Positions 1 to 64,000 of a stretch of DNA of 64,000 nucleotides are shown piece by piece. Source of the stretch: Candidatus Eiseniibacteriota bacterium (GTDB lineage: Bacteria > Eisenbacteria > RBG-16-71-46 > CAIMUX01 > VGJL01). The notes beneath the pieces were generated by a model, which was not told the DNA's origin, made no database searches, and saw only the letters and a list, made by a program, of their open reading frames with translations. A program made the position numbers and the translations under genes. The stretch spans positions 64,001 through 128,000 of the forward strand of contig JBHGAY010000005.1 in assembly GCA_041946735.1 (NCBI GenBank). Reading direction: 5' to 3'. Position 1 is the stretch's first letter. Each line of letters opens with the position of its first letter.

Positions 1-1503
1 CGACCCTCCCCGGCGGTCGAGCAGGCAGACGTCGATGGCGTAGGTGTCGAGGAAGGCCTCGACGGCCTGCCGGTCGCCGGCGTCCGCGGCGAGGCGCGCG
101 GCGTCGAGGTCGCGCGCGACGCTCGCGGGGTAGGCCGCCTGGGCCCGCCCGTCGATGTAGATGCGATAGCGCGGTCCGTCCCGCTCCAGCGGAGCGCGGA
201 AGAGCAGGTAGCCGCCCCACGTCCAGTCGGTCAGAACGCGGCCGCTCACTCCCGTCGCCACGAGGAAGGCCGTCGCTTCCTCCGGCTGCTCGTCCACGCG
301 GAGGAGGCGGGACGGCCAGGCGACCGAGCGCGGCCAGAGCGCGTTCCCGAGGACGAGGCGCTGGGCGAAGTCGATGCCTGTGCCGGCGAGCGCAAGGGCC
401 GGCAGCGCGAGGACGGCGGCGGCCGGGATCCGCGGCGCGCGCCAACGGCGGCCGAGGAAGCCAAGGGTGGCCGGCAGCGCGGTCACCGCGAAGAGCGGCG
501 CGAAGCGCCGGCTGGCGAGCGCGAGGAGTAGAGCCAGCAGCGCGACGCAGACGAGAGGGAGGAGGGAGGGTCGGCGCTCCGCGGATCGCGGCGACTCGCC
601 GCGCCTGGCGGGAAGGAGCGCGCCGAGCGCGACCGCCGCGAGAAGACCGGCGAGAAGGATCCAGAATCCGAGAACTCCGGGTTCGTGCAGCGCTTGGGGA
701 GCGAGCGGCGAACGCCATTCGATCACGTCACGCCAGTAGTGCGCCTCGGGTCCCACCGTGACGGCATACGGATGAGTCAGGTTCCGGATTCCGTACGGGC
801 TGGCGATCGCCGCCACCATCCCGGCGAACGGAAGAGCGAGCGGAAGGAGGCCGGCGCGCGCCGGTCGCTTCTCGATGGCGTGGGCGAGGAGCGTCCCGCC
901 CGCAGCGGCGGCCAGCGCCGCGATTCCGAAGAGGAAACCGCCGTGGAGGTTCGCCCAAAGGAGCAGGAGTGCGGGGGCGAAGAGAAGCTCCCGAGCCGTC
1001 CGCTGCTCCAGGCCGGCGATCCAGCGGCCGAGGATCGCCGCGAGGAGGATCGAGTGAGGATTCGCGCGGACATCGAGGGTGCTGCGGAGGACGGCTGCCG
1101 CGCCCAGCACTCCCGCCGCGGCGAGCAGATTCCCCGACCCCAGGCGGCGCGCCGTCGAGGCGAGGAGCGCGAGGACGGCGGTCGCCACGGCGATCTTCCA
1201 CAGGCCGAGGGCGGTCGTTCCGCCCGCCCCGTAAAGCAAGGCGAGCAGCGCGTGGCTGCCCCAGTTCTGATTCACCCAGGCGCCGGCGGGTGAAGTGAAG
1301 GAGAACGGGTCGATCGAGCCCACGCCGTGGGAGAGGATCCAGCGGCCGCAGCCGAGGGAGACCCAGAGATCCCCCGAGCTGATCGGATGCGAAGCGGCGG
1401 CCACGCCGGCGAGAAGCACCAAGATGGCGAGCGAAGCGGTCTGGACGCGCGCAGAGGCGAGCGCCTCGACCGTCCCGCCTCGGCCGCCGGCCACCGTTCC
1501 CAT
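1..1503 (-). CDS. Polytopic membrane protein, GT-C-like; 3' end outside the window
   Basis: Not in the ORF track. Manual translation from ATG 1503 gives DLW..LG.GRWI, DPFSFT, WVNQNW, LWANLHGGF, SPYG, IEWRSP, WGGYL and IYIDGR, with many hydrophobic segments; no stop was seen before position 1. Confidence 0.75.
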   Translation of the reverse strand, partial: MGTVAGGRGGTVEALASARVQTASLAILVLLAGVAAASHPISSGDLWVSLGCGRWILSHGVGSIDPFSFTSPAGAWVNQNWGSHALLALLYGAGGTTALGLWKIAVATAVLALLASTARRLGSGNLLAAAGVLGAAAVLRSTLDVRANPHSILLAAILGRWIAGLEQRTARELLFAPALLLLWANLHGGFLFGIAALAAAAGGTLLAHAIEKRPARAGLLPLALPFAGMVAAIASPYGIRNLTHPYAVTVGPEAHYWRDVIEWRSPLAPQALHEPGVLGFWILLAGLLAAVALGALLPARRGESPRSAERRPSLLPLVCVALLALLLALASRRFAPLFAVTALPATLGFLGRRWRAPRIPAAAVLALPALALAGTGIDFAQRLVLGNALWPRSVAWPSRLLRVDEQPEEATAFLVATGVSGRVLTDWTWGGYLLFRAPLERDGPRYRIYIDGRAQAAYPASVARDLDAARLAADAGDRQAVEAFLDTYAIDVCLLDRRGGS

Positions 1504-1724
1504 GGGCAGGAGGGGACCCGATCCGCGGGGGGACGTCAAGCGATAGCCAGGGAGGAGCGGCGGGACCGTGGGCCGAACGGCGGCTACGGGCTGAGGCGGC
1601 GCCGCGGCAGGGGCGGGTGCGAGCCGGAGCATGTGCCGGCTCTTGGGAACGAGCCGGAAGTGAGGACCCCCGAATCCGGCCGGTTCGCCTTGACGAGTCG
1701 CGGCCGGGTCCCGACCCTGGAGCG

Positions 1725-2711
1725 ATGGGAATCGAAACGGTCGGCAGCCCCGCCCTCTGGACGGGCTTTCTCGCCCTGGTGCTCCTGCTCCTCGCCGTCG
1801 ATCTCGGCATCTTCCATCGCAAAGCGCACGCGGTCTCGGTCAAGGAGGCCGCGATCTGGAGCGCCGTCTGGGTCGGCCTCGCCGTTCTCGCGAACCTGGC
1901 GATCGCGCTCCGGTTCGGACCCGACAAGGGGCTCGAGTTCGCCACCGGCTACCTGATCGAGAAGGCTCTCGCCGTCGACAACATCTTCGTCTTCGTCGTG
2001 ATCTTCTCCTCCTTCGGAATCCCCGCGCTCTATCAGCACCGAATCCTCTTCTGGGGGATCCTCGGGGCGCTCGTGCTTCGCGCCGCGTTCATTCTGGCCG
2101 GTGGCTACTTCCTCCACCGCTTCCACTGGATGATCTATCTCTTCGGCGGGCTGCTGCTCGCGACCGGCATCCGCCTCTTCCTCCAGAGGAAGGAGGAGCC
2201 GCATCCGGAGAATCACGTCGCCGTCCGCGCCTTTCGGCGGCTGATGCCGGTGACCTCCGGGACAGAAGGAGGACGGTTTACCGTCGTGCGCGACGGGAAG
2301 CGATGGGCGACCCCGCTCCTTCTCGCGCTCGTGGCGGTCGAGGTGAGCGACCTCATTTTCGCGATCGATTCGATTCCGGCGATCTTCGCCGTGACCAAAG
2401 ATCCGTTCCTCGTCTTCACCTCCAATATCTTCGCGATCCTGGGGCTCCGCTCGCTCTACTTCCTGCTCGCCGGGATCATCGACCGCTTCCACTACCTGAA
2501 GCCGGCGCTGTCCTTCGTCCTCGTTTTCGTCGGCGCGAAGATGCTGCTGACCGGGATCGTGAAGATCCCGATCGGCCTCTCCCTCGCGGTGATCGGCGCC
2601 ACCATCGGCGGCGCGATCGCCCTCTCGCTGGCGCGCGGCCCGCGTGCGTCAGGGGAGCAGGCGAGCGGCCGAGGAGCCCGCTCTCCCGGATCGCCGCACA
2701 TCGAAGGATGA
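1725..2711 (+). CDS. terC: TerC/Alx family membrane protein
   Basis: GYLIEKALAVDNIFVF, QHRILFWGILGALVLR, DLIFAIDSIPAIFAVT, FTSNIFAILGLRSLYF; ATG 1725 chosen as start. Confidence 0.93.
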   Translation: MGIETVGSPALWTGFLALVLLLLAVDLGIFHRKAHAVSVKEAAIWSAVWVGLAVLANLAIALRFGPDKGLEFATGYLIEKALAVDNIFVFVVIFSSFGIPALYQHRILFWGILGALVLRAAFILAGGYFLHRFHWMIYLFGGLLLATGIRLFLQRKEEPHPENHVAVRAFRRLMPVTSGTEGGRFTVVRDGKRWATPLLLALVAVEVSDLIFAIDSIPAIFAVTKDPFLVFTSNIFAILGLRSLYFLLAGIIDRFHYLKPALSFVLVFVGAKMLLTGIVKIPIGLSLAVIGATIGGAIALSLARGPRASGEQASGRGARSPGSPHIEG

Positions 2712-2733
2712 AGCGAGCTTCGGGCCGCCCGGC

Positions 2734-2762
2734 TTGACCCGCGCCCGCCCTCCGCCTACTCT
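2734..2762 (+). promoter_or_regulatory. Putative sigma70 promoter upstream of nifJ
   Basis: TTGACC (2734-2739), 17-nt spacer, TACTCT (2757-2762). Confidence 0.6.
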
Positions 2763-3072
2763 CCTGTTGGGTCGTGCCTACGCGGCGACGGCTCCCGGAC
2801 GAGGCGTCCGGAACGCGGCGCGGGAGGTCCCTGAGTCCGCAAGGGACGGCGCACCCCGGTCGCCGCGAGGAATGGGTTGGGTGGGAAGACGGGCGGTGGC
2901 GCTGGCACGGTCGCTTTCCGTGCTCGAATCGGTGAGTTCTCCACGGGGGCACGAACGCTCAGAACGTCCCCTGCGACAGAATCCCTCTATCCCCTTCCCC
3001 TCTCGTCGGCATTCCGATCCTGATCGGAGATCCCAGGTGGCCCTCGGGCTCGCCTGAAGGAGGCATCGAGAC

Positions 3073-6690
<3,618 letters not shown>

Positions 6691-6702
6691 GGGAGGACGA
6701 CG

Positions 6703-7692
6703 ATGGACCTTTCGACGAAGTACCTGGGGTTCGACCTCCCGCACCCGCTGATGCCGGGAGCCTCACCACTGGTCGATGACCTGGACACCGTGCGCCGGCT
6801 CGAGGACGCGGGGGCGGCGGCGATCGTCCTGCACTCGCTCTTCGAGGAGCAGCTCACGAGCGAACAGATGACGATGGCCCGGCTTCTCGCCTTCGAGCAC
6901 GTGACGGCGGAGGCGTCGACGTACCTGCCCGAGGCGCCGCACTGGAACCTCGGCCCGGACGAGTACCTCGATCAGGTTCGCAAGATCAAGGCGGCGGTCA
7001 AGGTCCCGGTGATCGGCTCGCTGAACGGCTCGACGCTGGGCGGCTGGCTGGACTATGCGAAGAAGATCGAGCAGGCGGGGGCGGACGCGCTCGAGCTGAA
7101 CGTCTACGCGCTGGCGACGGAGGCCGCGACGTCCGGCGAGATGGTGGAGAGCAAGACGATCGAGATGGTTCGCACGGTCCGCGCGAGCGTCCGGATCCCG
7201 ATCGCCGTCAAGCTCTCCCCGTTCTACTCCGCCCTGCCGCACTTCATCCACCGTCTGGAGGAGGCGGGAGCGAACGGCTTCGTCCTGTTCAATCGTTTCT
7301 ACCAGCCGGACATCGACGTCGAGGAGCTGGAAGTCGACCGGACGCTGCACCTCTCCGACCCCTCGGAGCTGCCCCTGCGGCTCCGGTGGCTGGCCGTCCT
7401 CTCCGGGCACGTGAAGGGATCGCTCGCGGCGAGCGGGGGCGTGCACTCCGCGATCGACGCGCTGAAGGCGGTGATGAGCGGGGCGCACGCCGTGCAGCTC
7501 GTCTCCGTTCTGCTCGCGCGCGGGCCGGGGCACCTGCAGACGGTGCGCGAGCAGCTCGCGCAATGGCTCGAGCAGCACGAGTACCAGTCGCTGCGCCAGG
7601 CGCAAGGGAGCATGAGCCTGATGCGGTGCCCGGATCCTGCTGGGTACGAGCGGGCGAACTACACGCAGATTCTCCAGAGCTGGAGGGCGTAG
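6703..7692 (+). CDS. Dihydroorotate dehydrogenase-like flavoprotein (nifJ-associated family)
   Basis: MDLSTKYLG, SLFEEQL, ALELNVY, VKLSPFYS, LFNRFYQPDID; RBS GGAGG; 12 nt downstream of nifJ. Confidence 0.9.
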   Translation: MDLSTKYLGFDLPHPLMPGASPLVDDLDTVRRLEDAGAAAIVLHSLFEEQLTSEQMTMARLLAFEHVTAEASTYLPEAPHWNLGPDEYLDQVRKIKAAVKVPVIGSLNGSTLGGWLDYAKKIEQAGADALELNVYALATEAATSGEMVESKTIEMVRTVRASVRIPIAVKLSPFYSALPHFIHRLEEAGANGFVLFNRFYQPDIDVEELEVDRTLHLSDPSELPLRLRWLAVLSGHVKGSLAASGGVHSAIDALKAVMSGAHAVQLVSVLLARGPGHLQTVREQLAQWLEQHEYQSLRQAQGSMSLMRCPDPAGYERANYTQILQSWRA

Positions 7693-7756
7693 CCGGACAG
7701 CCGAACGAAGCGTCCTCCGCGCATGCAGGGCCGGAAGGCGCTGCGGCCGGGATGGG

Positions 7757-7796
7757 AAGCCGACAGGGACCGGGCGACCGGTCCCTTCGGTTTTTT
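7757..7796 (+). terminator. Intrinsic terminator of the nifJ operon
   Basis: Stem GGGACCGG, GCGA loop, CCGGTCCC, extended by AGCCGA/TCGGTT, then a T6 tract. Confidence 0.8.
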
Positions 7797-7875
7797 GGGG
7801 GCCTCGAAGGAGCGCGCCCGGCGTCGGCAAGATCGGAAGCGTTGCGCCGGGCGCACTCGCGCGGCCATAGTGCGG

Positions 7876-7919
7876 GGACGGCCGGACAGCCGGACGGCCG
7901 GATGGCAGGATGGCAGGAC
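7876..7919. repeat. Imperfect 8-nt tandem repeat, about 5.5 units
   Basis: GGACGGCC GGACAGCC GGACGGCC GGATGGCA GGATGGCA GGAC, upstream of rmuC. Confidence 0.8.
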
Positions 7920-7957
7920 CGCCGGGCGGCCGCCGCACGTCAGGGAGGATCGGTCGG

Positions 7958-9370
7958 ATGGTGGCGATCATGGGGCTGCTCGGTCTGGCGGTGGGTCTCC
8001 TGCTTGGAGTCCTGCTCGCGCATCTCCTGAACGGGAGGCGGATCGAGCAGGCGGTCGCCTCGGCCCGGAGCGCCGCGCAGGCCGATCTGGCGGCCGCGGC
8101 GGCGCGCCTCGAGGAGCGGACGCGAGAGCGGGACGAGGCGCGCTCCGTCCAGCCGGAGAACGCGGAGCTGCGGGCGCAGGTCGCCACGCTGCAGGCGCAG
8201 CTCGAGGCCCAGGCGGTCGCGCTCTCCGAGAACCGGCGGCTGCTCGGCGAGGCTCAGGTCGCCCTGTCGGACGCCTTCAAGGCGCTCGCCTCCGACGCGT
8301 TGCAGAGCAACAGCGAGTCGTTCCTGCAGCTCGCCCGCGCCACGCTCGAGCGGTTCGCCGGTGAGGCGAAGAACGACCTCGAGCAGCGGCAGAAGGGGAT
8401 CGAGACGCTCCTCGCCCCCGTGCGCGAGGCGCTCGCGAAAGTCGACTCCCAGATCACGGAGGTGGAGAAGAGTCGCAAGGAGGCTTACGGCTCGCTCTCC
8501 GCGCAGCTTCAGTCGTTCCTCCAGGTGCAGCAGAAGCTCGAGACGCAGACCGGCAAGCTCGTCACGGCGCTGCGCGCGCCGACCGTGCGGGGACGGTGGG
8601 GGGAGATGCAGCTCCGGCGGGTCGTGGAGATGGCCGGGATGCTCCCGTACTGCGACTTCGACGAGCAGGTGTCGGTGACGACCGGCGAGGGGAAGAACCT
8701 GCGCCCCGATCTCGTCGTCCGACTTCCCGGGGGACGGAGCATCGTGGTCGACGCGAAGACCCCGCTCCTCGCCTACCTGGAAGCGACCGAGGCGGAGGGC
8801 GAGGAGCAGCGCGACGCCCGCCTGAAGGAGCACGCGCGGCAGCTCCGCGCGCACATGGCGCGCCTGTCCGAGAAGGGGTACGTCGCCGGCTTCCAGCCCG
8901 CGCCCGAGCTGATCGTGATGTTCCTTCCCGCGGAGAGCGTCTTCCTCGAGGCTCTGCAGCACGACCCGAAGCTGATCGAGCAAGGAGTGAGTCAGCGCAT
9001 CCTGCCGGTCTCGCCGGTGACGCTGATCGCACTCTTGCTCGCCGTCTCGCGGGGATGGCAGGAGCAGCGGATCGCCGAGAGCGCGGAGACGATCCGGGAC
9101 CTCGGGCGCGAGCTGCACGACCGGCTGCGCAAGCTCGCGGATCATCTGACCGCGGTCGGGACGAACCTGGACCGGGCGGTCCGCGCGTACAACGAGGCGG
9201 TCGGGTCCTACGAGAGCCGCGTCCTCGTGTCGGCGCGGCGGTTCAAGGAGCTGGGGGTGCCGGCGCTGCAGGAGATCCCCCAGGTCGATCCGGTGGAGCG
9301 GACGGCCCGGCCGTGCCAGGAGCCCCTCGCGCTACCGTCGATCGAGGACGCGGTGCAGTCCCGCGACTGA
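7958..9370 (+). CDS. rmuC: DNA recombination protein RmuC
   Basis: N-terminal TM segment, coiled coil, RGRWGEMQLRRVVEMAG, LRPDLVVRLPGGRSIVVDAKTPL; RBS GGAGG before ATG 7958. Confidence 0.95.
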   Translation: MVAIMGLLGLAVGLLLGVLLAHLLNGRRIEQAVASARSAAQADLAAAAARLEERTRERDEARSVQPENAELRAQVATLQAQLEAQAVALSENRRLLGEAQVALSDAFKALASDALQSNSESFLQLARATLERFAGEAKNDLEQRQKGIETLLAPVREALAKVDSQITEVEKSRKEAYGSLSAQLQSFLQVQQKLETQTGKLVTALRAPTVRGRWGEMQLRRVVEMAGMLPYCDFDEQVSVTTGEGKNLRPDLVVRLPGGRSIVVDAKTPLLAYLEATEAEGEEQRDARLKEHARQLRAHMARLSEKGYVAGFQPAPELIVMFLPAESVFLEALQHDPKLIEQGVSQRILPVSPVTLIALLLAVSRGWQEQRIAESAETIRDLGRELHDRLRKLADHLTAVGTNLDRAVRAYNEAVGSYESRVLVSARRFKELGVPALQEIPQVDPVERTARPCQEPLALPSIEDAVQSRD

Positions 9371-9408
9371 AGATCGGCGAGAGGCGGCAGGGAAGCGGGC
9401 GAGGCGAG

Positions 9409-10065
9409 ATGCGGCATCCCTGGATCGTCCTGATCTACTCGATCGCGATGGGCGTGCTCGAGGCTGCGGTCGTCGTCTACCTGCGACGCATCTACTATCC
9501 CGCCGGCTTCGGGCTGCCGCTCGTGGCGATGGACCCCTTCGTCCTGCGCGTCGAGATCGCGCGCGAGGCGGCGACGATCGTGATGATCGCCTGCGTGGCG
9601 CTGCTCGCGGCGCCGCAGCCGTGGTCGAGGCTGATGGCGTTCCTCGTGGTCTTCGGGGCGTGGGATCTGGCGTACTACGCCGGGCTCAAGCTCTGGCTCG
9701 GGTGGCCGGCGCGGCTCTTCGAGCCGGACATCCTGTTCCTTATCCCGAAGGTCTGGGTCGGGCCGGTGATCGCGCCGGCGCTCGTCGCCGCCACGTGGGT
9801 GGCGGGCGGCCTTCTGCTGCACCGGCGGCGGTTCCGCGATCTGCGCATGGGATGGAAGAGCTGGGCCGCTGCCATCGCGGCGGCGGCGCTGATCCTCGCG
9901 TCCTTCCTCGGCCCGCTTGGGCCGGCCGGGGAGATGCGATTCTCCTGGGGGATCTACCTCGCCGGATATGCGCTGGGTCTCGTCACTCTCGCGCGTCTGA
10001 TCGTCCTGGGAAGGAAGGCGGAACGAAGGAAGGCGGAACCGTTGCGAGCGAAGGAGTCGGCGTAG
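9409..10065 (+). CDS. Hypothetical membrane protein
   Basis: AMGVLEAAVVVYLR, EIAREAATIVM, WDLAYY, DILFLIP..WVGPVIAP; several TM segments; true start lies inside the longer track ORF. Confidence 0.8.
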   Translation: MRHPWIVLIYSIAMGVLEAAVVVYLRRIYYPAGFGLPLVAMDPFVLRVEIAREAATIVMIACVALLAAPQPWSRLMAFLVVFGAWDLAYYAGLKLWLGWPARLFEPDILFLIPKVWVGPVIAPALVAATWVAGGLLLHRRRFRDLRMGWKSWAAAIAAAALILASFLGPLGPAGEMRFSWGIYLAGYALGLVTLARLIVLGRKAERRKAEPLRAKESA

Positions 10066-10177
10066 CACGAAGACGAAACGAGCGGGCGGCCGGGATCGCT
10101 CCCGCCCGCCCGCCGTGTAAGCCCCATCGGTCCGATTTCGAGGAACGGCGTCGTCGTTCGTCGTCGTCGGGCGTGAG

Positions 10178-10483
10178 CTAGAGGCCCAGCGCCTTCTTCT
10201 TCTCCTCCGCCGTGGGAAGAGGGTCCATCTTCGTGTTCACGACCGGCAAGCCCGGGGAACGGTCCGCATTGATCTCGATCCACTTCTTCTGATCCTCGGG
10301 CACGTCCTCGAGCGCGAAGATCGCCTCGACCGGACAAGCCGGGACGCAGGCGCCGCAGTCGATGCACTCATCCGGATGGATGTAGAGCATCTCGTCGTCG
10401 CCGTGGAAGCAATCGACAGGGCAGACCGTCACGCAGTCCGTGAAGCGACAGAGGTGACAGTTGTCCGTTACGACGTACGCCAT
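10178..10483 (-). CDS. fdxA: 7Fe-type ferredoxin (FdxA-like), copy 1
   Basis: CxxCxxxxCxxxCPxxC and CxxCxxCxxxCP; RBS AAGGAG. Confidence 0.92.
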   Translation of the reverse strand: MAYVVTDNCHLCRFTDCVTVCPVDCFHGDDEMLYIHPDECIDCGACVPACPVEAIFALEDVPEDQKKWIEINADRSPGLPVVNTKMDPLPTAEEKKKALGL

Positions 10484-10567
10484 TTCTTGTTTCACTCCTT
10501 CGGCCGAATCGGGCGGCGCGATGCGGCGGAGCGAGCGCTTCCGGTTCGCCGGCGGATGCCGGCGGAC

Positions 10568-10873
10568 CTAGAAGCCCAGCTTCGCCTTCTTCGCCTCCGC
10601 CGTCGGGAGCGGATCCTGCTTCGAGTTCACGACCGGCAGGCCGGGTGCCCGCTCGGCATTGATCTCGATCCACTTCTTCTGGTCATCCGGACAGTCCTCG
10701 ATTGCGTAGATCGCTTCCACGGGGCAGGCCGGCGCGCAGGCGGCGCAGTCCATGCACTCGTTCGGATCGATGTAGAGCATCTCATCATCGCCGTGGAAGC
10801 TGTCGGTCGGGCAGCCAACCACGCAATCGGTGAACCGGCACATGTGGCAGTTTTCGGTGACTACGTGAGCCAT
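10568..10873 (-). CDS. fdxA: 7Fe-type ferredoxin (FdxA-like), copy 2
   Basis: Paralogue of the same length, MAHVVTENCHMCRFTDCVVGCP...CMDCAACAPACP; RBS AAGGAG. Confidence 0.92.
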   Translation of the reverse strand: MAHVVTENCHMCRFTDCVVGCPTDSFHGDDEMLYIDPNECMDCAACAPACPVEAIYAIEDCPDDQKKWIEINAERAPGLPVVNSKQDPLPTAEAKKAKLGF

Positions 10874-11103
10874 GACCCCACTCCTTCCCACGCGAACGAC
10901 CCCGGGATCGCACGCGTCCGACCCATCACGTAGCGACGAACCGGTTCGGTGCCGGAACGCCGCCCCGCCTGGCGGCGGGACTACTCGCAACGAGACTAGC
11001 GAAACCGTTCTCGATCGGGAAGGGTGCAAAACCATTCATGATTTGCAGTATCCTCGCGCGCGTTGCGCCGGGCGGCGAGGACCGCAGGAGGGGAGGGCGC
11101 CGG

Positions 11104-14100
11104 ATGGAGCGGCAGGGCGTTCGTTGGCTTCGATCGGGTTTCGGCATCGCGGCGGCGTCGGCTGCGGCTGCGGTTGCGGCTGCTTGGGCGGCTTCGATGT
11201 TCGCCGGGACGGCTCCGGCCGTGGCGTCGTCGGCGATTTCCGCGCCGGCCGGCCCACCGGCGGAGCGTACGGCGCTGCTGGAGGGATACCTGCCGAAGGA
11301 GGACCTCGGCGTCCTCGACTTCCTGGCGAAGCACCCTGAGAGCGACGGCCGCGGCGTCATCGTTGCGATTCTCGACACCGGGATCGAGCTGGGCCATCCC
11401 GCCCTTCAGCGGACCTCGACGGGGGAGCCGAAGATCCTCGACGTCTACGACGCGACCGACGACGGCTACCTCGCGCTTCCGGTGCAAGCACGGGTGGGCG
11501 ACCGGGACCTGGTCGGACTGAGCGGGCGCGCGCTGGTCCTTCCGTCAGACGTCGAGGCGGGGGCGGAGGCGCGGCTCGGCGTCCTGCTGGGACGGCGGAA
11601 CTTCCCGGGCGGACTCCAGGAGCGTCGCGAGCGCGAGCGGCGCGACGCGTGGCAGCGCCTTCGGGCGAGGTGGGAAGCGGCTGCCGATGCGGCCGCCGAT
11701 GCGGCCGCGGACAGCGCCGTCGGCGCGGCCCCGCGCTCAGGCGAGCGGGCGGATGAACCTGCGGACGAACGTGCGAACGAGCACCGCGAGGCGGCCGCCG
11801 AGGCGCTCGACCGGATCCTCGAGCATGGGGAGGACCCGGGCGATCGGTTCGACGTGGTGGCGCTGCGGCGCGCCGGCGGCTGGGAGGTGCGGATCGACAC
11901 CGACGCCGACGGCGATCTCGCCGAGGAGACGCCGCTGCGCCCGTATCGCGAGCGCCGCGACGTCGCCCGCTTCGGGGATCCGGAGCAGCTGACGGTCGCG
12001 CTCGAACGCATCGCGGGCGACGGGTCTTCTCTCTTCCTCTTCTACGACGAGGGCGGCCACGGCACCCACGTCGCCGGCATCGTCGCCGGCTACTACGGCG
12101 ACGGCGATCCGCTGAACGGCCTCGCTCCGGGAGCGAAGCTGATCGCGGCGAAGGTCGGCAACGGCCGGATGGGCGGCTCGACGTCCCACAACAGCATCGT
12201 GAAGGCTGCGCAGTGGGCGGTCGACCACGGCGCCGACGTGATCAACATCTCCTTCGGCGGCACCAGCTTCTTCGATGATGGGACGGAGCTGACCTCGGTC
12301 TTCCTCGACGAGCTGGCGCAGGCGACGGGCGTCGTGATCTGTTCGAGCGCCGGCAACGAGGGTCCCGCCCTTTCGACGATCGGCTCGCCGGGCAGCGCGC
12401 GGCGCGTCTTCGGATGGGGCGCCGCCATCTCGCGCAAGACGCAGCAGACGAACTATGCGTCGCTCGATCCGCGACGCGACGACCTCTTCGACTTCTCCTC
12501 GCGCGGTCCGCTGCTGAGCGGAGATCCGGGCGTCGACTTCATCGCGCCGGGCGCCGCGTTGAGCACGCTTCCGGTCTGGGGACTGCTGAAGGGGGAGTCG
12601 TGGAACGGGACGAGCATGGCGAGCCCGCAGGGGGCGGGATTCTGCGCGCTGATGCTCTCCGCATGCCGCCAGCAGGGGATCCCAGTCACCGTGGACCGGC
12701 TGCGTCGCGCGATGCGCGCGGGGGCGCGGCGCCTGCCGGGCCTCTCGGTGATCGAGCAGGGGGACGGGATGCCGCAGGCGGAGGCGACGCTCGGCGCGCT
12801 GCGGGCGCTCGCGCAAGCATATCCGGCGGAAGCGAGCGCGGCGCGCGTGCCGCACGACGTTGGCGCGGCGGAGCCGGTCATCGGTTATCGCGTGCAGGTG
12901 CACAACGCGACGGGGAGTGGGGGCGGCTACTACGAGCGCGACCTGCTCGCGACCGAGAAGTTCCGCGTGCCGTTCGGCGTCGCGCCGGACTTCCCCGGCG
13001 ATTCCCTGCAGGCGGCGCGAGCCGGCTTCCTGCGAATTGTGCAGCTCGAGAGCGAGGTCCCGTGGATGCGTCCTCCCGCGCAGGCGGCGATCCACTCGAA
13101 CGGGACGCGGATCCCGATCGAGATCGATCCGGCGAAGCTCGCGGCGGGGCTGAACGTCGGGCGGGTCGTGGCGCGGGACGTGAAGCATCCGGAGGCGGGG
13201 ATCGAGTTCGCGCTCGTGGCGACCGTGATCCGGCCGATGGATGTCGATCCGCGGAGGCCGGTCGTCGAAGGGACGTGGGAGGTCGCGCGCGGCGACCGGG
13301 TGTCGGCGTTCGTGAGGGTCCCGGCGGGAGCGACGCTCGCGCGGCTCACGCTGCGGGAGCTTGCGGCCGAGCCGGCGAACAGCTACGAGGCGGCCCTGTC
13401 CGACCCGGACCGGCTGCGCGCGCCCGAGGAGCGGGTCGCGACACGCTACCTCGATCTCGCGCGCGAGCAGGAGGCCACGATCGACCTGGGCGTCCTGGCG
13501 GGAACGGTGGTCGAGGCGGTCGCGTTCAGCCGCTGGCAGGACAACCGGCCCGGGCGGCTGCGCTGGCGCCTCGAGTTCGATGGCGTGGACGCGACGCAGG
13601 AGCCGCCGCTCGCCATCGACGTCGACCGGCCGGGGAGCGGCTTCGTGATCGGCGCATCGACGTGGCCGGTTACGGTCCGTTTCGAAGGAACCCTCGACCG
13701 CGTCGAGGAGCCGCTCGACGTGCGATGGGACGTGCGGCCGGACTCGCTCGTGGCTTTCTCGCTTCACGGCATCCCGGCGCTCGTGGAGCGTGGAGAAGCC
13801 TACCTTGCGGTCGATCGCGACAAGGAGGTGCGGATCGACCTCGGCGTCGGCCCGGAGTTCGAGGATCTCCTCGACGATGCCATCTTTCGCGTCTTCGACG
13901 ACTCGGGACGCGAGGTGGCGCACGGGTACCTGTACGAGGGCACCGCTTCCTTCACCCCGCCGGCCGGCGGGACGGTCAAGATCGTCTTCGACATCTGGAC
14001 GCGCGGAGGCGAGTTCTTCGACCAGGGGACGGTGGTACGACCGGTGGTTCTGCGCGAGCGCGAAGCGATCCCGATCGTCGTGCACGCGGATCCCGTCGGC

Positions 14101-15087
14101 GGATTCCGGCGCGGGCCCGACAGCTTGACGGCGATCGCGTTGGTGCCGGGCGAGAAGCGGCGGCTGTTCGCGGGAGTCGACGACCTGCCGCAGGGGGAGC
14201 GGCTGCGCGGGACGCTGCGCCTGCTCGGAGAGCGGGAAGCGACGGTCTACGCCGAGATCCCCGTGCGCGCCGACACGCGACCGCTGGCGCCGGCCGATGA
14301 GGAGCGCGTCGATGCGATCGCGGCGGCGGCCGTCACGCGGGCGCGGCTCCTCGCCGATCGTACGGACGTCGCGGCCGACGATCGCAACGAGGCCTTGGCG
14401 CGGCTCGACCGGGCCGCGCGGATCGCGGAGGCGGCGCCGGCATCGCATTCCGGCCGTGCAGGAGACGAGGACGAGGACGAGGACGAGGAGAGCGAGAAGA
14501 GGCTCCCGCAAGGATGGGAGATCGCGGTCGCCAAGGCCAGGCTGCTCCTCGCCGGGGGCGAAGAGGATCTCGATGCGGCGGCGGACGCGATCGACCGCGT
14601 CGCGGAGCTCGCGGGCCCGGAGAGCGGGGCGGATCCGGAGGAGATCGCGCGGGCGCGCGGCCGAGAGGCCGTCGCCGCGGCTCTGAGCGCGCAGCTCGCC
14701 ATCGAGCGCGGACGGACCGGAGAGGCGCGGGAGCGGTTCGACGAGGCGCGTTCCCTCGATCCGAGTGCGCCCGGCCTGGACCGGCTCGAGCCGCTGCTCC
14801 TCCTCGCCGAAGGGAAGCCGGAGCAGGCGCGCGAGCCGGCGGAGTCGTACCTGCGCGAGCATCCGGACGACGTCGAGGTCGACGCCTCGCTCGTGCGCGA
14901 CTACGTCGCGCTCGGCTGGTGGGACCTGGCGACGCTCATCCTCGAGCGGTGGCCCGAGCGCCATCCGCGCGCGAACGACACGCTGCTCGCACTCTGGCGG
15001 GATCTCGACGAGAGCCGCTCGCGCGGGGCGCGCGAGGCCGCTCCGAGCCCGCTGCTTCCGGTTCCTCTGCTGTCGCGGGGAGAGTGA
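11104..15087 (+). CDS. Secreted S8 protease, tripeptidyl-peptidase II-like, with C-terminal TPR-like region
   Basis: LPKEDLGVLDFLAKHPESDGRGVIVAILDTG (Asp), GGHGTHVAGI (His), NGTSMASP (Ser); long Asp-His insertion; Ala-rich signal-like N-terminus; start uncertain. Confidence 0.88.
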   Translation: MERQGVRWLRSGFGIAAASAAAAVAAAWAASMFAGTAPAVASSAISAPAGPPAERTALLEGYLPKEDLGVLDFLAKHPESDGRGVIVAILDTGIELGHPALQRTSTGEPKILDVYDATDDGYLALPVQARVGDRDLVGLSGRALVLPSDVEAGAEARLGVLLGRRNFPGGLQERRERERRDAWQRLRARWEAAADAAADAAADSAVGAAPRSGERADEPADERANEHREAAAEALDRILEHGEDPGDRFDVVALRRAGGWEVRIDTDADGDLAEETPLRPYRERRDVARFGDPEQLTVALERIAGDGSSLFLFYDEGGHGTHVAGIVAGYYGDGDPLNGLAPGAKLIAAKVGNGRMGGSTSHNSIVKAAQWAVDHGADVINISFGGTSFFDDGTELTSVFLDELAQATGVVICSSAGNEGPALSTIGSPGSARRVFGWGAAISRKTQQTNYASLDPRRDDLFDFSSRGPLLSGDPGVDFIAPGAALSTLPVWGLLKGESWNGTSMASPQGAGFCALMLSACRQQGIPVTVDRLRRAMRAGARRLPGLSVIEQGDGMPQAEATLGALRALAQAYPAEASAARVPHDVGAAEPVIGYRVQVHNATGSGGGYYERDLLATEKFRVPFGVAPDFPGDSLQAARAGFLRIVQLESEVPWMRPPAQAAIHSNGTRIPIEIDPAKLAAGLNVGRVVARDVKHPEAGIEFALVATVIRPMDVDPRRPVVEGTWEVARGDRVSAFVRVPAGATLARLTLRELAAEPANSYEAALSDPDRLRAPEERVATRYLDLAREQEATIDLGVLAGTVVEAVAFSRWQDNRPGRLRWRLEFDGVDATQEPPLAIDVDRPGSGFVIGASTWPVTVRFEGTLDRVEEPLDVRWDVRPDSLVAFSLHGIPALVERGEAYLAVDRDKEVRIDLGVGPEFEDLLDDAIFRVFDDSGREVAHGYLYEGTASFTPPAGGTVKIVFDIWTRGGEFFDQGTVVRPVVLREREAIPIVVHADPVGGFRRGPDSLTAIALVPGEKRRLFAGVDDLPQGERLRGTLRLLGEREATVYAEIPVRADTRPLAPADEERVDAIAAAAVTRARLLADRTDVAADDRNEALARLDRAARIAEAAPASHSGRAGDEDEDEDEESEKRLPQGWEIAVAKARLLLAGGEEDLDAAADAIDRVAELAGPESGADPEEIARARGREAVAAALSAQLAIERGRTGEARERFDEARSLDPSAPGLDRLEPLLLLAEGKPEQAREPAESYLREHPDDVEVDASLVRDYVALGWWDLATLILERWPERHPRANDTLLALWRDLDESRSRGAREAAPSPLLPVPLLSRGE

Positions 15088-15366
15088 GAGGAGCAAGCGC
15101 CTCCAGGGACCTCCCAAACCACGCGTCTCCAACTTCCACCCCACCGGCCGGACCGGTCGCGATTTGGCCGCCTGCGACCGGCGCCGGCGCAAATCCGTCC
15201 CCCGAGCCCGACCGGGCGCCGGCATGCCGCGAAACGATCTTGCAAGTGCCCACGGCGCCTTGACTTGCCGATGGACGTCGCAGCCTCCCCTGGTACGGAA
15301 CTTGATGGCTCTCGAGGCGGGCGGGACAGGAGTGTCCCGCTCTTGGAGTCGCGTCAGGAGGCAACC

Positions 15367-15960
15367 ATGCGCGCCATGTCCGCGATGCCCGCCGTGCCGG
15401 CCATGTCTGCCACGTCCAGGATGGCCGCCGCGCCCGCCACGTCCGCCCTGTTCCGATTTCCCTTCCTCGCAGCGCTCGTCTGTCTCGCCGCCGGCCTCTT
15501 CTGCGCGTCCGCCGACGCCCAGGACCGGGACCGGCGCGACATCTTCTTCGGCGGCAGCGCGTCGGATGCGTCGCCCGGGCGCTACGTGATCCGCAACGGC
15601 CTCGAGGACGAGCTGCTCGTCGACGTGCAGATCTGGGGGCAGGTCCATCGCCCCGGCCAGTACTCCGTGCCGGACCGCACGGACCTGATCGGTCTCATGT
15701 CCTACGCGGGAGGACCGACCGAGGACGCGAAGATCCGGAAGATCCAGATCGTGAGTCCGATCGGCAAAGGTCCGCGCGTCCAGACGATCGACGTCGAGAG
15801 TTTCGTGCGAACGGGAGATTCCAACCTGATCCCAACCCTTCATCCGGGCGACGTGGTCGTCGTCCCGGCATCCCGTTCGCACAACCTGTACCGGTGGGGC
15901 GGCATCATCTCGGTCGCCGCCCTCGTCGCGAACGTCGCGATCCTCGCGACCCGCAACTGA
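15367..15960 (+). CDS. SLBB-domain protein (Wza-like polysaccharide export component)
   Basis: VQIWGQVHRPGQY..LIGLMSYAGGPTEDA, LHPGDVVVVP; signal-like N-terminus and hydrophobic C-terminal helix; RBS CAGGAG. Confidence 0.85.
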   Translation: MRAMSAMPAVPAMSATSRMAAAPATSALFRFPFLAALVCLAAGLFCASADAQDRDRRDIFFGGSASDASPGRYVIRNGLEDELLVDVQIWGQVHRPGQYSVPDRTDLIGLMSYAGGPTEDAKIRKIQIVSPIGKGPRVQTIDVESFVRTGDSNLIPTLHPGDVVVVPASRSHNLYRWGGIISVAALVANVAILATRN

Positions 15961-16218
15961 GTCCGGCGCGCGCGCGCTTCCAGCCGCCCTCGGAGCAACG
16001 GCGGCCGGCGATCACGCCGGCCGCTTGCCGCGCCTCGTCTCCGCCGGGCGGCCGCGTGCATCCGTCCCTCCCCGATGCGCTATCCTCGGTCCTCCACAGG
16101 GCTACGCTTTCACGGCCGTGGCCTCGATGGCATCGATGACGAAGGAGCGGGGAGATGCGCATCAGTCCCACGATTCCGATTCGTTTCCTTCTTTCGCTCG
16201 CCGCCGTCCGATCGTCGT

Positions 16219-17328
16219 ATGCGCGCTGATCTCTTCGTGCCCGGACGCGTCTGCCTCTTCGGGGAGCATTCGGACTGGGCCGGCGGCTTCCGGCGCTCCC
16301 ACCCCGGGATCGCGAAAGGGCATGCCATCATCGCCGGCACGAGCCAGGGAATCCATGCGACCGCATCTCCGCACGCAGGCGCGCTTCTGCTCTCGTCGGT
16401 CACGGCGGACGGGGCGCATCACGGTCCCGTGGAGATTCCGATGGAGGCGGACGCGCTCCTCGCCGCCGCTCGTGGCAACGGCTTCTTCCGCTACGTCGCG
16501 GGCGTTGCCTACCGGATCCTCGAGCGTGCGCCGGCCGCCGCCGGCGGGCTACGCCTCGACAACGATGCGACCGATCTGCCTGTGGGGAAGGGGCTGTCGT
16601 CGAGCGCGGCGATCTGCGTGCTGACCGCCCGGGCATTCAACGTCCTGTACGATCTGGGGCTCACTCTCGCCGAGGAGATGGAGATCGCCTACGAGGGGGA
16701 GATCACGACGCCTTCGCGATGCGGGCGCATGGATCAGGGATGCGCCTATGGAAGCCGTCCGATCCACATGACTTTCGATGGGGACCGCGTCGAAGTCGAG
16801 GAGATCCGAGTCGGCGCCCCGTTGCACCTGCTTCTCGTCGATCTGGGAGCGGGCAAGGACACCGCGGCGATTCTCGCGGACCTGCAACACTCCTACCCGG
16901 TCGCCGTGACCGACCTGGACCGGGGCGTGCAGCATCTGCTCGGGGAGGCGAACGAGCGGACCGTGCGCGCCGCGATCGCCGCGATCGAGGCGGGAGACGC
17001 GCCCGGGCTCGGGCGGATGATGGCCGAGGCGCAGGAGCTCTTCGACCGCTATGCGGCTCCCGCCTCCCCGCGCGAGCTTGCCGCTCCCGCGCTGCACCGG
17101 GTGCTGCGCCATACTCCCTTGGCCGGCGTGGTTTGGGGAGGCAAAGGCGTCGGCTCGCAAGGCGACGGGGCGGCGCAGCTTCTGGCTCGAGGCGCCGGAG
17201 CGAGGGAGGAGGCGATCGAGATCCTGCGGCGCGACTTCGGCCTGCACTCGCTCCGCCTGACGATCGAACCGGGAAGCGGATCGCGAGCCTCCGGAATCGC
17301 TCGCGTGACGGACCAGGACTACGCGTGA
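16219..17328 (+). CDS. GHMP-family sugar kinase (galactokinase-like)
   Basis: PGRVCLFGEHSDW, LPVGKGLSSSAA, CGRMDQ, GGKGVGSQGDG. Confidence 0.9.
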   Translation: MRADLFVPGRVCLFGEHSDWAGGFRRSHPGIAKGHAIIAGTSQGIHATASPHAGALLLSSVTADGAHHGPVEIPMEADALLAAARGNGFFRYVAGVAYRILERAPAAAGGLRLDNDATDLPVGKGLSSSAAICVLTARAFNVLYDLGLTLAEEMEIAYEGEITTPSRCGRMDQGCAYGSRPIHMTFDGDRVEVEEIRVGAPLHLLLVDLGAGKDTAAILADLQHSYPVAVTDLDRGVQHLLGEANERTVRAAIAAIEAGDAPGLGRMMAEAQELFDRYAAPASPRELAAPALHRVLRHTPLAGVVWGGKGVGSQGDGAAQLLARGAGAREEAIEILRRDFGLHSLRLTIEPGSGSRASGIARVTDQDYA

Positions 17329-17341
17329 CGGACCAGGACTA
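17302..17341. repeat. Perfect 20-nt tandem duplication spanning the kinase stop codon
   Basis: CGCGTGACGGACCAGGACTA x2. Confidence 0.95.
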
Positions 17342-17352
17342 GGAGAACGCAC

Positions 17353-17784
17353 ATGCCGAAGAAAGAAGCGGCCGGCCATTGGCTCTTCAAGACCGAACCG
17401 TCCACCTTCTCGTTCGAGGATCTCGAGGCCAAGAAGAACGGCGATGTGTGGGACGGCGTCAAGAACGCCCTCGCCTTGAAGCATCTCGCGCAGGTACGGC
17501 GCGGAGACGAGATCCTGATCTACCACACCGGCGACGAGAAGGCGATCGTCGGCGTTGCGCGCGCGGTGCGCGATCCGTATCCCGATCCGAAGCAGGACGA
17601 TCCGAAGCTCCTCGTCGTCGACGTGCAAGCGGTTCGCAGGCTCCCCTTCCCCGTCGCGCTATCGGTGCTGAAGAAGGAGCCGCGCTATGCGGAGTTCGAC
17701 CTCGTCCGCCTGCCGCGCCTCTCGGTGATGCCGGTGCCGGGTGGCCTGTGGAAGGACATCCTGGGCCGTGGAGGGCTGACCTAG
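17353..17784 (+). CDS. EVE domain protein
   Basis: WLFKTEP..FSFEDL, WDGVKN, IYHTG, RLPRLSVMPV; RBS AGGAG. Confidence 0.93.
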   Translation: MPKKEAAGHWLFKTEPSTFSFEDLEAKKNGDVWDGVKNALALKHLAQVRRGDEILIYHTGDEKAIVGVARAVRDPYPDPKQDDPKLLVVDVQAVRRLPFPVALSVLKKEPRYAEFDLVRLPRLSVMPVPGGLWKDILGRGGLT

Positions 17785-17860
17785 ACTGCGCGCTCCGGCG
17801 GGCGCCGCCTCGGCGGATCCGCGAAGAAGCTCCGGCGGGCGACGGCGCGAAGAAGAGACG

Positions 17861-19420
17861 CTACCGGGTCAGCACCACCCGAGATGCGGCCGGGGATCCT
17901 CCACGATCGGGATCGATTCGGACGAAGTAGGTTCCGGCCGGCAATATGCGGCCTCGCTCGTCCCGCCCGTCCCATCGCGCGGCGCCGTCCCGCAGGACCA
18001 GCCTCCGCAGGAGACGCCCCGAGACGTCGAGCACACGGACCGCTGCGCTTCCGCCGTTCTTGATCCCCGCTCTGCCGGCCTTGCTCAGGCGGAGGTCGAT
18101 GGCCGCCCCGGCGGCGCCGGGATTCGGGTAGCAGACGAGCGGAGCGTTCCCGGCGAAGAAGGAGCCGCTTCCCGCGCCGACGGCCGCGTTGCCGGCGAGC
18201 GCATCCCGCAGCGCGAGCCCATCCAGGCGCCCGCTTCCCAACTTCCCGATGTAGGGCTCGTTCTCCACGATGTCATAGATGTCGATGACGCCGGTGCGAA
18301 CCAGCTCCCAGAGCGCCTCGCTCTCCAGTTCGGGAAACAGCGACAGGAGCAGCGCGGACTGCGCCGAGATGAAGGGGGTGGCGAACGAGGTCCCGGCGCC
18401 GATCGCATACTGGCCGTCGTGGTAAGGGGCGAGAACGCCCATTCCCGGAGCGGAGACCGAGACGTGGGAGTGGAAGTTCGAGAAGTCCGCCTTCACGTCG
18501 GCGGAGTCCAGGGCGGCGACCGAAAGCACGTTCGAATCGGAGGCCGGGAAGTACTGAGGGTTTTCGAGATTCATGTTGCCCGCGGCGGCCGCCATCACGA
18601 CCTGCAGCGTATCCGCGACCTCGATCTCACGGTGGATCACGAAGGAGCGATTCGTGAGCCCGAAGCTCATGTTGATCACATCCGCTCCGTGCTCGGTCGC
18701 GTACCGGATCGCTTTCGCCACGTCGAAGGTCGTCCCGGTCCCCTCGTCATCGAGGACCCGGATCGGCAGGATCTTTGCCCCCGGTGCGACCAGATGGACG
18801 ATCCCCGCGATCATCGTGCCATGTCCGGCGCCCTCGTCGATGGCGCCGTCATTGTCGTCGTCGAGGCCGTTCGCGCTGTCCGTCGGGTCCGCGTCGTCGG
18901 CCACGAAGTCCCACCCATCCGGCAATACCGCGCCCTCGAGCGCCGGGTGCTCGGCAAGGATTCCGGAGTCCAGGATCGCGACGGTGACACCGGAGCCGAT
19001 CGTCACCTCATGAATCTCGGCGAGATGGAGGCGCTCGGCCAGGCGTTGATCAAGGTAGTCGTCGATGGTTCCGCCCACGGCCGTCACGACCATCTGCCCG
19101 GTTCCTTCCGGGGTCTCGTTCTCGTAGGAATACTCGCCGTCCTCTACGTCGGGGTCGTCGAGGAGCGCGTCGAGAAGATCGTCCTCGTTTCCGCCGACCG
19201 GAACTTGCAGGAGGTAGAGGGGCGGCAGCGAATCGAGGGTCGTGGAGCCGTAGCGGGCGTTGATCGCCTCGATCGATGCCCCGGGGACCAGCTCGAGCTG
19301 CACCTGCCCGCTCTCCCAATCCGCCCACGCGGCGGAAGAGAAGAGCGCGAGCGTGAGAACGCCTGCGGCGGCGCACCAACGGAGGACCGGGCGGCCGGCG
19401 ATCGGCATTGGTCGTTTCAT
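17861..19420 (-). CDS. Secreted S8 (subtilisin-like) protease with C-terminal FlgD-Ig/CTD-like domain
   Basis: Signal peptide, VAILDSG, GHGTMIAG, AAAAGN, GTSFATP; C-terminal YPNP..DVSGRLLR..WDGRDERG..PAGTYFVR; RBS GGAGGAG. Confidence 0.92.
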   Translation of the reverse strand: MKRPMPIAGRPVLRWCAAAGVLTLALFSSAAWADWESGQVQLELVPGASIEAINARYGSTTLDSLPPLYLLQVPVGGNEDDLLDALLDDPDVEDGEYSYENETPEGTGQMVVTAVGGTIDDYLDQRLAERLHLAEIHEVTIGSGVTVAILDSGILAEHPALEGAVLPDGWDFVADDADPTDSANGLDDDNDGAIDEGAGHGTMIAGIVHLVAPGAKILPIRVLDDEGTGTTFDVAKAIRYATEHGADVINMSFGLTNRSFVIHREIEVADTLQVVMAAAAGNMNLENPQYFPASDSNVLSVAALDSADVKADFSNFHSHVSVSAPGMGVLAPYHDGQYAIGAGTSFATPFISAQSALLLSLFPELESEALWELVRTGVIDIYDIVENEPYIGKLGSGRLDGLALRDALAGNAAVGAGSGSFFAGNAPLVCYPNPGAAGAAIDLRLSKAGRAGIKNGGSAAVRVLDVSGRLLRRLVLRDGAARWDGRDERGRILPAGTYFVRIDPDRGGSPAASRVVLTR

Positions 19421-19495
19421 GTTGCGTTCTCCTCCGGGCATCGTGACCAGGATCGAATCCGATGACCAAGCATTATACATGGCGGGCTGCCGAGT

Positions 19496-22417
19496 TCATA
19501 CCGCCCCGGTGACGGCAAACGGCGCCCATTCCCAGGGATGCGGACGCCGTACGAGCGCCCGGCGCATCGCCCGACCCAGCGCTCGGGATGCGGAAGCGCC
19601 CGCGCCGAACGACTCGTAAAAGCCTTCCATCAGGTCGAGGGTCGATTCGTCCCCGACCGGCCAAAGGCTGCCGACGACCGTGGAGGCTCCGGCGCCGAGG
19701 AAGCCGCGCGCGAGGCCGACCCACTCCTCTCCGGCAGGAGCCGCCCCTCGCCCCGACGAACAGGCGGAAAGCACGACCGTCGATGCGGGCAGCCGCAGCC
19801 ACGCGAGATCGTGGACGAAGAAAGGGCCGTCGGCGAGCGCGAGGTACGAGTAGGCCGGGTTGTCGGAGCGCAGCGATCCGTGCGCCGCAATGTGGATGAG
19901 GCTCGCGTCTGGGCCGTTCTCCTTGAGTTGCGATGCCGTCGCGTCGACGTCGCGTCGAACGGTCCACCCCGGCAGGCGGGAGGACACCATCTCGATCTCT
20001 TGGCGCACGATCGGGAGATTCGGGGAGTCGACACCGCCGATCCAGGCAACCGGAGGCGTCGCGACCCGGCTGGACGCTTGGGCAATTCGCTGCGCGGGCG
20101 CCTGAGCCTGCGCGGGCGCACGCGCATCTCTGCCTCCGACTCCGGGGAGGCCTCTCCAGATTCTGGCGCTGGGGACGATCGCCAAGTCGCAACGCTCGAC
20201 GAGGTATCCGGAAGGATCGCGCAGCGCGTGCATCGGGACACGGTGCACCGCTCCGTGCGGCGAGATCATCCAGGAGCGGGAACGATCGATGCCCATCTCC
20301 TCGATCGGCTGCCACAGCAGCCGGTGGAGGTCGTGGAGGATCCGGTCCGCAGTCGAACGGAGAAGCTTGGCGGCTCCGGTCGTGCCGAGCGGGGCGAGCC
20401 GTCCCCGCCCTCCGGTCATCGCCGCTGCTCTCCACTGGAAGTCCAGCCGCTCGATCAGCTCGACGAGTCGAGCCGGCGTTTCGTCCGGGAGCCGACGCAC
20501 CGCGGCGCCGTGCTCGTCGATCACGACGGCCAGGGGGACTGTGCCGATGTGGTAGCTGACGAACCCCCACCCGGCCGGCAGGACGCTCGTGACGCCGGAG
20601 ACGGACGGAACTCCGTCCTCCATGGCGACTCCGCCCGGGCCTGCCGCGGTTCCTCCCTGTTCCTCCGCGAATTGCCGCAGCCCACGAGACCACTCCGACT
20701 CGGCCGTCCCAAGGCGCTCTCGCAGCGCGGCGATCTGCTCCCGTTCCGCCGCTGAACCCAGCTCCAGCCGGGCCAGACGCGCGTGGAGCCACGTGAGGCG
20801 CTGCCGCATGCTCTGTAGACGGCGGGACGAAGGAGTGTCGTGTTGCGAGAGCCCTGCCGCATGGAGGCCGCCAGGAGTCGGAAGGTTCCAGTCGGCCGAG
20901 GGAGAACGGAGGCGATCCCACAGTGCCTGGGCTCGGGAACGTTCCATGATCTCGAAGATGCGATCGACGGAGACGCTCCTTCTTCGCATCTCCAGAGCGA
21001 GGAGGCGGTCGTAGAGATGGCTCTTGTCCTCGAGGAAGGAGATCTTCGATTGCTCGGTCGGGATGCGGACCCGCAAGTCCTCGAGCTTGCCGATGGCCCT
21101 CCTGTAGCTCGTCACTGCCGCCGGCGTCGCGCCGGATCGCTCCTGAGCTTCACCGAGAGCCTCCAGGATCTGATACGCGGAGAGGGGATAGATCTTTTCC
21201 GGGAGCCGCCGGTGAAGTTCGCGCAGGCGGGTCGCGCCGCCGGCAGCGGCAGCCGGTCCTTGTCCCCCCCGCGCTTCCAGGCGGACGCGAAGCACCTCCG
21301 CCGCGGCCTCCCATCGCACGAGGCCGAGATCCGCGAATGCGGTCGCCGCACTCGCTGCGAGCTGAGCCGCCTCGGGCGTGTCCCCCCGGCGCGCGAGCGC
21401 CCTGCCAAGCAGCAGATCCATCAAAGCGACCCGTGCCTGGTTCTTCTCTTTCTGGAAGAGGGCGCGGGCGCGGCGGATCGTCCGGATCGCTTCGGAAGTC
21501 CGGCCGAGAGCGAGACGCGAAAGCCCTGCCTGGGCGAGTGCCGAGCCGCGGTCATACGCGAGGCCCGCAGCGGCGAACAGCGGAATCGCGAGCTCGCTCA
21601 GCTCCAGCGCTTCGGCGTGGAGGTTGAGCTGGTGATAGATCTCGGCGCGATTCAGGCGGCACGCGGCGAGAAAGGCAGGATGGTCGGTACGCTCGAAGTA
21701 CTCCGTGGCGCGAAGAAGCTGCGAAAGGGCGGAATCGAACTCGGCGCGCATCGCGTGAACGTAGGCGGCGTTCATGAGAGCTTGCGCGAGGAGCAGATGG
21801 TGTCCTGCCTCTTCGCACTCCTTCTCGATCCGTACGAAGAGGTCCAAGGCCTCTTGATCCCGGTCGAGCTGGGAGAGCGCCACTCCGCGGTTGATCTCGA
21901 GTCCGAGCACCGCGGCGTCACGAACTCCAAGGGATCGGAAGATCGCGGCGGCGCGGTCGTACTCCTCGAGAGCCGGACCGTAGCGATCCTCGCGAAACCG
22001 GCGGTTGCCGAGGTTCATCGCGAGTTTGGCGAGATAGGCGCGGTCGCCGGCCGCCTCGAGAAGACGTCGCGCCTCGCGAGCTGCCTCCTCGGCCTGGTCG
22101 AACCGGCCCATGAGCGCAAGGATGCTGGTGCGCCCTACGAGTAGTTGGCCCAGCAGCCCGTCGGCCCGCGCCTTTCGCCATGCGGCAGCGGCTTTTTCGT
22201 ACGAGCGATCCGCGGCTGCGAGGCGACCGGAGAAGAGCAGCGCCTCGGCCATCGCGCGGTGGCCCCAGCCAAGGGCGAGCGGGTCCTTCGAAGCTTGCGC
22301 CAGCGCGAGGGCTCGGCCGGCGATTCTCACGGCGGCCGGCGCATCGGAGTTGTAGAAGCGCGCGGCCTCGTCCCGCAGCGCCTCCACATCGGACGCCGTG
22401 GGGAGGGAAGGTTCCAT
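19496..22417 (-). CDS. TPR-CHAT caspase-like protease
   Basis: Long helical TPR-like N-terminus, ERSRAQAL, PHGAVHRVPMHAL, IHIAAHG (His), VVLSACSSG (Cys), SLWPVGD, HPWEWAPF. Confidence 0.93.
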   Translation of the reverse strand: MEPSLPTASDVEALRDEAARFYNSDAPAAVRIAGRALALAQASKDPLALGWGHRAMAEALLFSGRLAAADRSYEKAAAAWRKARADGLLGQLLVGRTSILALMGRFDQAEEAAREARRLLEAAGDRAYLAKLAMNLGNRRFREDRYGPALEEYDRAAAIFRSLGVRDAAVLGLEINRGVALSQLDRDQEALDLFVRIEKECEEAGHHLLLAQALMNAAYVHAMRAEFDSALSQLLRATEYFERTDHPAFLAACRLNRAEIYHQLNLHAEALELSELAIPLFAAAGLAYDRGSALAQAGLSRLALGRTSEAIRTIRRARALFQKEKNQARVALMDLLLGRALARRGDTPEAAQLAASAATAFADLGLVRWEAAAEVLRVRLEARGGQGPAAAAGGATRLRELHRRLPEKIYPLSAYQILEALGEAQERSGATPAAVTSYRRAIGKLEDLRVRIPTEQSKISFLEDKSHLYDRLLALEMRRRSVSVDRIFEIMERSRAQALWDRLRSPSADWNLPTPGGLHAAGLSQHDTPSSRRLQSMRQRLTWLHARLARLELGSAAEREQIAALRERLGTAESEWSRGLRQFAEEQGGTAAGPGGVAMEDGVPSVSGVTSVLPAGWGFVSYHIGTVPLAVVIDEHGAAVRRLPDETPARLVELIERLDFQWRAAAMTGGRGRLAPLGTTGAAKLLRSTADRILHDLHRLLWQPIEEMGIDRSRSWMISPHGAVHRVPMHALRDPSGYLVERCDLAIVPSARIWRGLPGVGGRDARAPAQAQAPAQRIAQASSRVATPPVAWIGGVDSPNLPIVRQEIEMVSSRLPGWTVRRDVDATASQLKENGPDASLIHIAAHGSLRSDNPAYSYLALADGPFFVHDLAWLRLPASTVVLSACSSGRGAAPAGEEWVGLARGFLGAGASTVVGSLWPVGDESTLDLMEGFYESFGAGASASRALGRAMRRALVRRPHPWEWAPFAVTGAV

Positions 22418-22435
22418 CGCTTGGGGAGCCGGTCC

Positions 22436-23137
22436 CTACTCGGGGTCCGAACCGCCGCTCGGACTTGCCGCCGCCGTTCCCAGATCGAGAGGGCCAACGA
22501 GGAGCGCCACGTCCCGCCACTCGATCCGGAGTCGCACTCCCTGAGCTGGGACCGATGGGAACCGGAACTCGCCCGTCTCCGCGAGCACGGCACGTCGAGC
22601 CCGGCCCCCTCGCTCCAGGAACACCTGCCCCGTCTCGCCCCCGAACTCGCCCTCGGAAGGCAGGAACTGGCCGCTGAGATCGACGCGTCCGCGCGCCCCT
22701 CGGTCGATCTGCAAATGCAGACTCCCGCGCGATGCTTCGAAGAGAAGACGCCGGGGTTGCATCGATGCGGCGGCCTGGGACCGAGTTCCGGGGATCACGG
22801 CCAACGTCCCGGTGTCGAGGCGCAGCGCCATCGGCACCCTTTCCAGCGCTTCGCGGGCGGTGGCCACGATCCGGGACGTCGTCCGGCTTCGGGATACGGC
22901 GCGGATCGCACCGGCCTCCCGGAGCGCGTCCATGGCGGCCTCTCGCGCTCGATCCGGCATCTTCTCGAGCGGCCCGGCGGCGAGCAGAGCGAGGGCCGTG
23001 CGGAATCCTTCGATCTTCGAACGGCAGGCGGGACAGCCTCCCGCGAGGTGAGACTCGATCCTCTCGCGCGCTTCATCCGTGCGCGATTCCCCCTCGCTGT
23101 ATTCCAGAAGCTGCTCGTCTCGAGGATGCGGCTTCAT
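22436..23137 (-). CDS. Putative soluble zinc-finger anti-sigma factor with C-terminal beta-sandwich
   Basis: HP..EQLLEY..HLAGGCPAC (zf-HC2-like); no TM segment; C-terminal LSGQ..GEFRF..VP; ATGA overlap with the sigma stop. Confidence 0.8.
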   Translation of the reverse strand: MKPHPRDEQLLEYSEGESRTDEARERIESHLAGGCPACRSKIEGFRTALALLAAGPLEKMPDRAREAAMDALREAGAIRAVSRSRTTSRIVATAREALERVPMALRLDTGTLAVIPGTRSQAAASMQPRRLLFEASRGSLHLQIDRGARGRVDLSGQFLPSEGEFGGETGQVFLERGGRARRAVLAETGEFRFPSVPAQGVRLRIEWRDVALLVGPLDLGTAAASPSGGSDPE

Positions 23138-23886
23138 TCGTGTCTCCCCCCTCGCCGGGTCGTCCCCGCGGTTCCGGTCTGGTCCTTCTGTTGACCAGAC
23201 GCGACGGGGAGGCGTTCTGATACGACAGCGCTGGCATCGGCGAGAATGCGCCGCATCTTCTCGAGACAGCGAGCGCGTGTCGGTCCGATGCTGCCGATCG
23301 GCAGGGCCGCGCGGCGGGCGACTTCCGCGTAGTCGAGCGGCGGATCCTCGTAGAAGAGCAGCCGGATCAGGAGCCGGCACCGTTCGGGAAGGCGGGAGAG
23401 CGCTTGACGCGCAGCCTGCGCCCGCTCGAGGGCGAGGTACATCTCCTCGGCGGGCGGCGCCGGGTCCTCGATCCGCCTCACCTCGTTCAGGCTCGACTCG
23501 GAGAGATCGTCGATCGGCGTCTCCTGCAGCTTCTTGCGCATCCGGAGGGTGTCGATCCCTTGGGTGTAGGCGATGCGGACCATCCACGGGACGATCTTGT
23601 CGAAGTCCCGCAAGTCGGCCAGATTCTTATAGATCGACAGGACGGCGTTCTGAAACGCGTCCTCGCGATCCTCCGCCCGCGTGAGACCGGCCCTGCGGCG
23701 AATCGTCGAGTAGATCAGGTCTCCGTATCGCCGGAGGAACTCCTCCCACGCGCTTTCCCGTCCCTCGCGGCATCCCCGGAGCAACTCCTCGACCGAAGTG
23801 GCAGCGAGGTTGCGGGGACGTGCGAGGGCCGGGAGGGCCAACGAGAGGCGAGCCTTCCCGGCGGTCCCGCCTGCCTTCCGGTGCAT
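23134..23886 (-). CDS. ECF sigma-70 factor
   Basis: Region 2 (AWEEFLRRYGDLIY, EDAFQ, PWMVRIA) and region 4 (LPERCRLLIRLLF..YAEVA..PIGSIGPTRARCL). Confidence 0.93.
   Translation of the reverse strand: MHRKAGGTAGKARLSLALPALARPRNLAATSVEELLRGCREGRESAWEEFLRRYGDLIYSTIRRRAGLTRAEDREDAFQNAVLSIYKNLADLRDFDKIVPWMVRIAYTQGIDTLRMRKKLQETPIDDLSESSLNEVRRIEDPAPPAEEMYLALERAQAARQALSRLPERCRLLIRLLFYEDPPLDYAEVARRAALPIGSIGPTRARCLEKMRRILADASAVVSERLPVASGQQKDQTGTAGTTRRGGRHE
23198..23223 (-). promoter_or_regulatory. Candidate ECF promoter inside the sigma 3' end, facing the anti-sigma/CHAT genes
   Basis: Minus strand GTATCAG-N15-CGTC. Confidence 0.45.
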
Positions 23887-23894
23887 AGCCGGCC

Positions 23895-23903
23895 AGGATA
23901 GCA
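23895..23903 (-). promoter_or_regulatory. Candidate extended -10 promoter for the sigma gene
   Basis: TGcTATCCT 8 nt before ATG 23886; no RBS. Confidence 0.45.
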
Positions 23904-24011
23904 CAGCCGGCCACGAGGTTCCCTTCAACCGGGCGACCGGCGGTGCGGGTAGGCGCGGGCCCACGCGCTGGCTTCCGCGCGGGCTTCTTCCATCCACGGT
24001 CGGAATTCCTG

Positions 24012-24036
24012 GTATCAGCGGAGCCGCCCCGCCGTC
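24012..24036 (+). promoter_or_regulatory. Candidate ECF promoter for the glycosyltransferase operon
   Basis: GTATCAG-N14-CGTC ending 32 nt before ATG 24069. Confidence 0.45.
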
Positions 24037-24068
24037 AGATCCAGTGCAAGGGTCGCATCGAGGGGGAC

Positions 24069-25436
24069 ATGCATCCAAACGGCTCGATTCGAATCCTGAT
24101 GTACTCGCACGATACCTTCGGGCTGGGGCACCTGACCCGCACCGTGCGTATCGCGCGAGCATTGCGGGCCCGTTACGGGACCGCTTCGATCCTCATTCTG
24201 ACCGGCTCCCCCGTGGCGACCTACATGCCGCTTCCCGAAGGCGCGGATCTCGTTAAGCTCCCGACGGTCGTCAAGGCAGGGGCGGAGCGCTACCGGGCCC
24301 GCGACCTCGAAGTGACCTTCGGCCAGGTGAAGCGTCTGCGTCGCGATCTGATACGGAGGGCGGCCGAGTCGTTCCGTCCTCACCTGTTCCTGGTCGACAA
24401 CGTCCCCCTCGGAATGAAGGGGGAGATCCTGCCCACCCTTCGATGGTTTCGGGCATCGAGTCCCGGAACGAAGATCGCGCTCGATCTTCGCGACATTCTC
24501 GACGATCCGTCGGTCATTCGCGAAGCCTGGCGCCGGGATGGAGTGCCGGAGGCGCTCGACAGCCTCTACGATCGCATCTTCGTTTTAGGGGACTCGGTCT
24601 TCTTCGACTCGGCAGCGGCCTACGACTTGCCGTCGTCGAAGACCGTCCATCTCGGGTACGGCACGCCGGAAGTGCGGGCATCGAAGCGGCCCGGAACGAA
24701 GAGGACCCGTGCGCCTCGAATTCTCCTCACCGTCGGAGGAGGCGGCGATGGCGCGGGGTTCCTGGAGCGGGCGCTCCTCGGCCTCTCGGACGGCGCTATC
24801 GACGAAGTGTCGGGGCGGCGGCCCCGGGCGTCGGCGCGGATCGAGGTCGTGACGGGTCCTCTCATGGATCCGGAGGGGAAGCGGCGGATCGCCGCACGGG
24901 CGATGCAGATTGGCGCGCTCGTTCACGAGTTCGTGCCCGATCTGCCGGCGCGGATGTCACGGGCCGACCTCGTCGTCGCGATGGCGGGATACAACACCTG
25001 CTGCGAGATCCTATCCCACGCCCGGGCCGCGCTCGTCGTGCCTCGCCGGACCCCGAGGATCGAGCAGCTCCTGCGCGCCGAGGCGTTCGAGCGCCGAGGT
25101 CTGGTTCGAGTCCTCCCCTCGATCGAATCGGAGCCGGGCGAGATCGCCGCCGCGATCCGGCGGGCCTTGGAGCAAGGCCCGTGGATCGACCAGGGGCAGA
25201 TGCCGGTGGTCGGCGGGTTCGCGCGACTCGCTGAGGAGGCGGGCTCGCTCTGCCCGGAGCTCGAGCGCCCGCCGGCGGTCGTGGTCTCGCAGCCCGCGCA
25301 ACGCGCGCGCGCCGCGCCCGCCCCATCCCCGCGGGGTGGGGGCGCAAGCGCGCCATCCACGGGCGGCCACGACGTGTGGCTCCGGCCGGGGACCTCGGCC
25401 CGCATCCCGGCGGGCTCGCGCCAGTCGGAATCCTGA
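24069..25436 (+). CDS. GT-B glycosyltransferase (COG4671-like, GT28-C-like C-terminus)
   Basis: MYSHDTFGLGHLTR, LVDNVPLG, LRDILD, TVGGGGDG, AMAGYNTCCE, EQLLRA. Confidence 0.88.
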   Translation: MHPNGSIRILMYSHDTFGLGHLTRTVRIARALRARYGTASILILTGSPVATYMPLPEGADLVKLPTVVKAGAERYRARDLEVTFGQVKRLRRDLIRRAAESFRPHLFLVDNVPLGMKGEILPTLRWFRASSPGTKIALDLRDILDDPSVIREAWRRDGVPEALDSLYDRIFVLGDSVFFDSAAAYDLPSSKTVHLGYGTPEVRASKRPGTKRTRAPRILLTVGGGGDGAGFLERALLGLSDGAIDEVSGRRPRASARIEVVTGPLMDPEGKRRIAARAMQIGALVHEFVPDLPARMSRADLVVAMAGYNTCCEILSHARAALVVPRRTPRIEQLLRAEAFERRGLVRVLPSIESEPGEIAAAIRRALEQGPWIDQGQMPVVGGFARLAEEAGSLCPELERPPAVVVSQPAQRARAAPAPSPRGGGASAPSTGGHDVWLRPGTSARIPAGSRQSES

Positions 25437-25444
25437 GGACCGCC

Positions 25445-26602
25445 GTGCGTGACTCTCGAACCAAACGGAACGGCTCAGCGGCGCGCCTCTCGGTGTGCCT
25501 CTCGGCGGCCTTCTCGGCGGGCCATCTCTCGCCGGCGTTCTCGGCGGCCCGCCTCCGCGCTGGCTGCCTCGCGATCCTTCTCCTCGCGGGAGCTCTCCTC
25601 GGCGCGCCTGCCGGCTCGAGCGCCCGCTCCTCCCCGCTCCGTCCATCGTCCTGGGGAGGAGAAGTGGCTTTCGGCTGGGATTCGAATCTGCTTTCTTCGT
25701 CCACCGCCGAAACGCGGGCTTTCGACACCGGCGGAGGGGACTCCTTCTTCGCCGTCGATCGTCTGGAGGATGCGCGCGCCCGTGCCGGCTTCTGGGGTCG
25801 CTGGGAGGTGCCGTCGTTCTACAAGAGCCTTCGCATCGAGGGCTCGTACGAACGCTTCGAGGCGCTTCACGAGTCGATCGTCGGGTCGGGAGTGTATGCC
25901 ATCGGGCTGCGCCAGAAGCTCCCCGATGGATCGAGGATCGACCTGTCCGCTGCGTATTGTCCCCAGATCTATCTCCGTCACCGGACGAACAAGGAAGCCC
26001 TCCCGGGCGAGCCGCAATTCCGTCCGGAGGCGTCGCGCCAGATGGAGCTGGAGATCGCGCACTCCCGGCCTTTCGCCGGCACGCGCCTGGAGGCTTCGAT
26101 CGACTACGAGACCGAACGGAGGATTCGCTGGTTCCGCGAACGGGACGAAGAGACGTGGACCGCCGGCCTCAATGTCGAAGTGCCCCTCGTCTCGTCGATC
26201 GATCTCATCGGCGCCGGGTTCGTCGGAGGCAGCCGCACCGTGGCGCCGAATCGCGAGCCTGGGCTCGACCGCTCCCATCGGCAGGCGATCACCGGGCTGC
26301 GCCTGAGCGCCGAGCCGGGCCTGCCGGCCGGTCCCTGGGAGATGCAGGCGGGCACCCGGTGGAAGTTCCGCGACTACACGACAGACGATCCGACCGACTC
26401 GAGCCGCTATCACCGCAACGACCGGATCGTCAGCTGGGATGTTCGCATCGGCCGTCCCATGGGCGCATTCGTTCCCTTCGTCTCCTACGAAGGGAGCTTG
26501 CGCCGGGTGCATCTGCCGTCCGGGGCACAATCCTCCAACGAGGAGGGGGAGTATGACGACACCCTGATCTCGCTCGGGGTGCAATGGGAGTTCTCAAGGT
26601 GA
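25445..26602 (+). CDS. Putative outer-membrane beta-barrel protein
   Basis: Signal-like N-terminus, GWDSNL, alternating aromatic/polar strands, C-terminal SLGVQWEF; GTG start inferred. Confidence 0.65.
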   Translation: MRDSRTKRNGSAARLSVCLSAAFSAGHLSPAFSAARLRAGCLAILLLAGALLGAPAGSSARSSPLRPSSWGGEVAFGWDSNLLSSSTAETRAFDTGGGDSFFAVDRLEDARARAGFWGRWEVPSFYKSLRIEGSYERFEALHESIVGSGVYAIGLRQKLPDGSRIDLSAAYCPQIYLRHRTNKEALPGEPQFRPEASRQMELEIAHSRPFAGTRLEASIDYETERRIRWFRERDEETWTAGLNVEVPLVSSIDLIGAGFVGGSRTVAPNREPGLDRSHRQAITGLRLSAEPGLPAGPWEMQAGTRWKFRDYTTDDPTDSSRYHRNDRIVSWDVRIGRPMGAFVPFVSYEGSLRRVHLPSGAQSSNEEGEYDDTLISLGVQWEFSR

Positions 26603-28089
26603 TTCAAAGGAAAGGCAACGGTTGCGCGCTGCGCATCGCTCCGAGGTCGCAGCCTCTCCGCGCGGTCCTTCTCGCCGTCCTGCTCTCCTCGATCGCGGGG
26701 ATGGCGGCACCCCTCAGGGCGTCGCTCGATTCGGGAAGCTGGCCGATGTTCCATCGCGATGCGGGCCACACGGGGCTTTCTCCCCTCCTCGCACCGGAGA
26801 TCGGCGTCATCGCCTGGACGAGATCGCTGAGCGACACGGTGGAGTTCTCCTCCCCCGCCGTCACATCGTCGGCGACGGTTTTGGTCGGTGACCAGGGAAA
26901 GGAGCTTTGGGCGTTCGATCTGTGGGGGAACGAGCGCTGGAACTACCACGCGCTCGGGAACATCCGCTACAGCAGCCCGGCAGTCAGGTCCAACGGGACG
27001 GTCTACTTCGGGGCGGGAGACGGCAAACTCTACGCGGTCTGGCCGAGCGGACGCCTGGCTTGGAGCGTGCAAACAGGCGCAGCCGTGAAGACATCCCCGG
27101 CGATCGCGCCCGATGGGACGATCTACGCCGGCAGCGACGATGGCAGTCTCTGGGCCGTTCGCGCCGACGGATCGGTCAAGTTCACGTTCGCGACCGGCGA
27201 CACCGTCCGCTCCTCGCCCGCCCTGGCAGCGGACGGCACCATCGTCTTCGGATCGCATGACGGGATGGTGAGAGCGCTTTGGCCCAATGGCAGCCTTCGC
27301 TGGGAGGTGGCTACGGGCGGCCCGATCAAGACCGCGCCCGCGATCCGGCAGAACCATGTCATCGTCGCGTCGTCCGATGGCTTCCTCTACGACTTCTCGA
27401 TCGACGGGACGTTCAACTGGGCGACCTACACCGGGAACAATCTCCGCTCCTCGCCTGCATTCGGCTCCACCGGGAAGATCTACCTGGGCGTCGACACGAA
27501 GATCTCCTGCTTCCACGACGACGGGAGCCCCTCGTTCTCTTACGAGACCGGAGCGAAGATCTACTCCTCGCCCGCCGTAACTTCCGACTACGACGGCCAG
27601 GACATTGTCCTCTGCGGCTCGGACAGCGGGTACCTCTACGCGGTCAAAGCGGGCACGCTCCTCTGGTCGTGCAACTTGGGAGCGCCGGTCCGCTCCTCGC
27701 CCGCGATCGGACCGAACCGGATCGCCTACGTGGGAGCCATGAACGGCAACCTCTACGCGATCGGGTACGTGAATCCCGCCTCCGCCGGCGGCGACGCCGC
27801 CACTTCGACGGTAGGCCTCGCCCTCAGCCCCAACCCCGTCCGAGGCGACTCGCCCGTTTCGATCCACCTGCTCGATCCGCGGGGGGCGGGTCGGCTCGGG
27901 GACGCGCCGATCCTGATCCTCGATCCTTCCGGACGAAGGATCCGTTCGCTTCAGGCTGCGGCGGGGGAGGGGATCGCCGTGTGGGACGGCCGGGACATGG
28001 CCGGCCGGCGAGTGCCGGCGGGAGTCTACTGGATCCGTGTCGGCGAGCTCGATCGACGGACGAGCACGCGTCTCGTCCGGATACCTTGA
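26599..28089 (+). CDS. Secreted PQQ/BamB-like beta-propeller protein with FlgD-Ig/CTD-like domain
   Basis: WPMFHRDAGHTG, about 8 SSPA..GTIYxGSxDGxLYA repeats, C-terminal SPNP..WDGRDMAG..PAGVYW; GTGA overlap with the previous stop. Confidence 0.88.
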   Translation: MIQRKGNGCALRIAPRSQPLRAVLLAVLLSSIAGMAAPLRASLDSGSWPMFHRDAGHTGLSPLLAPEIGVIAWTRSLSDTVEFSSPAVTSSATVLVGDQGKELWAFDLWGNERWNYHALGNIRYSSPAVRSNGTVYFGAGDGKLYAVWPSGRLAWSVQTGAAVKTSPAIAPDGTIYAGSDDGSLWAVRADGSVKFTFATGDTVRSSPALAADGTIVFGSHDGMVRALWPNGSLRWEVATGGPIKTAPAIRQNHVIVASSDGFLYDFSIDGTFNWATYTGNNLRSSPAFGSTGKIYLGVDTKISCFHDDGSPSFSYETGAKIYSSPAVTSDYDGQDIVLCGSDSGYLYAVKAGTLLWSCNLGAPVRSSPAIGPNRIAYVGAMNGNLYAIGYVNPASAGGDAATSTVGLALSPNPVRGDSPVSIHLLDPRGAGRLGDAPILILDPSGRRIRSLQAAAGEGIAVWDGRDMAGRRVPAGVYWIRVGELDRRTSTRLVRIP

Positions 28090-28105
28090 GGCATGATTTG
28101 AGGCG

Positions 28106-28813
28106 ATGAAGAGAATCGTTCCATCTCTCGCGGCCCTCCTGCTCCTGCCGGTCCTCGGCTGCTCGCCCGACCTGCGGGAGGAGCTGGGCCCCATCGTTCC
28201 GTTTCCGAACGTTCAGGGCACGGTCGTACGGGCCGGCGCCCCGGCCGAGGGGCTGAAAGTGAGGCTCCTCGAAACGGCGACCGATTCGGCGAGGAGCGAG
28301 GACCGAACGGCGCCAGACGGCCGCTACGCATTCAGCGAGGTGGGAGCGGGGGAGTGGACTCTGGAAGCGCGCTCGAACGACCCTGCCGACTTCTCGAGCG
28401 TGACCTATCCATTTGCGTTCGGGACTCCGGACACCTCGCTCGAGGCCCCGCCGCTCGAGATGTCGTTGCGCGGTCTCGCGCTTGGCTCGCCCGCCGACGG
28501 AGACACCTTGCCTGTGGCGAGTCCCGCAGCCCCGCTCACCTTCTCCTGGATCGCGCCGCAGCTTCCTCCGCAGGTCCAGGGCGTGACGATCCAGGTGCGC
28601 GTCTATGACGGTCAGGGCGATCCGGTCTGGTATTCCGAGAAGGTCGGCGCGGCGAGCGTCCGCTGGAACGGCCTGCAGAACCGGGGATCGGGGACGAACC
28701 GGCCGGCCTCGCCCGGCGCCTACAGCTGGAAGCTCCGGATGGAGATCGATGGCTCGGTGATCGAATGGACCACCTCCCGCCGGTCGTTCCTCTTCTCGGA
28801 GTCGATCCCATGA
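28106..28813 (+). CDS. Lipoprotein with carboxypeptidase-regulatory-like and FlgD-like domains
   Basis: Lipobox VLGC; TAPDGRYAFSEV..GEWTL; VRWNG..PGAYSWKL. Confidence 0.75.
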   Translation: MKRIVPSLAALLLLPVLGCSPDLREELGPIVPFPNVQGTVVRAGAPAEGLKVRLLETATDSARSEDRTAPDGRYAFSEVGAGEWTLEARSNDPADFSSVTYPFAFGTPDTSLEAPPLEMSLRGLALGSPADGDTLPVASPAAPLTFSWIAPQLPPQVQGVTIQVRVYDGQGDPVWYSEKVGAASVRWNGLQNRGSGTNRPASPGAYSWKLRMEIDGSVIEWTTSRRSFLFSESIP

Positions 28814-31800
28814 GCCCGGTGCCAGGAGATGATCGGGGGAGAGGACCGATCGCGTATGTCGTGAAGATGTTTCCCCGACTCTCGGAGACATTCGTCACAA
28901 ATGAGCTTCTCGAGCTGAAGCGCCGCGGCCTCGACGTGCGGGTGCTTTCGCTGCTCCCGCCGACCGGCGCCGTCCAGTCGGAAGAGTCTCGCGCGCTGCT
29001 CGCGGATACGATCCAGGTGCCTCACTACCGGAACGGAACCGGGTTCGCTTCCCTCGTCCGATCGCATCGCCGTCTCTTGCGCCGGGATGCCGGCCGCTAT
29101 CTGCGGACCTTTGGGCTCGTCGCGCGCCGGTTTTCGGGATCTGCCTGGAAGAGGTTCCTGCAGGCGGGCGCTGTGGCGGAATGGTGCTTGGACAACGAGG
29201 TCCGACACCTGCATGCCGGCTTCGCCCACGTTCCCGCCAGCGTCGTCTGGTGGGCGAGCCGCCTGACCGGGATTCCATGGAGCTTTGCCGCTCATGCGAA
29301 GGACCTCTACCTCTCGGATCGTCGATCGCTTCGCAACAAGATGGACGCTGCCCGCTTCGTGTGGACCTGCACGGAAGCGAACGGCCGCTACCTCCGATCG
29401 CTGGGCAGCGCGACGGATGTCCACGTCGGGTATCACGGAGTCGACCTGGAGCGTTTCGGCCCGCCGCTTCACCCGACGTCTCGCGAAGGGTCAGGGTCCC
29501 GAGCGGGCGGTGCATCGATGGGCGACGGGCCGCCCACGATCCTCGCCGTCGGGCGGCTCGTCCCGAAGAAAGGCTTCGACGACCTGCTTCGCGCGGCCGC
29601 GATCCTGCAGGAGAAGCGGCTGGACTTCCGTCTCGTCTTCGTCGGCGATGGACCGCAGCGCGGCCCCCTGACGGACCTCGCCGGTCGCCTCGGCGTCGCG
29701 GGTCGCGCGCGGTTTCTCGGGAGCCTGCCTCCCGATCAGGTCAGCCGGGAATATGCGGGCGCCCGGCTGCTCGTGCTCCCTTCCATCGTCCTCGACAATG
29801 GGGACCGCGACGGAATCCCCAACGTCCTCGTGGAAGCGATGGCGATGGGGGTGCCGGTCGTCAGCACCCGGGTCTCGGCCATCCCCGAGCTGATCCGCGA
29901 CGGCGAAAACGGTCTGCTCGTCGATCCGGGCGCTCCGGCGCAGCTCGCGCGCGCGATCGACGCGGTGCTGGAGGATGCGCCGGCCGCGGCAGGCCGGGCG
30001 GCGCGCGCTCGCCTCGACGTGGCCGAGCGGTTCGATCTTCATGCGAACAGCGGAGCTCTGGCCGAACTGCTTCGCCGCCACTGCAGAGCGACGCGCGCTC
30101 TGTACGTGAGCGCCGACCTGGGAGTGCCGGTCCGGGGACACAAGGGCGCCTCGGCCCACGTCCGCGCGATCGCCAACGGTCTCGTGGAGGCGGGCCTCGC
30201 CGTGCGCGTCGTGACTCCATCGGCTGGCGAGGAGGCTTCGGAGGGCGGGAATCGATTCGACCCCCCCATCGACATCGTCTCCTGCCCTCGGTGGGCCGGC
30301 GCCCTCGTTGACCGCTCCCGGGAGCGCCGGTCTCTCTACGCATGGGCCAAAGAGGTGAGGCGCCTCGCATGGAACGGCCCGATGCATCGCCGGGTGCAGC
30401 AACTGCTCTCCGACTTCCGCCCCGACTTCGTGTACGAGCGCTATTCGCTCTGCTCGATCGCGACCGGACTCGCGTGCCGTCGCCGCCGGGTCCCATGGCT
30501 CCTCGAGGTCAACGCCCCGCTGGCGGATGAGGAGGCGGCGTATCGCGGGCTTCGGTTCCGGTGGCTGACGCGGCGACTCGAGCGCTGGATCCTCCGCCAT
30601 GCCGACCACGTATTTGTGGTCTCGCACCCGCTCCGGAGATGGGCTCTCGATGCCGGCGTATCTCCCGAGCGGTTGTCGGTCCTTCCGAATGCGGTCGACA
30701 CCGGGCTCTTCCGTCCCGGCGTCCCGGGCGTTGTCGAGAGGCGCCGCTCGTGGGAGTGGAGCGAAGAGGAGATCATCGTTGGCTTCGCTGGCTCCCTCAA
30801 GCCATGGCACGGAGGAGCTCTGCTGCTCGCCGCGTTCGAGCGCGCCATGGAAAGGGATCCGCGCCTCCGCCTCTGCATCATCGGGGACGGTCCGGAGAGG
30901 AAGGAGATCGAAAGGCGTGCGCGGCGCCGCGGCCTCGCCTCCGTCGTCCGCCTGACCGGTGCGGTGCCTCAGCGGGAAGTTCCGTCCATGCTCCGGGCAT
31001 GCGACATCCTCGTCGCCCCGTACCTGCCGCAGCCGAACCCCTACTTCTCGCCGCTGAAGGTCCTCGAGTATCTCGCCGTCGGGCGGCCCGTCCTCGCTTC
31101 CCGGATCGCGGACCTACCGGACCTCGTCACACCGGAATGCGGTCTTCTCCTCCCTCCCGGGGATCGTGCGGCTCTGCGCGATGCGATCCTCGACCTCGCC
31201 CGAGACCCGCGTCGGCGTGAGGCGATGGGGAAGGCGGCCGCCGACCGCGCGGCTCGCGAGGATTGGTCGGGCCGGGTCCGAACGATTCTCCTCGAGGCGC
31301 GACAGCGGCGGAGCGGCGGCGCGGCCCGGCCGCCCGCCACGTCGACGCGCGTCGCCTACGTGCTCAAGATGTTTCCCCGCTTCTCGGAGACTTTCATCGT
31401 CTCGGAGATCGTCGAGCTGGAGCGCCAGGGGCTCGAGATCCGCGTCTTCTCGATGAAGCAGCCGGCAGGCCGGCGGCAGGACGATGTGGACCGGGTCCGA
31501 GCGCGGGTGAGCGTGCTGCCGTGCGGCCTGGCCGCCCGCGGCGCGGTCCCCGCCGCCATCCGATGCCTGATCCACCATCCGCGCGGCTCGTTCCGCGCCT
31601 TCCGTTTCGCCGTCGGGCGCCGCGACCACCGGGCGCTCGTCAAGCTGTGGCAGGCGGCATTCGTCGCCGACCGCTCGCGGCGCGAGGGGATCGGGCACCT
31701 CCATGCGCACTTCGCGAGCGGTCCGACGCGAGTCGCGAAGCTCGCCTCGATGATCAGCGGGATTCCGTTCTCCTTCACGGCGCATGCGAAGGATCTCTAC

Positions 31801-32823
31801 TGGAGCGGGCACCAGCACACCGAGAGCCACAAGCTGAAGAAGCGGGTGAAGCTCGCGCGTTTCGTCGTCTCGGTCAGCAAGCGCAACGAGGACTTCCTCG
31901 GCAGCCTCGGATTCAGGGTCAAGGAGGGGAGGATCCGGACGATCTATCTCGGGCTGCGCCTCGAGGAGTTCCCCTTCGTGCCCCCCTCGGCCCGTCCGTC
32001 CGTTCGAGTGCCTCTGATTCTCGCGGTCGGGCGCCTGGTCGAGAAGAAGGGATTCCATCCGCTGATCGAAGCTTTGGCAACGTTGCGCGACCGTGGGGTC
32101 GCGTTTCGATGCATCGTGGCCGGTGAGGGTCCGGAGAAGGACCGGCTGCAGGATCGAATCCGAACGGCGCGGCTCGCCGGTCGGGTCCGTCTGGCAGGAC
32201 CGGTGCCTTTGACTCGCCTGAAGAGCCGTCTTTACCCCGCCGCGCGCGTCCTGGCGCAGCCATGCGTCGTAAGCGGCGACGGGGACCAGGACGGGATCCC
32301 CATCGTGCTCATGGAGGCGATGGCGAGCGGCCTGCCAATCGTCTCCACGCGCGTTTCGGGGATCCCTGAAGCGATCGAGGACGGGGTGGAAGGATTTCTG
32401 ACCGAGCCGGGGGACGTCGAGGCCCTCGCCGGCCGGATCGAACAGCTCCTCACGCGCCCCATCCTCGCGGAGCGGATCGCGCACGCCGCCCGGGCGCGGG
32501 CGGAGCGGCAGTTCAACCTGCACGCCAACGTCGGGTCGTTGCGGAAGCTGTTTCTTCGATCGCTCGCGGGATGGCCCGCCCCCGCTGTGCCGCCAGGGAT
32601 CTCCCGGCCGGCCGAACGATCCGAAGCGGGAGCGGAAGCGGGAATCGCGCCATCCGGGATCTTCGTGCCCGAGGAGGAGACCGCGCCGGCGCAGGCCGCC
32701 CCGGCGCAGGCACGGGGCGGCTGCGTGTCCGCCGCCGTTCCGGCCCATGCCGAGGCGGCTCTCCTCGCCGGCGCTCCTTGCGAGGCGCGCGGACAGTCCA
32801 CCGCCTCCCGGGCCGGCTCATGA
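28810..32823 (+). CDS. Triple GT4 glycosyltransferase fusion
   Basis: Three complete GT-B modules in one frame, with signatures RDGIPNVLVEAMA, FSPLKVLEYLA and QDGIPIVLMEAMA; ATGA overlaps at both ends. Confidence 0.92.
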   Translation: MSPVPGDDRGRGPIAYVVKMFPRLSETFVTNELLELKRRGLDVRVLSLLPPTGAVQSEESRALLADTIQVPHYRNGTGFASLVRSHRRLLRRDAGRYLRTFGLVARRFSGSAWKRFLQAGAVAEWCLDNEVRHLHAGFAHVPASVVWWASRLTGIPWSFAAHAKDLYLSDRRSLRNKMDAARFVWTCTEANGRYLRSLGSATDVHVGYHGVDLERFGPPLHPTSREGSGSRAGGASMGDGPPTILAVGRLVPKKGFDDLLRAAAILQEKRLDFRLVFVGDGPQRGPLTDLAGRLGVAGRARFLGSLPPDQVSREYAGARLLVLPSIVLDNGDRDGIPNVLVEAMAMGVPVVSTRVSAIPELIRDGENGLLVDPGAPAQLARAIDAVLEDAPAAAGRAARARLDVAERFDLHANSGALAELLRRHCRATRALYVSADLGVPVRGHKGASAHVRAIANGLVEAGLAVRVVTPSAGEEASEGGNRFDPPIDIVSCPRWAGALVDRSRERRSLYAWAKEVRRLAWNGPMHRRVQQLLSDFRPDFVYERYSLCSIATGLACRRRRVPWLLEVNAPLADEEAAYRGLRFRWLTRRLERWILRHADHVFVVSHPLRRWALDAGVSPERLSVLPNAVDTGLFRPGVPGVVERRRSWEWSEEEIIVGFAGSLKPWHGGALLLAAFERAMERDPRLRLCIIGDGPERKEIERRARRRGLASVVRLTGAVPQREVPSMLRACDILVAPYLPQPNPYFSPLKVLEYLAVGRPVLASRIADLPDLVTPECGLLLPPGDRAALRDAILDLARDPRRREAMGKAAADRAAREDWSGRVRTILLEARQRRSGGAARPPATSTRVAYVLKMFPRFSETFIVSEIVELERQGLEIRVFSMKQPAGRRQDDVDRVRARVSVLPCGLAARGAVPAAIRCLIHHPRGSFRAFRFAVGRRDHRALVKLWQAAFVADRSRREGIGHLHAHFASGPTRVAKLASMISGIPFSFTAHAKDLYWSGHQHTESHKLKKRVKLARFVVSVSKRNEDFLGSLGFRVKEGRIRTIYLGLRLEEFPFVPPSARPSVRVPLILAVGRLVEKKGFHPLIEALATLRDRGVAFRCIVAGEGPEKDRLQDRIRTARLAGRVRLAGPVPLTRLKSRLYPAARVLAQPCVVSGDGDQDGIPIVLMEAMASGLPIVSTRVSGIPEAIEDGVEGFLTEPGDVEALAGRIEQLLTRPILAERIAHAARARAERQFNLHANVGSLRKLFLRSLAGWPAPAVPPGISRPAERSEAGAEAGIAPSGIFVPEEETAPAQAAPAQARGGCVSAAVPAHAEAALLAGAPCEARGQSTASRAGS

Positions 32824-34697
32824 TCGCGACGGTGCGCCGGCGACTACGGGACTTGCGGCGCGCCCTGCGCCTTCAGAGCGAGTTCCGCGTCTATCTCCGC
32901 CCGCATCGTGGCCGGCTGGCGATCGTGATCCTGCTCTCGGCGCTGTACGCGTCGCTGCGTCTGCTCGAGCCGTGGCCGCTGCAGATCGTCTTCGATGGCG
33001 TCTTGCTGGGCAAGACAGTCCACTTCCTCGGCATCGACGTGCTGAAACTCGCGGGAGGGGATCGCGGGACGCTGCTCGCCCTCGGATCGCTCGCCTTGCT
33101 CGGGGTCGCGAGCCTCTCCGGTTTCGTCTACTACATCCAGAGCGTGATGATCGCGAGGATCGGGCAGGACGTGGTGCGATCGATGCGCGAGGACGTGTTC
33201 CATCAGCTGCAGCGCCTCTCCCTCCCGTTCCATCACCGCACCACCAGCGGCGACCTGCTGATGCGACTGACGGGCGACATGATCCTGCTGCGCGAGATGA
33301 TCCTGGCAAGCCTGGTCACTCTCGCGACGCAGATGCTCGTCCTGATCGCCGTCCTCGCTCTCATGCTGACGGTCAGCCCGCCGCTCACGCTCGTGGCGGT
33401 CGTGCTGGCTCCGCTGCTGTTCCTCCTGTTCCGCTCCTTCCGCACGAAGATGGTGGCGGCCGCTCGCGCGCAACGCCGCCGCGAGGGGTCGCTCGCTTCC
33501 TCGCTCGAGGAAGTGCTGCTCTCGATGCCGATGATCCAGGCGTACACCGCGGAGGCTCTCGAGGATGAGCGATTCCGGCACCTGTCGAAGAGGAGCGCGC
33601 GCGCGGGCCTGCGTGGCGCGCGTCTCGAGGCGGGCATGCAGCGGATGGTGGAGATCAGCGTGGCGCTCGGAACCTGTCTGGTCCTCTGGATCGGGGCGCG
33701 CCAGGTGCTGGGCGGCTCTCTGACGCCCGGAGAGTTCCTCGTCTTCCTCGCCTACCTGAGAACCCTCTATCGTCCGGTGCGCGGAATCGCGAAGGTGGCG
33801 GAGCGAACGGCGCGCGCTTCGGCCGCGGCGGAGAGGGTGCTGGAGATCCTCCGGGCGAAGAGGGAGACGCGCGACAGCAAGGATGCCGTCGTCGCCCCGC
33901 CCCTGCGGGGAGAGATCCGTTTCACGAACGTCGGCTTCACGTACGAGAACGGGACGACCGCGCTGCGGGACGTCAGCTTCCACATTCGGCCCGGGGAGCG
34001 GATCGCGCTGGTCGGGCCGACGGGCGCGGGGAAGTCCACCCTGTTCGCGCTGCTGCTCCGCTTCTACCGCCCGGCTTCGGGCCGGATCGAGATCGACGGC
34101 CGGAAGGTCCGGCACTATACCCTCGCGAGCCTGCGGCGTCAGATCACCCTTCTTCCGCAGGAGCCTTTCCTCGTCGCCGCCACGGTGCGCGAGAACCTGC
34201 TGTACGGCAAGCCCGAGGCGAGCGATGAGGAACTGATCCTCGCGCTCCGGGCCGCGGCCTTGGAGGACTGGTTCGCCTCGCTCCCGCATGGGCTCGACAC
34301 GAGGATCCAGTCCCGTGGCCAGTCCCTCTCGGGCGGGCAGCGTCAAAGGATCGCGATCGCCCGCGCGACCCTGAAGGACGCGCCGATTCTCCTGCTCGAC
34401 GAGCCGACGACGGGTCTCGACGCGAGGAGCGAGCGGGAGGTGCTCGACAGCCTCGATCGCTTGCTGCACCGCCGGACCACGATCACGATCGCGCATCGCT
34501 TCTCCACGTTTCGCGGAGCAGACCGGGTCCTCGTCCTCGATCGGGGAGAGCTGATCGAGGATGGCTCCCCGGATCGCCTGCTCGCCACCGATTCGCTGTT
34601 TCGAGTGCTTTCGGAGATCCAGGGGGTGGCCGCCTCCGGCACGAACGAAGGCAGGCCGTCCCAGGGACCCAGGGAGGGGACGGTATGGTGTCCATGA
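32820..34697 (+). CDS. ABC exporter, fused TMD-NBD (MsbA-like)
   Basis: TM domain, GPTGAGKST, LSGGQRQRIAIARA, LLLDEPT, IAHR. Confidence 0.95.
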   Translation: MIATVRRRLRDLRRALRLQSEFRVYLRPHRGRLAIVILLSALYASLRLLEPWPLQIVFDGVLLGKTVHFLGIDVLKLAGGDRGTLLALGSLALLGVASLSGFVYYIQSVMIARIGQDVVRSMREDVFHQLQRLSLPFHHRTTSGDLLMRLTGDMILLREMILASLVTLATQMLVLIAVLALMLTVSPPLTLVAVVLAPLLFLLFRSFRTKMVAAARAQRRREGSLASSLEEVLLSMPMIQAYTAEALEDERFRHLSKRSARAGLRGARLEAGMQRMVEISVALGTCLVLWIGARQVLGGSLTPGEFLVFLAYLRTLYRPVRGIAKVAERTARASAAAERVLEILRAKRETRDSKDAVVAPPLRGEIRFTNVGFTYENGTTALRDVSFHIRPGERIALVGPTGAGKSTLFALLLRFYRPASGRIEIDGRKVRHYTLASLRRQITLLPQEPFLVAATVRENLLYGKPEASDEELILALRAAALEDWFASLPHGLDTRIQSRGQSLSGGQRQRIAIARATLKDAPILLLDEPTTGLDARSEREVLDSLDRLLHRRTTITIAHRFSTFRGADRVLVLDRGELIEDGSPDRLLATDSLFRVLSEIQGVAASGTNEGRPSQGPREGTVWCP

Positions 34698-35854
34698 GGT
34701 TCCATCTGGAGGGAAGCCTGTCTCCCGATCCCGCGGTGCGAGGAGTGGAGCGGCTTCTGGAACCGGACGGGGCGCGGCGATTCGTGCGAGACCTGCGGGC
34801 GAACGGGATCGCGAGCCGGTCCGCACGCGTCCGCGCTGCCGTCGTCAAGCAACGGCCCGGCCAGCGCGCCGTCCTGCGGATCGAGGTGGAAGAAGGCGGA
34901 CCGGGAGATGGCAGCGATGCGGACATCACCCGGGACGAGGCAGTCGCGGTGTGGTACGCGAAGCTCTGCCGGTCCTCTTCGGCGTGGAAACGTCTCTACG
35001 ATCCCGGCCTCTTCGAGCTGGCGGACCGCGCCGCGCAGGCGGGTGTCCAGGTTCCGTTGCCGGTCGTCTGGCTCCCGCGCTTCCGGGCGCTCCTCACGAA
35101 GTACGCGCCGGGCACTCCTCTCGTCGGCATCCTCGGTACGGAGACTTCCGGCGACACGCTGGCGCAATTCGGGCTGGCGCTGGGACGCCTGCACCTGCTT
35201 CTCCCTTTGTGCGGCGAGGCGCGAGGCCCGGCGTTCGAGAGAGAGCAGATCCTTCATGCACGGGATCGCTACTTGAAGGACAACCGGCCGGAGCTGCTCG
35301 CCTCCTTCGACGAGAGGATGCGCGACTGGTGGGAGCAGCGTCCGGCGGAACTCGACGAAGCGGATCGCCCGCTCGTCTGTCTCCACGGGGACCTTCATCT
35401 CCGGCAGATCCTGTGCCGTGATCGGGACGAGGAGGCTTTCCCATTCGCGCTCCTCGACTGGGACAGCGTCTGTTCGGGGGATGCCGAGCGGGACGTGGCG
35501 AATCTCCTGGCGCATCTGCTGCTCGAGGCCGAAGCAGGACGCTGCCCGCGCGAGAAGTGCTACGCGGGGATCCGCCGCCTGCTCCATGGGTACGAGGCCG
35601 TTCGGTCCCTCGACCCTGCCCGCACGAACTGGTACCTGACGGGGACGCTGCTGCGCCTGGCCGCGCTCCACGCATCGCCCGTCTTCGGACCGATCACCCC
35701 TGTCCCGGCCTCACTCTCTCCGGCGATTCTCGCCGCCACGCGGAGGGTGGAGACGTTTGGCGGCGGGAACGGGATCGAAGGGTCCTCGGCACGCGAGACG
35801 CTCGAGAAAGGCGCGCCCTCGTGGCCGATAGGCAACGGTTCGGGTCTGTGCTAG
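34685..35854 (+). CDS. APH/choline kinase-like phosphotransferase
   Basis: WYAKL, LHGDLHLRQIL, LLDWD, GDAERDVANL. Confidence 0.85.
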   Translation: MVSMRFHLEGSLSPDPAVRGVERLLEPDGARRFVRDLRANGIASRSARVRAAVVKQRPGQRAVLRIEVEEGGPGDGSDADITRDEAVAVWYAKLCRSSSAWKRLYDPGLFELADRAAQAGVQVPLPVVWLPRFRALLTKYAPGTPLVGILGTETSGDTLAQFGLALGRLHLLLPLCGEARGPAFEREQILHARDRYLKDNRPELLASFDERMRDWWEQRPAELDEADRPLVCLHGDLHLRQILCRDRDEEAFPFALLDWDSVCSGDAERDVANLLAHLLLEAEAGRCPREKCYAGIRRLLHGYEAVRSLDPARTNWYLTGTLLRLAALHASPVFGPITPVPASLSPAILAATRRVETFGGGNGIEGSSARETLEKGAPSWPIGNGSGLC

Positions 35855-37143
35855 GCGGCTCGTGAGGCGCGCCGGTTTCGGATCGGCTCGCCCCGGAGCG
35901 AGCCGCCCCGGATCCCTTTCTCCTCGAGCAGCTCGTCGTAGAGCGCCTCGATGTCGCGTAGCAGGCGATCGGCGCCGAAGCGTTGCACGACCTTTGCGAC
36001 GTCCGAGCGTTCCGCGCGCTGCCCTGGACGATCGAGGTAGCGCCGCATCGCCGCGGCGAGAGCCCGCGGATCGCGATCGGCGACGAGCGTCGCCAGCGGA
36101 TAGCCGCGCACGATCTCCGGCACCCCACCCACGCTCGTGCAGACGACCGGGATGCCCGCCGCCATCGCTTCGATCACGGCGACCGGCGTCCCCTCGTTCT
36201 TCGAGGTGAGCAGCAGAAGGTCGAGATCGGCGAGGATTCGATCGAGATCGGTCCGGTAGCCGAGGAAGGTGATGCGTCCGGCAAGGCCGAGCGAACGCGC
36301 CTGCTCTTCGAGCGGCCCGCGTAGCGCGCCATCCCCGACGACGACGAACCGGACGGGATGGGGAAGCGTCTCGATGGCGGCCGACGCCGCCTGCAGAAGC
36401 AGGTCGGGGTTCTTCACATCCGTCAATCGTCCCACCCAACCGACCAGCCGTTCCCGTGCGCCCGCCCCGATCTCGGCCCGCAGCGAACGGCGCAGCGCGC
36501 TCGACGCGGCGAAGCGGGCGAGGTCCAACCCCAGCGGCACGACCCGCACCTTCTCGGGCGGGGCGACGCGATGCCGTTCGCACAGCTCGCGCTTCTGGCT
36601 CTCGGAGATCACGACGATCCGGTCGCTGACCGCCGCGAGCATCCGCTCCGCCTCGGTGAACGCCTGGCTGACCGGGGCTGCGAAATAGCCGTCGAGGACA
36701 TGTCCATGGAAGGTGTGGACGACGATCGGCACGCCGCACGCGCGCGCCGCAAGCCGGCCGAGGGCGCCGGCCTTCGCGGTATGCGTGTGGACGATCCAAG
36801 GCCGCTCCCGCCGGAAGATCCGGCAGAGATCGGCGAATGCGGCGACGTCGCGCACCGGATGGACGCTCCGGCGCATCCTACCAAGCCGGTGCGCCCGCAC
36901 GCCGATCGCCCGCGCCGCATCGAGGAGGTCCTTCTCGCCTGGCTCCGTCGCACCGCCGATCAGGACGGTCCGGAAGCGCGAGGGATTCAGCCGGGACGAG
37001 AGCAGGATCGTCTGCTGCGCCGGGCCGCCGACGCAGATCCGGCTCTGCACGCGGCAGATCGGAATCCGCCCGCCACGCTCGCTTCGCCCGCTCCGCCCGC
37101 TCCGGCCGCTCTTCTCGATCCGCCCGCTCCGCCCGCTCCTCAC
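35851..37143 (-). CDS. GT4 glycosyltransferase
   Basis: GGPAQQ, HTHTAKAGALGRLAA, VHTFHGH, NEGTPVAVIEAMAAG. Confidence 0.93.
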   Translation of the reverse strand: MRSGRSGRIEKSGRSGRSGRSERGGRIPICRVQSRICVGGPAQQTILLSSRLNPSRFRTVLIGGATEPGEKDLLDAARAIGVRAHRLGRMRRSVHPVRDVAAFADLCRIFRRERPWIVHTHTAKAGALGRLAARACGVPIVVHTFHGHVLDGYFAAPVSQAFTEAERMLAAVSDRIVVISESQKRELCERHRVAPPEKVRVVPLGLDLARFAASSALRRSLRAEIGAGARERLVGWVGRLTDVKNPDLLLQAASAAIETLPHPVRFVVVGDGALRGPLEEQARSLGLAGRITFLGYRTDLDRILADLDLLLLTSKNEGTPVAVIEAMAAGIPVVCTSVGGVPEIVRGYPLATLVADRDPRALAAAMRRYLDRPGQRAERSDVAKVVQRFGADRLLRDIEALYDELLEEKGIRGGSLRGEPIRNRRASRAA

Positions 37144-39560
37144 GCGGCGCGCCGCTCCCGGTCGCCGTCGGGCCGGGGCGATCCCGCGTGCTCCGCCGGC
37201 CGTCCCGAGCCGTTGCCGCCGTTGCCGCCATTGGTCCCGTGGGTCCCGTTGGCGCCATAGGCGCCGCTGGCCCCGCTGCCTGCCGCGCTTCCCCCGGTCG
37301 TCGCCTCGAGCAGGCGCCGTTCGGGACGGTGATAGTAATAGCCGCCGTAGCGCTTGCCGCCGATCGGCGCCGGGTCGGCGTTCCAGACCATCCCGGCGAT
37401 CGTGACGCCGAGCGACCGCAGCACCTGGCCGGCATGGGCGAGCGCCTCGCAGTCGCTATGGCGGGCCCGCACGACGAGGAGCGTCGCGTCCGCGGCCCCG
37501 CTCAGAATGCCGGTATCGGCGACCGGCAGGATCGGTGGCGCGTCGACGATCACATAGTCGTATGCGGCGCGCAGCTCCTCGAAGAGCGGAGCGAGGCGCG
37601 GACTCGTCAGCACGTCGTACGGATTCTCCGCGGGGCCGTCGAGGGCGAGGAGGCTCAGATTGTGCAAGCTGGTGGTTACGATCGCCTCGCCGGGACGGAT
37701 CCGGCCCACGAGCAGATCGACCAGGCCGTAGCGAGGACGCACGCGGAAGCGTCGCGCAACCTGCGGGCGGCGCAGGTCGGCGTCGACCAGGAGCACGCGC
37801 GAGCCGGCGCCGGCGAGGACGAGCGCGAGGTTGCAGGAGACCATCGTCTTGCCGTCGCCCAGCCCCGGGCTCGTGACGACGAGACATTTCGCCTCGGGAC
37901 CGGACTGCCGCACGAGCGCGAGCCGCAGCGAGCGGAAGGCCTCGACCGTCCGTGACCAGGGATTCATCGCGAGGATGAGCGAGCCGGAGGCGACGAGAAG
38001 CTTGCGCTTGCGGCGGAGCCGCGCGCGCCGGATCGGTCCCGCCTTGAGCTGGACCGCCCATTCCTTCAGATCGGTTGTGGCGATCGCGGGGATCCGGCCG
38101 GTCGCGGCGAGCCCCGAGAGGCGCGACGCCTCGTGCACCGACTGGACGCGGTGGTGCAGGCGATCGGCGAGCAGGCAGGCGAAGGTGGCGACGATCCCGC
38201 CGAGCAGAACCCCGAAGAACAGGTTGAGCCGCCAATCGGGCCGCACGGGGAATCTCGGGACCGAGGCCCGGTCGATGATCCGCGCCGTTCCGACCATCCC
38301 CGCCTCCTCGATCCGCGCCTCCTCGTAGCGCTGGAGGAGCATCGCGAGGATCTTCTGATCGACCTCCGCGTTGTAGGCGAGTTGCCCCATCCGATACGAC
38401 TTCTCCGGCACGCCGGCGAGGCGGCGCGCGTGCTCGTCCATCGATCCCTTCAGCGCCTCGACGCGTGCCTGCAGCGCGCTCGTCTCCACCTCCTCGACGA
38501 GGATCTGGTCGAGGAGGTCCTCGAACTGCGCGAGCGGATCGAACGGCAGGTCCTTCCCCTTGACGACCTCGCCCACCGTCGCGGCGAGCCGTGCGCGGAT
38601 CTCCCCGATCTCCGCCTCCAGCTCCTGCATTTTCGGATGGTCGGGGTCGTAGCCTTGCGCGAGGAACTTCTCGCGATAGGTCATGCGATCGGCCAGCTCG
38701 GCGCGAAGCTGGTTCACGATCGGCCCGGTCACGACCGGGATCTCGTCGGCGAGGCGGGACTGCGCGGCGTCGAGCCGGCCCTGCAGCAGGCGCAGCCGCT
38801 CCTGATGGGCGAGCAGGTCGGCGCGCGCCTGGTTGTAGGAGACCTCGAACGTCGAAACCTGCTCGACGAGCGCGCGCGTCTCGTCCTCGAGGCTCGCGAC
38901 GTTCGACTGCCGCCGCACGTCGCGCAGGCTCGTCTCGCTCCCCTGCAGGCGGTCGCGGACGAGCGCGACCTGCTCGGCGAGGAACTCGCGGACGCGCCGC
39001 ACCTCGGAGCGGGCGCGGTCGCCGGAGATCTCGATGTAGACGTCGGCGCAGGCGTTGGCGATCCCCGCCGCCTCGCGCGGCGTGGATGCCTGCGCGCGGA
39101 TCTCGACGACGTCGGAGCCTTGGAGGGGCCGGATCGTCGTGTGATCGAGGATCCAGGCGGCGCGCAGGAGCGAATCGGCCGGAAGGCCCGGAAGGCCCGG
39201 AAGGCCTCGAAGGCTCGGAAGTTTCCGATGGCTCCGACCAGCCCCAAGGCTCGCGTCGTTGCCGGGATCGTCCGAGGCGAGGCGGCGCGCGACCGCGGCG
39301 GCGAGCGCGCGGCTGCGAAGCGTCTGGATCTCGTTGTTCGTGTCGGAGCGCGGCTGGAACGGGTTCTGCCCCGTGACGAGACTGATCTGATCCTGCGCCT
39401 GGTTCGTGTCGAGCAGGACGGCCGTCTTCGCCTCGAAGACCGGCGGCATCCGCCAGGTCACGAGCACCACGATCGCGAGGAAGGCGAGGAAGACTCCGGC
39501 AAAGAGCGCTTTCCTCTCGACGAGGATCCTTCCGATTCCTGGCGCGGTCTCCTGACTCAT
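37140..39560 (-). CDS. wzc: Polysaccharide co-polymerase / tyrosine autokinase
   Basis: Two TM segments around a coiled coil, EAFRSLR, SPGLGDGKT, VDADLRRP, IVDAPP, C-terminal YGGYYY. Confidence 0.93.
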   Translation of the reverse strand: MSQETAPGIGRILVERKALFAGVFLAFLAIVVLVTWRMPPVFEAKTAVLLDTNQAQDQISLVTGQNPFQPRSDTNNEIQTLRSRALAAAVARRLASDDPGNDASLGAGRSHRKLPSLRGLPGLPGLPADSLLRAAWILDHTTIRPLQGSDVVEIRAQASTPREAAGIANACADVYIEISGDRARSEVRRVREFLAEQVALVRDRLQGSETSLRDVRRQSNVASLEDETRALVEQVSTFEVSYNQARADLLAHQERLRLLQGRLDAAQSRLADEIPVVTGPIVNQLRAELADRMTYREKFLAQGYDPDHPKMQELEAEIGEIRARLAATVGEVVKGKDLPFDPLAQFEDLLDQILVEEVETSALQARVEALKGSMDEHARRLAGVPEKSYRMGQLAYNAEVDQKILAMLLQRYEEARIEEAGMVGTARIIDRASVPRFPVRPDWRLNLFFGVLLGGIVATFACLLADRLHHRVQSVHEASRLSGLAATGRIPAIATTDLKEWAVQLKAGPIRRARLRRKRKLLVASGSLILAMNPWSRTVEAFRSLRLALVRQSGPEAKCLVVTSPGLGDGKTMVSCNLALVLAGAGSRVLLVDADLRRPQVARRFRVRPRYGLVDLLVGRIRPGEAIVTTSLHNLSLLALDGPAENPYDVLTSPRLAPLFEELRAAYDYVIVDAPPILPVADTGILSGAADATLLVVRARHSDCEALAHAGQVLRSLGVTIAGMVWNADPAPIGGKRYGGYYYHRPERRLLEATTGGSAAGSGASGAYGANGTHGTNGGNGGNGSGRPAEHAGSPRPDGDRERRAA

Positions 39561-40846
39561 CGTTCCTCCGATTCCATGGCGGTGGCTGCGAGGGGCTCAC
39601 AAGCGAAACGTGCGGACATCCCCTTGCGTCCTGTGGCGGCGTGCGAGCGGTATCGCTGCCGCGCGAGAAGATTCCGGTAGACGGCGGCGAGGGCCGCCGC
39701 GGACCGGCGGGTCGTGAACTGGGCCTCGAAGCGAGCGCGGCCCGCCTCTCCCATGCGGGCGGCTCGCGTGGGATCGGCGAAGAGCGCGGCGATCGCGCGG
39801 GCGAGGGCTTCCGGGTCGCGAGGGGGGACAAGGATGCCCTCGATCCCATCGCGGATCGCTTCGGGAATCCCGCTGACCGCCGTCGCCACGACCGGCCGGC
39901 GTGCGCGCATCGCCTCGAGGATCGAGATCGGCAGTCCCTCCCAATCCGAGGAGAGGACGAACAGGTCCGAGGCCGCGAGAAGCGCGTCGACGTCCGGACG
40001 CGGGCCGAGGAAGAGGACGGAGCCGGCGAGACCGGCCGCGGCGGCGCGCCGCTGGACCGCGCCGCCCATGCGATCCTCTCCAGCGAGAAGCAGGCGGGCG
40101 CCCGGGTGCTCCTCGCGAACGTGCGTGAACGCGTCGAGAAGCGTGGCGTGCCCCTTCATCGGGCGAAGGTTCGCGACGCAGAGCGCGACCGGATCGTTTG
40201 CGTCGATTCCGAGCGAGCGGCGCACGGCGGCGCGGAGGGGCGCCACGCCAGAGGCGGAGGCGAAGTCATCGTGGACCTCGATCCCGTCGTGGACGACGCA
40301 CACCGAAGCCGGAGCGAGGCGGTCGGACGCGATGCGCGCGCGCGCCACCGCGGCGGCGTTGGCGACGTGAAGGTCGTTGCCGATCCTCGTCACGCGCTCC
40401 GCGATCCACTGGGCGCGTGAACGGTCCGCGTTCGTGCTCAACAGCCCGGTGACGACACGCGGGCGCGGTCCGGAGCCTGCCGCGGCGAGATGGGCCGCGA
40501 TCCGGGAGGCGGCGATGGCGCGGGTCCCGTAGGCGTGCAGGACGTCGAAGCGGCCAGCGCGCACGATCGCCCGCAGCGCCAGGATCTGTTCGATGGGATG
40601 GCGGGCCGCGACGGCGTGGAACGCGAGTCCGCAGCGGCGGGCGAGGGACGCCGCCGGACCGTCCCCCGCAAGCCCCGCCGCCTCGATCTCGATCCCTTCA
40701 CGGAGGAGCGGTTCGCGCAGGCGCGGGAGCATCCGTTCGATCCCCCCGATGGCGGAGGAAGAGACGACCTGGAGAACGCGGACGTTCCGGGCGCCGTCTC
40801 CGGCCCCTACCCAGCCATTCGCGCGCGCGCCGTCCTTTTCGCTCAC
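39557..40846 (-). CDS. GT4 glycosyltransferase
   Basis: VLQVVSS..GGIER, ANLRPMKGH, WEGLPISILEAM; GTGA overlap start. Confidence 0.92.
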   Translation of the reverse strand: MSEKDGARANGWVGAGDGARNVRVLQVVSSSAIGGIERMLPRLREPLLREGIEIEAAGLAGDGPAASLARRCGLAFHAVAARHPIEQILALRAIVRAGRFDVLHAYGTRAIAASRIAAHLAAAGSGPRPRVVTGLLSTNADRSRAQWIAERVTRIGNDLHVANAAAVARARIASDRLAPASVCVVHDGIEVHDDFASASGVAPLRAAVRRSLGIDANDPVALCVANLRPMKGHATLLDAFTHVREEHPGARLLLAGEDRMGGAVQRRAAAAGLAGSVLFLGPRPDVDALLAASDLFVLSSDWEGLPISILEAMRARRPVVATAVSGIPEAIRDGIEGILVPPRDPEALARAIAALFADPTRAARMGEAGRARFEAQFTTRRSAAALAAVYRNLLARQRYRSHAATGRKGMSARFACEPLAATAMESEER

Positions 40847-41928
40847 GCCGCCGTCCTCCGTGCCGGCTCCTTCCGGCCGCCCGCGCGCCCGGCGTCGGCG
40901 CGCCCGGCGTCGGCGAGCCCGGCGTCCTCCAGGACGCGCTTCATGCGGCAGCGGTAGGTATGGTCCTGGTGGGCGCGCTCGCGCCCCCGCGCGCCGATCG
41001 CCTGCGCCTTTTCGGGACGGGCGAGGAGGTGATGGAGCTTGCCGCGCAGCTCGTCGACGCTCCGCCACGAGACGATCTCCTCTCCTTCACGGAAGAGGTT
41101 CGGCAGCTCCTCGGTCCATTCGGTGAGCGTGAGAGCGCCGCAGGCCGGGCCCTCGAACGTCCGCATGTTTTGCGCGAGCTTCGACTGTGGATGCTGGATG
41201 TTCAGCACGGCGCGGTGCCCGCTGTAGATCCGGACCATCTCCCCGCCGCTGGCCCTCCCTCGATAGTGGGGCGCGAGCGGATGCAGGGGCCGGCGGGCGA
41301 GAGCGAGCGGCCAGCCGCCTCCCCAGATGGAGAGCGGAAGGTCGCGGATCTCGCGCAGGAGCCGGTCGCGGTTCGGGTACCAGGTGCCGACGAAGCAGAG
41401 AATCCCTCCCAGCTCGCGGCGCTCCGCCTGGGAGAGCGGGATCGGCCGGTGCACCTTCGGATCGCACGCCATGGGGAGGTACTGCGGGCGGGCGACGCCG
41501 CGCTTGCGCAGCGCCTCTCGATAGTACGGGTCGAAGACGTAGACGAGATCGAACGCGGGGGCCGCTACGATCTCGCGGCCGCGCTGATACGGGTCGTCGG
41601 CGATCCACAGGGCCGTGCGGATCCCGCGGCGCGAGATCCGCTGGATCGTCCGCGCATCGAACACCTCGCCGCCGATCACGAACAGGAGCTGCGGGCGGAA
41701 CTCGTCGACCGCTCGAAGCAGTCCCTGCCGCCGCGGGGGATAGAGGACGTGACCGAGGGGGCGGAACTTGAGGCGCGCCCGATTGCCCAGCTTCCAGACG
41801 GCGTGATCGCGGAAACCGAGGTAGTCGAACAGGCGCACCTCATGGCCGATCTCCTCGAAGGCGCGGACCGTCCCGGTCGCCAAATGTCCGGGAAGGTGGG
41901 GAAAGGTGCCGGCGACGAGGACTCTCAT
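40843..41928 (-). CDS. CgeB-family glycosyltransferase
   Basis: WIADDPY, YLPMACDP, FVGTWYPNR, NMRTFEGPACG; ATGA overlap. Confidence 0.88.
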   Translation of the reverse strand: MRVLVAGTFPHLPGHLATGTVRAFEEIGHEVRLFDYLGFRDHAVWKLGNRARLKFRPLGHVLYPPRRQGLLRAVDEFRPQLLFVIGGEVFDARTIQRISRRGIRTALWIADDPYQRGREIVAAPAFDLVYVFDPYYREALRKRGVARPQYLPMACDPKVHRPIPLSQAERRELGGILCFVGTWYPNRDRLLREIRDLPLSIWGGGWPLALARRPLHPLAPHYRGRASGGEMVRIYSGHRAVLNIQHPQSKLAQNMRTFEGPACGALTLTEWTEELPNLFREGEEIVSWRSVDELRGKLHHLLARPEKAQAIGARGRERAHQDHTYRCRMKRVLEDAGLADAGRADAGRAGGRKEPARRTAA

Positions 41929-43256
41929 GCGACTCGCCTCCTTTCGGACGTCTCGATCGAAGGAACGCGACCGGCGAGGACGCGGGCGAAAGCCGCGGCG
42001 ACGGCCCTGGCGCTCTCTTCCCATTCGAACCGGCCGGCGCGGGCGAGCCCGGCCGCCGTCATCGACCGGCGCAGGCCGGCGTCCCCCGCGATTCTCTCCA
42101 GCGCGGCGGCGATCTCCTCGATCGACGCGGGGTCGAAGCGCAGGAGCGCTTCCCCTCCGACCTCGGGTAGGCTCGACGCGTTCGATCCGAGGACGGGACA
42201 GCCGCACGCCATCGATTCCAGCACGGGGAAGCCGAACCCCTCGTAGAACGACGCGTCGACGCTGGCGAGCGCCCCGCCGTAGAGCAGGCGGATCTGCTCG
42301 CGCGAGAGAAAGCCGGGGAAGCGGACCCGCTCCTCGATCCCATGCATGCGCGAGCGGCGCCGCAGCTCCTCCACGTACTCCCCGTTGCCGCCGGCGCCGA
42401 TCCGCCCGGTCAGCACGAGGCTCGGCGCGGGGGCGCGGCTTCCGGCGCCGAACGCGCGCGCGAAGGCTTCCAAGATCCCGTGCGCGTTCTTGCGGGGCAG
42501 CAGTCCGGCGGTCGAGAGGAAGTACGGGCGCCGGATGCCGAGATCGCGGAGGCAATGCTGGAGCGCCGGCTCCTCGTGCGCGCCGAGCGGGCGGAAGATC
42601 GGCTCGCAGCCGTTCGGGATCGCTTCGATCCTCTCGCGCGGGACTGCGAGACGCGATTCGAGGTCGCGAGCCGACGCTTGCGAGACGGTGAGGACGAGAT
42701 CCGCCCGGCGCGCGCTGACGCGAAGCAGGGTGTGGTAGACGGCGCGCCGGGCGAGAGTCGCTTCGCGGGCGAAGACGAGAGGGATGACGTCGTGCATCGT
42801 GACGACGTGAGGGCGGTCCTTCCAGAGCGGAAGGACGAAGACGGGCGACCAGAGCAGGTCGCAGCCGTCGCGCACGATCGCGCGCGGCAGCAGCACCTGC
42901 TCGAAGAGCAGGTTCCCCGCGCGGCGGCCGACCGGCCGGCCGAGATCGCGCGTGACGACATTCGCTCCGCCCGGCGGAATCGTTCCCGGCTCGCGCTTCG
43001 CCCAATAGAGGTGGAAGGTGGCGGCGGGACAGAGGCGCGAGAGGCGCTCGACCAGCTGCCGCGTGTAGATTCCCGGGCCGGTCTCCACCGTCCCGATCGA
43101 GCGGGCGTCGATCGCGATGCGGCGGCCGGCCAGCTCGCCGGCTCCAGCGGCGACATCGGCCGCGGCGACATCGGCCGCGGCGACCGCGGCGGCAGCGACA
43201 TCGACGGCGGGGGCATCGGCGACGCGGGCGACGTCCTCGGCGTCTCGCGAGGTCAC
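41925..43256 (-). CDS. GT4 glycosyltransferase (mannosyltransferase-like)
   Basis: IAIDAR..GPGIY, VTMHDVIP, PRKN, FYEGFGFPVLESMACG, SSLPEV. Confidence 0.92.
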   Translation of the reverse strand: MTSRDAEDVARVADAPAVDVAAAAVAAADVAAADVAAGAGELAGRRIAIDARSIGTVETGPGIYTRQLVERLSRLCPAATFHLYWAKREPGTIPPGGANVVTRDLGRPVGRRAGNLLFEQVLLPRAIVRDGCDLLWSPVFVLPLWKDRPHVVTMHDVIPLVFAREATLARRAVYHTLLRVSARRADLVLTVSQASARDLESRLAVPRERIEAIPNGCEPIFRPLGAHEEPALQHCLRDLGIRRPYFLSTAGLLPRKNAHGILEAFARAFGAGSRAPAPSLVLTGRIGAGGNGEYVEELRRRSRMHGIEERVRFPGFLSREQIRLLYGGALASVDASFYEGFGFPVLESMACGCPVLGSNASSLPEVGGEALLRFDPASIEEIAAALERIAGDAGLRRSMTAAGLARAGRFEWEESARAVAAAFARVLAGRVPSIETSERRRVA

Positions 43257-44098
43257 GGCAGCCTCCGGAAGACGCCGGTCACGTTCATGAGCCACCACGG
43301 ACCGAAGCGCTCCTCGAGCGCGCGCCAGGGGGCCTCCCAGACCGGCTCGAGGAAGCGGGCGTGCAGGCGGTCGATCGAGCGCAGCGCCGCGCTCCGCTCG
43401 AGCGGGAGCCGCGAGGAGACCTTCCGCCACGGCCAGCGGGCGAGCGCCGAGTAGCGCTCGTACCCCCATCCGGAAAGGCGGAGCAGCTCGAGCGGCAACC
43501 CGAGGACGAGCCGCTCGATCTCGCGCGGCGTGTACTCGCGTTCCCAGCCCCAAGGCCAATCCCCCCGCCGCATCCGGAGCCGTTTGCGCAGCGTGTAGAG
43601 GTTGTACCGTTGCGGGACGTCCACCACCAGGATCCCGCCGGGACGGAGCAGCCGCACGTTCTCGGCGAGCAGCGGCCGTGGGTTTGCGAAATGCTCCAGC
43701 AGTCCCTGATGGAACAGGACGTCGAACGTCCCGCCGGCGAACGGAGCGCGGAAGCCATCCCCGCGATGCAGGTGCACCCGACGGGGAAAAAGCCGCCCGA
43801 CCCGGCGCGCATGCTCGGCGGCCGTCGCGGCGGCGTCGAGCGCGTGGAACTCCGCCTCGCACCGGGCGGCGAGCCAGCAGGAATCGATCGTCGATCCGGC
43901 GCCGACCTCGAGCACGCGGCGGGCCTCCGTCTCGGCGATCGCCTCGAGAAGGACCGCGTAGAGCGGGCGCTTCAGGTGCACCTGGTGCTCGATGTCGCGC
44001 ATCAGGCGCGCGTCGTCGGCCGCAAGCCGCCAGAAGGCGGCGTGGTCGGGGATCCGCTCGTCACCGCCTCGCGGGGCCTCGGCTAGAGCTGCACGCAC
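43253..44098 (-). CDS. Class I SAM-dependent methyltransferase
   Basis: VLEVGAGS, FDVLFHQGLLEHF, RLLRPGG; RBS GGAGGAGG before GTG. Confidence 0.88.
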   Translation of the reverse strand: MRAALAEAPRGGDERIPDHAAFWRLAADDARLMRDIEHQVHLKRPLYAVLLEAIAETEARRVLEVGAGSTIDSCWLAARCEAEFHALDAAATAAEHARRVGRLFPRRVHLHRGDGFRAPFAGGTFDVLFHQGLLEHFANPRPLLAENVRLLRPGGILVVDVPQRYNLYTLRKRLRMRRGDWPWGWEREYTPREIERLVLGLPLELLRLSGWGYERYSALARWPWRKVSSRLPLERSAALRSIDRLHARFLEPVWEAPWRALEERFGPWWLMNVTGVFRRLP

Positions 44099-45090
44099 GA
44101 GTCCTCCTCCTCCTCGGGCCCGCCCGCCTCGGACGCCGGTTGTTCCGGAACGGGACGATCGAGCGCCACGAACGCGCGGCGCATCCAGCGCAGCTTGGCT
44201 GCCGCGGCGGCGTCGCGCAGAAGGCAAGAACGCGCCAAGGCCCTCGCCATGCGCGGAAGGAGCGAAAGGCGCAAGGCGAGGGCCAGCGCGACGGCGAAGG
44301 GGAGCCCGAAGCGCTTGCGCGCGTAGAGAACCTGGCTCCGCATCCCCTCGATCCGGGTCCGCCCTCCGTCCCTCCCGGGATTGCGCCGTGAGGATTGCGC
44401 GACGGAATGCGCGAGCGAGACGCCGCGGTGGCGGGCGATCCGGAATCCGTGGATGCGGAGGCGATGGCAGAGGTCGACGTCTTCCCGATAGAGGAAGAAC
44501 GATTCGTCGAAGGCGCCGGCCCGCTCGAGCGCGTCGCGGCGCAGGAACAGGCACGCTCCGGCGAGCCAGTCGGTCTCGTGCAGCTCCGGGCCGAGGAGGC
44601 GGCCGACGTCGTGGAGCCGTCCCGGGTCGCGCGGAGCGAGCAGGGCGTAGCGCAGCAGTCGTGCGCGCGTCGGGAAGCGGTCGTCGTATTCCCAGATGGA
44701 GCCGTCGCCGCGGAGGAGCAACGGGGCGAGCGCGCCGATGTCGGGGCGGGCCGCGAGGACTCCGGCGCACGCGCGGAGCGCCCGCGGCTCGATCGCGACG
44801 TCCGGATTCAAGATGCAGACGATGGAGGCGCGGGTGGCGGCGATCCCTTGGTTGGCGGCGCGGGCGAAACCCAGGTTCGCGCGGTTGGCGATCCGCACCG
44901 CCCAGGGATGTGCGCGCTCGACCAGGGCGGCGCTGCCGTCGCTCGAGGCGTTGTCGACCACCACCACTTCGGCCTCTCCGCCGATGGCGAGGGGACGGAG
45001 GGCGGAGAGCGCTTCGTCGAGGAGATCCGCGGTGTTCCAGTTCACCAGGACGTAGGCGACTCGCGGAGCGAGGCGGTCGCGGGGCGTCAT
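44083..45090 (-). CDS. GT2 glycosyltransferase (rhamnosyltransferase-like)
   Basis: VNWN, VVDNASSDGS, NLGFARAANQG, LNPD, GACL, FFLYREDVDLC. Confidence 0.93.
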   Translation of the reverse strand: MTPRDRLAPRVAYVLVNWNTADLLDEALSALRPLAIGGEAEVVVVDNASSDGSAALVERAHPWAVRIANRANLGFARAANQGIAATRASIVCILNPDVAIEPRALRACAGVLAARPDIGALAPLLLRGDGSIWEYDDRFPTRARLLRYALLAPRDPGRLHDVGRLLGPELHETDWLAGACLFLRRDALERAGAFDESFFLYREDVDLCHRLRIHGFRIARHRGVSLAHSVAQSSRRNPGRDGGRTRIEGMRSQVLYARKRFGLPFAVALALALRLSLLPRMARALARSCLLRDAAAAAKLRWMRRAFVALDRPVPEQPASEAGGPEEEEDSCVQL

Positions 45091-46709
45091 GGCGTGGGCT
45101 CCGCGAGAAGCGCGCCGGCGGCCCGGGGCGTCGGCTCAGGCGCTTGCGCGCTGCGCGCGACGGGCACGGGCGCGGCAGGCGCGTTGCGAACCACTGGCGC
45201 GGCGAGCGTGACGGCCGTGGCGGTCACGGCCGGCGCCGTCGCGGTCGCGGGCACGGCGGTCCGCGCGGCGCACGCGCAGCGCCTCGCCTCCGCCGTCCCG
45301 AGGACGAGTCCCGTCCAGGCGCAGCCGACATAGTGGGTGAGCCACGGAGCGGTCAGCGAGATCGCGAGGATCGCGACGAAGCCGGAGAGGAGCCCGGCCG
45401 CGAGGGCCTTCTCTTCCTCGTCAGGCGCGGCGCGCAGCCAGCCGGCGAACGCGGCGCTCCCGAGAGCGAGCAGCGCGCCGATCACGAGCGCGCCGGCCAG
45501 CCCGAGCTTCAGGAGGTAATGCGCGTAGCTGTTGTGGATGTACTCCCACTCCCGGAAGCCGTGCGCCTCGGGCGAGTAGAAGACGTAGGTGCCTCCCCAT
45601 CCGGTGCCGAACCACGGGGAACTGCGAAGCGCCTCCTTCACCCCCTCGGTCTCGGCGAGCCGTTCGAGCGCGGAGGTGTCCGGGCGGCCGGCGAGAAGTC
45701 CGCCGAGGCGCCCGCCGATCGGCTCCCAGAGCGCCCGCAGGGAGAAGCCTTCCACCATCCTCTGGACGACAAGAACGACGCAGGCGGCGGCGGTGGCGAA
45801 GCCGCACAGCTCCGCGAGGGCGGCGATTCCTTTGCGCGGCGGCCGGCAGAGGAGGAGCGCGGCGAGGCCGGCGGCGAGGCCGAGCCAGTAGCTCCGGGTC
45901 AGCGAGATCGCGAGGGCGAGGAAGAGCGGGGTGAGCGCGAACCATATCGCCACCCGTGCGCCGGCCCGGCGGATCCGGGGCGCGTTCGCGAGCAGCAGGA
46001 GAATCGCGAGGACGGGGAAGATCTCTCCGCCGTGCGCGATGACCCGCTTCGCGCCGCTGCTGTTCATGACGCGGGTCGCGAGGATCCGCTGCTCCTCTCC
46101 GCCCGGGATGCCGAGCGGAACGGAGGCGTAGACGAACAGGACCTTCACCGCGGTCGCCACGCTGACGGCGATCAGCGCGGCGAAGACGACCCGGTGCGTG
46201 AGACGCCAACCGCGCGCCGAAGCCGCCCCACCGTCCGTTCGAGTCCCCATCGCGCCGCGCGCGAGGGCGTAGGTCACGAGCAGGTAGAGGGGCGGGCGCA
46301 GCTCCGAGCGAAGGAGAGGGAAGTCTGCCCCGCGAGCGATCCCGCGATAGGCGCCGAAGAGGACCAGCGCGGCGAACGCGGCGAACGCGATATCGAGGCG
46401 CGTGGCGCGGAGCGATCCGCCGCCCGCGATCCAGCGCGCGGCCGCGCCGGCGCCCGCCGCGAGAAGGACGAGGTCCGCCTCGACGATCTCGACTCCGAGG
46501 CGCAGCCGCAGGATCGAGTCGGATCCGAGGAGGGCGATCCCGGCGAGGATCGTGACGAGGCCCACCGCCGGACTGCGCATCGACAGCAGGATCAGCGCGG
46601 TCCCGCCTGCCGCTCCGGCCGCGACGAGCGGGCGCCACGCGGCCAGGCCGGCGATCGCGAGCGAGCCGGCCGCGAAGAGGACGCAGGCGAGCGCGCGGCC
46701 GCGGGTCAT
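45087..46709 (-). CDS. O-antigen ligase / Wzy-like polymerase
   Basis: Many TM segments, SLTRSYW, PWFGTGWG, IHNSY..LLKLGL. Confidence 0.85.
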   Translation of the reverse strand: MTRGRALACVLFAAGSLAIAGLAAWRPLVAAGAAGGTALILLSMRSPAVGLVTILAGIALLGSDSILRLRLGVEIVEADLVLLAAGAGAAARWIAGGGSLRATRLDIAFAAFAALVLFGAYRGIARGADFPLLRSELRPPLYLLVTYALARGAMGTRTDGGAASARGWRLTHRVVFAALIAVSVATAVKVLFVYASVPLGIPGGEEQRILATRVMNSSGAKRVIAHGGEIFPVLAILLLLANAPRIRRAGARVAIWFALTPLFLALAISLTRSYWLGLAAGLAALLLCRPPRKGIAALAELCGFATAAACVVLVVQRMVEGFSLRALWEPIGGRLGGLLAGRPDTSALERLAETEGVKEALRSSPWFGTGWGGTYVFYSPEAHGFREWEYIHNSYAHYLLKLGLAGALVIGALLALGSAAFAGWLRAAPDEEEKALAAGLLSGFVAILAISLTAPWLTHYVGCAWTGLVLGTAEARRCACAARTAVPATATAPAVTATAVTLAAPVVRNAPAAPVPVARSAQAPEPTPRAAGALLAEPTP

Positions 46710-48235
46710 CGGCCGGCTCCGGCGGCGCGGCTGCGCGCCGGCTCCTTGCCGGGGGCCCCGCAGTCCCCTTGGCGGACCCACCCGAGGCGCTCGAGAAGGC
46801 GGCGGGACCGGCCCGCGCCGGCGTTCGCCGCGAGCCACTCGCGATCGATCGGGCGGATCCCGCCGAGGGCGATCCAGATCGTCGCGTAGATCGCGCCGCC
46901 GAGGAACAAGCGCGGGAGCGGCGGCGCGCCCAGCGGCCCGACGATCGCCGCAGCGAGGAACGCCGCCGGAACGGCCGGGAGGAGCGATTCGCCGAGGACC
47001 ACCGCGCCGAAGCGATCGCGCAGAAGCCACAGGTTGCGTCCCACGACGAGCGCCTGCGTGGCCACGGCGGCGAGAGCCGCTCCGCGCAAGCCGGCCCGCG
47101 GGATCAGGAGCAGAGCGGCGGCGACGCTCGCGGCGAGGCCGATCGCCTCGCTCAGCAGCACCTGGCGCGCCCGGCCGAGCGCGTACAGCGCGCCGCCCGC
47201 GATGTGGTTCAGCGACAGGAGGGGCAGGCAGGCGACCAGTATCGCGAGGCAGGGGCCGGCCGTGGCGTAGTCCGGTCCGTAGACCCAGTCGATCCATCGT
47301 CCCGCATCGAACGCGAGGAGCGTCGCGAAGGGGATCGTGACGGCGAGAAGCCCGTGCGAGGCGAGCCGGCAGCTCGACGTGAACGAGGCGCCGGAGCGGT
47401 CGGCCGCGCGCGAGAGGATCGGATAGATCGCGGCGGCGACGCTCCCGGGGATGAGGATCCACAGGTCGACGACCTTGAAGGTCGCCGCGTACAGCCCGGT
47501 CGCGTGATCGTCGAGCAGCGCGGGCAGCAGCATCACGTTCATGCGGAAGTAGAGCGCGAAGAGGATCCCGGCGACGCCGAAGGAGGCGGAGCGCCGAAGC
47601 ATCGTGCCGACGAGGCGCCAGCGGAAGGTCAGGAAGCGGACCCGGCGGCGGCGCACGAGCGCCAGCCCGGCGAGCGCCCCGCAAAAGGAGGAGACGATCA
47701 TCGCTCCCGCGATTCCCGGCACTCCGAGGCCGCCGCGCAACGCCGCGTAGCCGAGCGCGACGCGTAGAAGATTCGTCGATGCCTCGACGATCACTCGCGG
47801 GGCGAACTCTTCCCGCGAGGAGAGGACCGCCAGACCGCAGCTACCGAGCAGCGAGAAGAGCGTCCCGGCCGCCATGAGCCCGACGGCGAGGCGGACGTCG
47901 GCCGCCTGGTGGAGCAGGAACGCGAGCGGGAGCAACGTGAGCATGCCGCAGGCCCAGAGCAGGGCGCGGGTCAGCATCGAAGCGGTGAAGACCTCCGAGC
48001 TTCCCCAAGGATCGCGCGCCATCTCGCGAATCGCGTGGAGGTCGATCCCGAAGGCGGCCCCGATCGAGAGGTAGGAGGCGAGCGCGACGGCGAGGGAGTA
48101 TTGCCCGAAGCGGTCGGTTCCCAGCTCGCGCGCCGCGAAGACGACGAAGGCGAGCGAGAATGCCTGGGTCGCGAGACGGCCGGACAGAATCCAGACCGAG
48201 TTGCGCGAGGCCCTCCGCATCGTCTTCCTGTCCAT
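46706..48235 (-). CDS. wzx: Oligosaccharide flippase
   Basis: RNSVW..ARELG..FGQYS, many TM segments, GLYAA, LIPRAGLRGAA; RBS GGAGG. Confidence 0.9.
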   Translation of the reverse strand: MDRKTMRRASRNSVWILSGRLATQAFSLAFVVFAARELGTDRFGQYSLAVALASYLSIGAAFGIDLHAIREMARDPWGSSEVFTASMLTRALLWACGMLTLLPLAFLLHQAADVRLAVGLMAAGTLFSLLGSCGLAVLSSREEFAPRVIVEASTNLLRVALGYAALRGGLGVPGIAGAMIVSSFCGALAGLALVRRRRVRFLTFRWRLVGTMLRRSASFGVAGILFALYFRMNVMLLPALLDDHATGLYAATFKVVDLWILIPGSVAAAIYPILSRAADRSGASFTSSCRLASHGLLAVTIPFATLLAFDAGRWIDWVYGPDYATAGPCLAILVACLPLLSLNHIAGGALYALGRARQVLLSEAIGLAASVAAALLLIPRAGLRGAALAAVATQALVVGRNLWLLRDRFGAVVLGESLLPAVPAAFLAAAIVGPLGAPPLPRLFLGGAIYATIWIALGGIRPIDREWLAANAGAGRSRRLLERLGWVRQGDCGAPGKEPARSRAAGAGR

Positions 48236-48629
48236 GCTCCTCCCGGACGTCCTGGCCGGAACGGCCATCCGCCCGCGCGCGAGCGACCCGTCGGGCCGCG
48301 CCGACGGCGCAGCCAGGGCGTTCCTCCCCGGCCCTCTTGGCCGGGGCGCGCGGTTTCCTCTCCTCCCCTGGTTTCGGCAGATCGGCCGGGCGAGAACATC
48401 CGAAAGAAATCGACGGTTGCGACCGAACGCAACGGATTGCGCGCCGCTTCCCGGACCTCAAGGAGCGGACGATTCCACCGATAGTGTGAGGGAGTGGACT
48501 TCCCGGGAGGGAATGCCGGGGGCCACGGCAGGAAGCATCGAGGAAAGGAAGGTTCGAGGAGAGGATCCGAGGACCCCGGATGGGGAGCGGCCGCGAGGGA
48601 CGAAGGATGGCGAGGGTTTGGCCGGTGGC

Positions 48630-49913
48630 ATGGACGCCTTCTGTTTGAGCTTCTGCGTCGCGATCGCGACGACGCTCGTTCTTACCCCCGCGGCCGCCAG
48701 GCTTGCCCGCCTCCGCCGCATCGTCGACGTTCCCGGAGGCCGCAAGACGCATTCCCGCCTGACACCGCTCCTCGGTGGCCTGTCGATCTTCCTTGGCGCC
48801 GCGATCCCGACCGCCTTCTTCCTGCTGCACGCCGGCGCCGCCGCCTCAGGCGGCCGGCCGTGGCTCGTGGCCGCCGCCGGCGCCGTGCTCGTTCTCTGTC
48901 TCGGGATCTGGGATGACGCGCGTGACCTTCGGCCGCGGCGCAAGCTCGCCGCGCAGCTCGCCATCGCGCTGCTGGTCGGCGTGGCTGGCGCGCGCGTCGC
49001 GGCGATCGATCTCCCCGGCTCCGTGCGGCTCGGCCTCGGCGTCGCGTCGCTGCCTTTGACCGTCCTCTGGATCACCGCGTCGATGAACGCGTGGAACCTG
49101 ATCGACGGGATGGACGGGCTCGCGGCGGGGCTCGCCGCTCTCGCCGCCGGCCTGCTCGGCTGGCGCGCGGCCGCCGCGGGCGAGATGGCCTGCGCGGTCC
49201 TCTACCTGTCGCTTGCCGGAGCGTGCCTGGCCTTCCTGCGCCACAACTTCCATCCGGCGTCGATCTTCATGGGGGACTGTGGAAGCCTCTTCCTCGGCTA
49301 CGTCTTCGCCGTCGGTCCGTTGATGGCCGGGCAGCGGGTGGCGGGACACGGCGCGACAGGATACGGCGCGACGGGATACGGCGCGGCGGGATATGCCGCG
49401 ACGGGATACGCAGGGGAGGGCGCGGCGCTCGATGCCGCCATTCCGATGCTGATCCTGCTCTTGCCGATCGCCGACATGACGGCCGCGGTCGTGCGGCGCG
49501 CGCGCCTGTTCGCGCGCGTGCGCGCCGCCTGGGGAATGCCGACCTGGGATGTGATCCGGATGGTCGGCGCTGCTGACCGCCGCCACGTCCACCATCTGCT
49601 GCTCGCGCGCGGTCTCGGCCAGCGTCGTGCGGCCATCGCGCTCTATGGAGTCGCCCTTCTGCTCGGCGGCGTGGCGATGGCGCGCGGGCCGATCGCGTTC
49701 CAGTGGGCCGCGCTCGCCGCCGGCCCTCTCGCTCTCGGCATCTTTCTCTTGCGGCTCGGCTGCGCGACACCCGGATCGGCGTCGCGCGCGAGAGCCGCGA
49801 CGGCACCGGGTGCGCCCATCGCCGCGACGCCGCCCCCGATGGCCGGCCTGCGCCGGCCCCGCCCGCGCCAGCCTCGCCCCCACCAGCCCGACGAGCGACG
49901 CTCCGCCGCGTGA
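48630..49913 (+). CDS. wecA: MraY/WecA-family undecaprenyl-phosphate HexNAc-1-P transferase
   Basis: DVPGGRKTH..TPLLGG, GIWDD, NAWNLIDGMDGL, NFHPASIFMGDCGS, DRRHVHH; start uncertain. Confidence 0.88.
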   Translation: MDAFCLSFCVAIATTLVLTPAAARLARLRRIVDVPGGRKTHSRLTPLLGGLSIFLGAAIPTAFFLLHAGAAASGGRPWLVAAAGAVLVLCLGIWDDARDLRPRRKLAAQLAIALLVGVAGARVAAIDLPGSVRLGLGVASLPLTVLWITASMNAWNLIDGMDGLAAGLAALAAGLLGWRAAAAGEMACAVLYLSLAGACLAFLRHNFHPASIFMGDCGSLFLGYVFAVGPLMAGQRVAGHGATGYGATGYGAAGYAATGYAGEGAALDAAIPMLILLLPIADMTAAVVRRARLFARVRAAWGMPTWDVIRMVGAADRRHVHHLLLARGLGQRRAAIALYGVALLLGGVAMARGPIAFQWAALAAGPLALGIFLLRLGCATPGSASRARAATAPGAPIAATPPPMAGLRRPRPRQPRPHQPDERRSAA

Positions 49914-49963
49914 CGGGGAAAAGTCCCCAGCTCCAGATCGCCGATCGTCTGCCGCCATCCGAA

Positions 49964-49972
49964 TGTTAAAAT
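49964..49972 (+). promoter_or_regulatory. Extended -10 promoter, predicted leaderless transcript
   Basis: TGtTAAAAT followed 6 nt later by ATG 49979; no RBS. Confidence 0.6.
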
Positions 49973-49978
49973 CGATGC

Positions 49979-51181
49979 ATGGCGAAACGCTCGCGGCTGC
50001 TCCCCCTCCTCCCCGCGATCCTCGGGATGGTCGTCCTCCTGATCCAGACCGCGCTGCCCGGTTGCCCGACGAAGCCTGCCGTCGCCGAGGAGCCGGAGCA
50101 TCCGGCGGAGTCCCCGGAGGACGGCGCGAATCTCGAGATCCGCCCGGGCGCGGAGATCGAGTCGCTTCTCGCCGCGGCTCCCGACGGCGGCACCGTCCGC
50201 CTCGCACGCGCCCGCTACCGGCTGAGCCGCTCCCTCGAGATCCGCCGCCCGGTCCATCTCCTCGGCGAGGACGGCACGGTCCTCGAGATGCAGCCGGGCG
50301 CCTCGACGAGCCTCTTCGACGTCCGTGACGTCGACGCGCGGGAAGACGGAGGGCCGGTCGTGATCGAGAGGATGATGCTCTCCGGCAATCGCGAAGCGCA
50401 GCGAGGAGGCAGCGGCATCCTGCTGCTCTCCTGCGCCGGGTGCATCGTTCGCGACGTCACGATCCGCTCCTTCTGGCAGGACGGCCTCTACGCCTCCGAC
50501 GCCCGCGAATGTCTCTTCGAGCGGATCATTCTCGAGGACTGCGGGCGCAACGGCCTCTCGTTCGGCGAGCGGATCGTCGAGCCGGCGAGCGAAGGAAACC
50601 GCATCCTAGGGGCGGCGGCGCGCGACAACGCGAGCATCGGATTCGACGTCGAGCCGGGGATCGGCAACCGGTTCGAGGATTGCGTCGCGACGGGGAACGG
50701 GAGCTACGGCTTTTCCGTCGGGGCGGGAGCGCGCAGCCACGGCAACGCTCTCGTGCGATGCCGGGCAGAAAGGAACGGCGACCACGGCATCAATCTCTGG
50801 AGCGGGGAAAACGAGGTCCTCTCGTGCGAATCGCGCCGCAACGCGGGCGACGGGATCTCGATCGTGCTCGCGGCCGGCAACACGATCTCCGATTGCGCCG
50901 CATCCGAGAACGGCCGCCATGGGATCGGCCTGGACCGCGCCAGCGGCTCGCTCCTCCGCGCCAACCTCGCCGAATCCAACGGACGAACCGGCCTCGGCGA
51001 CGGCATCGCGCTCGTCGCCGGAACGCCGGTCTACGACAATCTCCTGACCGGCAATCTCGTGCGCGGCGACTCCCACCGCTACGCGCTGGTCGTGACGGCG
51101 AAGGTGCTTCGCACCGTCCTCGAGGGGAATAGCTTCGAAGGCCCCCTCTCCGTGGCCGCGCGCGACGTCACCTGGCGCTGA
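49979..51181 (+). CDS. Right-handed parallel beta-helix protein (pectate lyase/NosD-like), possible lipoprotein
   Basis: Hydrophobic N-terminus ending LPGC; repeated CxAxxNGxxGI turns. Confidence 0.82.
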   Translation: MAKRSRLLPLLPAILGMVVLLIQTALPGCPTKPAVAEEPEHPAESPEDGANLEIRPGAEIESLLAAAPDGGTVRLARARYRLSRSLEIRRPVHLLGEDGTVLEMQPGASTSLFDVRDVDAREDGGPVVIERMMLSGNREAQRGGSGILLLSCAGCIVRDVTIRSFWQDGLYASDARECLFERIILEDCGRNGLSFGERIVEPASEGNRILGAAARDNASIGFDVEPGIGNRFEDCVATGNGSYGFSVGAGARSHGNALVRCRAERNGDHGINLWSGENEVLSCESRRNAGDGISIVLAAGNTISDCAASENGRHGIGLDRASGSLLRANLAESNGRTGLGDGIALVAGTPVYDNLLTGNLVRGDSHRYALVVTAKVLRTVLEGNSFEGPLSVAARDVTWR

Positions 51182-51196
51182 CCGGGACGGCCGGGT

Positions 51197-52030
51197 CTAG
51201 ATCAGGGTTCGCTTCCACGCGCGCGCCGGTTCGCTCGACCTCGCGCTCGTCGAGATCGAGGGAGCGCGGGCCGGCCGGGGGGCGTCGGCGGAGCCGTCGG
51301 TCCGGATCTCTTCGATCGACCGATCGGGCGCGATCCGCAGGACGAGGTCGGCGGGCTGGGAGGAGGCGAGAGCCTCCATGCGGCTGCGCGTCGACAGCAG
51401 GCACGAGAGCACCCGATTCACCGATTGATGCGCGAGGACGAGCGTCGGCGCGAACGCCAGCGCGGGTGCGGGCGCGAACGCCAGCGCGGGTACGGGTGCG
51501 AGCGCGAGCGCGGGTGCGGGCACGCGCGCGGGTGCGGGCGCGAGGGTTCGCGCCAGGGCGGGCGCGAGTTCCCCGCCCGCTGTCGTCGCCTCGGCCGCGA
51601 GATCCTGCACGAGCGAATGCAGCCGCGCGACTACGTCGGCGTAGCTTTCTCCTCCGGGCCAGCGGGCATGCCACTTGTCGCGCCGCCGCTGCTCGAGCAG
51701 CTCGGGAAAGCGCGCCTCGGCCTGAGCGACCGTGCCGCCCGAGCAGAGGCCGAAGTCCATCTCGACCAACTCTGCCCGCGTTTCCACGAGGGCGCCGGTT
51801 GCCTCGGCGACAATGCGGGCCGTCGCCTGGCAGCGTCCGAGGGGAGAGGCGAGGATCCTCGAGACGCCGCAGGTGCGCGCGAAGGCGGCGAGGCGCCGCG
51901 CCTGCTCCCAGCCAAGCGGCGTGAGCGGCGCGTCGCTCCGTCCCTGCATGCGTCCGTCCCGGTTCCAACGCGTCTCGCCATGGCGGGCCAGGTAGACCTC
52001 CCCGGCGAGGGCCGCGCTCGGCGCGTTCAT
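51197..52030 (-). CDS. Histidine phosphatase family protein
   Basis: LARHGETRWN, SPLGRC, EMDFG, PGGES, VLAH; ATGA overlap. Confidence 0.9.
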   Translation of the reverse strand: MNAPSAALAGEVYLARHGETRWNRDGRMQGRSDAPLTPLGWEQARRLAAFARTCGVSRILASPLGRCQATARIVAEATGALVETRAELVEMDFGLCSGGTVAQAEARFPELLEQRRRDKWHARWPGGESYADVVARLHSLVQDLAAEATTAGGELAPALARTLAPAPARVPAPALALAPVPALAFAPAPALAFAPTLVLAHQSVNRVLSCLLSTRSRMEALASSQPADLVLRIAPDRSIEEIRTDGSADAPRPARAPSISTSARSSEPARAWKRTLI

Positions 52031-52809
52031 CCGGCCGTCCCGCATGCGGGAGAGCTGGAGTCCGAGGCCGCGGGGGCGGAGCGTGAGGGGGAGAGCGCGA
52101 GCGAGGCGGCCGCAGGAACGCTTCGGCCCGCCGCGCTCGCGACGCGCAAGCCCCGCCAGATCGCCTCGGCGAACTCGAAGTCCTCGACAGTGTTCACGTC
52201 GACCGCCTCGATTCGCGAGAGCCGCAGCAGCCGGCATCGGTCCGGGCTCAGGCGGCGCCCGGTGGCCAGGACCGCCTCGGTGCGGTTCGCGTAGAGGCCG
52301 GTCGTCTCGTAGACGAACGGCTCCATCTCGAAGGAGTTCGGGATCGTGCCGTCCGGGTGGTAGTACGCCGGCCTCCCGGCGCTCCACAGGTAGAGCGGCT
52401 CCGCGAAGACGCCGACGACGCTGTGCGCGAGCGGGTCTTCGAGGAGCATCTCGACGGCGCGGTCGATGCTCGTGGGCGAGAGAAACGGCGAGGTCGGCAC
52501 GACCTGCACGACGATCCGCGAGTCGGCGAAGCTCTGCGCCTGCCACAGGGCGAGGTCGTCGCCGGTGGCAAGGTTCGAGGCGAGCGAGGCGGGACGGCGC
52601 AACGCCTCCGCTCCCCACTCGCAGCCGATTCGCAGGATCTCCTCCGCTTCGCTGTCGATCACGACGCGATCGACCCTGCGCGCGGCGCGCGCGTTGGCGA
52701 TCGCGTGGCAGAAGAGGGGACGGTCCCCCAGCATCCGGAGATTCTTGCCAGGGACGCGAAGGCTCGTGCCTTTCGCATGGACGACGGCGATGACCTCGCC
52801 CGCGCTCAC
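52027..52809 (-). CDS. neuA: Acylneuraminate cytidylyltransferase-like protein
   Basis: AKGTSLRVPGKN, IDSE, RRPASLA, PTSPF, YETTGLY, DVNTVEDF. Confidence 0.85.
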   Translation of the reverse strand: MSAGEVIAVVHAKGTSLRVPGKNLRMLGDRPLFCHAIANARAARRVDRVVIDSEAEEILRIGCEWGAEALRRPASLASNLATGDDLALWQAQSFADSRIVVQVVPTSPFLSPTSIDRAVEMLLEDPLAHSVVGVFAEPLYLWSAGRPAYYHPDGTIPNSFEMEPFVYETTGLYANRTEAVLATGRRLSPDRCRLLRLSRIEAVDVNTVEDFEFAEAIWRGLRVASAAGRSVPAAASLALSPSRSAPAASDSSSPACGTAG

Positions 52810-53885
52810 GCCGCCTTCCGGCGTCGCACCTCACCGGCCTCCTTCGCCTGCCTGGCTTCCTTCCCCTGCTCTGCCCCTCGCGTCGCTTGCTCCGCCGCGC
52901 GCGCGGCCTGCTCCGCCGTCTGCGCCCGCGCCGGAACCGGCGCCAGCTCGACCCCCGGCTCCCGCTTCGCCTTCGCCGTCCTGCCCGCCTCGAACCGGCT
53001 GGCGTCTCCGACGTAGCGATTGCCGTAGGTCTGCTCGACGAGGAAGCTTCGTTCGACGTTCGTCATCCCGAAATGGGTGGACAAGGCTGTCTCGGGGAGG
53101 TCTTCCCACCCTTCTCCCGGCCTGCGGCCCTCGCGATCGCGCCTCACCATCTCACGGAACTCATCGGGCTCGAGCGAGCACTCGATGTGATGGACGAAGG
53201 AATGGCGGGAGAGGCAGAAGTGGCGCTCGACGATCTTGGCTCCCTGGTCGATCGCGGCGAAGGTCGGCGCGATGCCGATCTCATGGCCGCTGTAGCCGAT
53301 CGTCACCCGCGGGCCTCCGAAGCGCCGCTCGAGGGAGAGGATGTTGCCCAGGCGCAACGATTCGGGTGGGCAAGGGTATTCCGCGACGCAGTGGAGCAGC
53401 CATACCGGGTGATGGCGGAAGATCGAGAGCGAATCTTCGATCTGGTCCAGCGTCGAGCCGCCGACCGACATCACGATGGTCCGGTCGCGCGGGATGTTGC
53501 GGGCCAGCTCCTCGAGGAAGGGACGGTTCCGCGCGTTCGACGACGCGACCTTGTAGCGCTTCAGGTCGAAGTCGAGCATGAACCGCAGGCTCGGGAGATC
53601 CTGGACCGTGCAGAACCATTCGATGCCGTGCTCCCGGCACTTCGCGTCGAAGCGGCGGAAGTCCTCTTCGCAGAACTCGAAGATCGTGCGGTAGTCGCGA
53701 TAGCTCTTGCCGTAAGGGCTCGCGAACGGGGCGTCGAGCTTCTCGCGTGAATAGAACGATTCCACGTCCTTCTTCTGCATCTTGATCGCGTCGCACCCGG
53801 CCCAGGCCGCGCGCTCGACCATCCGCTGGAGAACGTTCAGGTTCCCCATGTGGTTCGTCGTGAACTCCGCCACGAATCGGGTCAT
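52806..53885 (-). CDS. neuB: NeuB-family nonulosonate synthase, atypical
   Basis: AEFTTNHMG, DAIKMQK, KVASS, LHCVAEYP, GYSGHE, VERHF, SLEPDEF; RBS AAGGAGG. Confidence 0.88.
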   Translation of the reverse strand: MTRFVAEFTTNHMGNLNVLQRMVERAAWAGCDAIKMQKKDVESFYSREKLDAPFASPYGKSYRDYRTIFEFCEEDFRRFDAKCREHGIEWFCTVQDLPSLRFMLDFDLKRYKVASSNARNRPFLEELARNIPRDRTIVMSVGGSTLDQIEDSLSIFRHHPVWLLHCVAEYPCPPESLRLGNILSLERRFGGPRVTIGYSGHEIGIAPTFAAIDQGAKIVERHFCLSRHSFVHHIECSLEPDEFREMVRRDREGRRPGEGWEDLPETALSTHFGMTNVERSFLVEQTYGNRYVGDASRFEAGRTAKAKREPGVELAPVPARAQTAEQAARAAEQATRGAEQGKEARQAKEAGEVRRRKAA

Positions 53886-53908
53886 CCAATCCTCCTTGGC
53901 GCGCCGGA

Positions 53909-53980
53909 CGAGCCGGGTTCTGCGCTCGAGCCGGGTTCTGCGCTCCAGCCGGGTTCCTCGCTCGAGCCGGGTTCTTCGCT
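53909..53980. repeat. 18-nt tandem repeat x4 filling most of the rraA-neuB spacer
   Basis: CGAGCCGGGTTCTGCGCT x2 plus two variant copies; no spacers. Confidence 0.95.
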
Positions 53981-54735
53981 CACCATCGGCCGATGCGGTC
54001 GTAGAGGGACTGCACGTCGTCGGTGCCCTCCAGAGCACGCCGCACCTCGTCCTCGCGCGCGAGGCGCTGGGAGGCGAGGTAGGCCACGCGCTCCGCGAGG
54101 TCCTGCGGAACGACGATCACGCCGTCCGGGTCACCGTAGACCAGGTCGCCCGGACGGACCGGAACCGGTCCTTCGATCCCGGACAGCGCGATCGGCTGCT
54201 GGTAGTCGACGATCTGCCAGCGCCCGAAGGCGTCGATCGGCTGGGCTCCGCGGCAGAAGACGGGGAAGCGGTCCTCCTCGAGGCGCCGCGCGTCGCGCGT
54301 CCACCCATCGACGACCGCTCCGGTCGCGCCGAACTTGCGGGCCAGCCTCCCGCTGATATCGCCGAAGTGGGCTACGGACGCGTCGCCCCCCGCGTCGATC
54401 ACCTGCACGCAGCCGGGGGTGAAGGAGCGGAACATGCGGATGCGCACGGTGTCGTCGACGTGACGCTCGTCCAAGACGCGAGCGCCGGTGCAGGTGAAGG
54501 CGGGACCGAAGAGGATCGCGCCGCGTGGCAGCGACCAGAGCGGCTTGACCGCCGCATGCACGACGAACGGCCGCGGCCAGTTGAGATCGAAGCGGAGGGC
54601 GTCGTAGATCACCCCCGCGTAGAGGCCGGCGTAAGCGTCGCGCAGATCGCTCCGTTCCAGGACATCGACCGCCGGTTTCGGTTTCGGCTGTGGCTTGGAC
54701 TCCCGCCTCGATTCCGGCTCCAGAATTGGCTCCAC
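53980..54735 (-). CDS. RraA/HMG-CHA aldolase family protein
   Basis: IYDAL, GPAFT, AHFGDISG, VVDGWTRD, VRPGDLVYGDPDGVIVVP; RBS GGAGGAGG before GTG. Confidence 0.9.
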   Translation of the reverse strand: MEPILEPESRRESKPQPKPKPAVDVLERSDLRDAYAGLYAGVIYDALRFDLNWPRPFVVHAAVKPLWSLPRGAILFGPAFTCTGARVLDERHVDDTVRIRMFRSFTPGCVQVIDAGGDASVAHFGDISGRLARKFGATGAVVDGWTRDARRLEEDRFPVFCRGAQPIDAFGRWQIVDYQQPIALSGIEGPVPVRPGDLVYGDPDGVIVVPQDLAERVAYLASQRLAREDEVRRALEGTDDVQSLYDRIGRW

Positions 54736-54781
54736 GGCATCCTCCTCCCCGCGACGCGGGTCGCTCCCGCGGCGGACCTCA

Positions 54782-54797
54782 AGCAAGAAGCCTGCCG
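54782..54797 (-). promoter_or_regulatory. Putative sigma54 (-24/-12) promoter
   Basis: Minus strand CGGCAGGCTTCTTGCT, i.e. GG-N10-GC with GGCA and TTGC; 46 nt upstream of the RraA-like start. Confidence 0.6.
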
Positions 54798-54905
54798 GGG
54801 TGGGCGAGGACGCTAAGTGCCTTGAAAGCGCCCGATAAGGGTCGGCGGGGGGGTGGCCCGGTTCGGCCCGATGGGCGGAAGGACTTGCCGCGACAGCGGC
54901 CGCGG

Positions 54906-56750
54906 TTACCGCCCCGCGCCCGCCCGGGCGGGATCCGAAGCCGGCGCCTGCGCCCAGCGCGGCGGAGCGTCGGGGCGGATCGGGATCGAGTCGGGGATCA
55001 CCTCGCCGCCGATGGCTTCCTTCGCCTCGCGGAGGAGCGAGCGCACCTCTTCTCCTTCGGCCGATCGGAAGGTCGCTGCGGTCAGGCCGGACATCAGCGC
55101 GCGCTCCATCCGCTGCAACGTGCGGCGTTGCGCCTCGACCTCCTTGCGCGCCGGCCGCCGCCGGCCTCCCGGATCGCGGATCTTCTCGATCCAGGCGCGC
55201 ATCTCAGCCCTCGCCGAGTCCGGATCGAGGGGCAGGACGTCGAACCGTCCCGGCGCGCTGCGATACTCGTGATCGAACTCCTGGGACCACGCATAGCGCC
55301 AGGGACCGGGCTCCTCCGGATGGAAGCGAATCGTCCAGCGGTAATCGCCCTCGTAGCTCGCGAGCAGATCCCATCTTCGTCCGCTGGGCGACTGGAACGT
55401 CCAACGCACCTTCTGCTTCTCGGGAGCCGCGGTCCGGATCCAGGTGTCGCGCAGCTCCGCTTCGAAATCGCCGCCGAGCGGAATGGGATCGACGGCGGCG
55501 AGGATGCGCGCCTGCAAGCGGCGCGCTCCGGCGCAATCCCACAGCGGCTCGCGATGCCAGGCGGTGGCCCTGGCGCTGGTGGCGGTGGCGGCGAGGTCGG
55601 CCGCCATCGTTTCGCCACCTGCCGTCCGTATCTCGACGGTCGCGCGCGGCGAGCCGGGGTCGGGAAGCCACGTGCAGGCGATGCGCGCCGCGCCCGCCGC
55701 GAGATCGAGTTCCGGCAGGGCGAGCACGCGTCCCGGTTCCAGCCGCACCGCCTGCTCGATGCGAGCCACCTCGCCGGGCGCCTCCCATTCCAGCTCGAGT
55801 CGCGGGCGCCGGGCCACGTTGCGAGAGTCCCCCTCGTTGGCCGAATAGAGGGTGACGACACTGCCCGGCGTGTCTTCCTCGACGTCCCCGACCTTCAACA
55901 GGAAGAGGAGCGGACGGCCGGCCGCGATCCGGCGCGTTGCGCAGGACGCGAGCCCGGCGGAGTCGAAGATGACCCGCGAAGCGCCGGGGACGTACACCGC
56001 GTCCGCGAGCGGCATCGCGCCGGTGTCGGCCTGCCGATCGGTGTCAGAGGCGTAGCCCGCGCCGGGAAGGGCCCAGGCCTCCTCGCCGAAGGCGGCGTCG
56101 TTCCACCACACCTCGCCGGGGCGTGGGGGGCTCACGTTGTCTCCGAGCGTCCCGCCGCCGCCCGTTCGATAGTCCCTCTTCATCTCATAGAGAACGAGGC
56201 GCACGCTGTCGGCCGGGCCGCTCTCGACGCCGATCGTGAGCGTCCCGCGCGTTACGATCGCCCCCGGCGGCAGCTCGATCCCCTCCCAGCGCTGCACGAC
56301 GCGGAACAGCTCGTACTCCCCGTACGCTTCGCTCCCGTCGCGGCGCCCGACCCGCACGTGCACCTGTCGCGCCTGGTTCCACGCATGCTTGTACGTTCCG
56401 TCGAGGAACCCTCGCAGATCGTTGTCTTCCATCCCGGAATAGGTAGGGCCGTCGACGAATGTGAAAACGTGGCGCTGCGAGAGGACGCTCCTCGCGCCGC
56501 CTCGGGCGTCGCCGGCTCCGCCGGCGAAAGCGGAGACGCGAAGCGTCCCGGAGAAGGGGGCGGACAGCGCCACGTCGGAGCGAAACGGTTCGATCTCCAT
56601 CCGGCGAAGCAGGCGGCGGCCGGCGAGGAAGGCGCCGCCGGCGAGCGCGAGCGCAAGCGCGAGAAGCGCGAGGGCGAGAAGCGGGCGACGGATGGGGAGC
56701 AAGCGGTTTCGGCCCGGTCTGCCGCCGGGCGCGCGAGCCGTGACGGACAA
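54906..56750 (-). CDS. Membrane-anchored or secreted multidomain hypothetical protein
   Basis: N-terminal hydrophobic helix; LPPGAIVTRGTL..W..PGA..RPRLEL resembles DNRLRE-type domains; C-terminal WTIRFHP..PGPWRY Ig-like part; TTG start after GAGGAGG. Confidence 0.65.
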   Translation of the reverse strand: MSVTARAPGGRPGRNRLLPIRRPLLALALLALALALAGGAFLAGRRLLRRMEIEPFRSDVALSAPFSGTLRVSAFAGGAGDARGGARSVLSQRHVFTFVDGPTYSGMEDNDLRGFLDGTYKHAWNQARQVHVRVGRRDGSEAYGEYELFRVVQRWEGIELPPGAIVTRGTLTIGVESGPADSVRLVLYEMKRDYRTGGGGTLGDNVSPPRPGEVWWNDAAFGEEAWALPGAGYASDTDRQADTGAMPLADAVYVPGASRVIFDSAGLASCATRRIAAGRPLLFLLKVGDVEEDTPGSVVTLYSANEGDSRNVARRPRLELEWEAPGEVARIEQAVRLEPGRVLALPELDLAAGAARIACTWLPDPGSPRATVEIRTAGGETMAADLAATATSARATAWHREPLWDCAGARRLQARILAAVDPIPLGGDFEAELRDTWIRTAAPEKQKVRWTFQSPSGRRWDLLASYEGDYRWTIRFHPEEPGPWRYAWSQEFDHEYRSAPGRFDVLPLDPDSARAEMRAWIEKIRDPGGRRRPARKEVEAQRRTLQRMERALMSGLTAATFRSAEGEEVRSLLREAKEAIGGEVIPDSIPIRPDAPPRWAQAPASDPARAGAGR

Positions 56751-57034
56751 GTGCCCCTCCTCTTCCGTTCCCTTCGTGCGATCGCGTCCCTTCGTGCGAT
56801 CGCGCGTCTCTGTCGATCGCTTGGTCGCCAGGGTAGGCGAAAGGCGGCTCGGAGGCGATGCCGATCGTGCATGCGATCGGTCCATGGACGGCTGCCGCTC
56901 CCGGCCGGATTCCCGATCAGACGTTCCGCGTCGCCAGCGAGATGGCGATGGGTCTATGCTCACAGGCCGCGGATTCGGAGGGACCAAGGCTTCGCTGCGA
57001 CCGGCCGCTTTCGCCGACAGGGGAGGCGGCTATC

Positions 57035-57826
57035 ATGAGTCAACCCTCAGGTTCCGGTGCCGGCAGATTCCTGCTGAGCGGCCGGGTCGCGCTCGTTACC
57101 GGTGGAAACGGGGGGCTGGGACGCGCGATAGCGCTCGGACTCCGCGAAGCCGGGGCCTCGGTGGCTGTCACCGGCCGCGATCCCGCGAAGAACGCGGCGA
57201 TCGCTGCCGAGCTCGGCGGCGCGTCGCGAGCTTTCGCTGTCGACGTTCGCGATGAGGAAGCGGTTTCCCAGATGATCGGAGGCGTCGTCGAGCAGCTGGG
57301 GCGCCTGGACATCCTCGTATGCTGCGCGGGAGATTTCGCAGGAGGGCCAGCCCTCGATCTCTCCCTTGCCGACTGGGAGCGAGTGCTCGGGTCCCATCTG
57401 ACAGGGACGTTTCTTTGCGCAAAGCACGCCGCCCGCGAGATGGCGAAGGGCGGGGAGGGGGGGAAGATCGTGGCGATCGGCTCGATGTACTCCCTGTTCG
57501 GACCTCCCCGATACGCCAACTATGCCGCCGCCAAATCCGGCATTCTCGGTCTCACGCGCGCACTCGCGGTCGAACTGGCCATGCACCGGATCCAGGTAAA
57601 CGCGATCCTGCCTGGCTGGTTCGAGACCGCGCTCACAGGAACCTCGCGCCATACCGAATGGGGCGAGCGGATCCGGCGAAAGACCCCGGCGGCGAGGTGG
57701 GGCGAGCCCGAGGACCTTGTCGGGGCGGCGATCTTCCTCAGCTCGCGCGCGTCTGACTTCGTGACTGGAGTCGCGCTGCCCGTCGACGGCGGTTACGCGG
57801 TCGCCGATCGCCTCCTGCCGGAGTAG
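57035..57826 (+). CDS. SDR family oxidoreductase (KduD/gluconate dehydrogenase-like)
   Basis: TGGNGGLG, YAAAK, VNAILPGW, VDGG; RBS GGAGG. Confidence 0.93.
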   Translation: MSQPSGSGAGRFLLSGRVALVTGGNGGLGRAIALGLREAGASVAVTGRDPAKNAAIAAELGGASRAFAVDVRDEEAVSQMIGGVVEQLGRLDILVCCAGDFAGGPALDLSLADWERVLGSHLTGTFLCAKHAAREMAKGGEGGKIVAIGSMYSLFGPPRYANYAAAKSGILGLTRALAVELAMHRIQVNAILPGWFETALTGTSRHTEWGERIRRKTPAARWGEPEDLVGAAIFLSSRASDFVTGVALPVDGGYAVADRLLPE

Positions 57827-57950
57827 GTCCGTTACGCGGGCCGCTTCCTGGACCGCCGCGCCGCGCGCCCCGGCGAAGAGTCGCATTCACTCAGGCCTCC
57901 CGGCCGGCGTGCGCGCCGTCGATGACCGATGACCCTTCTCCCCGCCGACG

Positions 57951-58725
57951 CTACGGCGATTCGGCCGCGAGCATCGCCCGGACGCCCGCCGCCTCGCTCG
58001 AGCGGCCACTTCCTTCGAGGAAGGCGATCGCGTGGGAGAAGGTCCGGCCTTCCAGGTCGACCGGGATCGAGGAAGGTCGGGCGAGCAGGATCTTCTTCCC
58101 CTGCTCCCATAGCCGGACCGCCTCCCCCGCCTGCTCCGTGCCCGCGGGACCTGTGAGGCAGCATGCGAGGTGGACCCGGGCGACGGCGCCGAGCCGCTCT
58201 TGATCCAGCCCGGCCCTCGCCGATTCCTCCAAGCATCGACGGAGGGCGGGGACGCCCTCGTCCTTCCGCCCCTCCTCGTCAAGGAGCATGCCGAGATCGA
58301 GAAGCGCGCGTGCGTTCTCGCGCGAGTCGGGAACCGCGGCCGTCTCGAGAGCGGCGTGCGATTCCGCGAGGAGCGATTCCGCTTCGGGGAACCGGCCTTC
58401 CCGCCGCCGCAGGTCTGCGAGAGCGCGTAGCAGGACACCGACGAGCACATCGTCCCGGCTGCCGATGAGGCGGGCCCGAGCATGGCTGGCGGCGAGGAGG
58501 CTCTCCGCCGGCGCGAAGCGCGCGCTCGAGACGGAGATACGCCTCATGGACGAGCGCGGTCGGCTGAAGGGTCTGCCCGGGACCTTCGCGGCGAAGTATG
58601 TGGGCCGCCAGCTCGCGAAGCTCGCCATAGACCTGCTCGAAGAGCTTCTCCTGGATCGAAGGATCTCTCTGCTCGGGAAGCAGCGCGAAGATCGTCTGGG
58701 TGATGTCGCAGCGTTGCGGCTGCAT
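57951..58725 (-). pseudogene. Deletion remnant: N-terminus of an ECF sigma joined out of frame to a TPR C-terminus
   Basis: From 58725 to about 58528: VYGELRELAAHILRRE..TLQPTALVHEAYLRL, after which sigma similarity ends. Another frame from about 58528 to 57951 gives TPR-like LADL..EGRFPEAESLL.. Confidence 0.75.
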
Positions 58726-58983
58726 GAGCGGCTTGCCCCCCGATTGCATGAAGCTCTCGCGGCCGAGTTACGGTTCGACGCTGCATGTGCGACGCAGAGG
58801 ATGGTGTGAAAACGGGGCAGTCTAGCACGGAATCGGAGGGCGTCCGAGCGAAACAAGTGTGTGGTGTGTGGGAGGGGGAAAGTCCGCGGTGGAGCAACAC
58901 CGGAACATGCGTCGGCTTGACGAAGACTCCGCGAAGGGCCGGGCTCGCGCTCGTAGCGCGTGGCGGCCCGCCCCATCCTCATC

Positions 58984-59186
58984 TCATGGGCGCCGGATGA
59001 CCGACGGGCCGTTTCTCGCCACTACCCTGCCCCTCTTGTCGAAGGTAGGACTCTCGGTGTATGTCCCCGTCTCAATGGAGATCGTCGTCCCGTGTCCGGC
59101 CGCGTCGATCCCCTCCTGGACCGTGTCGAAGGGGTGCGACAGGGAGCCATCCTCGTCTCCGGAATTGTTCCAGTCCACGTAGACGG
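58984..59186 (-). pseudogene. Orphan C-terminal domain fragment of a secreted protein (DUF1565-like)
   Basis: VYVDWNNSG.EDGS..HPFDTVQEGI..GTY; no signal peptide and no convincing start or RBS. Confidence 0.55.
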
Positions 59187-59431
59187 TTCGAAGCGGGCGG
59201 CACCGGATCATCCCCCGGCCATGGGTGGCTGGGACAGCGACGCGACCGGCGCCCCGCCGCGCTCACGTAGAGCCGTTCGGGGCCAGGCGAGAGACGTGTC
59301 TTTCGCCGCCCTGTCGCCTGCATGCGGGGGACCGATGCGAAGAATGGAGGCTTGGGCGATCGCGGCAATCGCCCTTTTCCTCGAAGCCAGGCGTCGAGGA
59401 CCGGGTTACAATCCCTTTCCCGGAGGTGACG

Positions 59432-60628
59432 ATGCAGCAATCGCAGCGGCAGGCATCCCAGGTGCGTACCGGACTCGACGTCGTCCTGCGCGATGGGATC
59501 GGCCTTCCCGGCGAAGGCCGGGCGGGACTGTTGTGCAATAGCGCGGCCACCGACCGGCTCCTGCGCGCGACCCCGCAGGCGCTCGCGCAGGTCCGCGGCC
59601 TCCGGCTCATCAGGATCTTCTCGCCGCAGCACGGATTCGCCGGCGAGAAGCAGGACAACATGGTCGAGTCGCCCGACGCGACGCACGAGCCGACCAGCTT
59701 GCCGATCGTGAGCCTCTACGGCCGCGTCCGCCGGCCGGAACCGGCGATGCTCGACGACCTTGACGCAGTGATCGTCGATCTTCCCGACGTCGGCACGCGC
59801 GTCTACACGTTCCTGACGACCGCTCTCTACATGCTCCGCGCGTGCGCCGAAGCGGGCGTGGCGGTGATCGTCCTCGACCGGCCCAATCCGATCGGAGGCG
59901 ATGCTGTCGAAGGCCCCATGCTCGAGGCCGGTTTCACCTCGTTCGTCGGGGAGATCCCGATCCCGCTGCGCCATGGCCTGACGCCGGGCGAGTTTCTCCG
60001 CCTCGGCGCGCGGGCGCTCGATCTCGAGCCGGCGCTCGATCTCACCGTCATCCCGATGGAGGGATGGCGCCGCGACCTCTGGTTCGACGAAACGGGGCTG
60101 ACCTGGGTCATGCCCTCTCCGAACCTTCCGACCCTCGAGAGCACCGTCGTCTACCCGGGCCAGGTGCTGCTCGAGGGCACGACCCTCTCCGAAGGGCGCG
60201 GGACGACCCGGCCGTTCGAGCTTTGGGGCGCCCCGTGGCTCGACACGCGGGCGGTCGCCAACGCGATCGGCCCGCTGGAGGGCTGCCTGCTGCGCGAGGT
60301 CGCCTTCGAGCCGACCTTCCAGAAGCACGCGGGGCAGTTGGTGCGCGGCTTCCAGATCCACGTGACGGACCGCGACCGCTATCGCCCGGTGCGCACCACC
60401 GTCGCGCTCCTCGCCGCCGTGCGCTCGATCCATCCGGAAAGGAAGCTCTGGCGCGAGCCGCCCTACGAGTACGAGACGAAGCGGATGCCGATCGACCTCA
60501 TCAGCGGGAGCGATCGGCTGCGGGCGGCGATCGACGCCGGCGCTTCCGTCGACGACATCGCCGGCCGTTGGGACGAGCAGGTCGCGGCGTTCCGCGAGCG
60601 GCGGCAGGGCTTCCTCCTCTACGAATGA
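59432..60628 (+). CDS. namZ: Exo-beta-N-acetylmuramidase NamZ (DUF1343)
   Basis: VRTGLD, FSPQHG, SLYG, DVGTRVYTF, LDRPNP, PSPNLPT, SEGRGTTRPFE; RBS GGAGG, upstream TACAAT. Confidence 0.93.
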   Translation: MQQSQRQASQVRTGLDVVLRDGIGLPGEGRAGLLCNSAATDRLLRATPQALAQVRGLRLIRIFSPQHGFAGEKQDNMVESPDATHEPTSLPIVSLYGRVRRPEPAMLDDLDAVIVDLPDVGTRVYTFLTTALYMLRACAEAGVAVIVLDRPNPIGGDAVEGPMLEAGFTSFVGEIPIPLRHGLTPGEFLRLGARALDLEPALDLTVIPMEGWRRDLWFDETGLTWVMPSPNLPTLESTVVYPGQVLLEGTTLSEGRGTTRPFELWGAPWLDTRAVANAIGPLEGCLLREVAFEPTFQKHAGQLVRGFQIHVTDRDRYRPVRTTVALLAAVRSIHPERKLWREPPYEYETKRMPIDLISGSDRLRAAIDAGASVDDIAGRWDEQVAAFRERRQGFLLYE

Positions 60629-62673
60629 GCGAAGAACGGCCAGGAAGGAGCGAAGAACGGCCAGGAAGGAGCGAAGCCGGGCTGCCCCGCTCCGCTCCGG
60701 CGCTCGACCGCCACGGCGCGCCCCTCCGCGCGATCGTGCTCGCCGCGGGATTCGGCACGCGGATGCTCCCGCTCACACGCACGATGCCGAAGGCGCTCCT
60801 CCCGGTCGCCGGCCGGCCGCTGCTCGAATGGACGCTGCGCCTCCTCGCCCGTTCCGGCATCGACGAGGCCGTCGTGAACGCTCACCATCATGCCGCGGCG
60901 ATCCGCGGCTGGATCGAGCAACGGCGCGGCGATCCGCGGCTCCCCCGCGTGGACGTCGTCGTCGAGGAGCCGGAGATCCTCGGTTCGGCGGGCGGCATCG
61001 CAAACGCCGCCGCTCTCGGGCTGCTGCAGTCCGACCCGATCGTCGTCGCGAACTCCGACCAGATCCTCCGCGTCGATCTCCGCGCGGTCCTCGCCCGGCA
61101 CCTGGAGCGCGGGGCGATCGCGACGCTCGTCTGCTCTCCGCATCCGCTGCTGCGCCAGGTCCGAGTCGCCGGCGAGCGCGTGACGGAGATCCTTCCCTAT
61201 CCGATGCCGACCGGCCAGTCGCTCTACAGCTTCACCGGGATCTGGCTCCTCGCGCGCGAAGGGCTCGAGGAGCTGCCCCGTGGCCGCTTCGAGGAGATCG
61301 GACCGCACTGGCGGCGATGGGTTGCGGCCGATCGCGTCGCGGCCGTCGTCGTGAAGGATGCGCCGTTCCGGGAAGCGGGGACCCCCGAGGCCTGGCTCGA
61401 GGTCGAGCGCGCCGTCGGCCGGCTTCGCGAGGAGCCGCCGGCGATCGAGGAATCGATCGTCCTGCCCGGAGCGAGCGTCGCTCCGGGAGCGCGCGTGCGT
61501 CGCTCGATCCTCGGTCCGGACGCCGTCCTGTCGGCGGGCGAGCAATGCTACCGGCGGATCGTGGCGGCCGGCGAGTCGCGCGCGCTGCGCGTGCTTTCGC
61601 GCGACGAAGAGGAGGCGCTGCGTGCGGTGCTCGAACGGTCGCGGGGGAAGCTGCCGGTCGTCGCGCGAACGCCGGCGTTCGGGATCCGCCTGCTCGCCGG
61701 GGACGGATCGAACCGGCGCTTCGCGCGCCTGCTCTTCGAGCGCGGGAGCCTGGTCGCCATCTTGAATCCACCGGGGGGGGCGCCGCCGGCTTCGGTCTAT
61801 CCGCATCGCGAGACCGCGGGCGGTCCCGACGAGAACGACAGCTACCTCTACGTGCAGCGGTTCCTCGCCGCGCGAGGCGTGCGCGTGCCGGCGATCCATG
61901 CGTTCGATCGCGAGAGCGGGACGATCCTGCTCGAGGATCTCGGCGATCGCCTACTGCTCGAGGAGATCCAAGGCCGGGACGAGGAGGCGCTGAAGGCACA
62001 CTACCGGCAAGCGCTCGAGATGCTCGAGCGGATGCAGGCGCCGGCGCCGCCGGCGTTCGACGCGGCGCAGACGTGGAACGTCGCGTACGACGAGGCGTTC
62101 GTGCTGCGCTTCGAGGCCGGGTATTTCCATCGGGAAATGGTCGAGTCGATCGCGGGACTCGCCGTCCCGTTCTCCGAGATGGAGGGGATCTACCGGCGCA
62201 TCGCGCAGCGGTCGCTGGCAGGCGCTCCGCGGGTCGCGATGCACCGCGATTTCCAGTCCCGCAACCTGATGATCGTCGAAGGCGGTCTCGCCCTTCTCGA
62301 CTTGCAGGGGATGCGTCTCGGGCCGCCGGAGTACGACCTCGCCTCGCTCCTCCTCGATCCGTATGCCGATCTGCCGGCGCGGCTGCGCGAGGAGCTGCTC
62401 GAGGAGGCGATCGCCGCGAGCGCGGGGCGGATCGATCGCGGCCGGTTCGTCGCTTCGGGGATCGACCGGATGATGCAGGCGCTCGGCGCCTACGCGTATC
62501 TAGGCGGGCGTCTCGGCAAGCCGGGATTCCTCGAGCACGCGCCGGTCGCGCTGCGGCGCCTGCGGGAGCTGGCCGAGGAGGCGTCGCTCCCGGAGATGGC
62601 GGGACTGGCCGACCGCGTCACCGAGGCGCTCACGCGCCGCGCGCACCGGGAGCACCGCGCCGAGCCGGCTTAG
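60625..62673 (+). CDS. Fused MurU-like nucleotidyltransferase and AmgK-like anomeric kinase
   Basis: N-terminal LAAGFGTRMLPLT..PKALLPV; C-terminal GDGSNRRFAR, LEDLGD, HRDFQSRNLM, GPPEYDLASLL.DPY; ATGA overlap with namZ. Confidence 0.88.
   Translation: MSEERPGRSEERPGRSEAGLPRSAPALDRHGAPLRAIVLAAGFGTRMLPLTRTMPKALLPVAGRPLLEWTLRLLARSGIDEAVVNAHHHAAAIRGWIEQRRGDPRLPRVDVVVEEPEILGSAGGIANAAALGLLQSDPIVVANSDQILRVDLRAVLARHLERGAIATLVCSPHPLLRQVRVAGERVTEILPYPMPTGQSLYSFTGIWLLAREGLEELPRGRFEEIGPHWRRWVAADRVAAVVVKDAPFREAGTPEAWLEVERAVGRLREEPPAIEESIVLPGASVAPGARVRRSILGPDAVLSAGEQCYRRIVAAGESRALRVLSRDEEEALRAVLERSRGKLPVVARTPAFGIRLLAGDGSNRRFARLLFERGSLVAILNPPGGAPPASVYPHRETAGGPDENDSYLYVQRFLAARGVRVPAIHAFDRESGTILLEDLGDRLLLEEIQGRDEEALKAHYRQALEMLERMQAPAPPAFDAAQTWNVAYDEAFVLRFEAGYFHREMVESIAGLAVPFSEMEGIYRRIAQRSLAGAPRVAMHRDFQSRNLMIVEGGLALLDLQGMRLGPPEYDLASLLLDPYADLPARLREELLEEAIAASAGRIDRGRFVASGIDRMMQALGAYAYLGGRLGKPGFLEHAPVALRRLRELAEEASLPEMAGLADRVTEALTRRAHREHRAEPA
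60627..60676. repeat. 21-nt tandem duplication at the gene start
   Basis: GAGCGAAGAACGGCCAGGAAG x2 plus a partial copy (SEERPGR x2). Confidence 0.95.
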
Positions 62674-64000
62674 CGGCGGAGGGAGATCTTGCGGGTCGTC
62701 TCGATCCCGCCGGCGGCCCCCCGGACGCGGACGAAGTAGATCCCGCTCGGCACCGGGTTGCCCGCCTCGTTCTCGCCGCGCCAGACGAAGGCGAGCGTTC
62801 CGCCGGCGGCGACCGGACCAGCGGTCGCAGCGAGCGAGCGCACGAGCCGCCCGCTTGCGTCGATGACCTCGACGTCCGCGGACCGCCCGTCTCCCACCGC
62901 CGCCGCAGCCCCCGCCGCCATCTCCAGCCGGAGCGTTACTTCGCCGGCGAACGGGTTCGGGTAGGCGGCGAGGCGGACCGGCGGGCGCAGCGTCGCGTCC
63001 GCCACCGAGGCCCCGGAGTCCTGTCGATAGCCGATCGAGAGCAGGTCCTGCTGCGTGATCCAGGTGTAGCCGTACCCGACCGCGTAGAGGTCGCCGAGCG
63101 GGCTTGCGGCGATCGCGGAAACCTCGTCGGTCAGGCCGTCCCCCGAATCCCGGATGGACGACCAGGCGATCGAGCCGTCTGCCGGGTCGAAGCCGACGAG
63201 GGTCGCGTCCCAACCGGTGGCGGCGGCGCTGCTGAAGCCGCCCGCAACGATCTCCCCGGATGCCGCCCCGGAGACGGCGATCGCGGACGCGCCGTCGTAG
63301 TCGTGCGCGGGCGCATCCCACAGGGACCGCCACTGCAGCTCGCCATCGCCACAGGCGAACTTGCACACGAGGAAGTCGCCGCTCTGCACGCCTGCCACGA
63401 GGAGGTTGCCGTCGCGATCGCTCGCGGCGGCGCGCGGATTGTCGGAGACGGCCCCAGGTGCGCCGTAGCGGGACTGCCAGACGACCTCGCCATCCGACGC
63501 ATCGAAGCGGAAGGCGACCACGTCGAAGAGGGTGGCCGGCTCCCACATCCGGTTCGTGACGAGAGCGTCGTCGTCCGAGCAGAGGAGGATCCATCCGGCC
63601 CGCTCGCCGATGTTGTTGACGGCCCCGGGCAGGACCTTCTGCCAGATCGTCGTGCCGTCGGCCGAGTCCAGCTTCGCCGTGCAGAAATCGGCGTTGCCGT
63701 CCGCGCGTCCGAAGATGCCGGTCAGGACGGGATCGCCGTCGGATCCGACGGCGATCGCCCAGGCTGCGTCGTCCTGATGGTCGGCGCCGCCGAGGAGCCT
63801 GGTCCAGACGACGTGCCCGTCGGCGGCGTCGAGCTTCATCGCGACGACGTCGTCCAGTTCCGATTCGCCGTTGTACATGCGGCCGGTCAGGAAGACGTTG
63901 CCGCCGGAGTCGCAGGCGATCGCGTAGACGGATTCGTTCGTTCCGGTGGGGCTGGCGTAGTGCTGCAACCAGAGAGACTCTCCGGTCTCACCGTCCCGCT
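62670..64000 (-). CDS. Secreted beta-propeller (SBBP/PQQ-like) protein with FlgD-Ig/CTD-like domain; 5' end outside the window
   Basis: Repeats AIAxDxxGNxxxTG..KLDxxDGxxxW; C-terminal YPNPF..DASGRLVRSL..WRGENEAG..SGIYFVR. Confidence 0.85.
   Translation of the reverse strand, partial: RDGETGESLWLQHYASPTGTNESVYAIACDSGGNVFLTGRMYNGESELDDVVAMKLDAADGHVVWTRLLGGADHQDDAAWAIAVGSDGDPVLTGIFGRADGNADFCTAKLDSADGTTIWQKVLPGAVNNIGERAGWILLCSDDDALVTNRMWEPATLFDVVAFRFDASDGEVVWQSRYGAPGAVSDNPRAAASDRDGNLLVAGVQSGDFLVCKFACGDGELQWRSLWDAPAHDYDGASAIAVSGAASGEIVAGGFSSAAATGWDATLVGFDPADGSIAWSSIRDSGDGLTDEVSAIAASPLGDLYAVGYGYTWITQQDLLSIGYRQDSGASVADATLRPPVRLAAYPNPFAGEVTLRLEMAAGAAAAVGDGRSADVEVIDASGRLVRSLAATAGPVAAGGTLAFVWRGENEAGNPVPSGIYFVRVRGAAGGIETTRKISLRR

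Follow-up and report, generated by a model that had tools for sequence, protein, structure and literature searches.

Recognition by phages, predators and hosts depends on ulosonic acids such as the sialic acids, Kdo, Pse and Leg, and the prediction of their pathways leans on few characterized routes. One of the closest described systems is the CMP-KDN pathway of Bacteroides thetaiotaomicron (BT1714 synthase, KDN-9-P phosphatase and CMP-KDN synthetase) and Prymnesium parvum, which consists of a synthase, a phosphatase and a CMP-synthetase without NeuC (PMC6200933). Another is the Kdo cassette of the giant virus CroV (Cafeteria roenbergensis virus; crov265-267), for which a review predicts an isomerase, a Kdo-8-P synthase, a phosphatase and a NeuA-like protein that carries a fused domain named "demethylmenaquinone methyltransferase"; the product is taken there as plain Kdo and the extra domain is given no role (PMC9614988). 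This label is a legacy name of RraA. In this predicted pathway, the precursor is already supplied by the isomerase, yet the RraA-named domain stays on the CMP enzyme.

In the window, i.e., the whole 64,000-nucleotide stretch of the Candidatus Eiseniibacteriota contig that was analyzed, an earlier note had placed four genes for an atypical ulosonic acid pathway. All four ORFs were found intact and tightly linked on the minus strand (Table 1). The rraA ORF has a GTG start codon with a GGAGG-type ribosome site ahead, and is separated by 94 nt from neuB, whereas the NeuB and NeuA ORFs, and likewise those of NeuA and the phosphatase, share 4 nt. A search for promoter-like sites gave none, and one for terminators nothing informative. 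As in the CMP-KDN pathway, a synthase, a phosphatase and a CMP-synthetase occur without NeuC, and a phosphorylated aldose substrate is probable here too. In contrast, a histidine phosphatase replaces the KdsC/HAD-type enzyme, an RraA-fold enzyme is added, the sugar-binding Asp of the synthase is replaced by a His-His pair and the NeuA belongs to a distinct clade, BT1714 being compared by its description only. With the CroV cassette, which is likewise a prediction, the locus shares a PEP-dependent synthase, a phosphatase, a NeuA-like rather than KdsB-like CMP enzyme, an RraA-named domain and also a TylF-like O-methyltransferase. However, CroV uses KdsA and an isomerase instead of NeuB, and its RraA is fused, as in a wider family of fusions whose RraA domains form a separate clade (crov266 itself is known by description).

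Table 1. Features of the cassette (positions in the window)
Feature	Position	Strand	Best profile match
Histidine phosphatase, branch 1	51197..52030	-	PF00300, E 3.2e-42
NeuA-like CMP-ulosonate synthetase, RraA-linked clade	52027..52809	-	PF02348, E 6.3e-18
NeuB-family SAF-less PEP-dependent ulosonate(-phosphate) synthase, His-His lineage, 359 aa	52806..53885	-	PF03102, E 2.2e-53
18-bp tandem repeat, four copies, most of the RraA-NeuB gap	53909..53981	.	
RraA-like / HMG-CHA-aldolase-fold protein, 251 aa	53980..54735	-	PF03737, E 2.5e-23

The NeuB-family protein matched PF03102 with 181.6 bits (Pfam cut-off 22.1) and fell far below the cut-offs of the Neu5Ac synthase family TIGR03569 (NeuB_NnaB; 170.5 vs. 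399.65 bits) and of PseI, TIGR03586 (127.3 vs. 340.25 bits); as a reference, E. coli K1 NeuB reached 456.8 bits on TIGR03569. It also branched separately from E. coli K1 NeuB, in agreement with the earlier claim that it is not an ordinary Neu5Ac, Pse or Leg synthase. Like N. meningitidis NeuB, E. coli K1 NeuB and PseI, it is a TIM barrel (TM-score 0.74-0.77) with the Mn and PEP ligands. The top ten fold matches of its model were all NeuB-family; the model covers residues 1-292 and shows a NeuB barrel with two short C-terminal helices, and residues ~293-359 align as an unconserved tail. The Mn ligands (two His), the PEP ligands (two Lys, three Ser) and the equivalents of Glu25 and Glu234 are kept, H201, H222, K112, S115, S140, S199 and E220 being present in 40/40 clade members, K35 in 38/40 and E7 in all 38 sequences with a residue there. 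In contrast to the Neu5Ac, Pse and Leg synthases, it lacks both a SAF domain and a counterpart of Arg314, GYSGHE replaces SDH, no NeuC, Pse or Leg precursor genes lie alongside and the sugar pocket is changed: by alignment, N. meningitidis G27, F112, E134 and D247 become T, Q, N and H in this lineage (residue roles in PMC11339185, section 19, and PMC8208679, section 13). The sugar-binding Asp247 thus corresponds to His233 of the query, within the His-His pair. This Asp is present in 31/31 SDH-type and 81/108 other QK/R-type NeuBs, and His in 37/40 members of the narrow His-His clade, whose support is only 0.78; all trees are FastTree trees with local supports and weak deep nodes.

The segments GYSGHE, EFTTNH and SRHSFVHHIEC, previously picked out, are all in the translation, and Pfam gave no SAF match, as had been noted. 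The oddity of this NeuB holds for the His-His pair and the gene neighborhood, but not for GYSGHE or the SAF-less state, which are not rare: Gly occupies the GYSGHE position in 62 of the 108 other QK/R-type NeuBs examined, and SAF-less NeuBs have been described (PMC8208679). PF02350 and DegT-family aminotransferase genes were absent from the window's stretch of contig C45, in line with the earlier statement that NeuC, Pse and Leg precursor genes are missing. Genome-wide, no NeuC was found at the NCBIfam cut-off, two PF02350 genes on other contigs scoring 81 and 66 bits vs. 235.9. The protein carries K38, K39 and R66 (QK[R/K] and a basic β2-α2 loop) together with GYSGHE, and nests in the QK[R/K]/GYSGHE branch, presumably of 9-phosphate-type synthases such as human NANS and BT1714, in a tree without a characterized one. 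A conventional route through KDN-9-P or Neu5Ac-9-P, with RraA as a bystander or a non-catalytic protein, would agree with this placement and with mannose-6-phosphate requiring no dedicated precursor gene (PMC6200933). Such a route is nevertheless highly improbable given the replaced Asp, the lack of a NeuC above cut-off and an RraA that is linked solely to the His-His lineage with an invariant catalytic motif.

This linkage was quantified over related, non-independent loci with profiles built from cassette members. At 95% identity clustering, RraA adjoined 50/59 His-His NeuB clusters and 0/63 other NeuB clusters; at 70%, the counts were 23/26 and 0/53. A histidine phosphatase adjoined 28/42 vs. 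0/56 clusters, and NeuA was found beside the His-His NeuB in 42/42. The RraA-NeuB link was also observed in a sister lineage, 33-37% identical to the query, in 8/8 viral loci. RraA and the phosphatase are thus conserved, lineage-specific neighbors of the His-His NeuB, the opposite of what the earlier note had named as refuting its idea. Overall, the His-His motif predicts the neighbor genes, and the neighborhood is far beyond chance. The four genes constitute a conserved but patchily distributed cassette, carried in named records by Myxococcota, Alpha-, Beta- and Gammaproteobacteria, SAR11, Prochlorococcus, Gastranaerophilales, Bacillota and phages; the cultured Eilatimonas milleporae DSM 25217 carries the complete set. 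Metagenomes could be scanned with alignment-based patterns, but a scan with RraA alone gave no match because its patterns were too strain-specific. Plasmid and GenBank phage collections held no clade member (best identities 37% and 32%) and thus yielded no carrier whose glycan structure is known.

RraA is almost always the gene immediately ahead of NeuB, and its pairwise identities co-vary most strongly with those of NeuB (rho 0.59, n=59, vs. 0.47, n=64, for NeuA and 0.39, n=38, for the phosphatase). Both observations, as well as the remodeled sugar pocket, could indicate that RraA acts upstream and makes a non-standard aldehyde for the His-His NeuB, for instance by dehydration and decarboxylation of a keto-deoxy-aldarate in the manner of FlDet, an RraA-family dehydratase/decarboxylase that gives an aldehyde (PMC8563752, section 7). 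This reading is quite unlikely, as His-His NeuBs with unchanged motifs exist without RraA, two such genomes having no match to the RraA query, and as it leaves unexplained the NeuB-less fusions presented below and CroV, where an isomerase supplies the precursor (PMC9614988). In the Geminicoccaceae-type RraA-less clusters, the core-clade NeuA is retained, and paralogues elsewhere in the genome are only 29-35% identical. The earlier proposal that RraA builds or recycles the NeuB precursor is less supported, since RraA tracks the CMP-transferase, including in NeuB-less fusions, and 9/59 His-His clusters lack RraA.

The NeuA protein matched PF02348 (65.8 bits, cut-off 22.6) and was below the cut-offs of PseF (80.4 vs. 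205.7) and KdsB (at most 44 vs. 155-281), and its clade was separate from E. coli NeuA and KdsB. The query NeuA, the other cassette NeuAs and NeuA-RraA fusions formed one clade of 96 sequences (FastTree support 0.97), which also includes NeuA encoded beside RraA and a DAHP synthase; fusion NeuA domains thus group with the query NeuA. Both domains were present in 118 of the 120 best listed fusion relatives. In 34 viral loci, the fusion occurs without NeuB within 5 kb, and no NeuB was detected in 5/5 fusion-bearing virus records in which it was sought, these being fragments (11-72% complete). Two bacterial genomes with the fusion have an ordinary NeuB elsewhere. At the viral locus L225, which has a DAHP synthase, an Asp-type NeuB lies just beyond the examined stretch, leaving the synthase ambiguous. 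Two fusion-bearing phage records possess an additional, separate pair of KdsA and a KdsB-like protein, which suggests that the NeuA-RraA fusion makes something other than CMP-Kdo.

These NeuB-less loci raise the possibility that RraA is itself the synthase, joining pyruvate and a free aldose in a second route to the same sugar or for a second sugar, with NeuB and the phosphatase acting in parallel. Three fusions (L355, L308 and L198) do have Maf/MptE-like or PF05159-like transferases as neighbors but no synthase at the locus, as would be expected from such an activity, which also fits the five virus records. Yet KdsA-family genes occur in those fusion-bearing genomes that were checked, NeuA is single at most loci, and a reversible aldolase working alongside an irreversible PEP route to one product would make a futile cycle, so that loss of RraA would be expected above 9/59; we regard this possibility as very unlikely.

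The RraA protein is of the long type; its G[DE]-X20-R-D motif is intact, a C-terminal Glu is present and the GRW tail is specific to the clade. Its model (pLDDT 95) had 5IR2 and 3K4I as best folds, and its residues align with D102, R123, D124 and E199 of 3NOJ, which we take to be metal/pyruvate-binding. By sequence, it retains the class II pyruvate-aldolase motif, which is present in 53/53 cassette and 42/44 fusion sequences. The HMG/CHA aldolase 3NOJ and FlDet share this fold, the motif and the C-terminal Glu; however, the query is only 22% identical to 3NOJ and below all NCBIfam cut-offs, including those of the HMG/CHA aldolase LigK (TIGR02798, 52.4 vs. 304.5; PRK09262, 57.2 vs. 179), and it differs from both in its GRW tail and its biosynthetic rather than catabolic context. 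In the tree, the RraAs of the cassettes make up one clade and the RraA domains of the fusions another, and the two therefore need not share one reaction. A dehydratase route was also considered and discarded: it would need a reductase partner, and no constant one was found at the cassette loci, an SDR occurring only in Geminicoccaceae-type loci.

The nearest non-cassette relatives of this RraA are encoded in clusters for sugar-acid catabolism, together with UxuA, UxaC, altronate dehydratase or members of the enolase family, and HMG/CHA aldolases work physiologically in the direction of cleavage and also decarboxylate oxaloacetate (PMC5065237). Together with the dispensability of RraA in nine clusters, this could make it a lyase that serves salvage or proofreading, or else a decarboxylase of oxaloacetate; the sugar activated with CMP would then simply be the NeuB product after loss of its phosphate, KDN-like or shorter. 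We consider this unlikely: compact viral loci retain RraA in 8/9 cases while mostly dropping the phosphatase, the NeuA clade follows RraA, the 34 viral fusion loci would offer little to salvage, and two fusion phages also carry the KdsA and KdsB-like pair.

The histidine phosphatase matched PF00300 with 144.8 bits and retains the RHG motif, the second Arg, the Glu and the His; R16, H17, R66 and E90 were found in 44/44 aligned sequences and H201 in 43/44. It contains a strain-specific Pro/Ala-rich repeat insert (repeat at 51430-51565). The gene was missing in 14/42 His-His clusters, including 6/6 close viral loci with enough flank. No KdsC/HAD-type phosphatase was present in the operon, and no TIGR01670 match exceeded the cut-off genome-wide. 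That the histidine phosphatase substitutes for the HAD enzyme, as suggested before, is the likeliest reading of this conserved neighbor of the His-His NeuB.

Taken together, the cassette most likely builds and CMP-activates a surface sugar acid akin to sialic acid, with an extra aldolase-like step that has no counterpart in any characterized pathway. First, the His-His NeuB would condense PEP with a common aldose phosphate of central metabolism; neither an isomerase nor an epimerase is encoded in the cassette. The histidine phosphatase would then take off the terminal phosphate, the job of a HAD enzyme in KDN and Kdo pathways; in phages, this step may often be left to the host or to other enzymes. 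The RraA-fold enzyme, with a divalent metal, would bind the free 2-keto acid and form a C3 enolate leading to a remodeled sugar, the likeliest reactions being C4 epimerization (retro-aldol/re-aldol) or an HMG/CHA-type addition of a second pyruvate at the C2 carbonyl. From what is known of its family, the dedicated NeuA would CMP-activate this product, which GT29-like, Maf/MptE-like or PF05159-like transferases could use. RraA is placed after the phosphatase because the NeuA shares a clade with NeuB-less NeuA-RraA fusions and because of the CroV fusion; action on the free keto acid before CMP activation, rather than on the NeuB precursor, is most likely. The product is probably other than plain KDN, and probably a sugar not yet described. 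As a whole, the proposal of a CMP-activated 3-deoxy-2-ulosonic acid other than Neu5Ac, Pse or Leg, made by RraA remodeling of the NeuB product, appears to us slightly favored on this comparative evidence of gene content, linkage, conserved residues and phylogenetic grouping. Counting against it are the His-His clusters that lack RraA or the phosphatase, the modest support of the narrow clade, the split between cassette and fusion RraAs, the ambiguous synthase of L225 and the ordinary NeuB of two fusion-bearing bacterial genomes. Its boldest version, in which pyruvate would be joined by RraA to the ulosonate (Kdo in the fusions) at the C2 ketone to give a chain-extended, 4-carboxy-branched, doubly acidic CMP-activated sugar, is offered as a speculative one, rather unlikely as it stands.

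Entry of the sugar into the adjacent Wzx/Wzy polysaccharide, as assumed earlier, is doubtful: other genomes have a transferase gene next to the cassette, and its orthologue here lies on contig C8, away from this cluster. The best candidate acceptor transferase would be this PF05159-like gene (C8:61249-63066), for which no solved relative was found and which weakly matched E. coli KpsS (probability 25%); a ribofuranosyltransferase at C8:113616 is perhaps a further candidate. Orthologues of both flank the NeuB cassette (L001, L354) as well as a NeuB-less fusion (L308).

In the literature searched, which takes in few subscription papers so that a prior description is possible, nothing on a NeuB/RraA/cytidylyltransferase cassette was found beyond the CroV passage. 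Mass-spectrometric surveys have reported unassignable ulosonic acids, including higher-carbon ones (PMC8157484; bioRxiv 10.64898/2026.04.20.719630); these are N-acetylated and have no link to the cassette.

The His-His NeuB, the GRW-tailed RraA and the NeuA clade of its own define a branch that is recognizable from sequence and is currently annotated as ordinary N-acetylneuraminate synthase. With four small soluble enzymes and cultured carriers, the cassette is directly testable. If the proposal is true, it would assign a biosynthetic function to one RraA subfamily and account for the orphan domain in CroV crov266; if the addition of pyruvate is also true, bacteria, phages and a giant virus would share a route with two condensations that leads to sialic-like surface sugars of a new class.

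The four cassette genes lie consecutively on one strand (table below). Those for NeuB, the NeuA-like protein and the histidine phosphatase overlap successively by 4 bases, and the 94-nt gap between RraA and NeuB consists mostly of four copies of an 18-bp repeat. None of the four proteins reached an NCBIfam equivalog cut-off. Each gene is single-copy in the source genome, an assembly of 4.89 Mb in 72 contigs with completeness near 95%, and profile searches found neither NeuC nor a KdsC-type phosphatase over cut-off genome-wide. The motifs quoted in the earlier note were all found in the proteins. That note had also stated that the window has no NeuC, Pse or Leg precursor genes; PF02350 and PF01041 gave no match within its 64 kb. 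Short tandem-repeat expansions, missing from orthologues, inflate the phosphatase (51430-51565), fill the RraA-NeuB gap (53909-53981) and extend the NeuB tail (52806-53010). The upstream gene on the same strand (54906-56987) gave only a weak DUF5060 match and did not turn up as a conserved neighbour of the cassette.

Genes of the cassette, with positions in the window
Gene	Position	Strand	Pfam family
RraA-like	53980-54735	minus	confirmed
NeuB	52806-53885	minus	confirmed
NeuA-like	52027-52809	minus	confirmed
Histidine phosphatase	51197-52030	minus	confirmed

We analyzed the neighbours of 216 NeuB loci, grouped into 165 clusters at 95% identity, leaving out 43 clusters with a cut gene or less than 2 kb of upstream DNA; counts for the phosphatase, NeuA and the full set used clusters that also had at least 2.5 kb downstream. 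As a measure of linkage and not of probability, because the loci are related and non-independent, RraA adjoined NeuB in 50/59 clusters of the His-His lineage (SAF-less NeuBs with a His-His pair at the position of the sugar-binding Asp247) versus 0/63 others, and in 23/26 versus 0/53 at 70% identity. The phosphatase showed the same pattern (28/42 versus 0/56). NeuA adjoined NeuB in 42/42 and 46/56 clusters, respectively, and the full set was present in 20/42 His-His clusters. The zero for RraA among other NeuBs does not reflect a narrow profile, since this profile also recovers distant catabolic RraAs. In a sister lineage (33-37% identity, His-His motif), NeuA-RraA-NeuB was observed in all eight viral loci, with the phosphatase in seven. 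Identity co-varied with that of NeuB for RraA (rho 0.59), NeuA (0.47) and the phosphatase (0.39). Geminicoccaceae-type loci (L008-L012, L014, L113) are without RraA; those with enough upstream DNA encode an SDR oxidoreductase ahead of NeuB, together with a 328-aa protein that belongs to no known family.

In a tree of 195 NeuBs, the His-His clade was placed inside the QK[R/K]/GYSGHE branch, which may be of the 9-phosphate type. Support was 0.78 for the narrow clade and 0.997 for the node uniting it with sister lineages. The tree keeps the clade apart from both E. coli K1 NeuB and the Pse-like proteins. Residue mapping to N. meningitidis NeuB showed that the Mn and PEP ligands, Gln55, Tyr186, Glu25 and Glu234 are kept, and that Gly27 has become Thr, Phe112 Gln, Glu134 Asn and Asp247 His. 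A passage of PMC11339185, with numbering offset by two, assigns a sugar contact to Asp247. Asp occupies this position in 31/31 SDH-type and 81/108 other QK/R-type NeuBs; in the clade it is His in 37/40 members, preceded by a second His in 38/40. An excerpt of PMC8208679 notes only that the loop plays a part in the human enzyme, and describes SAF-less NeuBs as common in environmental bacteria. The cassette resembles the CMP-KDN and CMP-Kdo pathways in its working plan; its proteins, however, failed membership tests for the Neu5Ac, Pse, KdsB and LigK families, and we consider an ordinary KDN/Neu5Ac pathway very improbable. A second large NeuB lineage (P0147-P0152 and relatives; about 500 aa, extra N-terminal domain) has E-[IFL]-T-[TN]-NH and GYSSHD with no conserved Asp-His; the node that unites it with the His-His lineage has support 0.997.

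The cassette RraA has the long RraA/HMG-aldolase fold in structure prediction and fold comparison. Its D99, R120, D121 and E201 (alignment A2 numbering) correspond to D102, R123, D124 and E199 of the HMG/CHA aldolase structure 3NOJ, and the catalytic motif is present in 53/53 cassette sequences. The RraAs of the cassette fall into a single clade (56 sequences, support 0.90) with its nearest relatives in sugar-acid catabolic clusters; a role as salvage lyase is nevertheless unlikely in our view. Sections of PMC5065237 describe pyruvate aldol cleavage or addition on 2-oxo acids and oxaloacetate decarboxylation for this fold, and part of PMC8563752 describes dehydration and decarboxylation of a keto-deoxy-aldarate by FlDet. 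These reactions all appear to require that the 2-keto acid be free, which in a CMP-glycoside it would not be.

The NeuA tree (155 sequences) grouped the query, cassette NeuAs, NeuA-RraA fusions and the NeuA of viral locus L225 in one clade of 96 (support 0.97), separate from E. coli NeuA and KdsB. Scanning viruses with the RraA profile revealed 34 loci where an RraA domain is fused behind NeuA and NeuB is missing within 5 kb. Both domains occur in 118 of 120 relatives, the best listed of 592 hits. Two phage records with the fusion also have a KdsA of their own, next to a KdsB-like gene, and in L225 NeuA adjoins RraA and a DAHP synthase (TIGR01361 over cut-off). The recurring plan comprises a PEP synthase, a phosphatase, RraA, a NeuA of the same clade and a GT29-like, Maf/MptE-like or PF05159-like CMP-sugar transferase, in many cases with a TylF-like methyltransferase as well; we therefore place RraA between the phosphatase and NeuA. 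Against this placement, fusion and cassette RraAs form separate clades, nine His-His clusters lack RraA (some keeping core NeuA), an Asp-type NeuB also lies near in the L225 record, and an ordinary NeuB is encoded away from the fusion in two of the bacterial genomes that carry one.

We lean towards a model in which NeuB would convert a common aldose phosphate to an ulosonate phosphate, the histidine phosphatase would release the free ulosonate, RraA would remodel it and NeuA would activate the remodelled product. The phosphatase substitution proposed earlier forms part of this model. Cassette phosphatases retain their catalytic residues. The phosphatase is missing from 6/6 close viral loci with enough flank, and a portion of PMC6200933 describes phosphatases of this kind as functionally redundant. 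The earlier precursor role for RraA fared less well, the gene plan setting RraA after the phosphatase; a supplier of the NeuB precursor is less likely than a salvage lyase, and a parallel synthase ranks lower again. For the remodelling step, we rate C4 epimerisation about as highly as addition of a second pyruvate; dehydration is less probable, for want of a constant reductase.

Among related arrangements, the large fusion family (L191-L224, L308, L355; P0408-P0527) is encoded by marine phages and by some bacteria, and typically adjoins a Maf/MptE-like or PF05159-like transferase; the L355 locus combines flagellin, Maf and TylF. L225:1935-5471 encodes a small phosphatase-like protein, a ribulose-phosphate 3-epimerase/CBS fusion, DAHP synthase (type I beta), NeuA and RraA, and may represent a heptulosonate variant of the pathway. 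Next to the cassette, at L018:6177-9306 and L264:2930-4654, an HMGL-like aldolase either neighbours NeuA-like proteins or is fused to them, which would be a second aldolase-based CMP-sugar route within cassette loci. One open frame (L173:266-1561) joins a GT29-like sialyltransferase domain to a cassette RraA.

The earlier note had assigned the sugar to the adjacent polysaccharide. The Wzx/Wzy cluster (35851-48268), separated from the cassette by two opposite-strand genes, encodes GT2, GT4 and PF13524 enzymes and no ulosonate transferase recognised by Pfam, although its PF13524 gene may be one. When 28 neighbour and reference proteins were searched against the source genome, seven matched. Four were PF05159-like transferases, which hit contig C8:61249-63066 with identity of up to 44% across about 610 aa; the others were two HAD-containing proteins, which hit C8 near 113616, and KpsF. 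The PF05159-like family flanks 12 cassette loci and the NeuB-less fusion L308 (30% identity), and the HAD-containing family matches the solved ribofuranosyltransferase 7SHG (E 4e-25). Our best guess for the product is instead a glycan of ribose and ulosonate made by unlinked genes. The ribofuranosyltransferase-like gene of the source genome (C8:113616-116219; L371:7617-10220) lies among flagellar genes. Its orthologue in L353 and L354 sits between the cassette and motB, a hint of a glycan linked to the flagellum. A second glycosylation-like cluster in the window (23943-35854, plus strand) encodes a GT28 C-terminal domain, an ABC transporter, an APH-family kinase and a protein of 1352 aa that has three GT4 domains. 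L198:7720-10062, part of a phage glycosylation island, encodes a RuBisCO-like protein and a nucleotidyltransferase.

Literature searches found no publication on this gene combination; the Cafeteria roenbergensis virus cassette, which is unvalidated, was the sole relative that they turned up in print. According to part of PMC9614988, crov265-267 comprise an isomerase, a Kdo-8-P phosphatase and synthase, and a NeuA-like enzyme with a fused 'demethylmenaquinone methyltransferase' domain, in database names a legacy label of RraA proteins. We liken crov266 to the fusions by the published description of its domains only.

The NeuB genome scan gave 44 loci, 24 at 52-76% identity and, after a gap, the remainder at 27-33%. 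Named records in the close group cover Myxococcota, Proteobacteria, SAR11, Prochlorococcus, Gastranaerophilales and Bacillota; viral contigs contribute nine close loci, and metagenomes 80 (best 80 of 111). A NeuB orthologue was found in 0/40 relatives of the source genome and a strong RraA orthologue in 5/206 genomes of its phylum, the source included; the cassette therefore moves horizontally. Overall, it is a real, widespread and uncharacterised variant of ulosonate biosynthesis.
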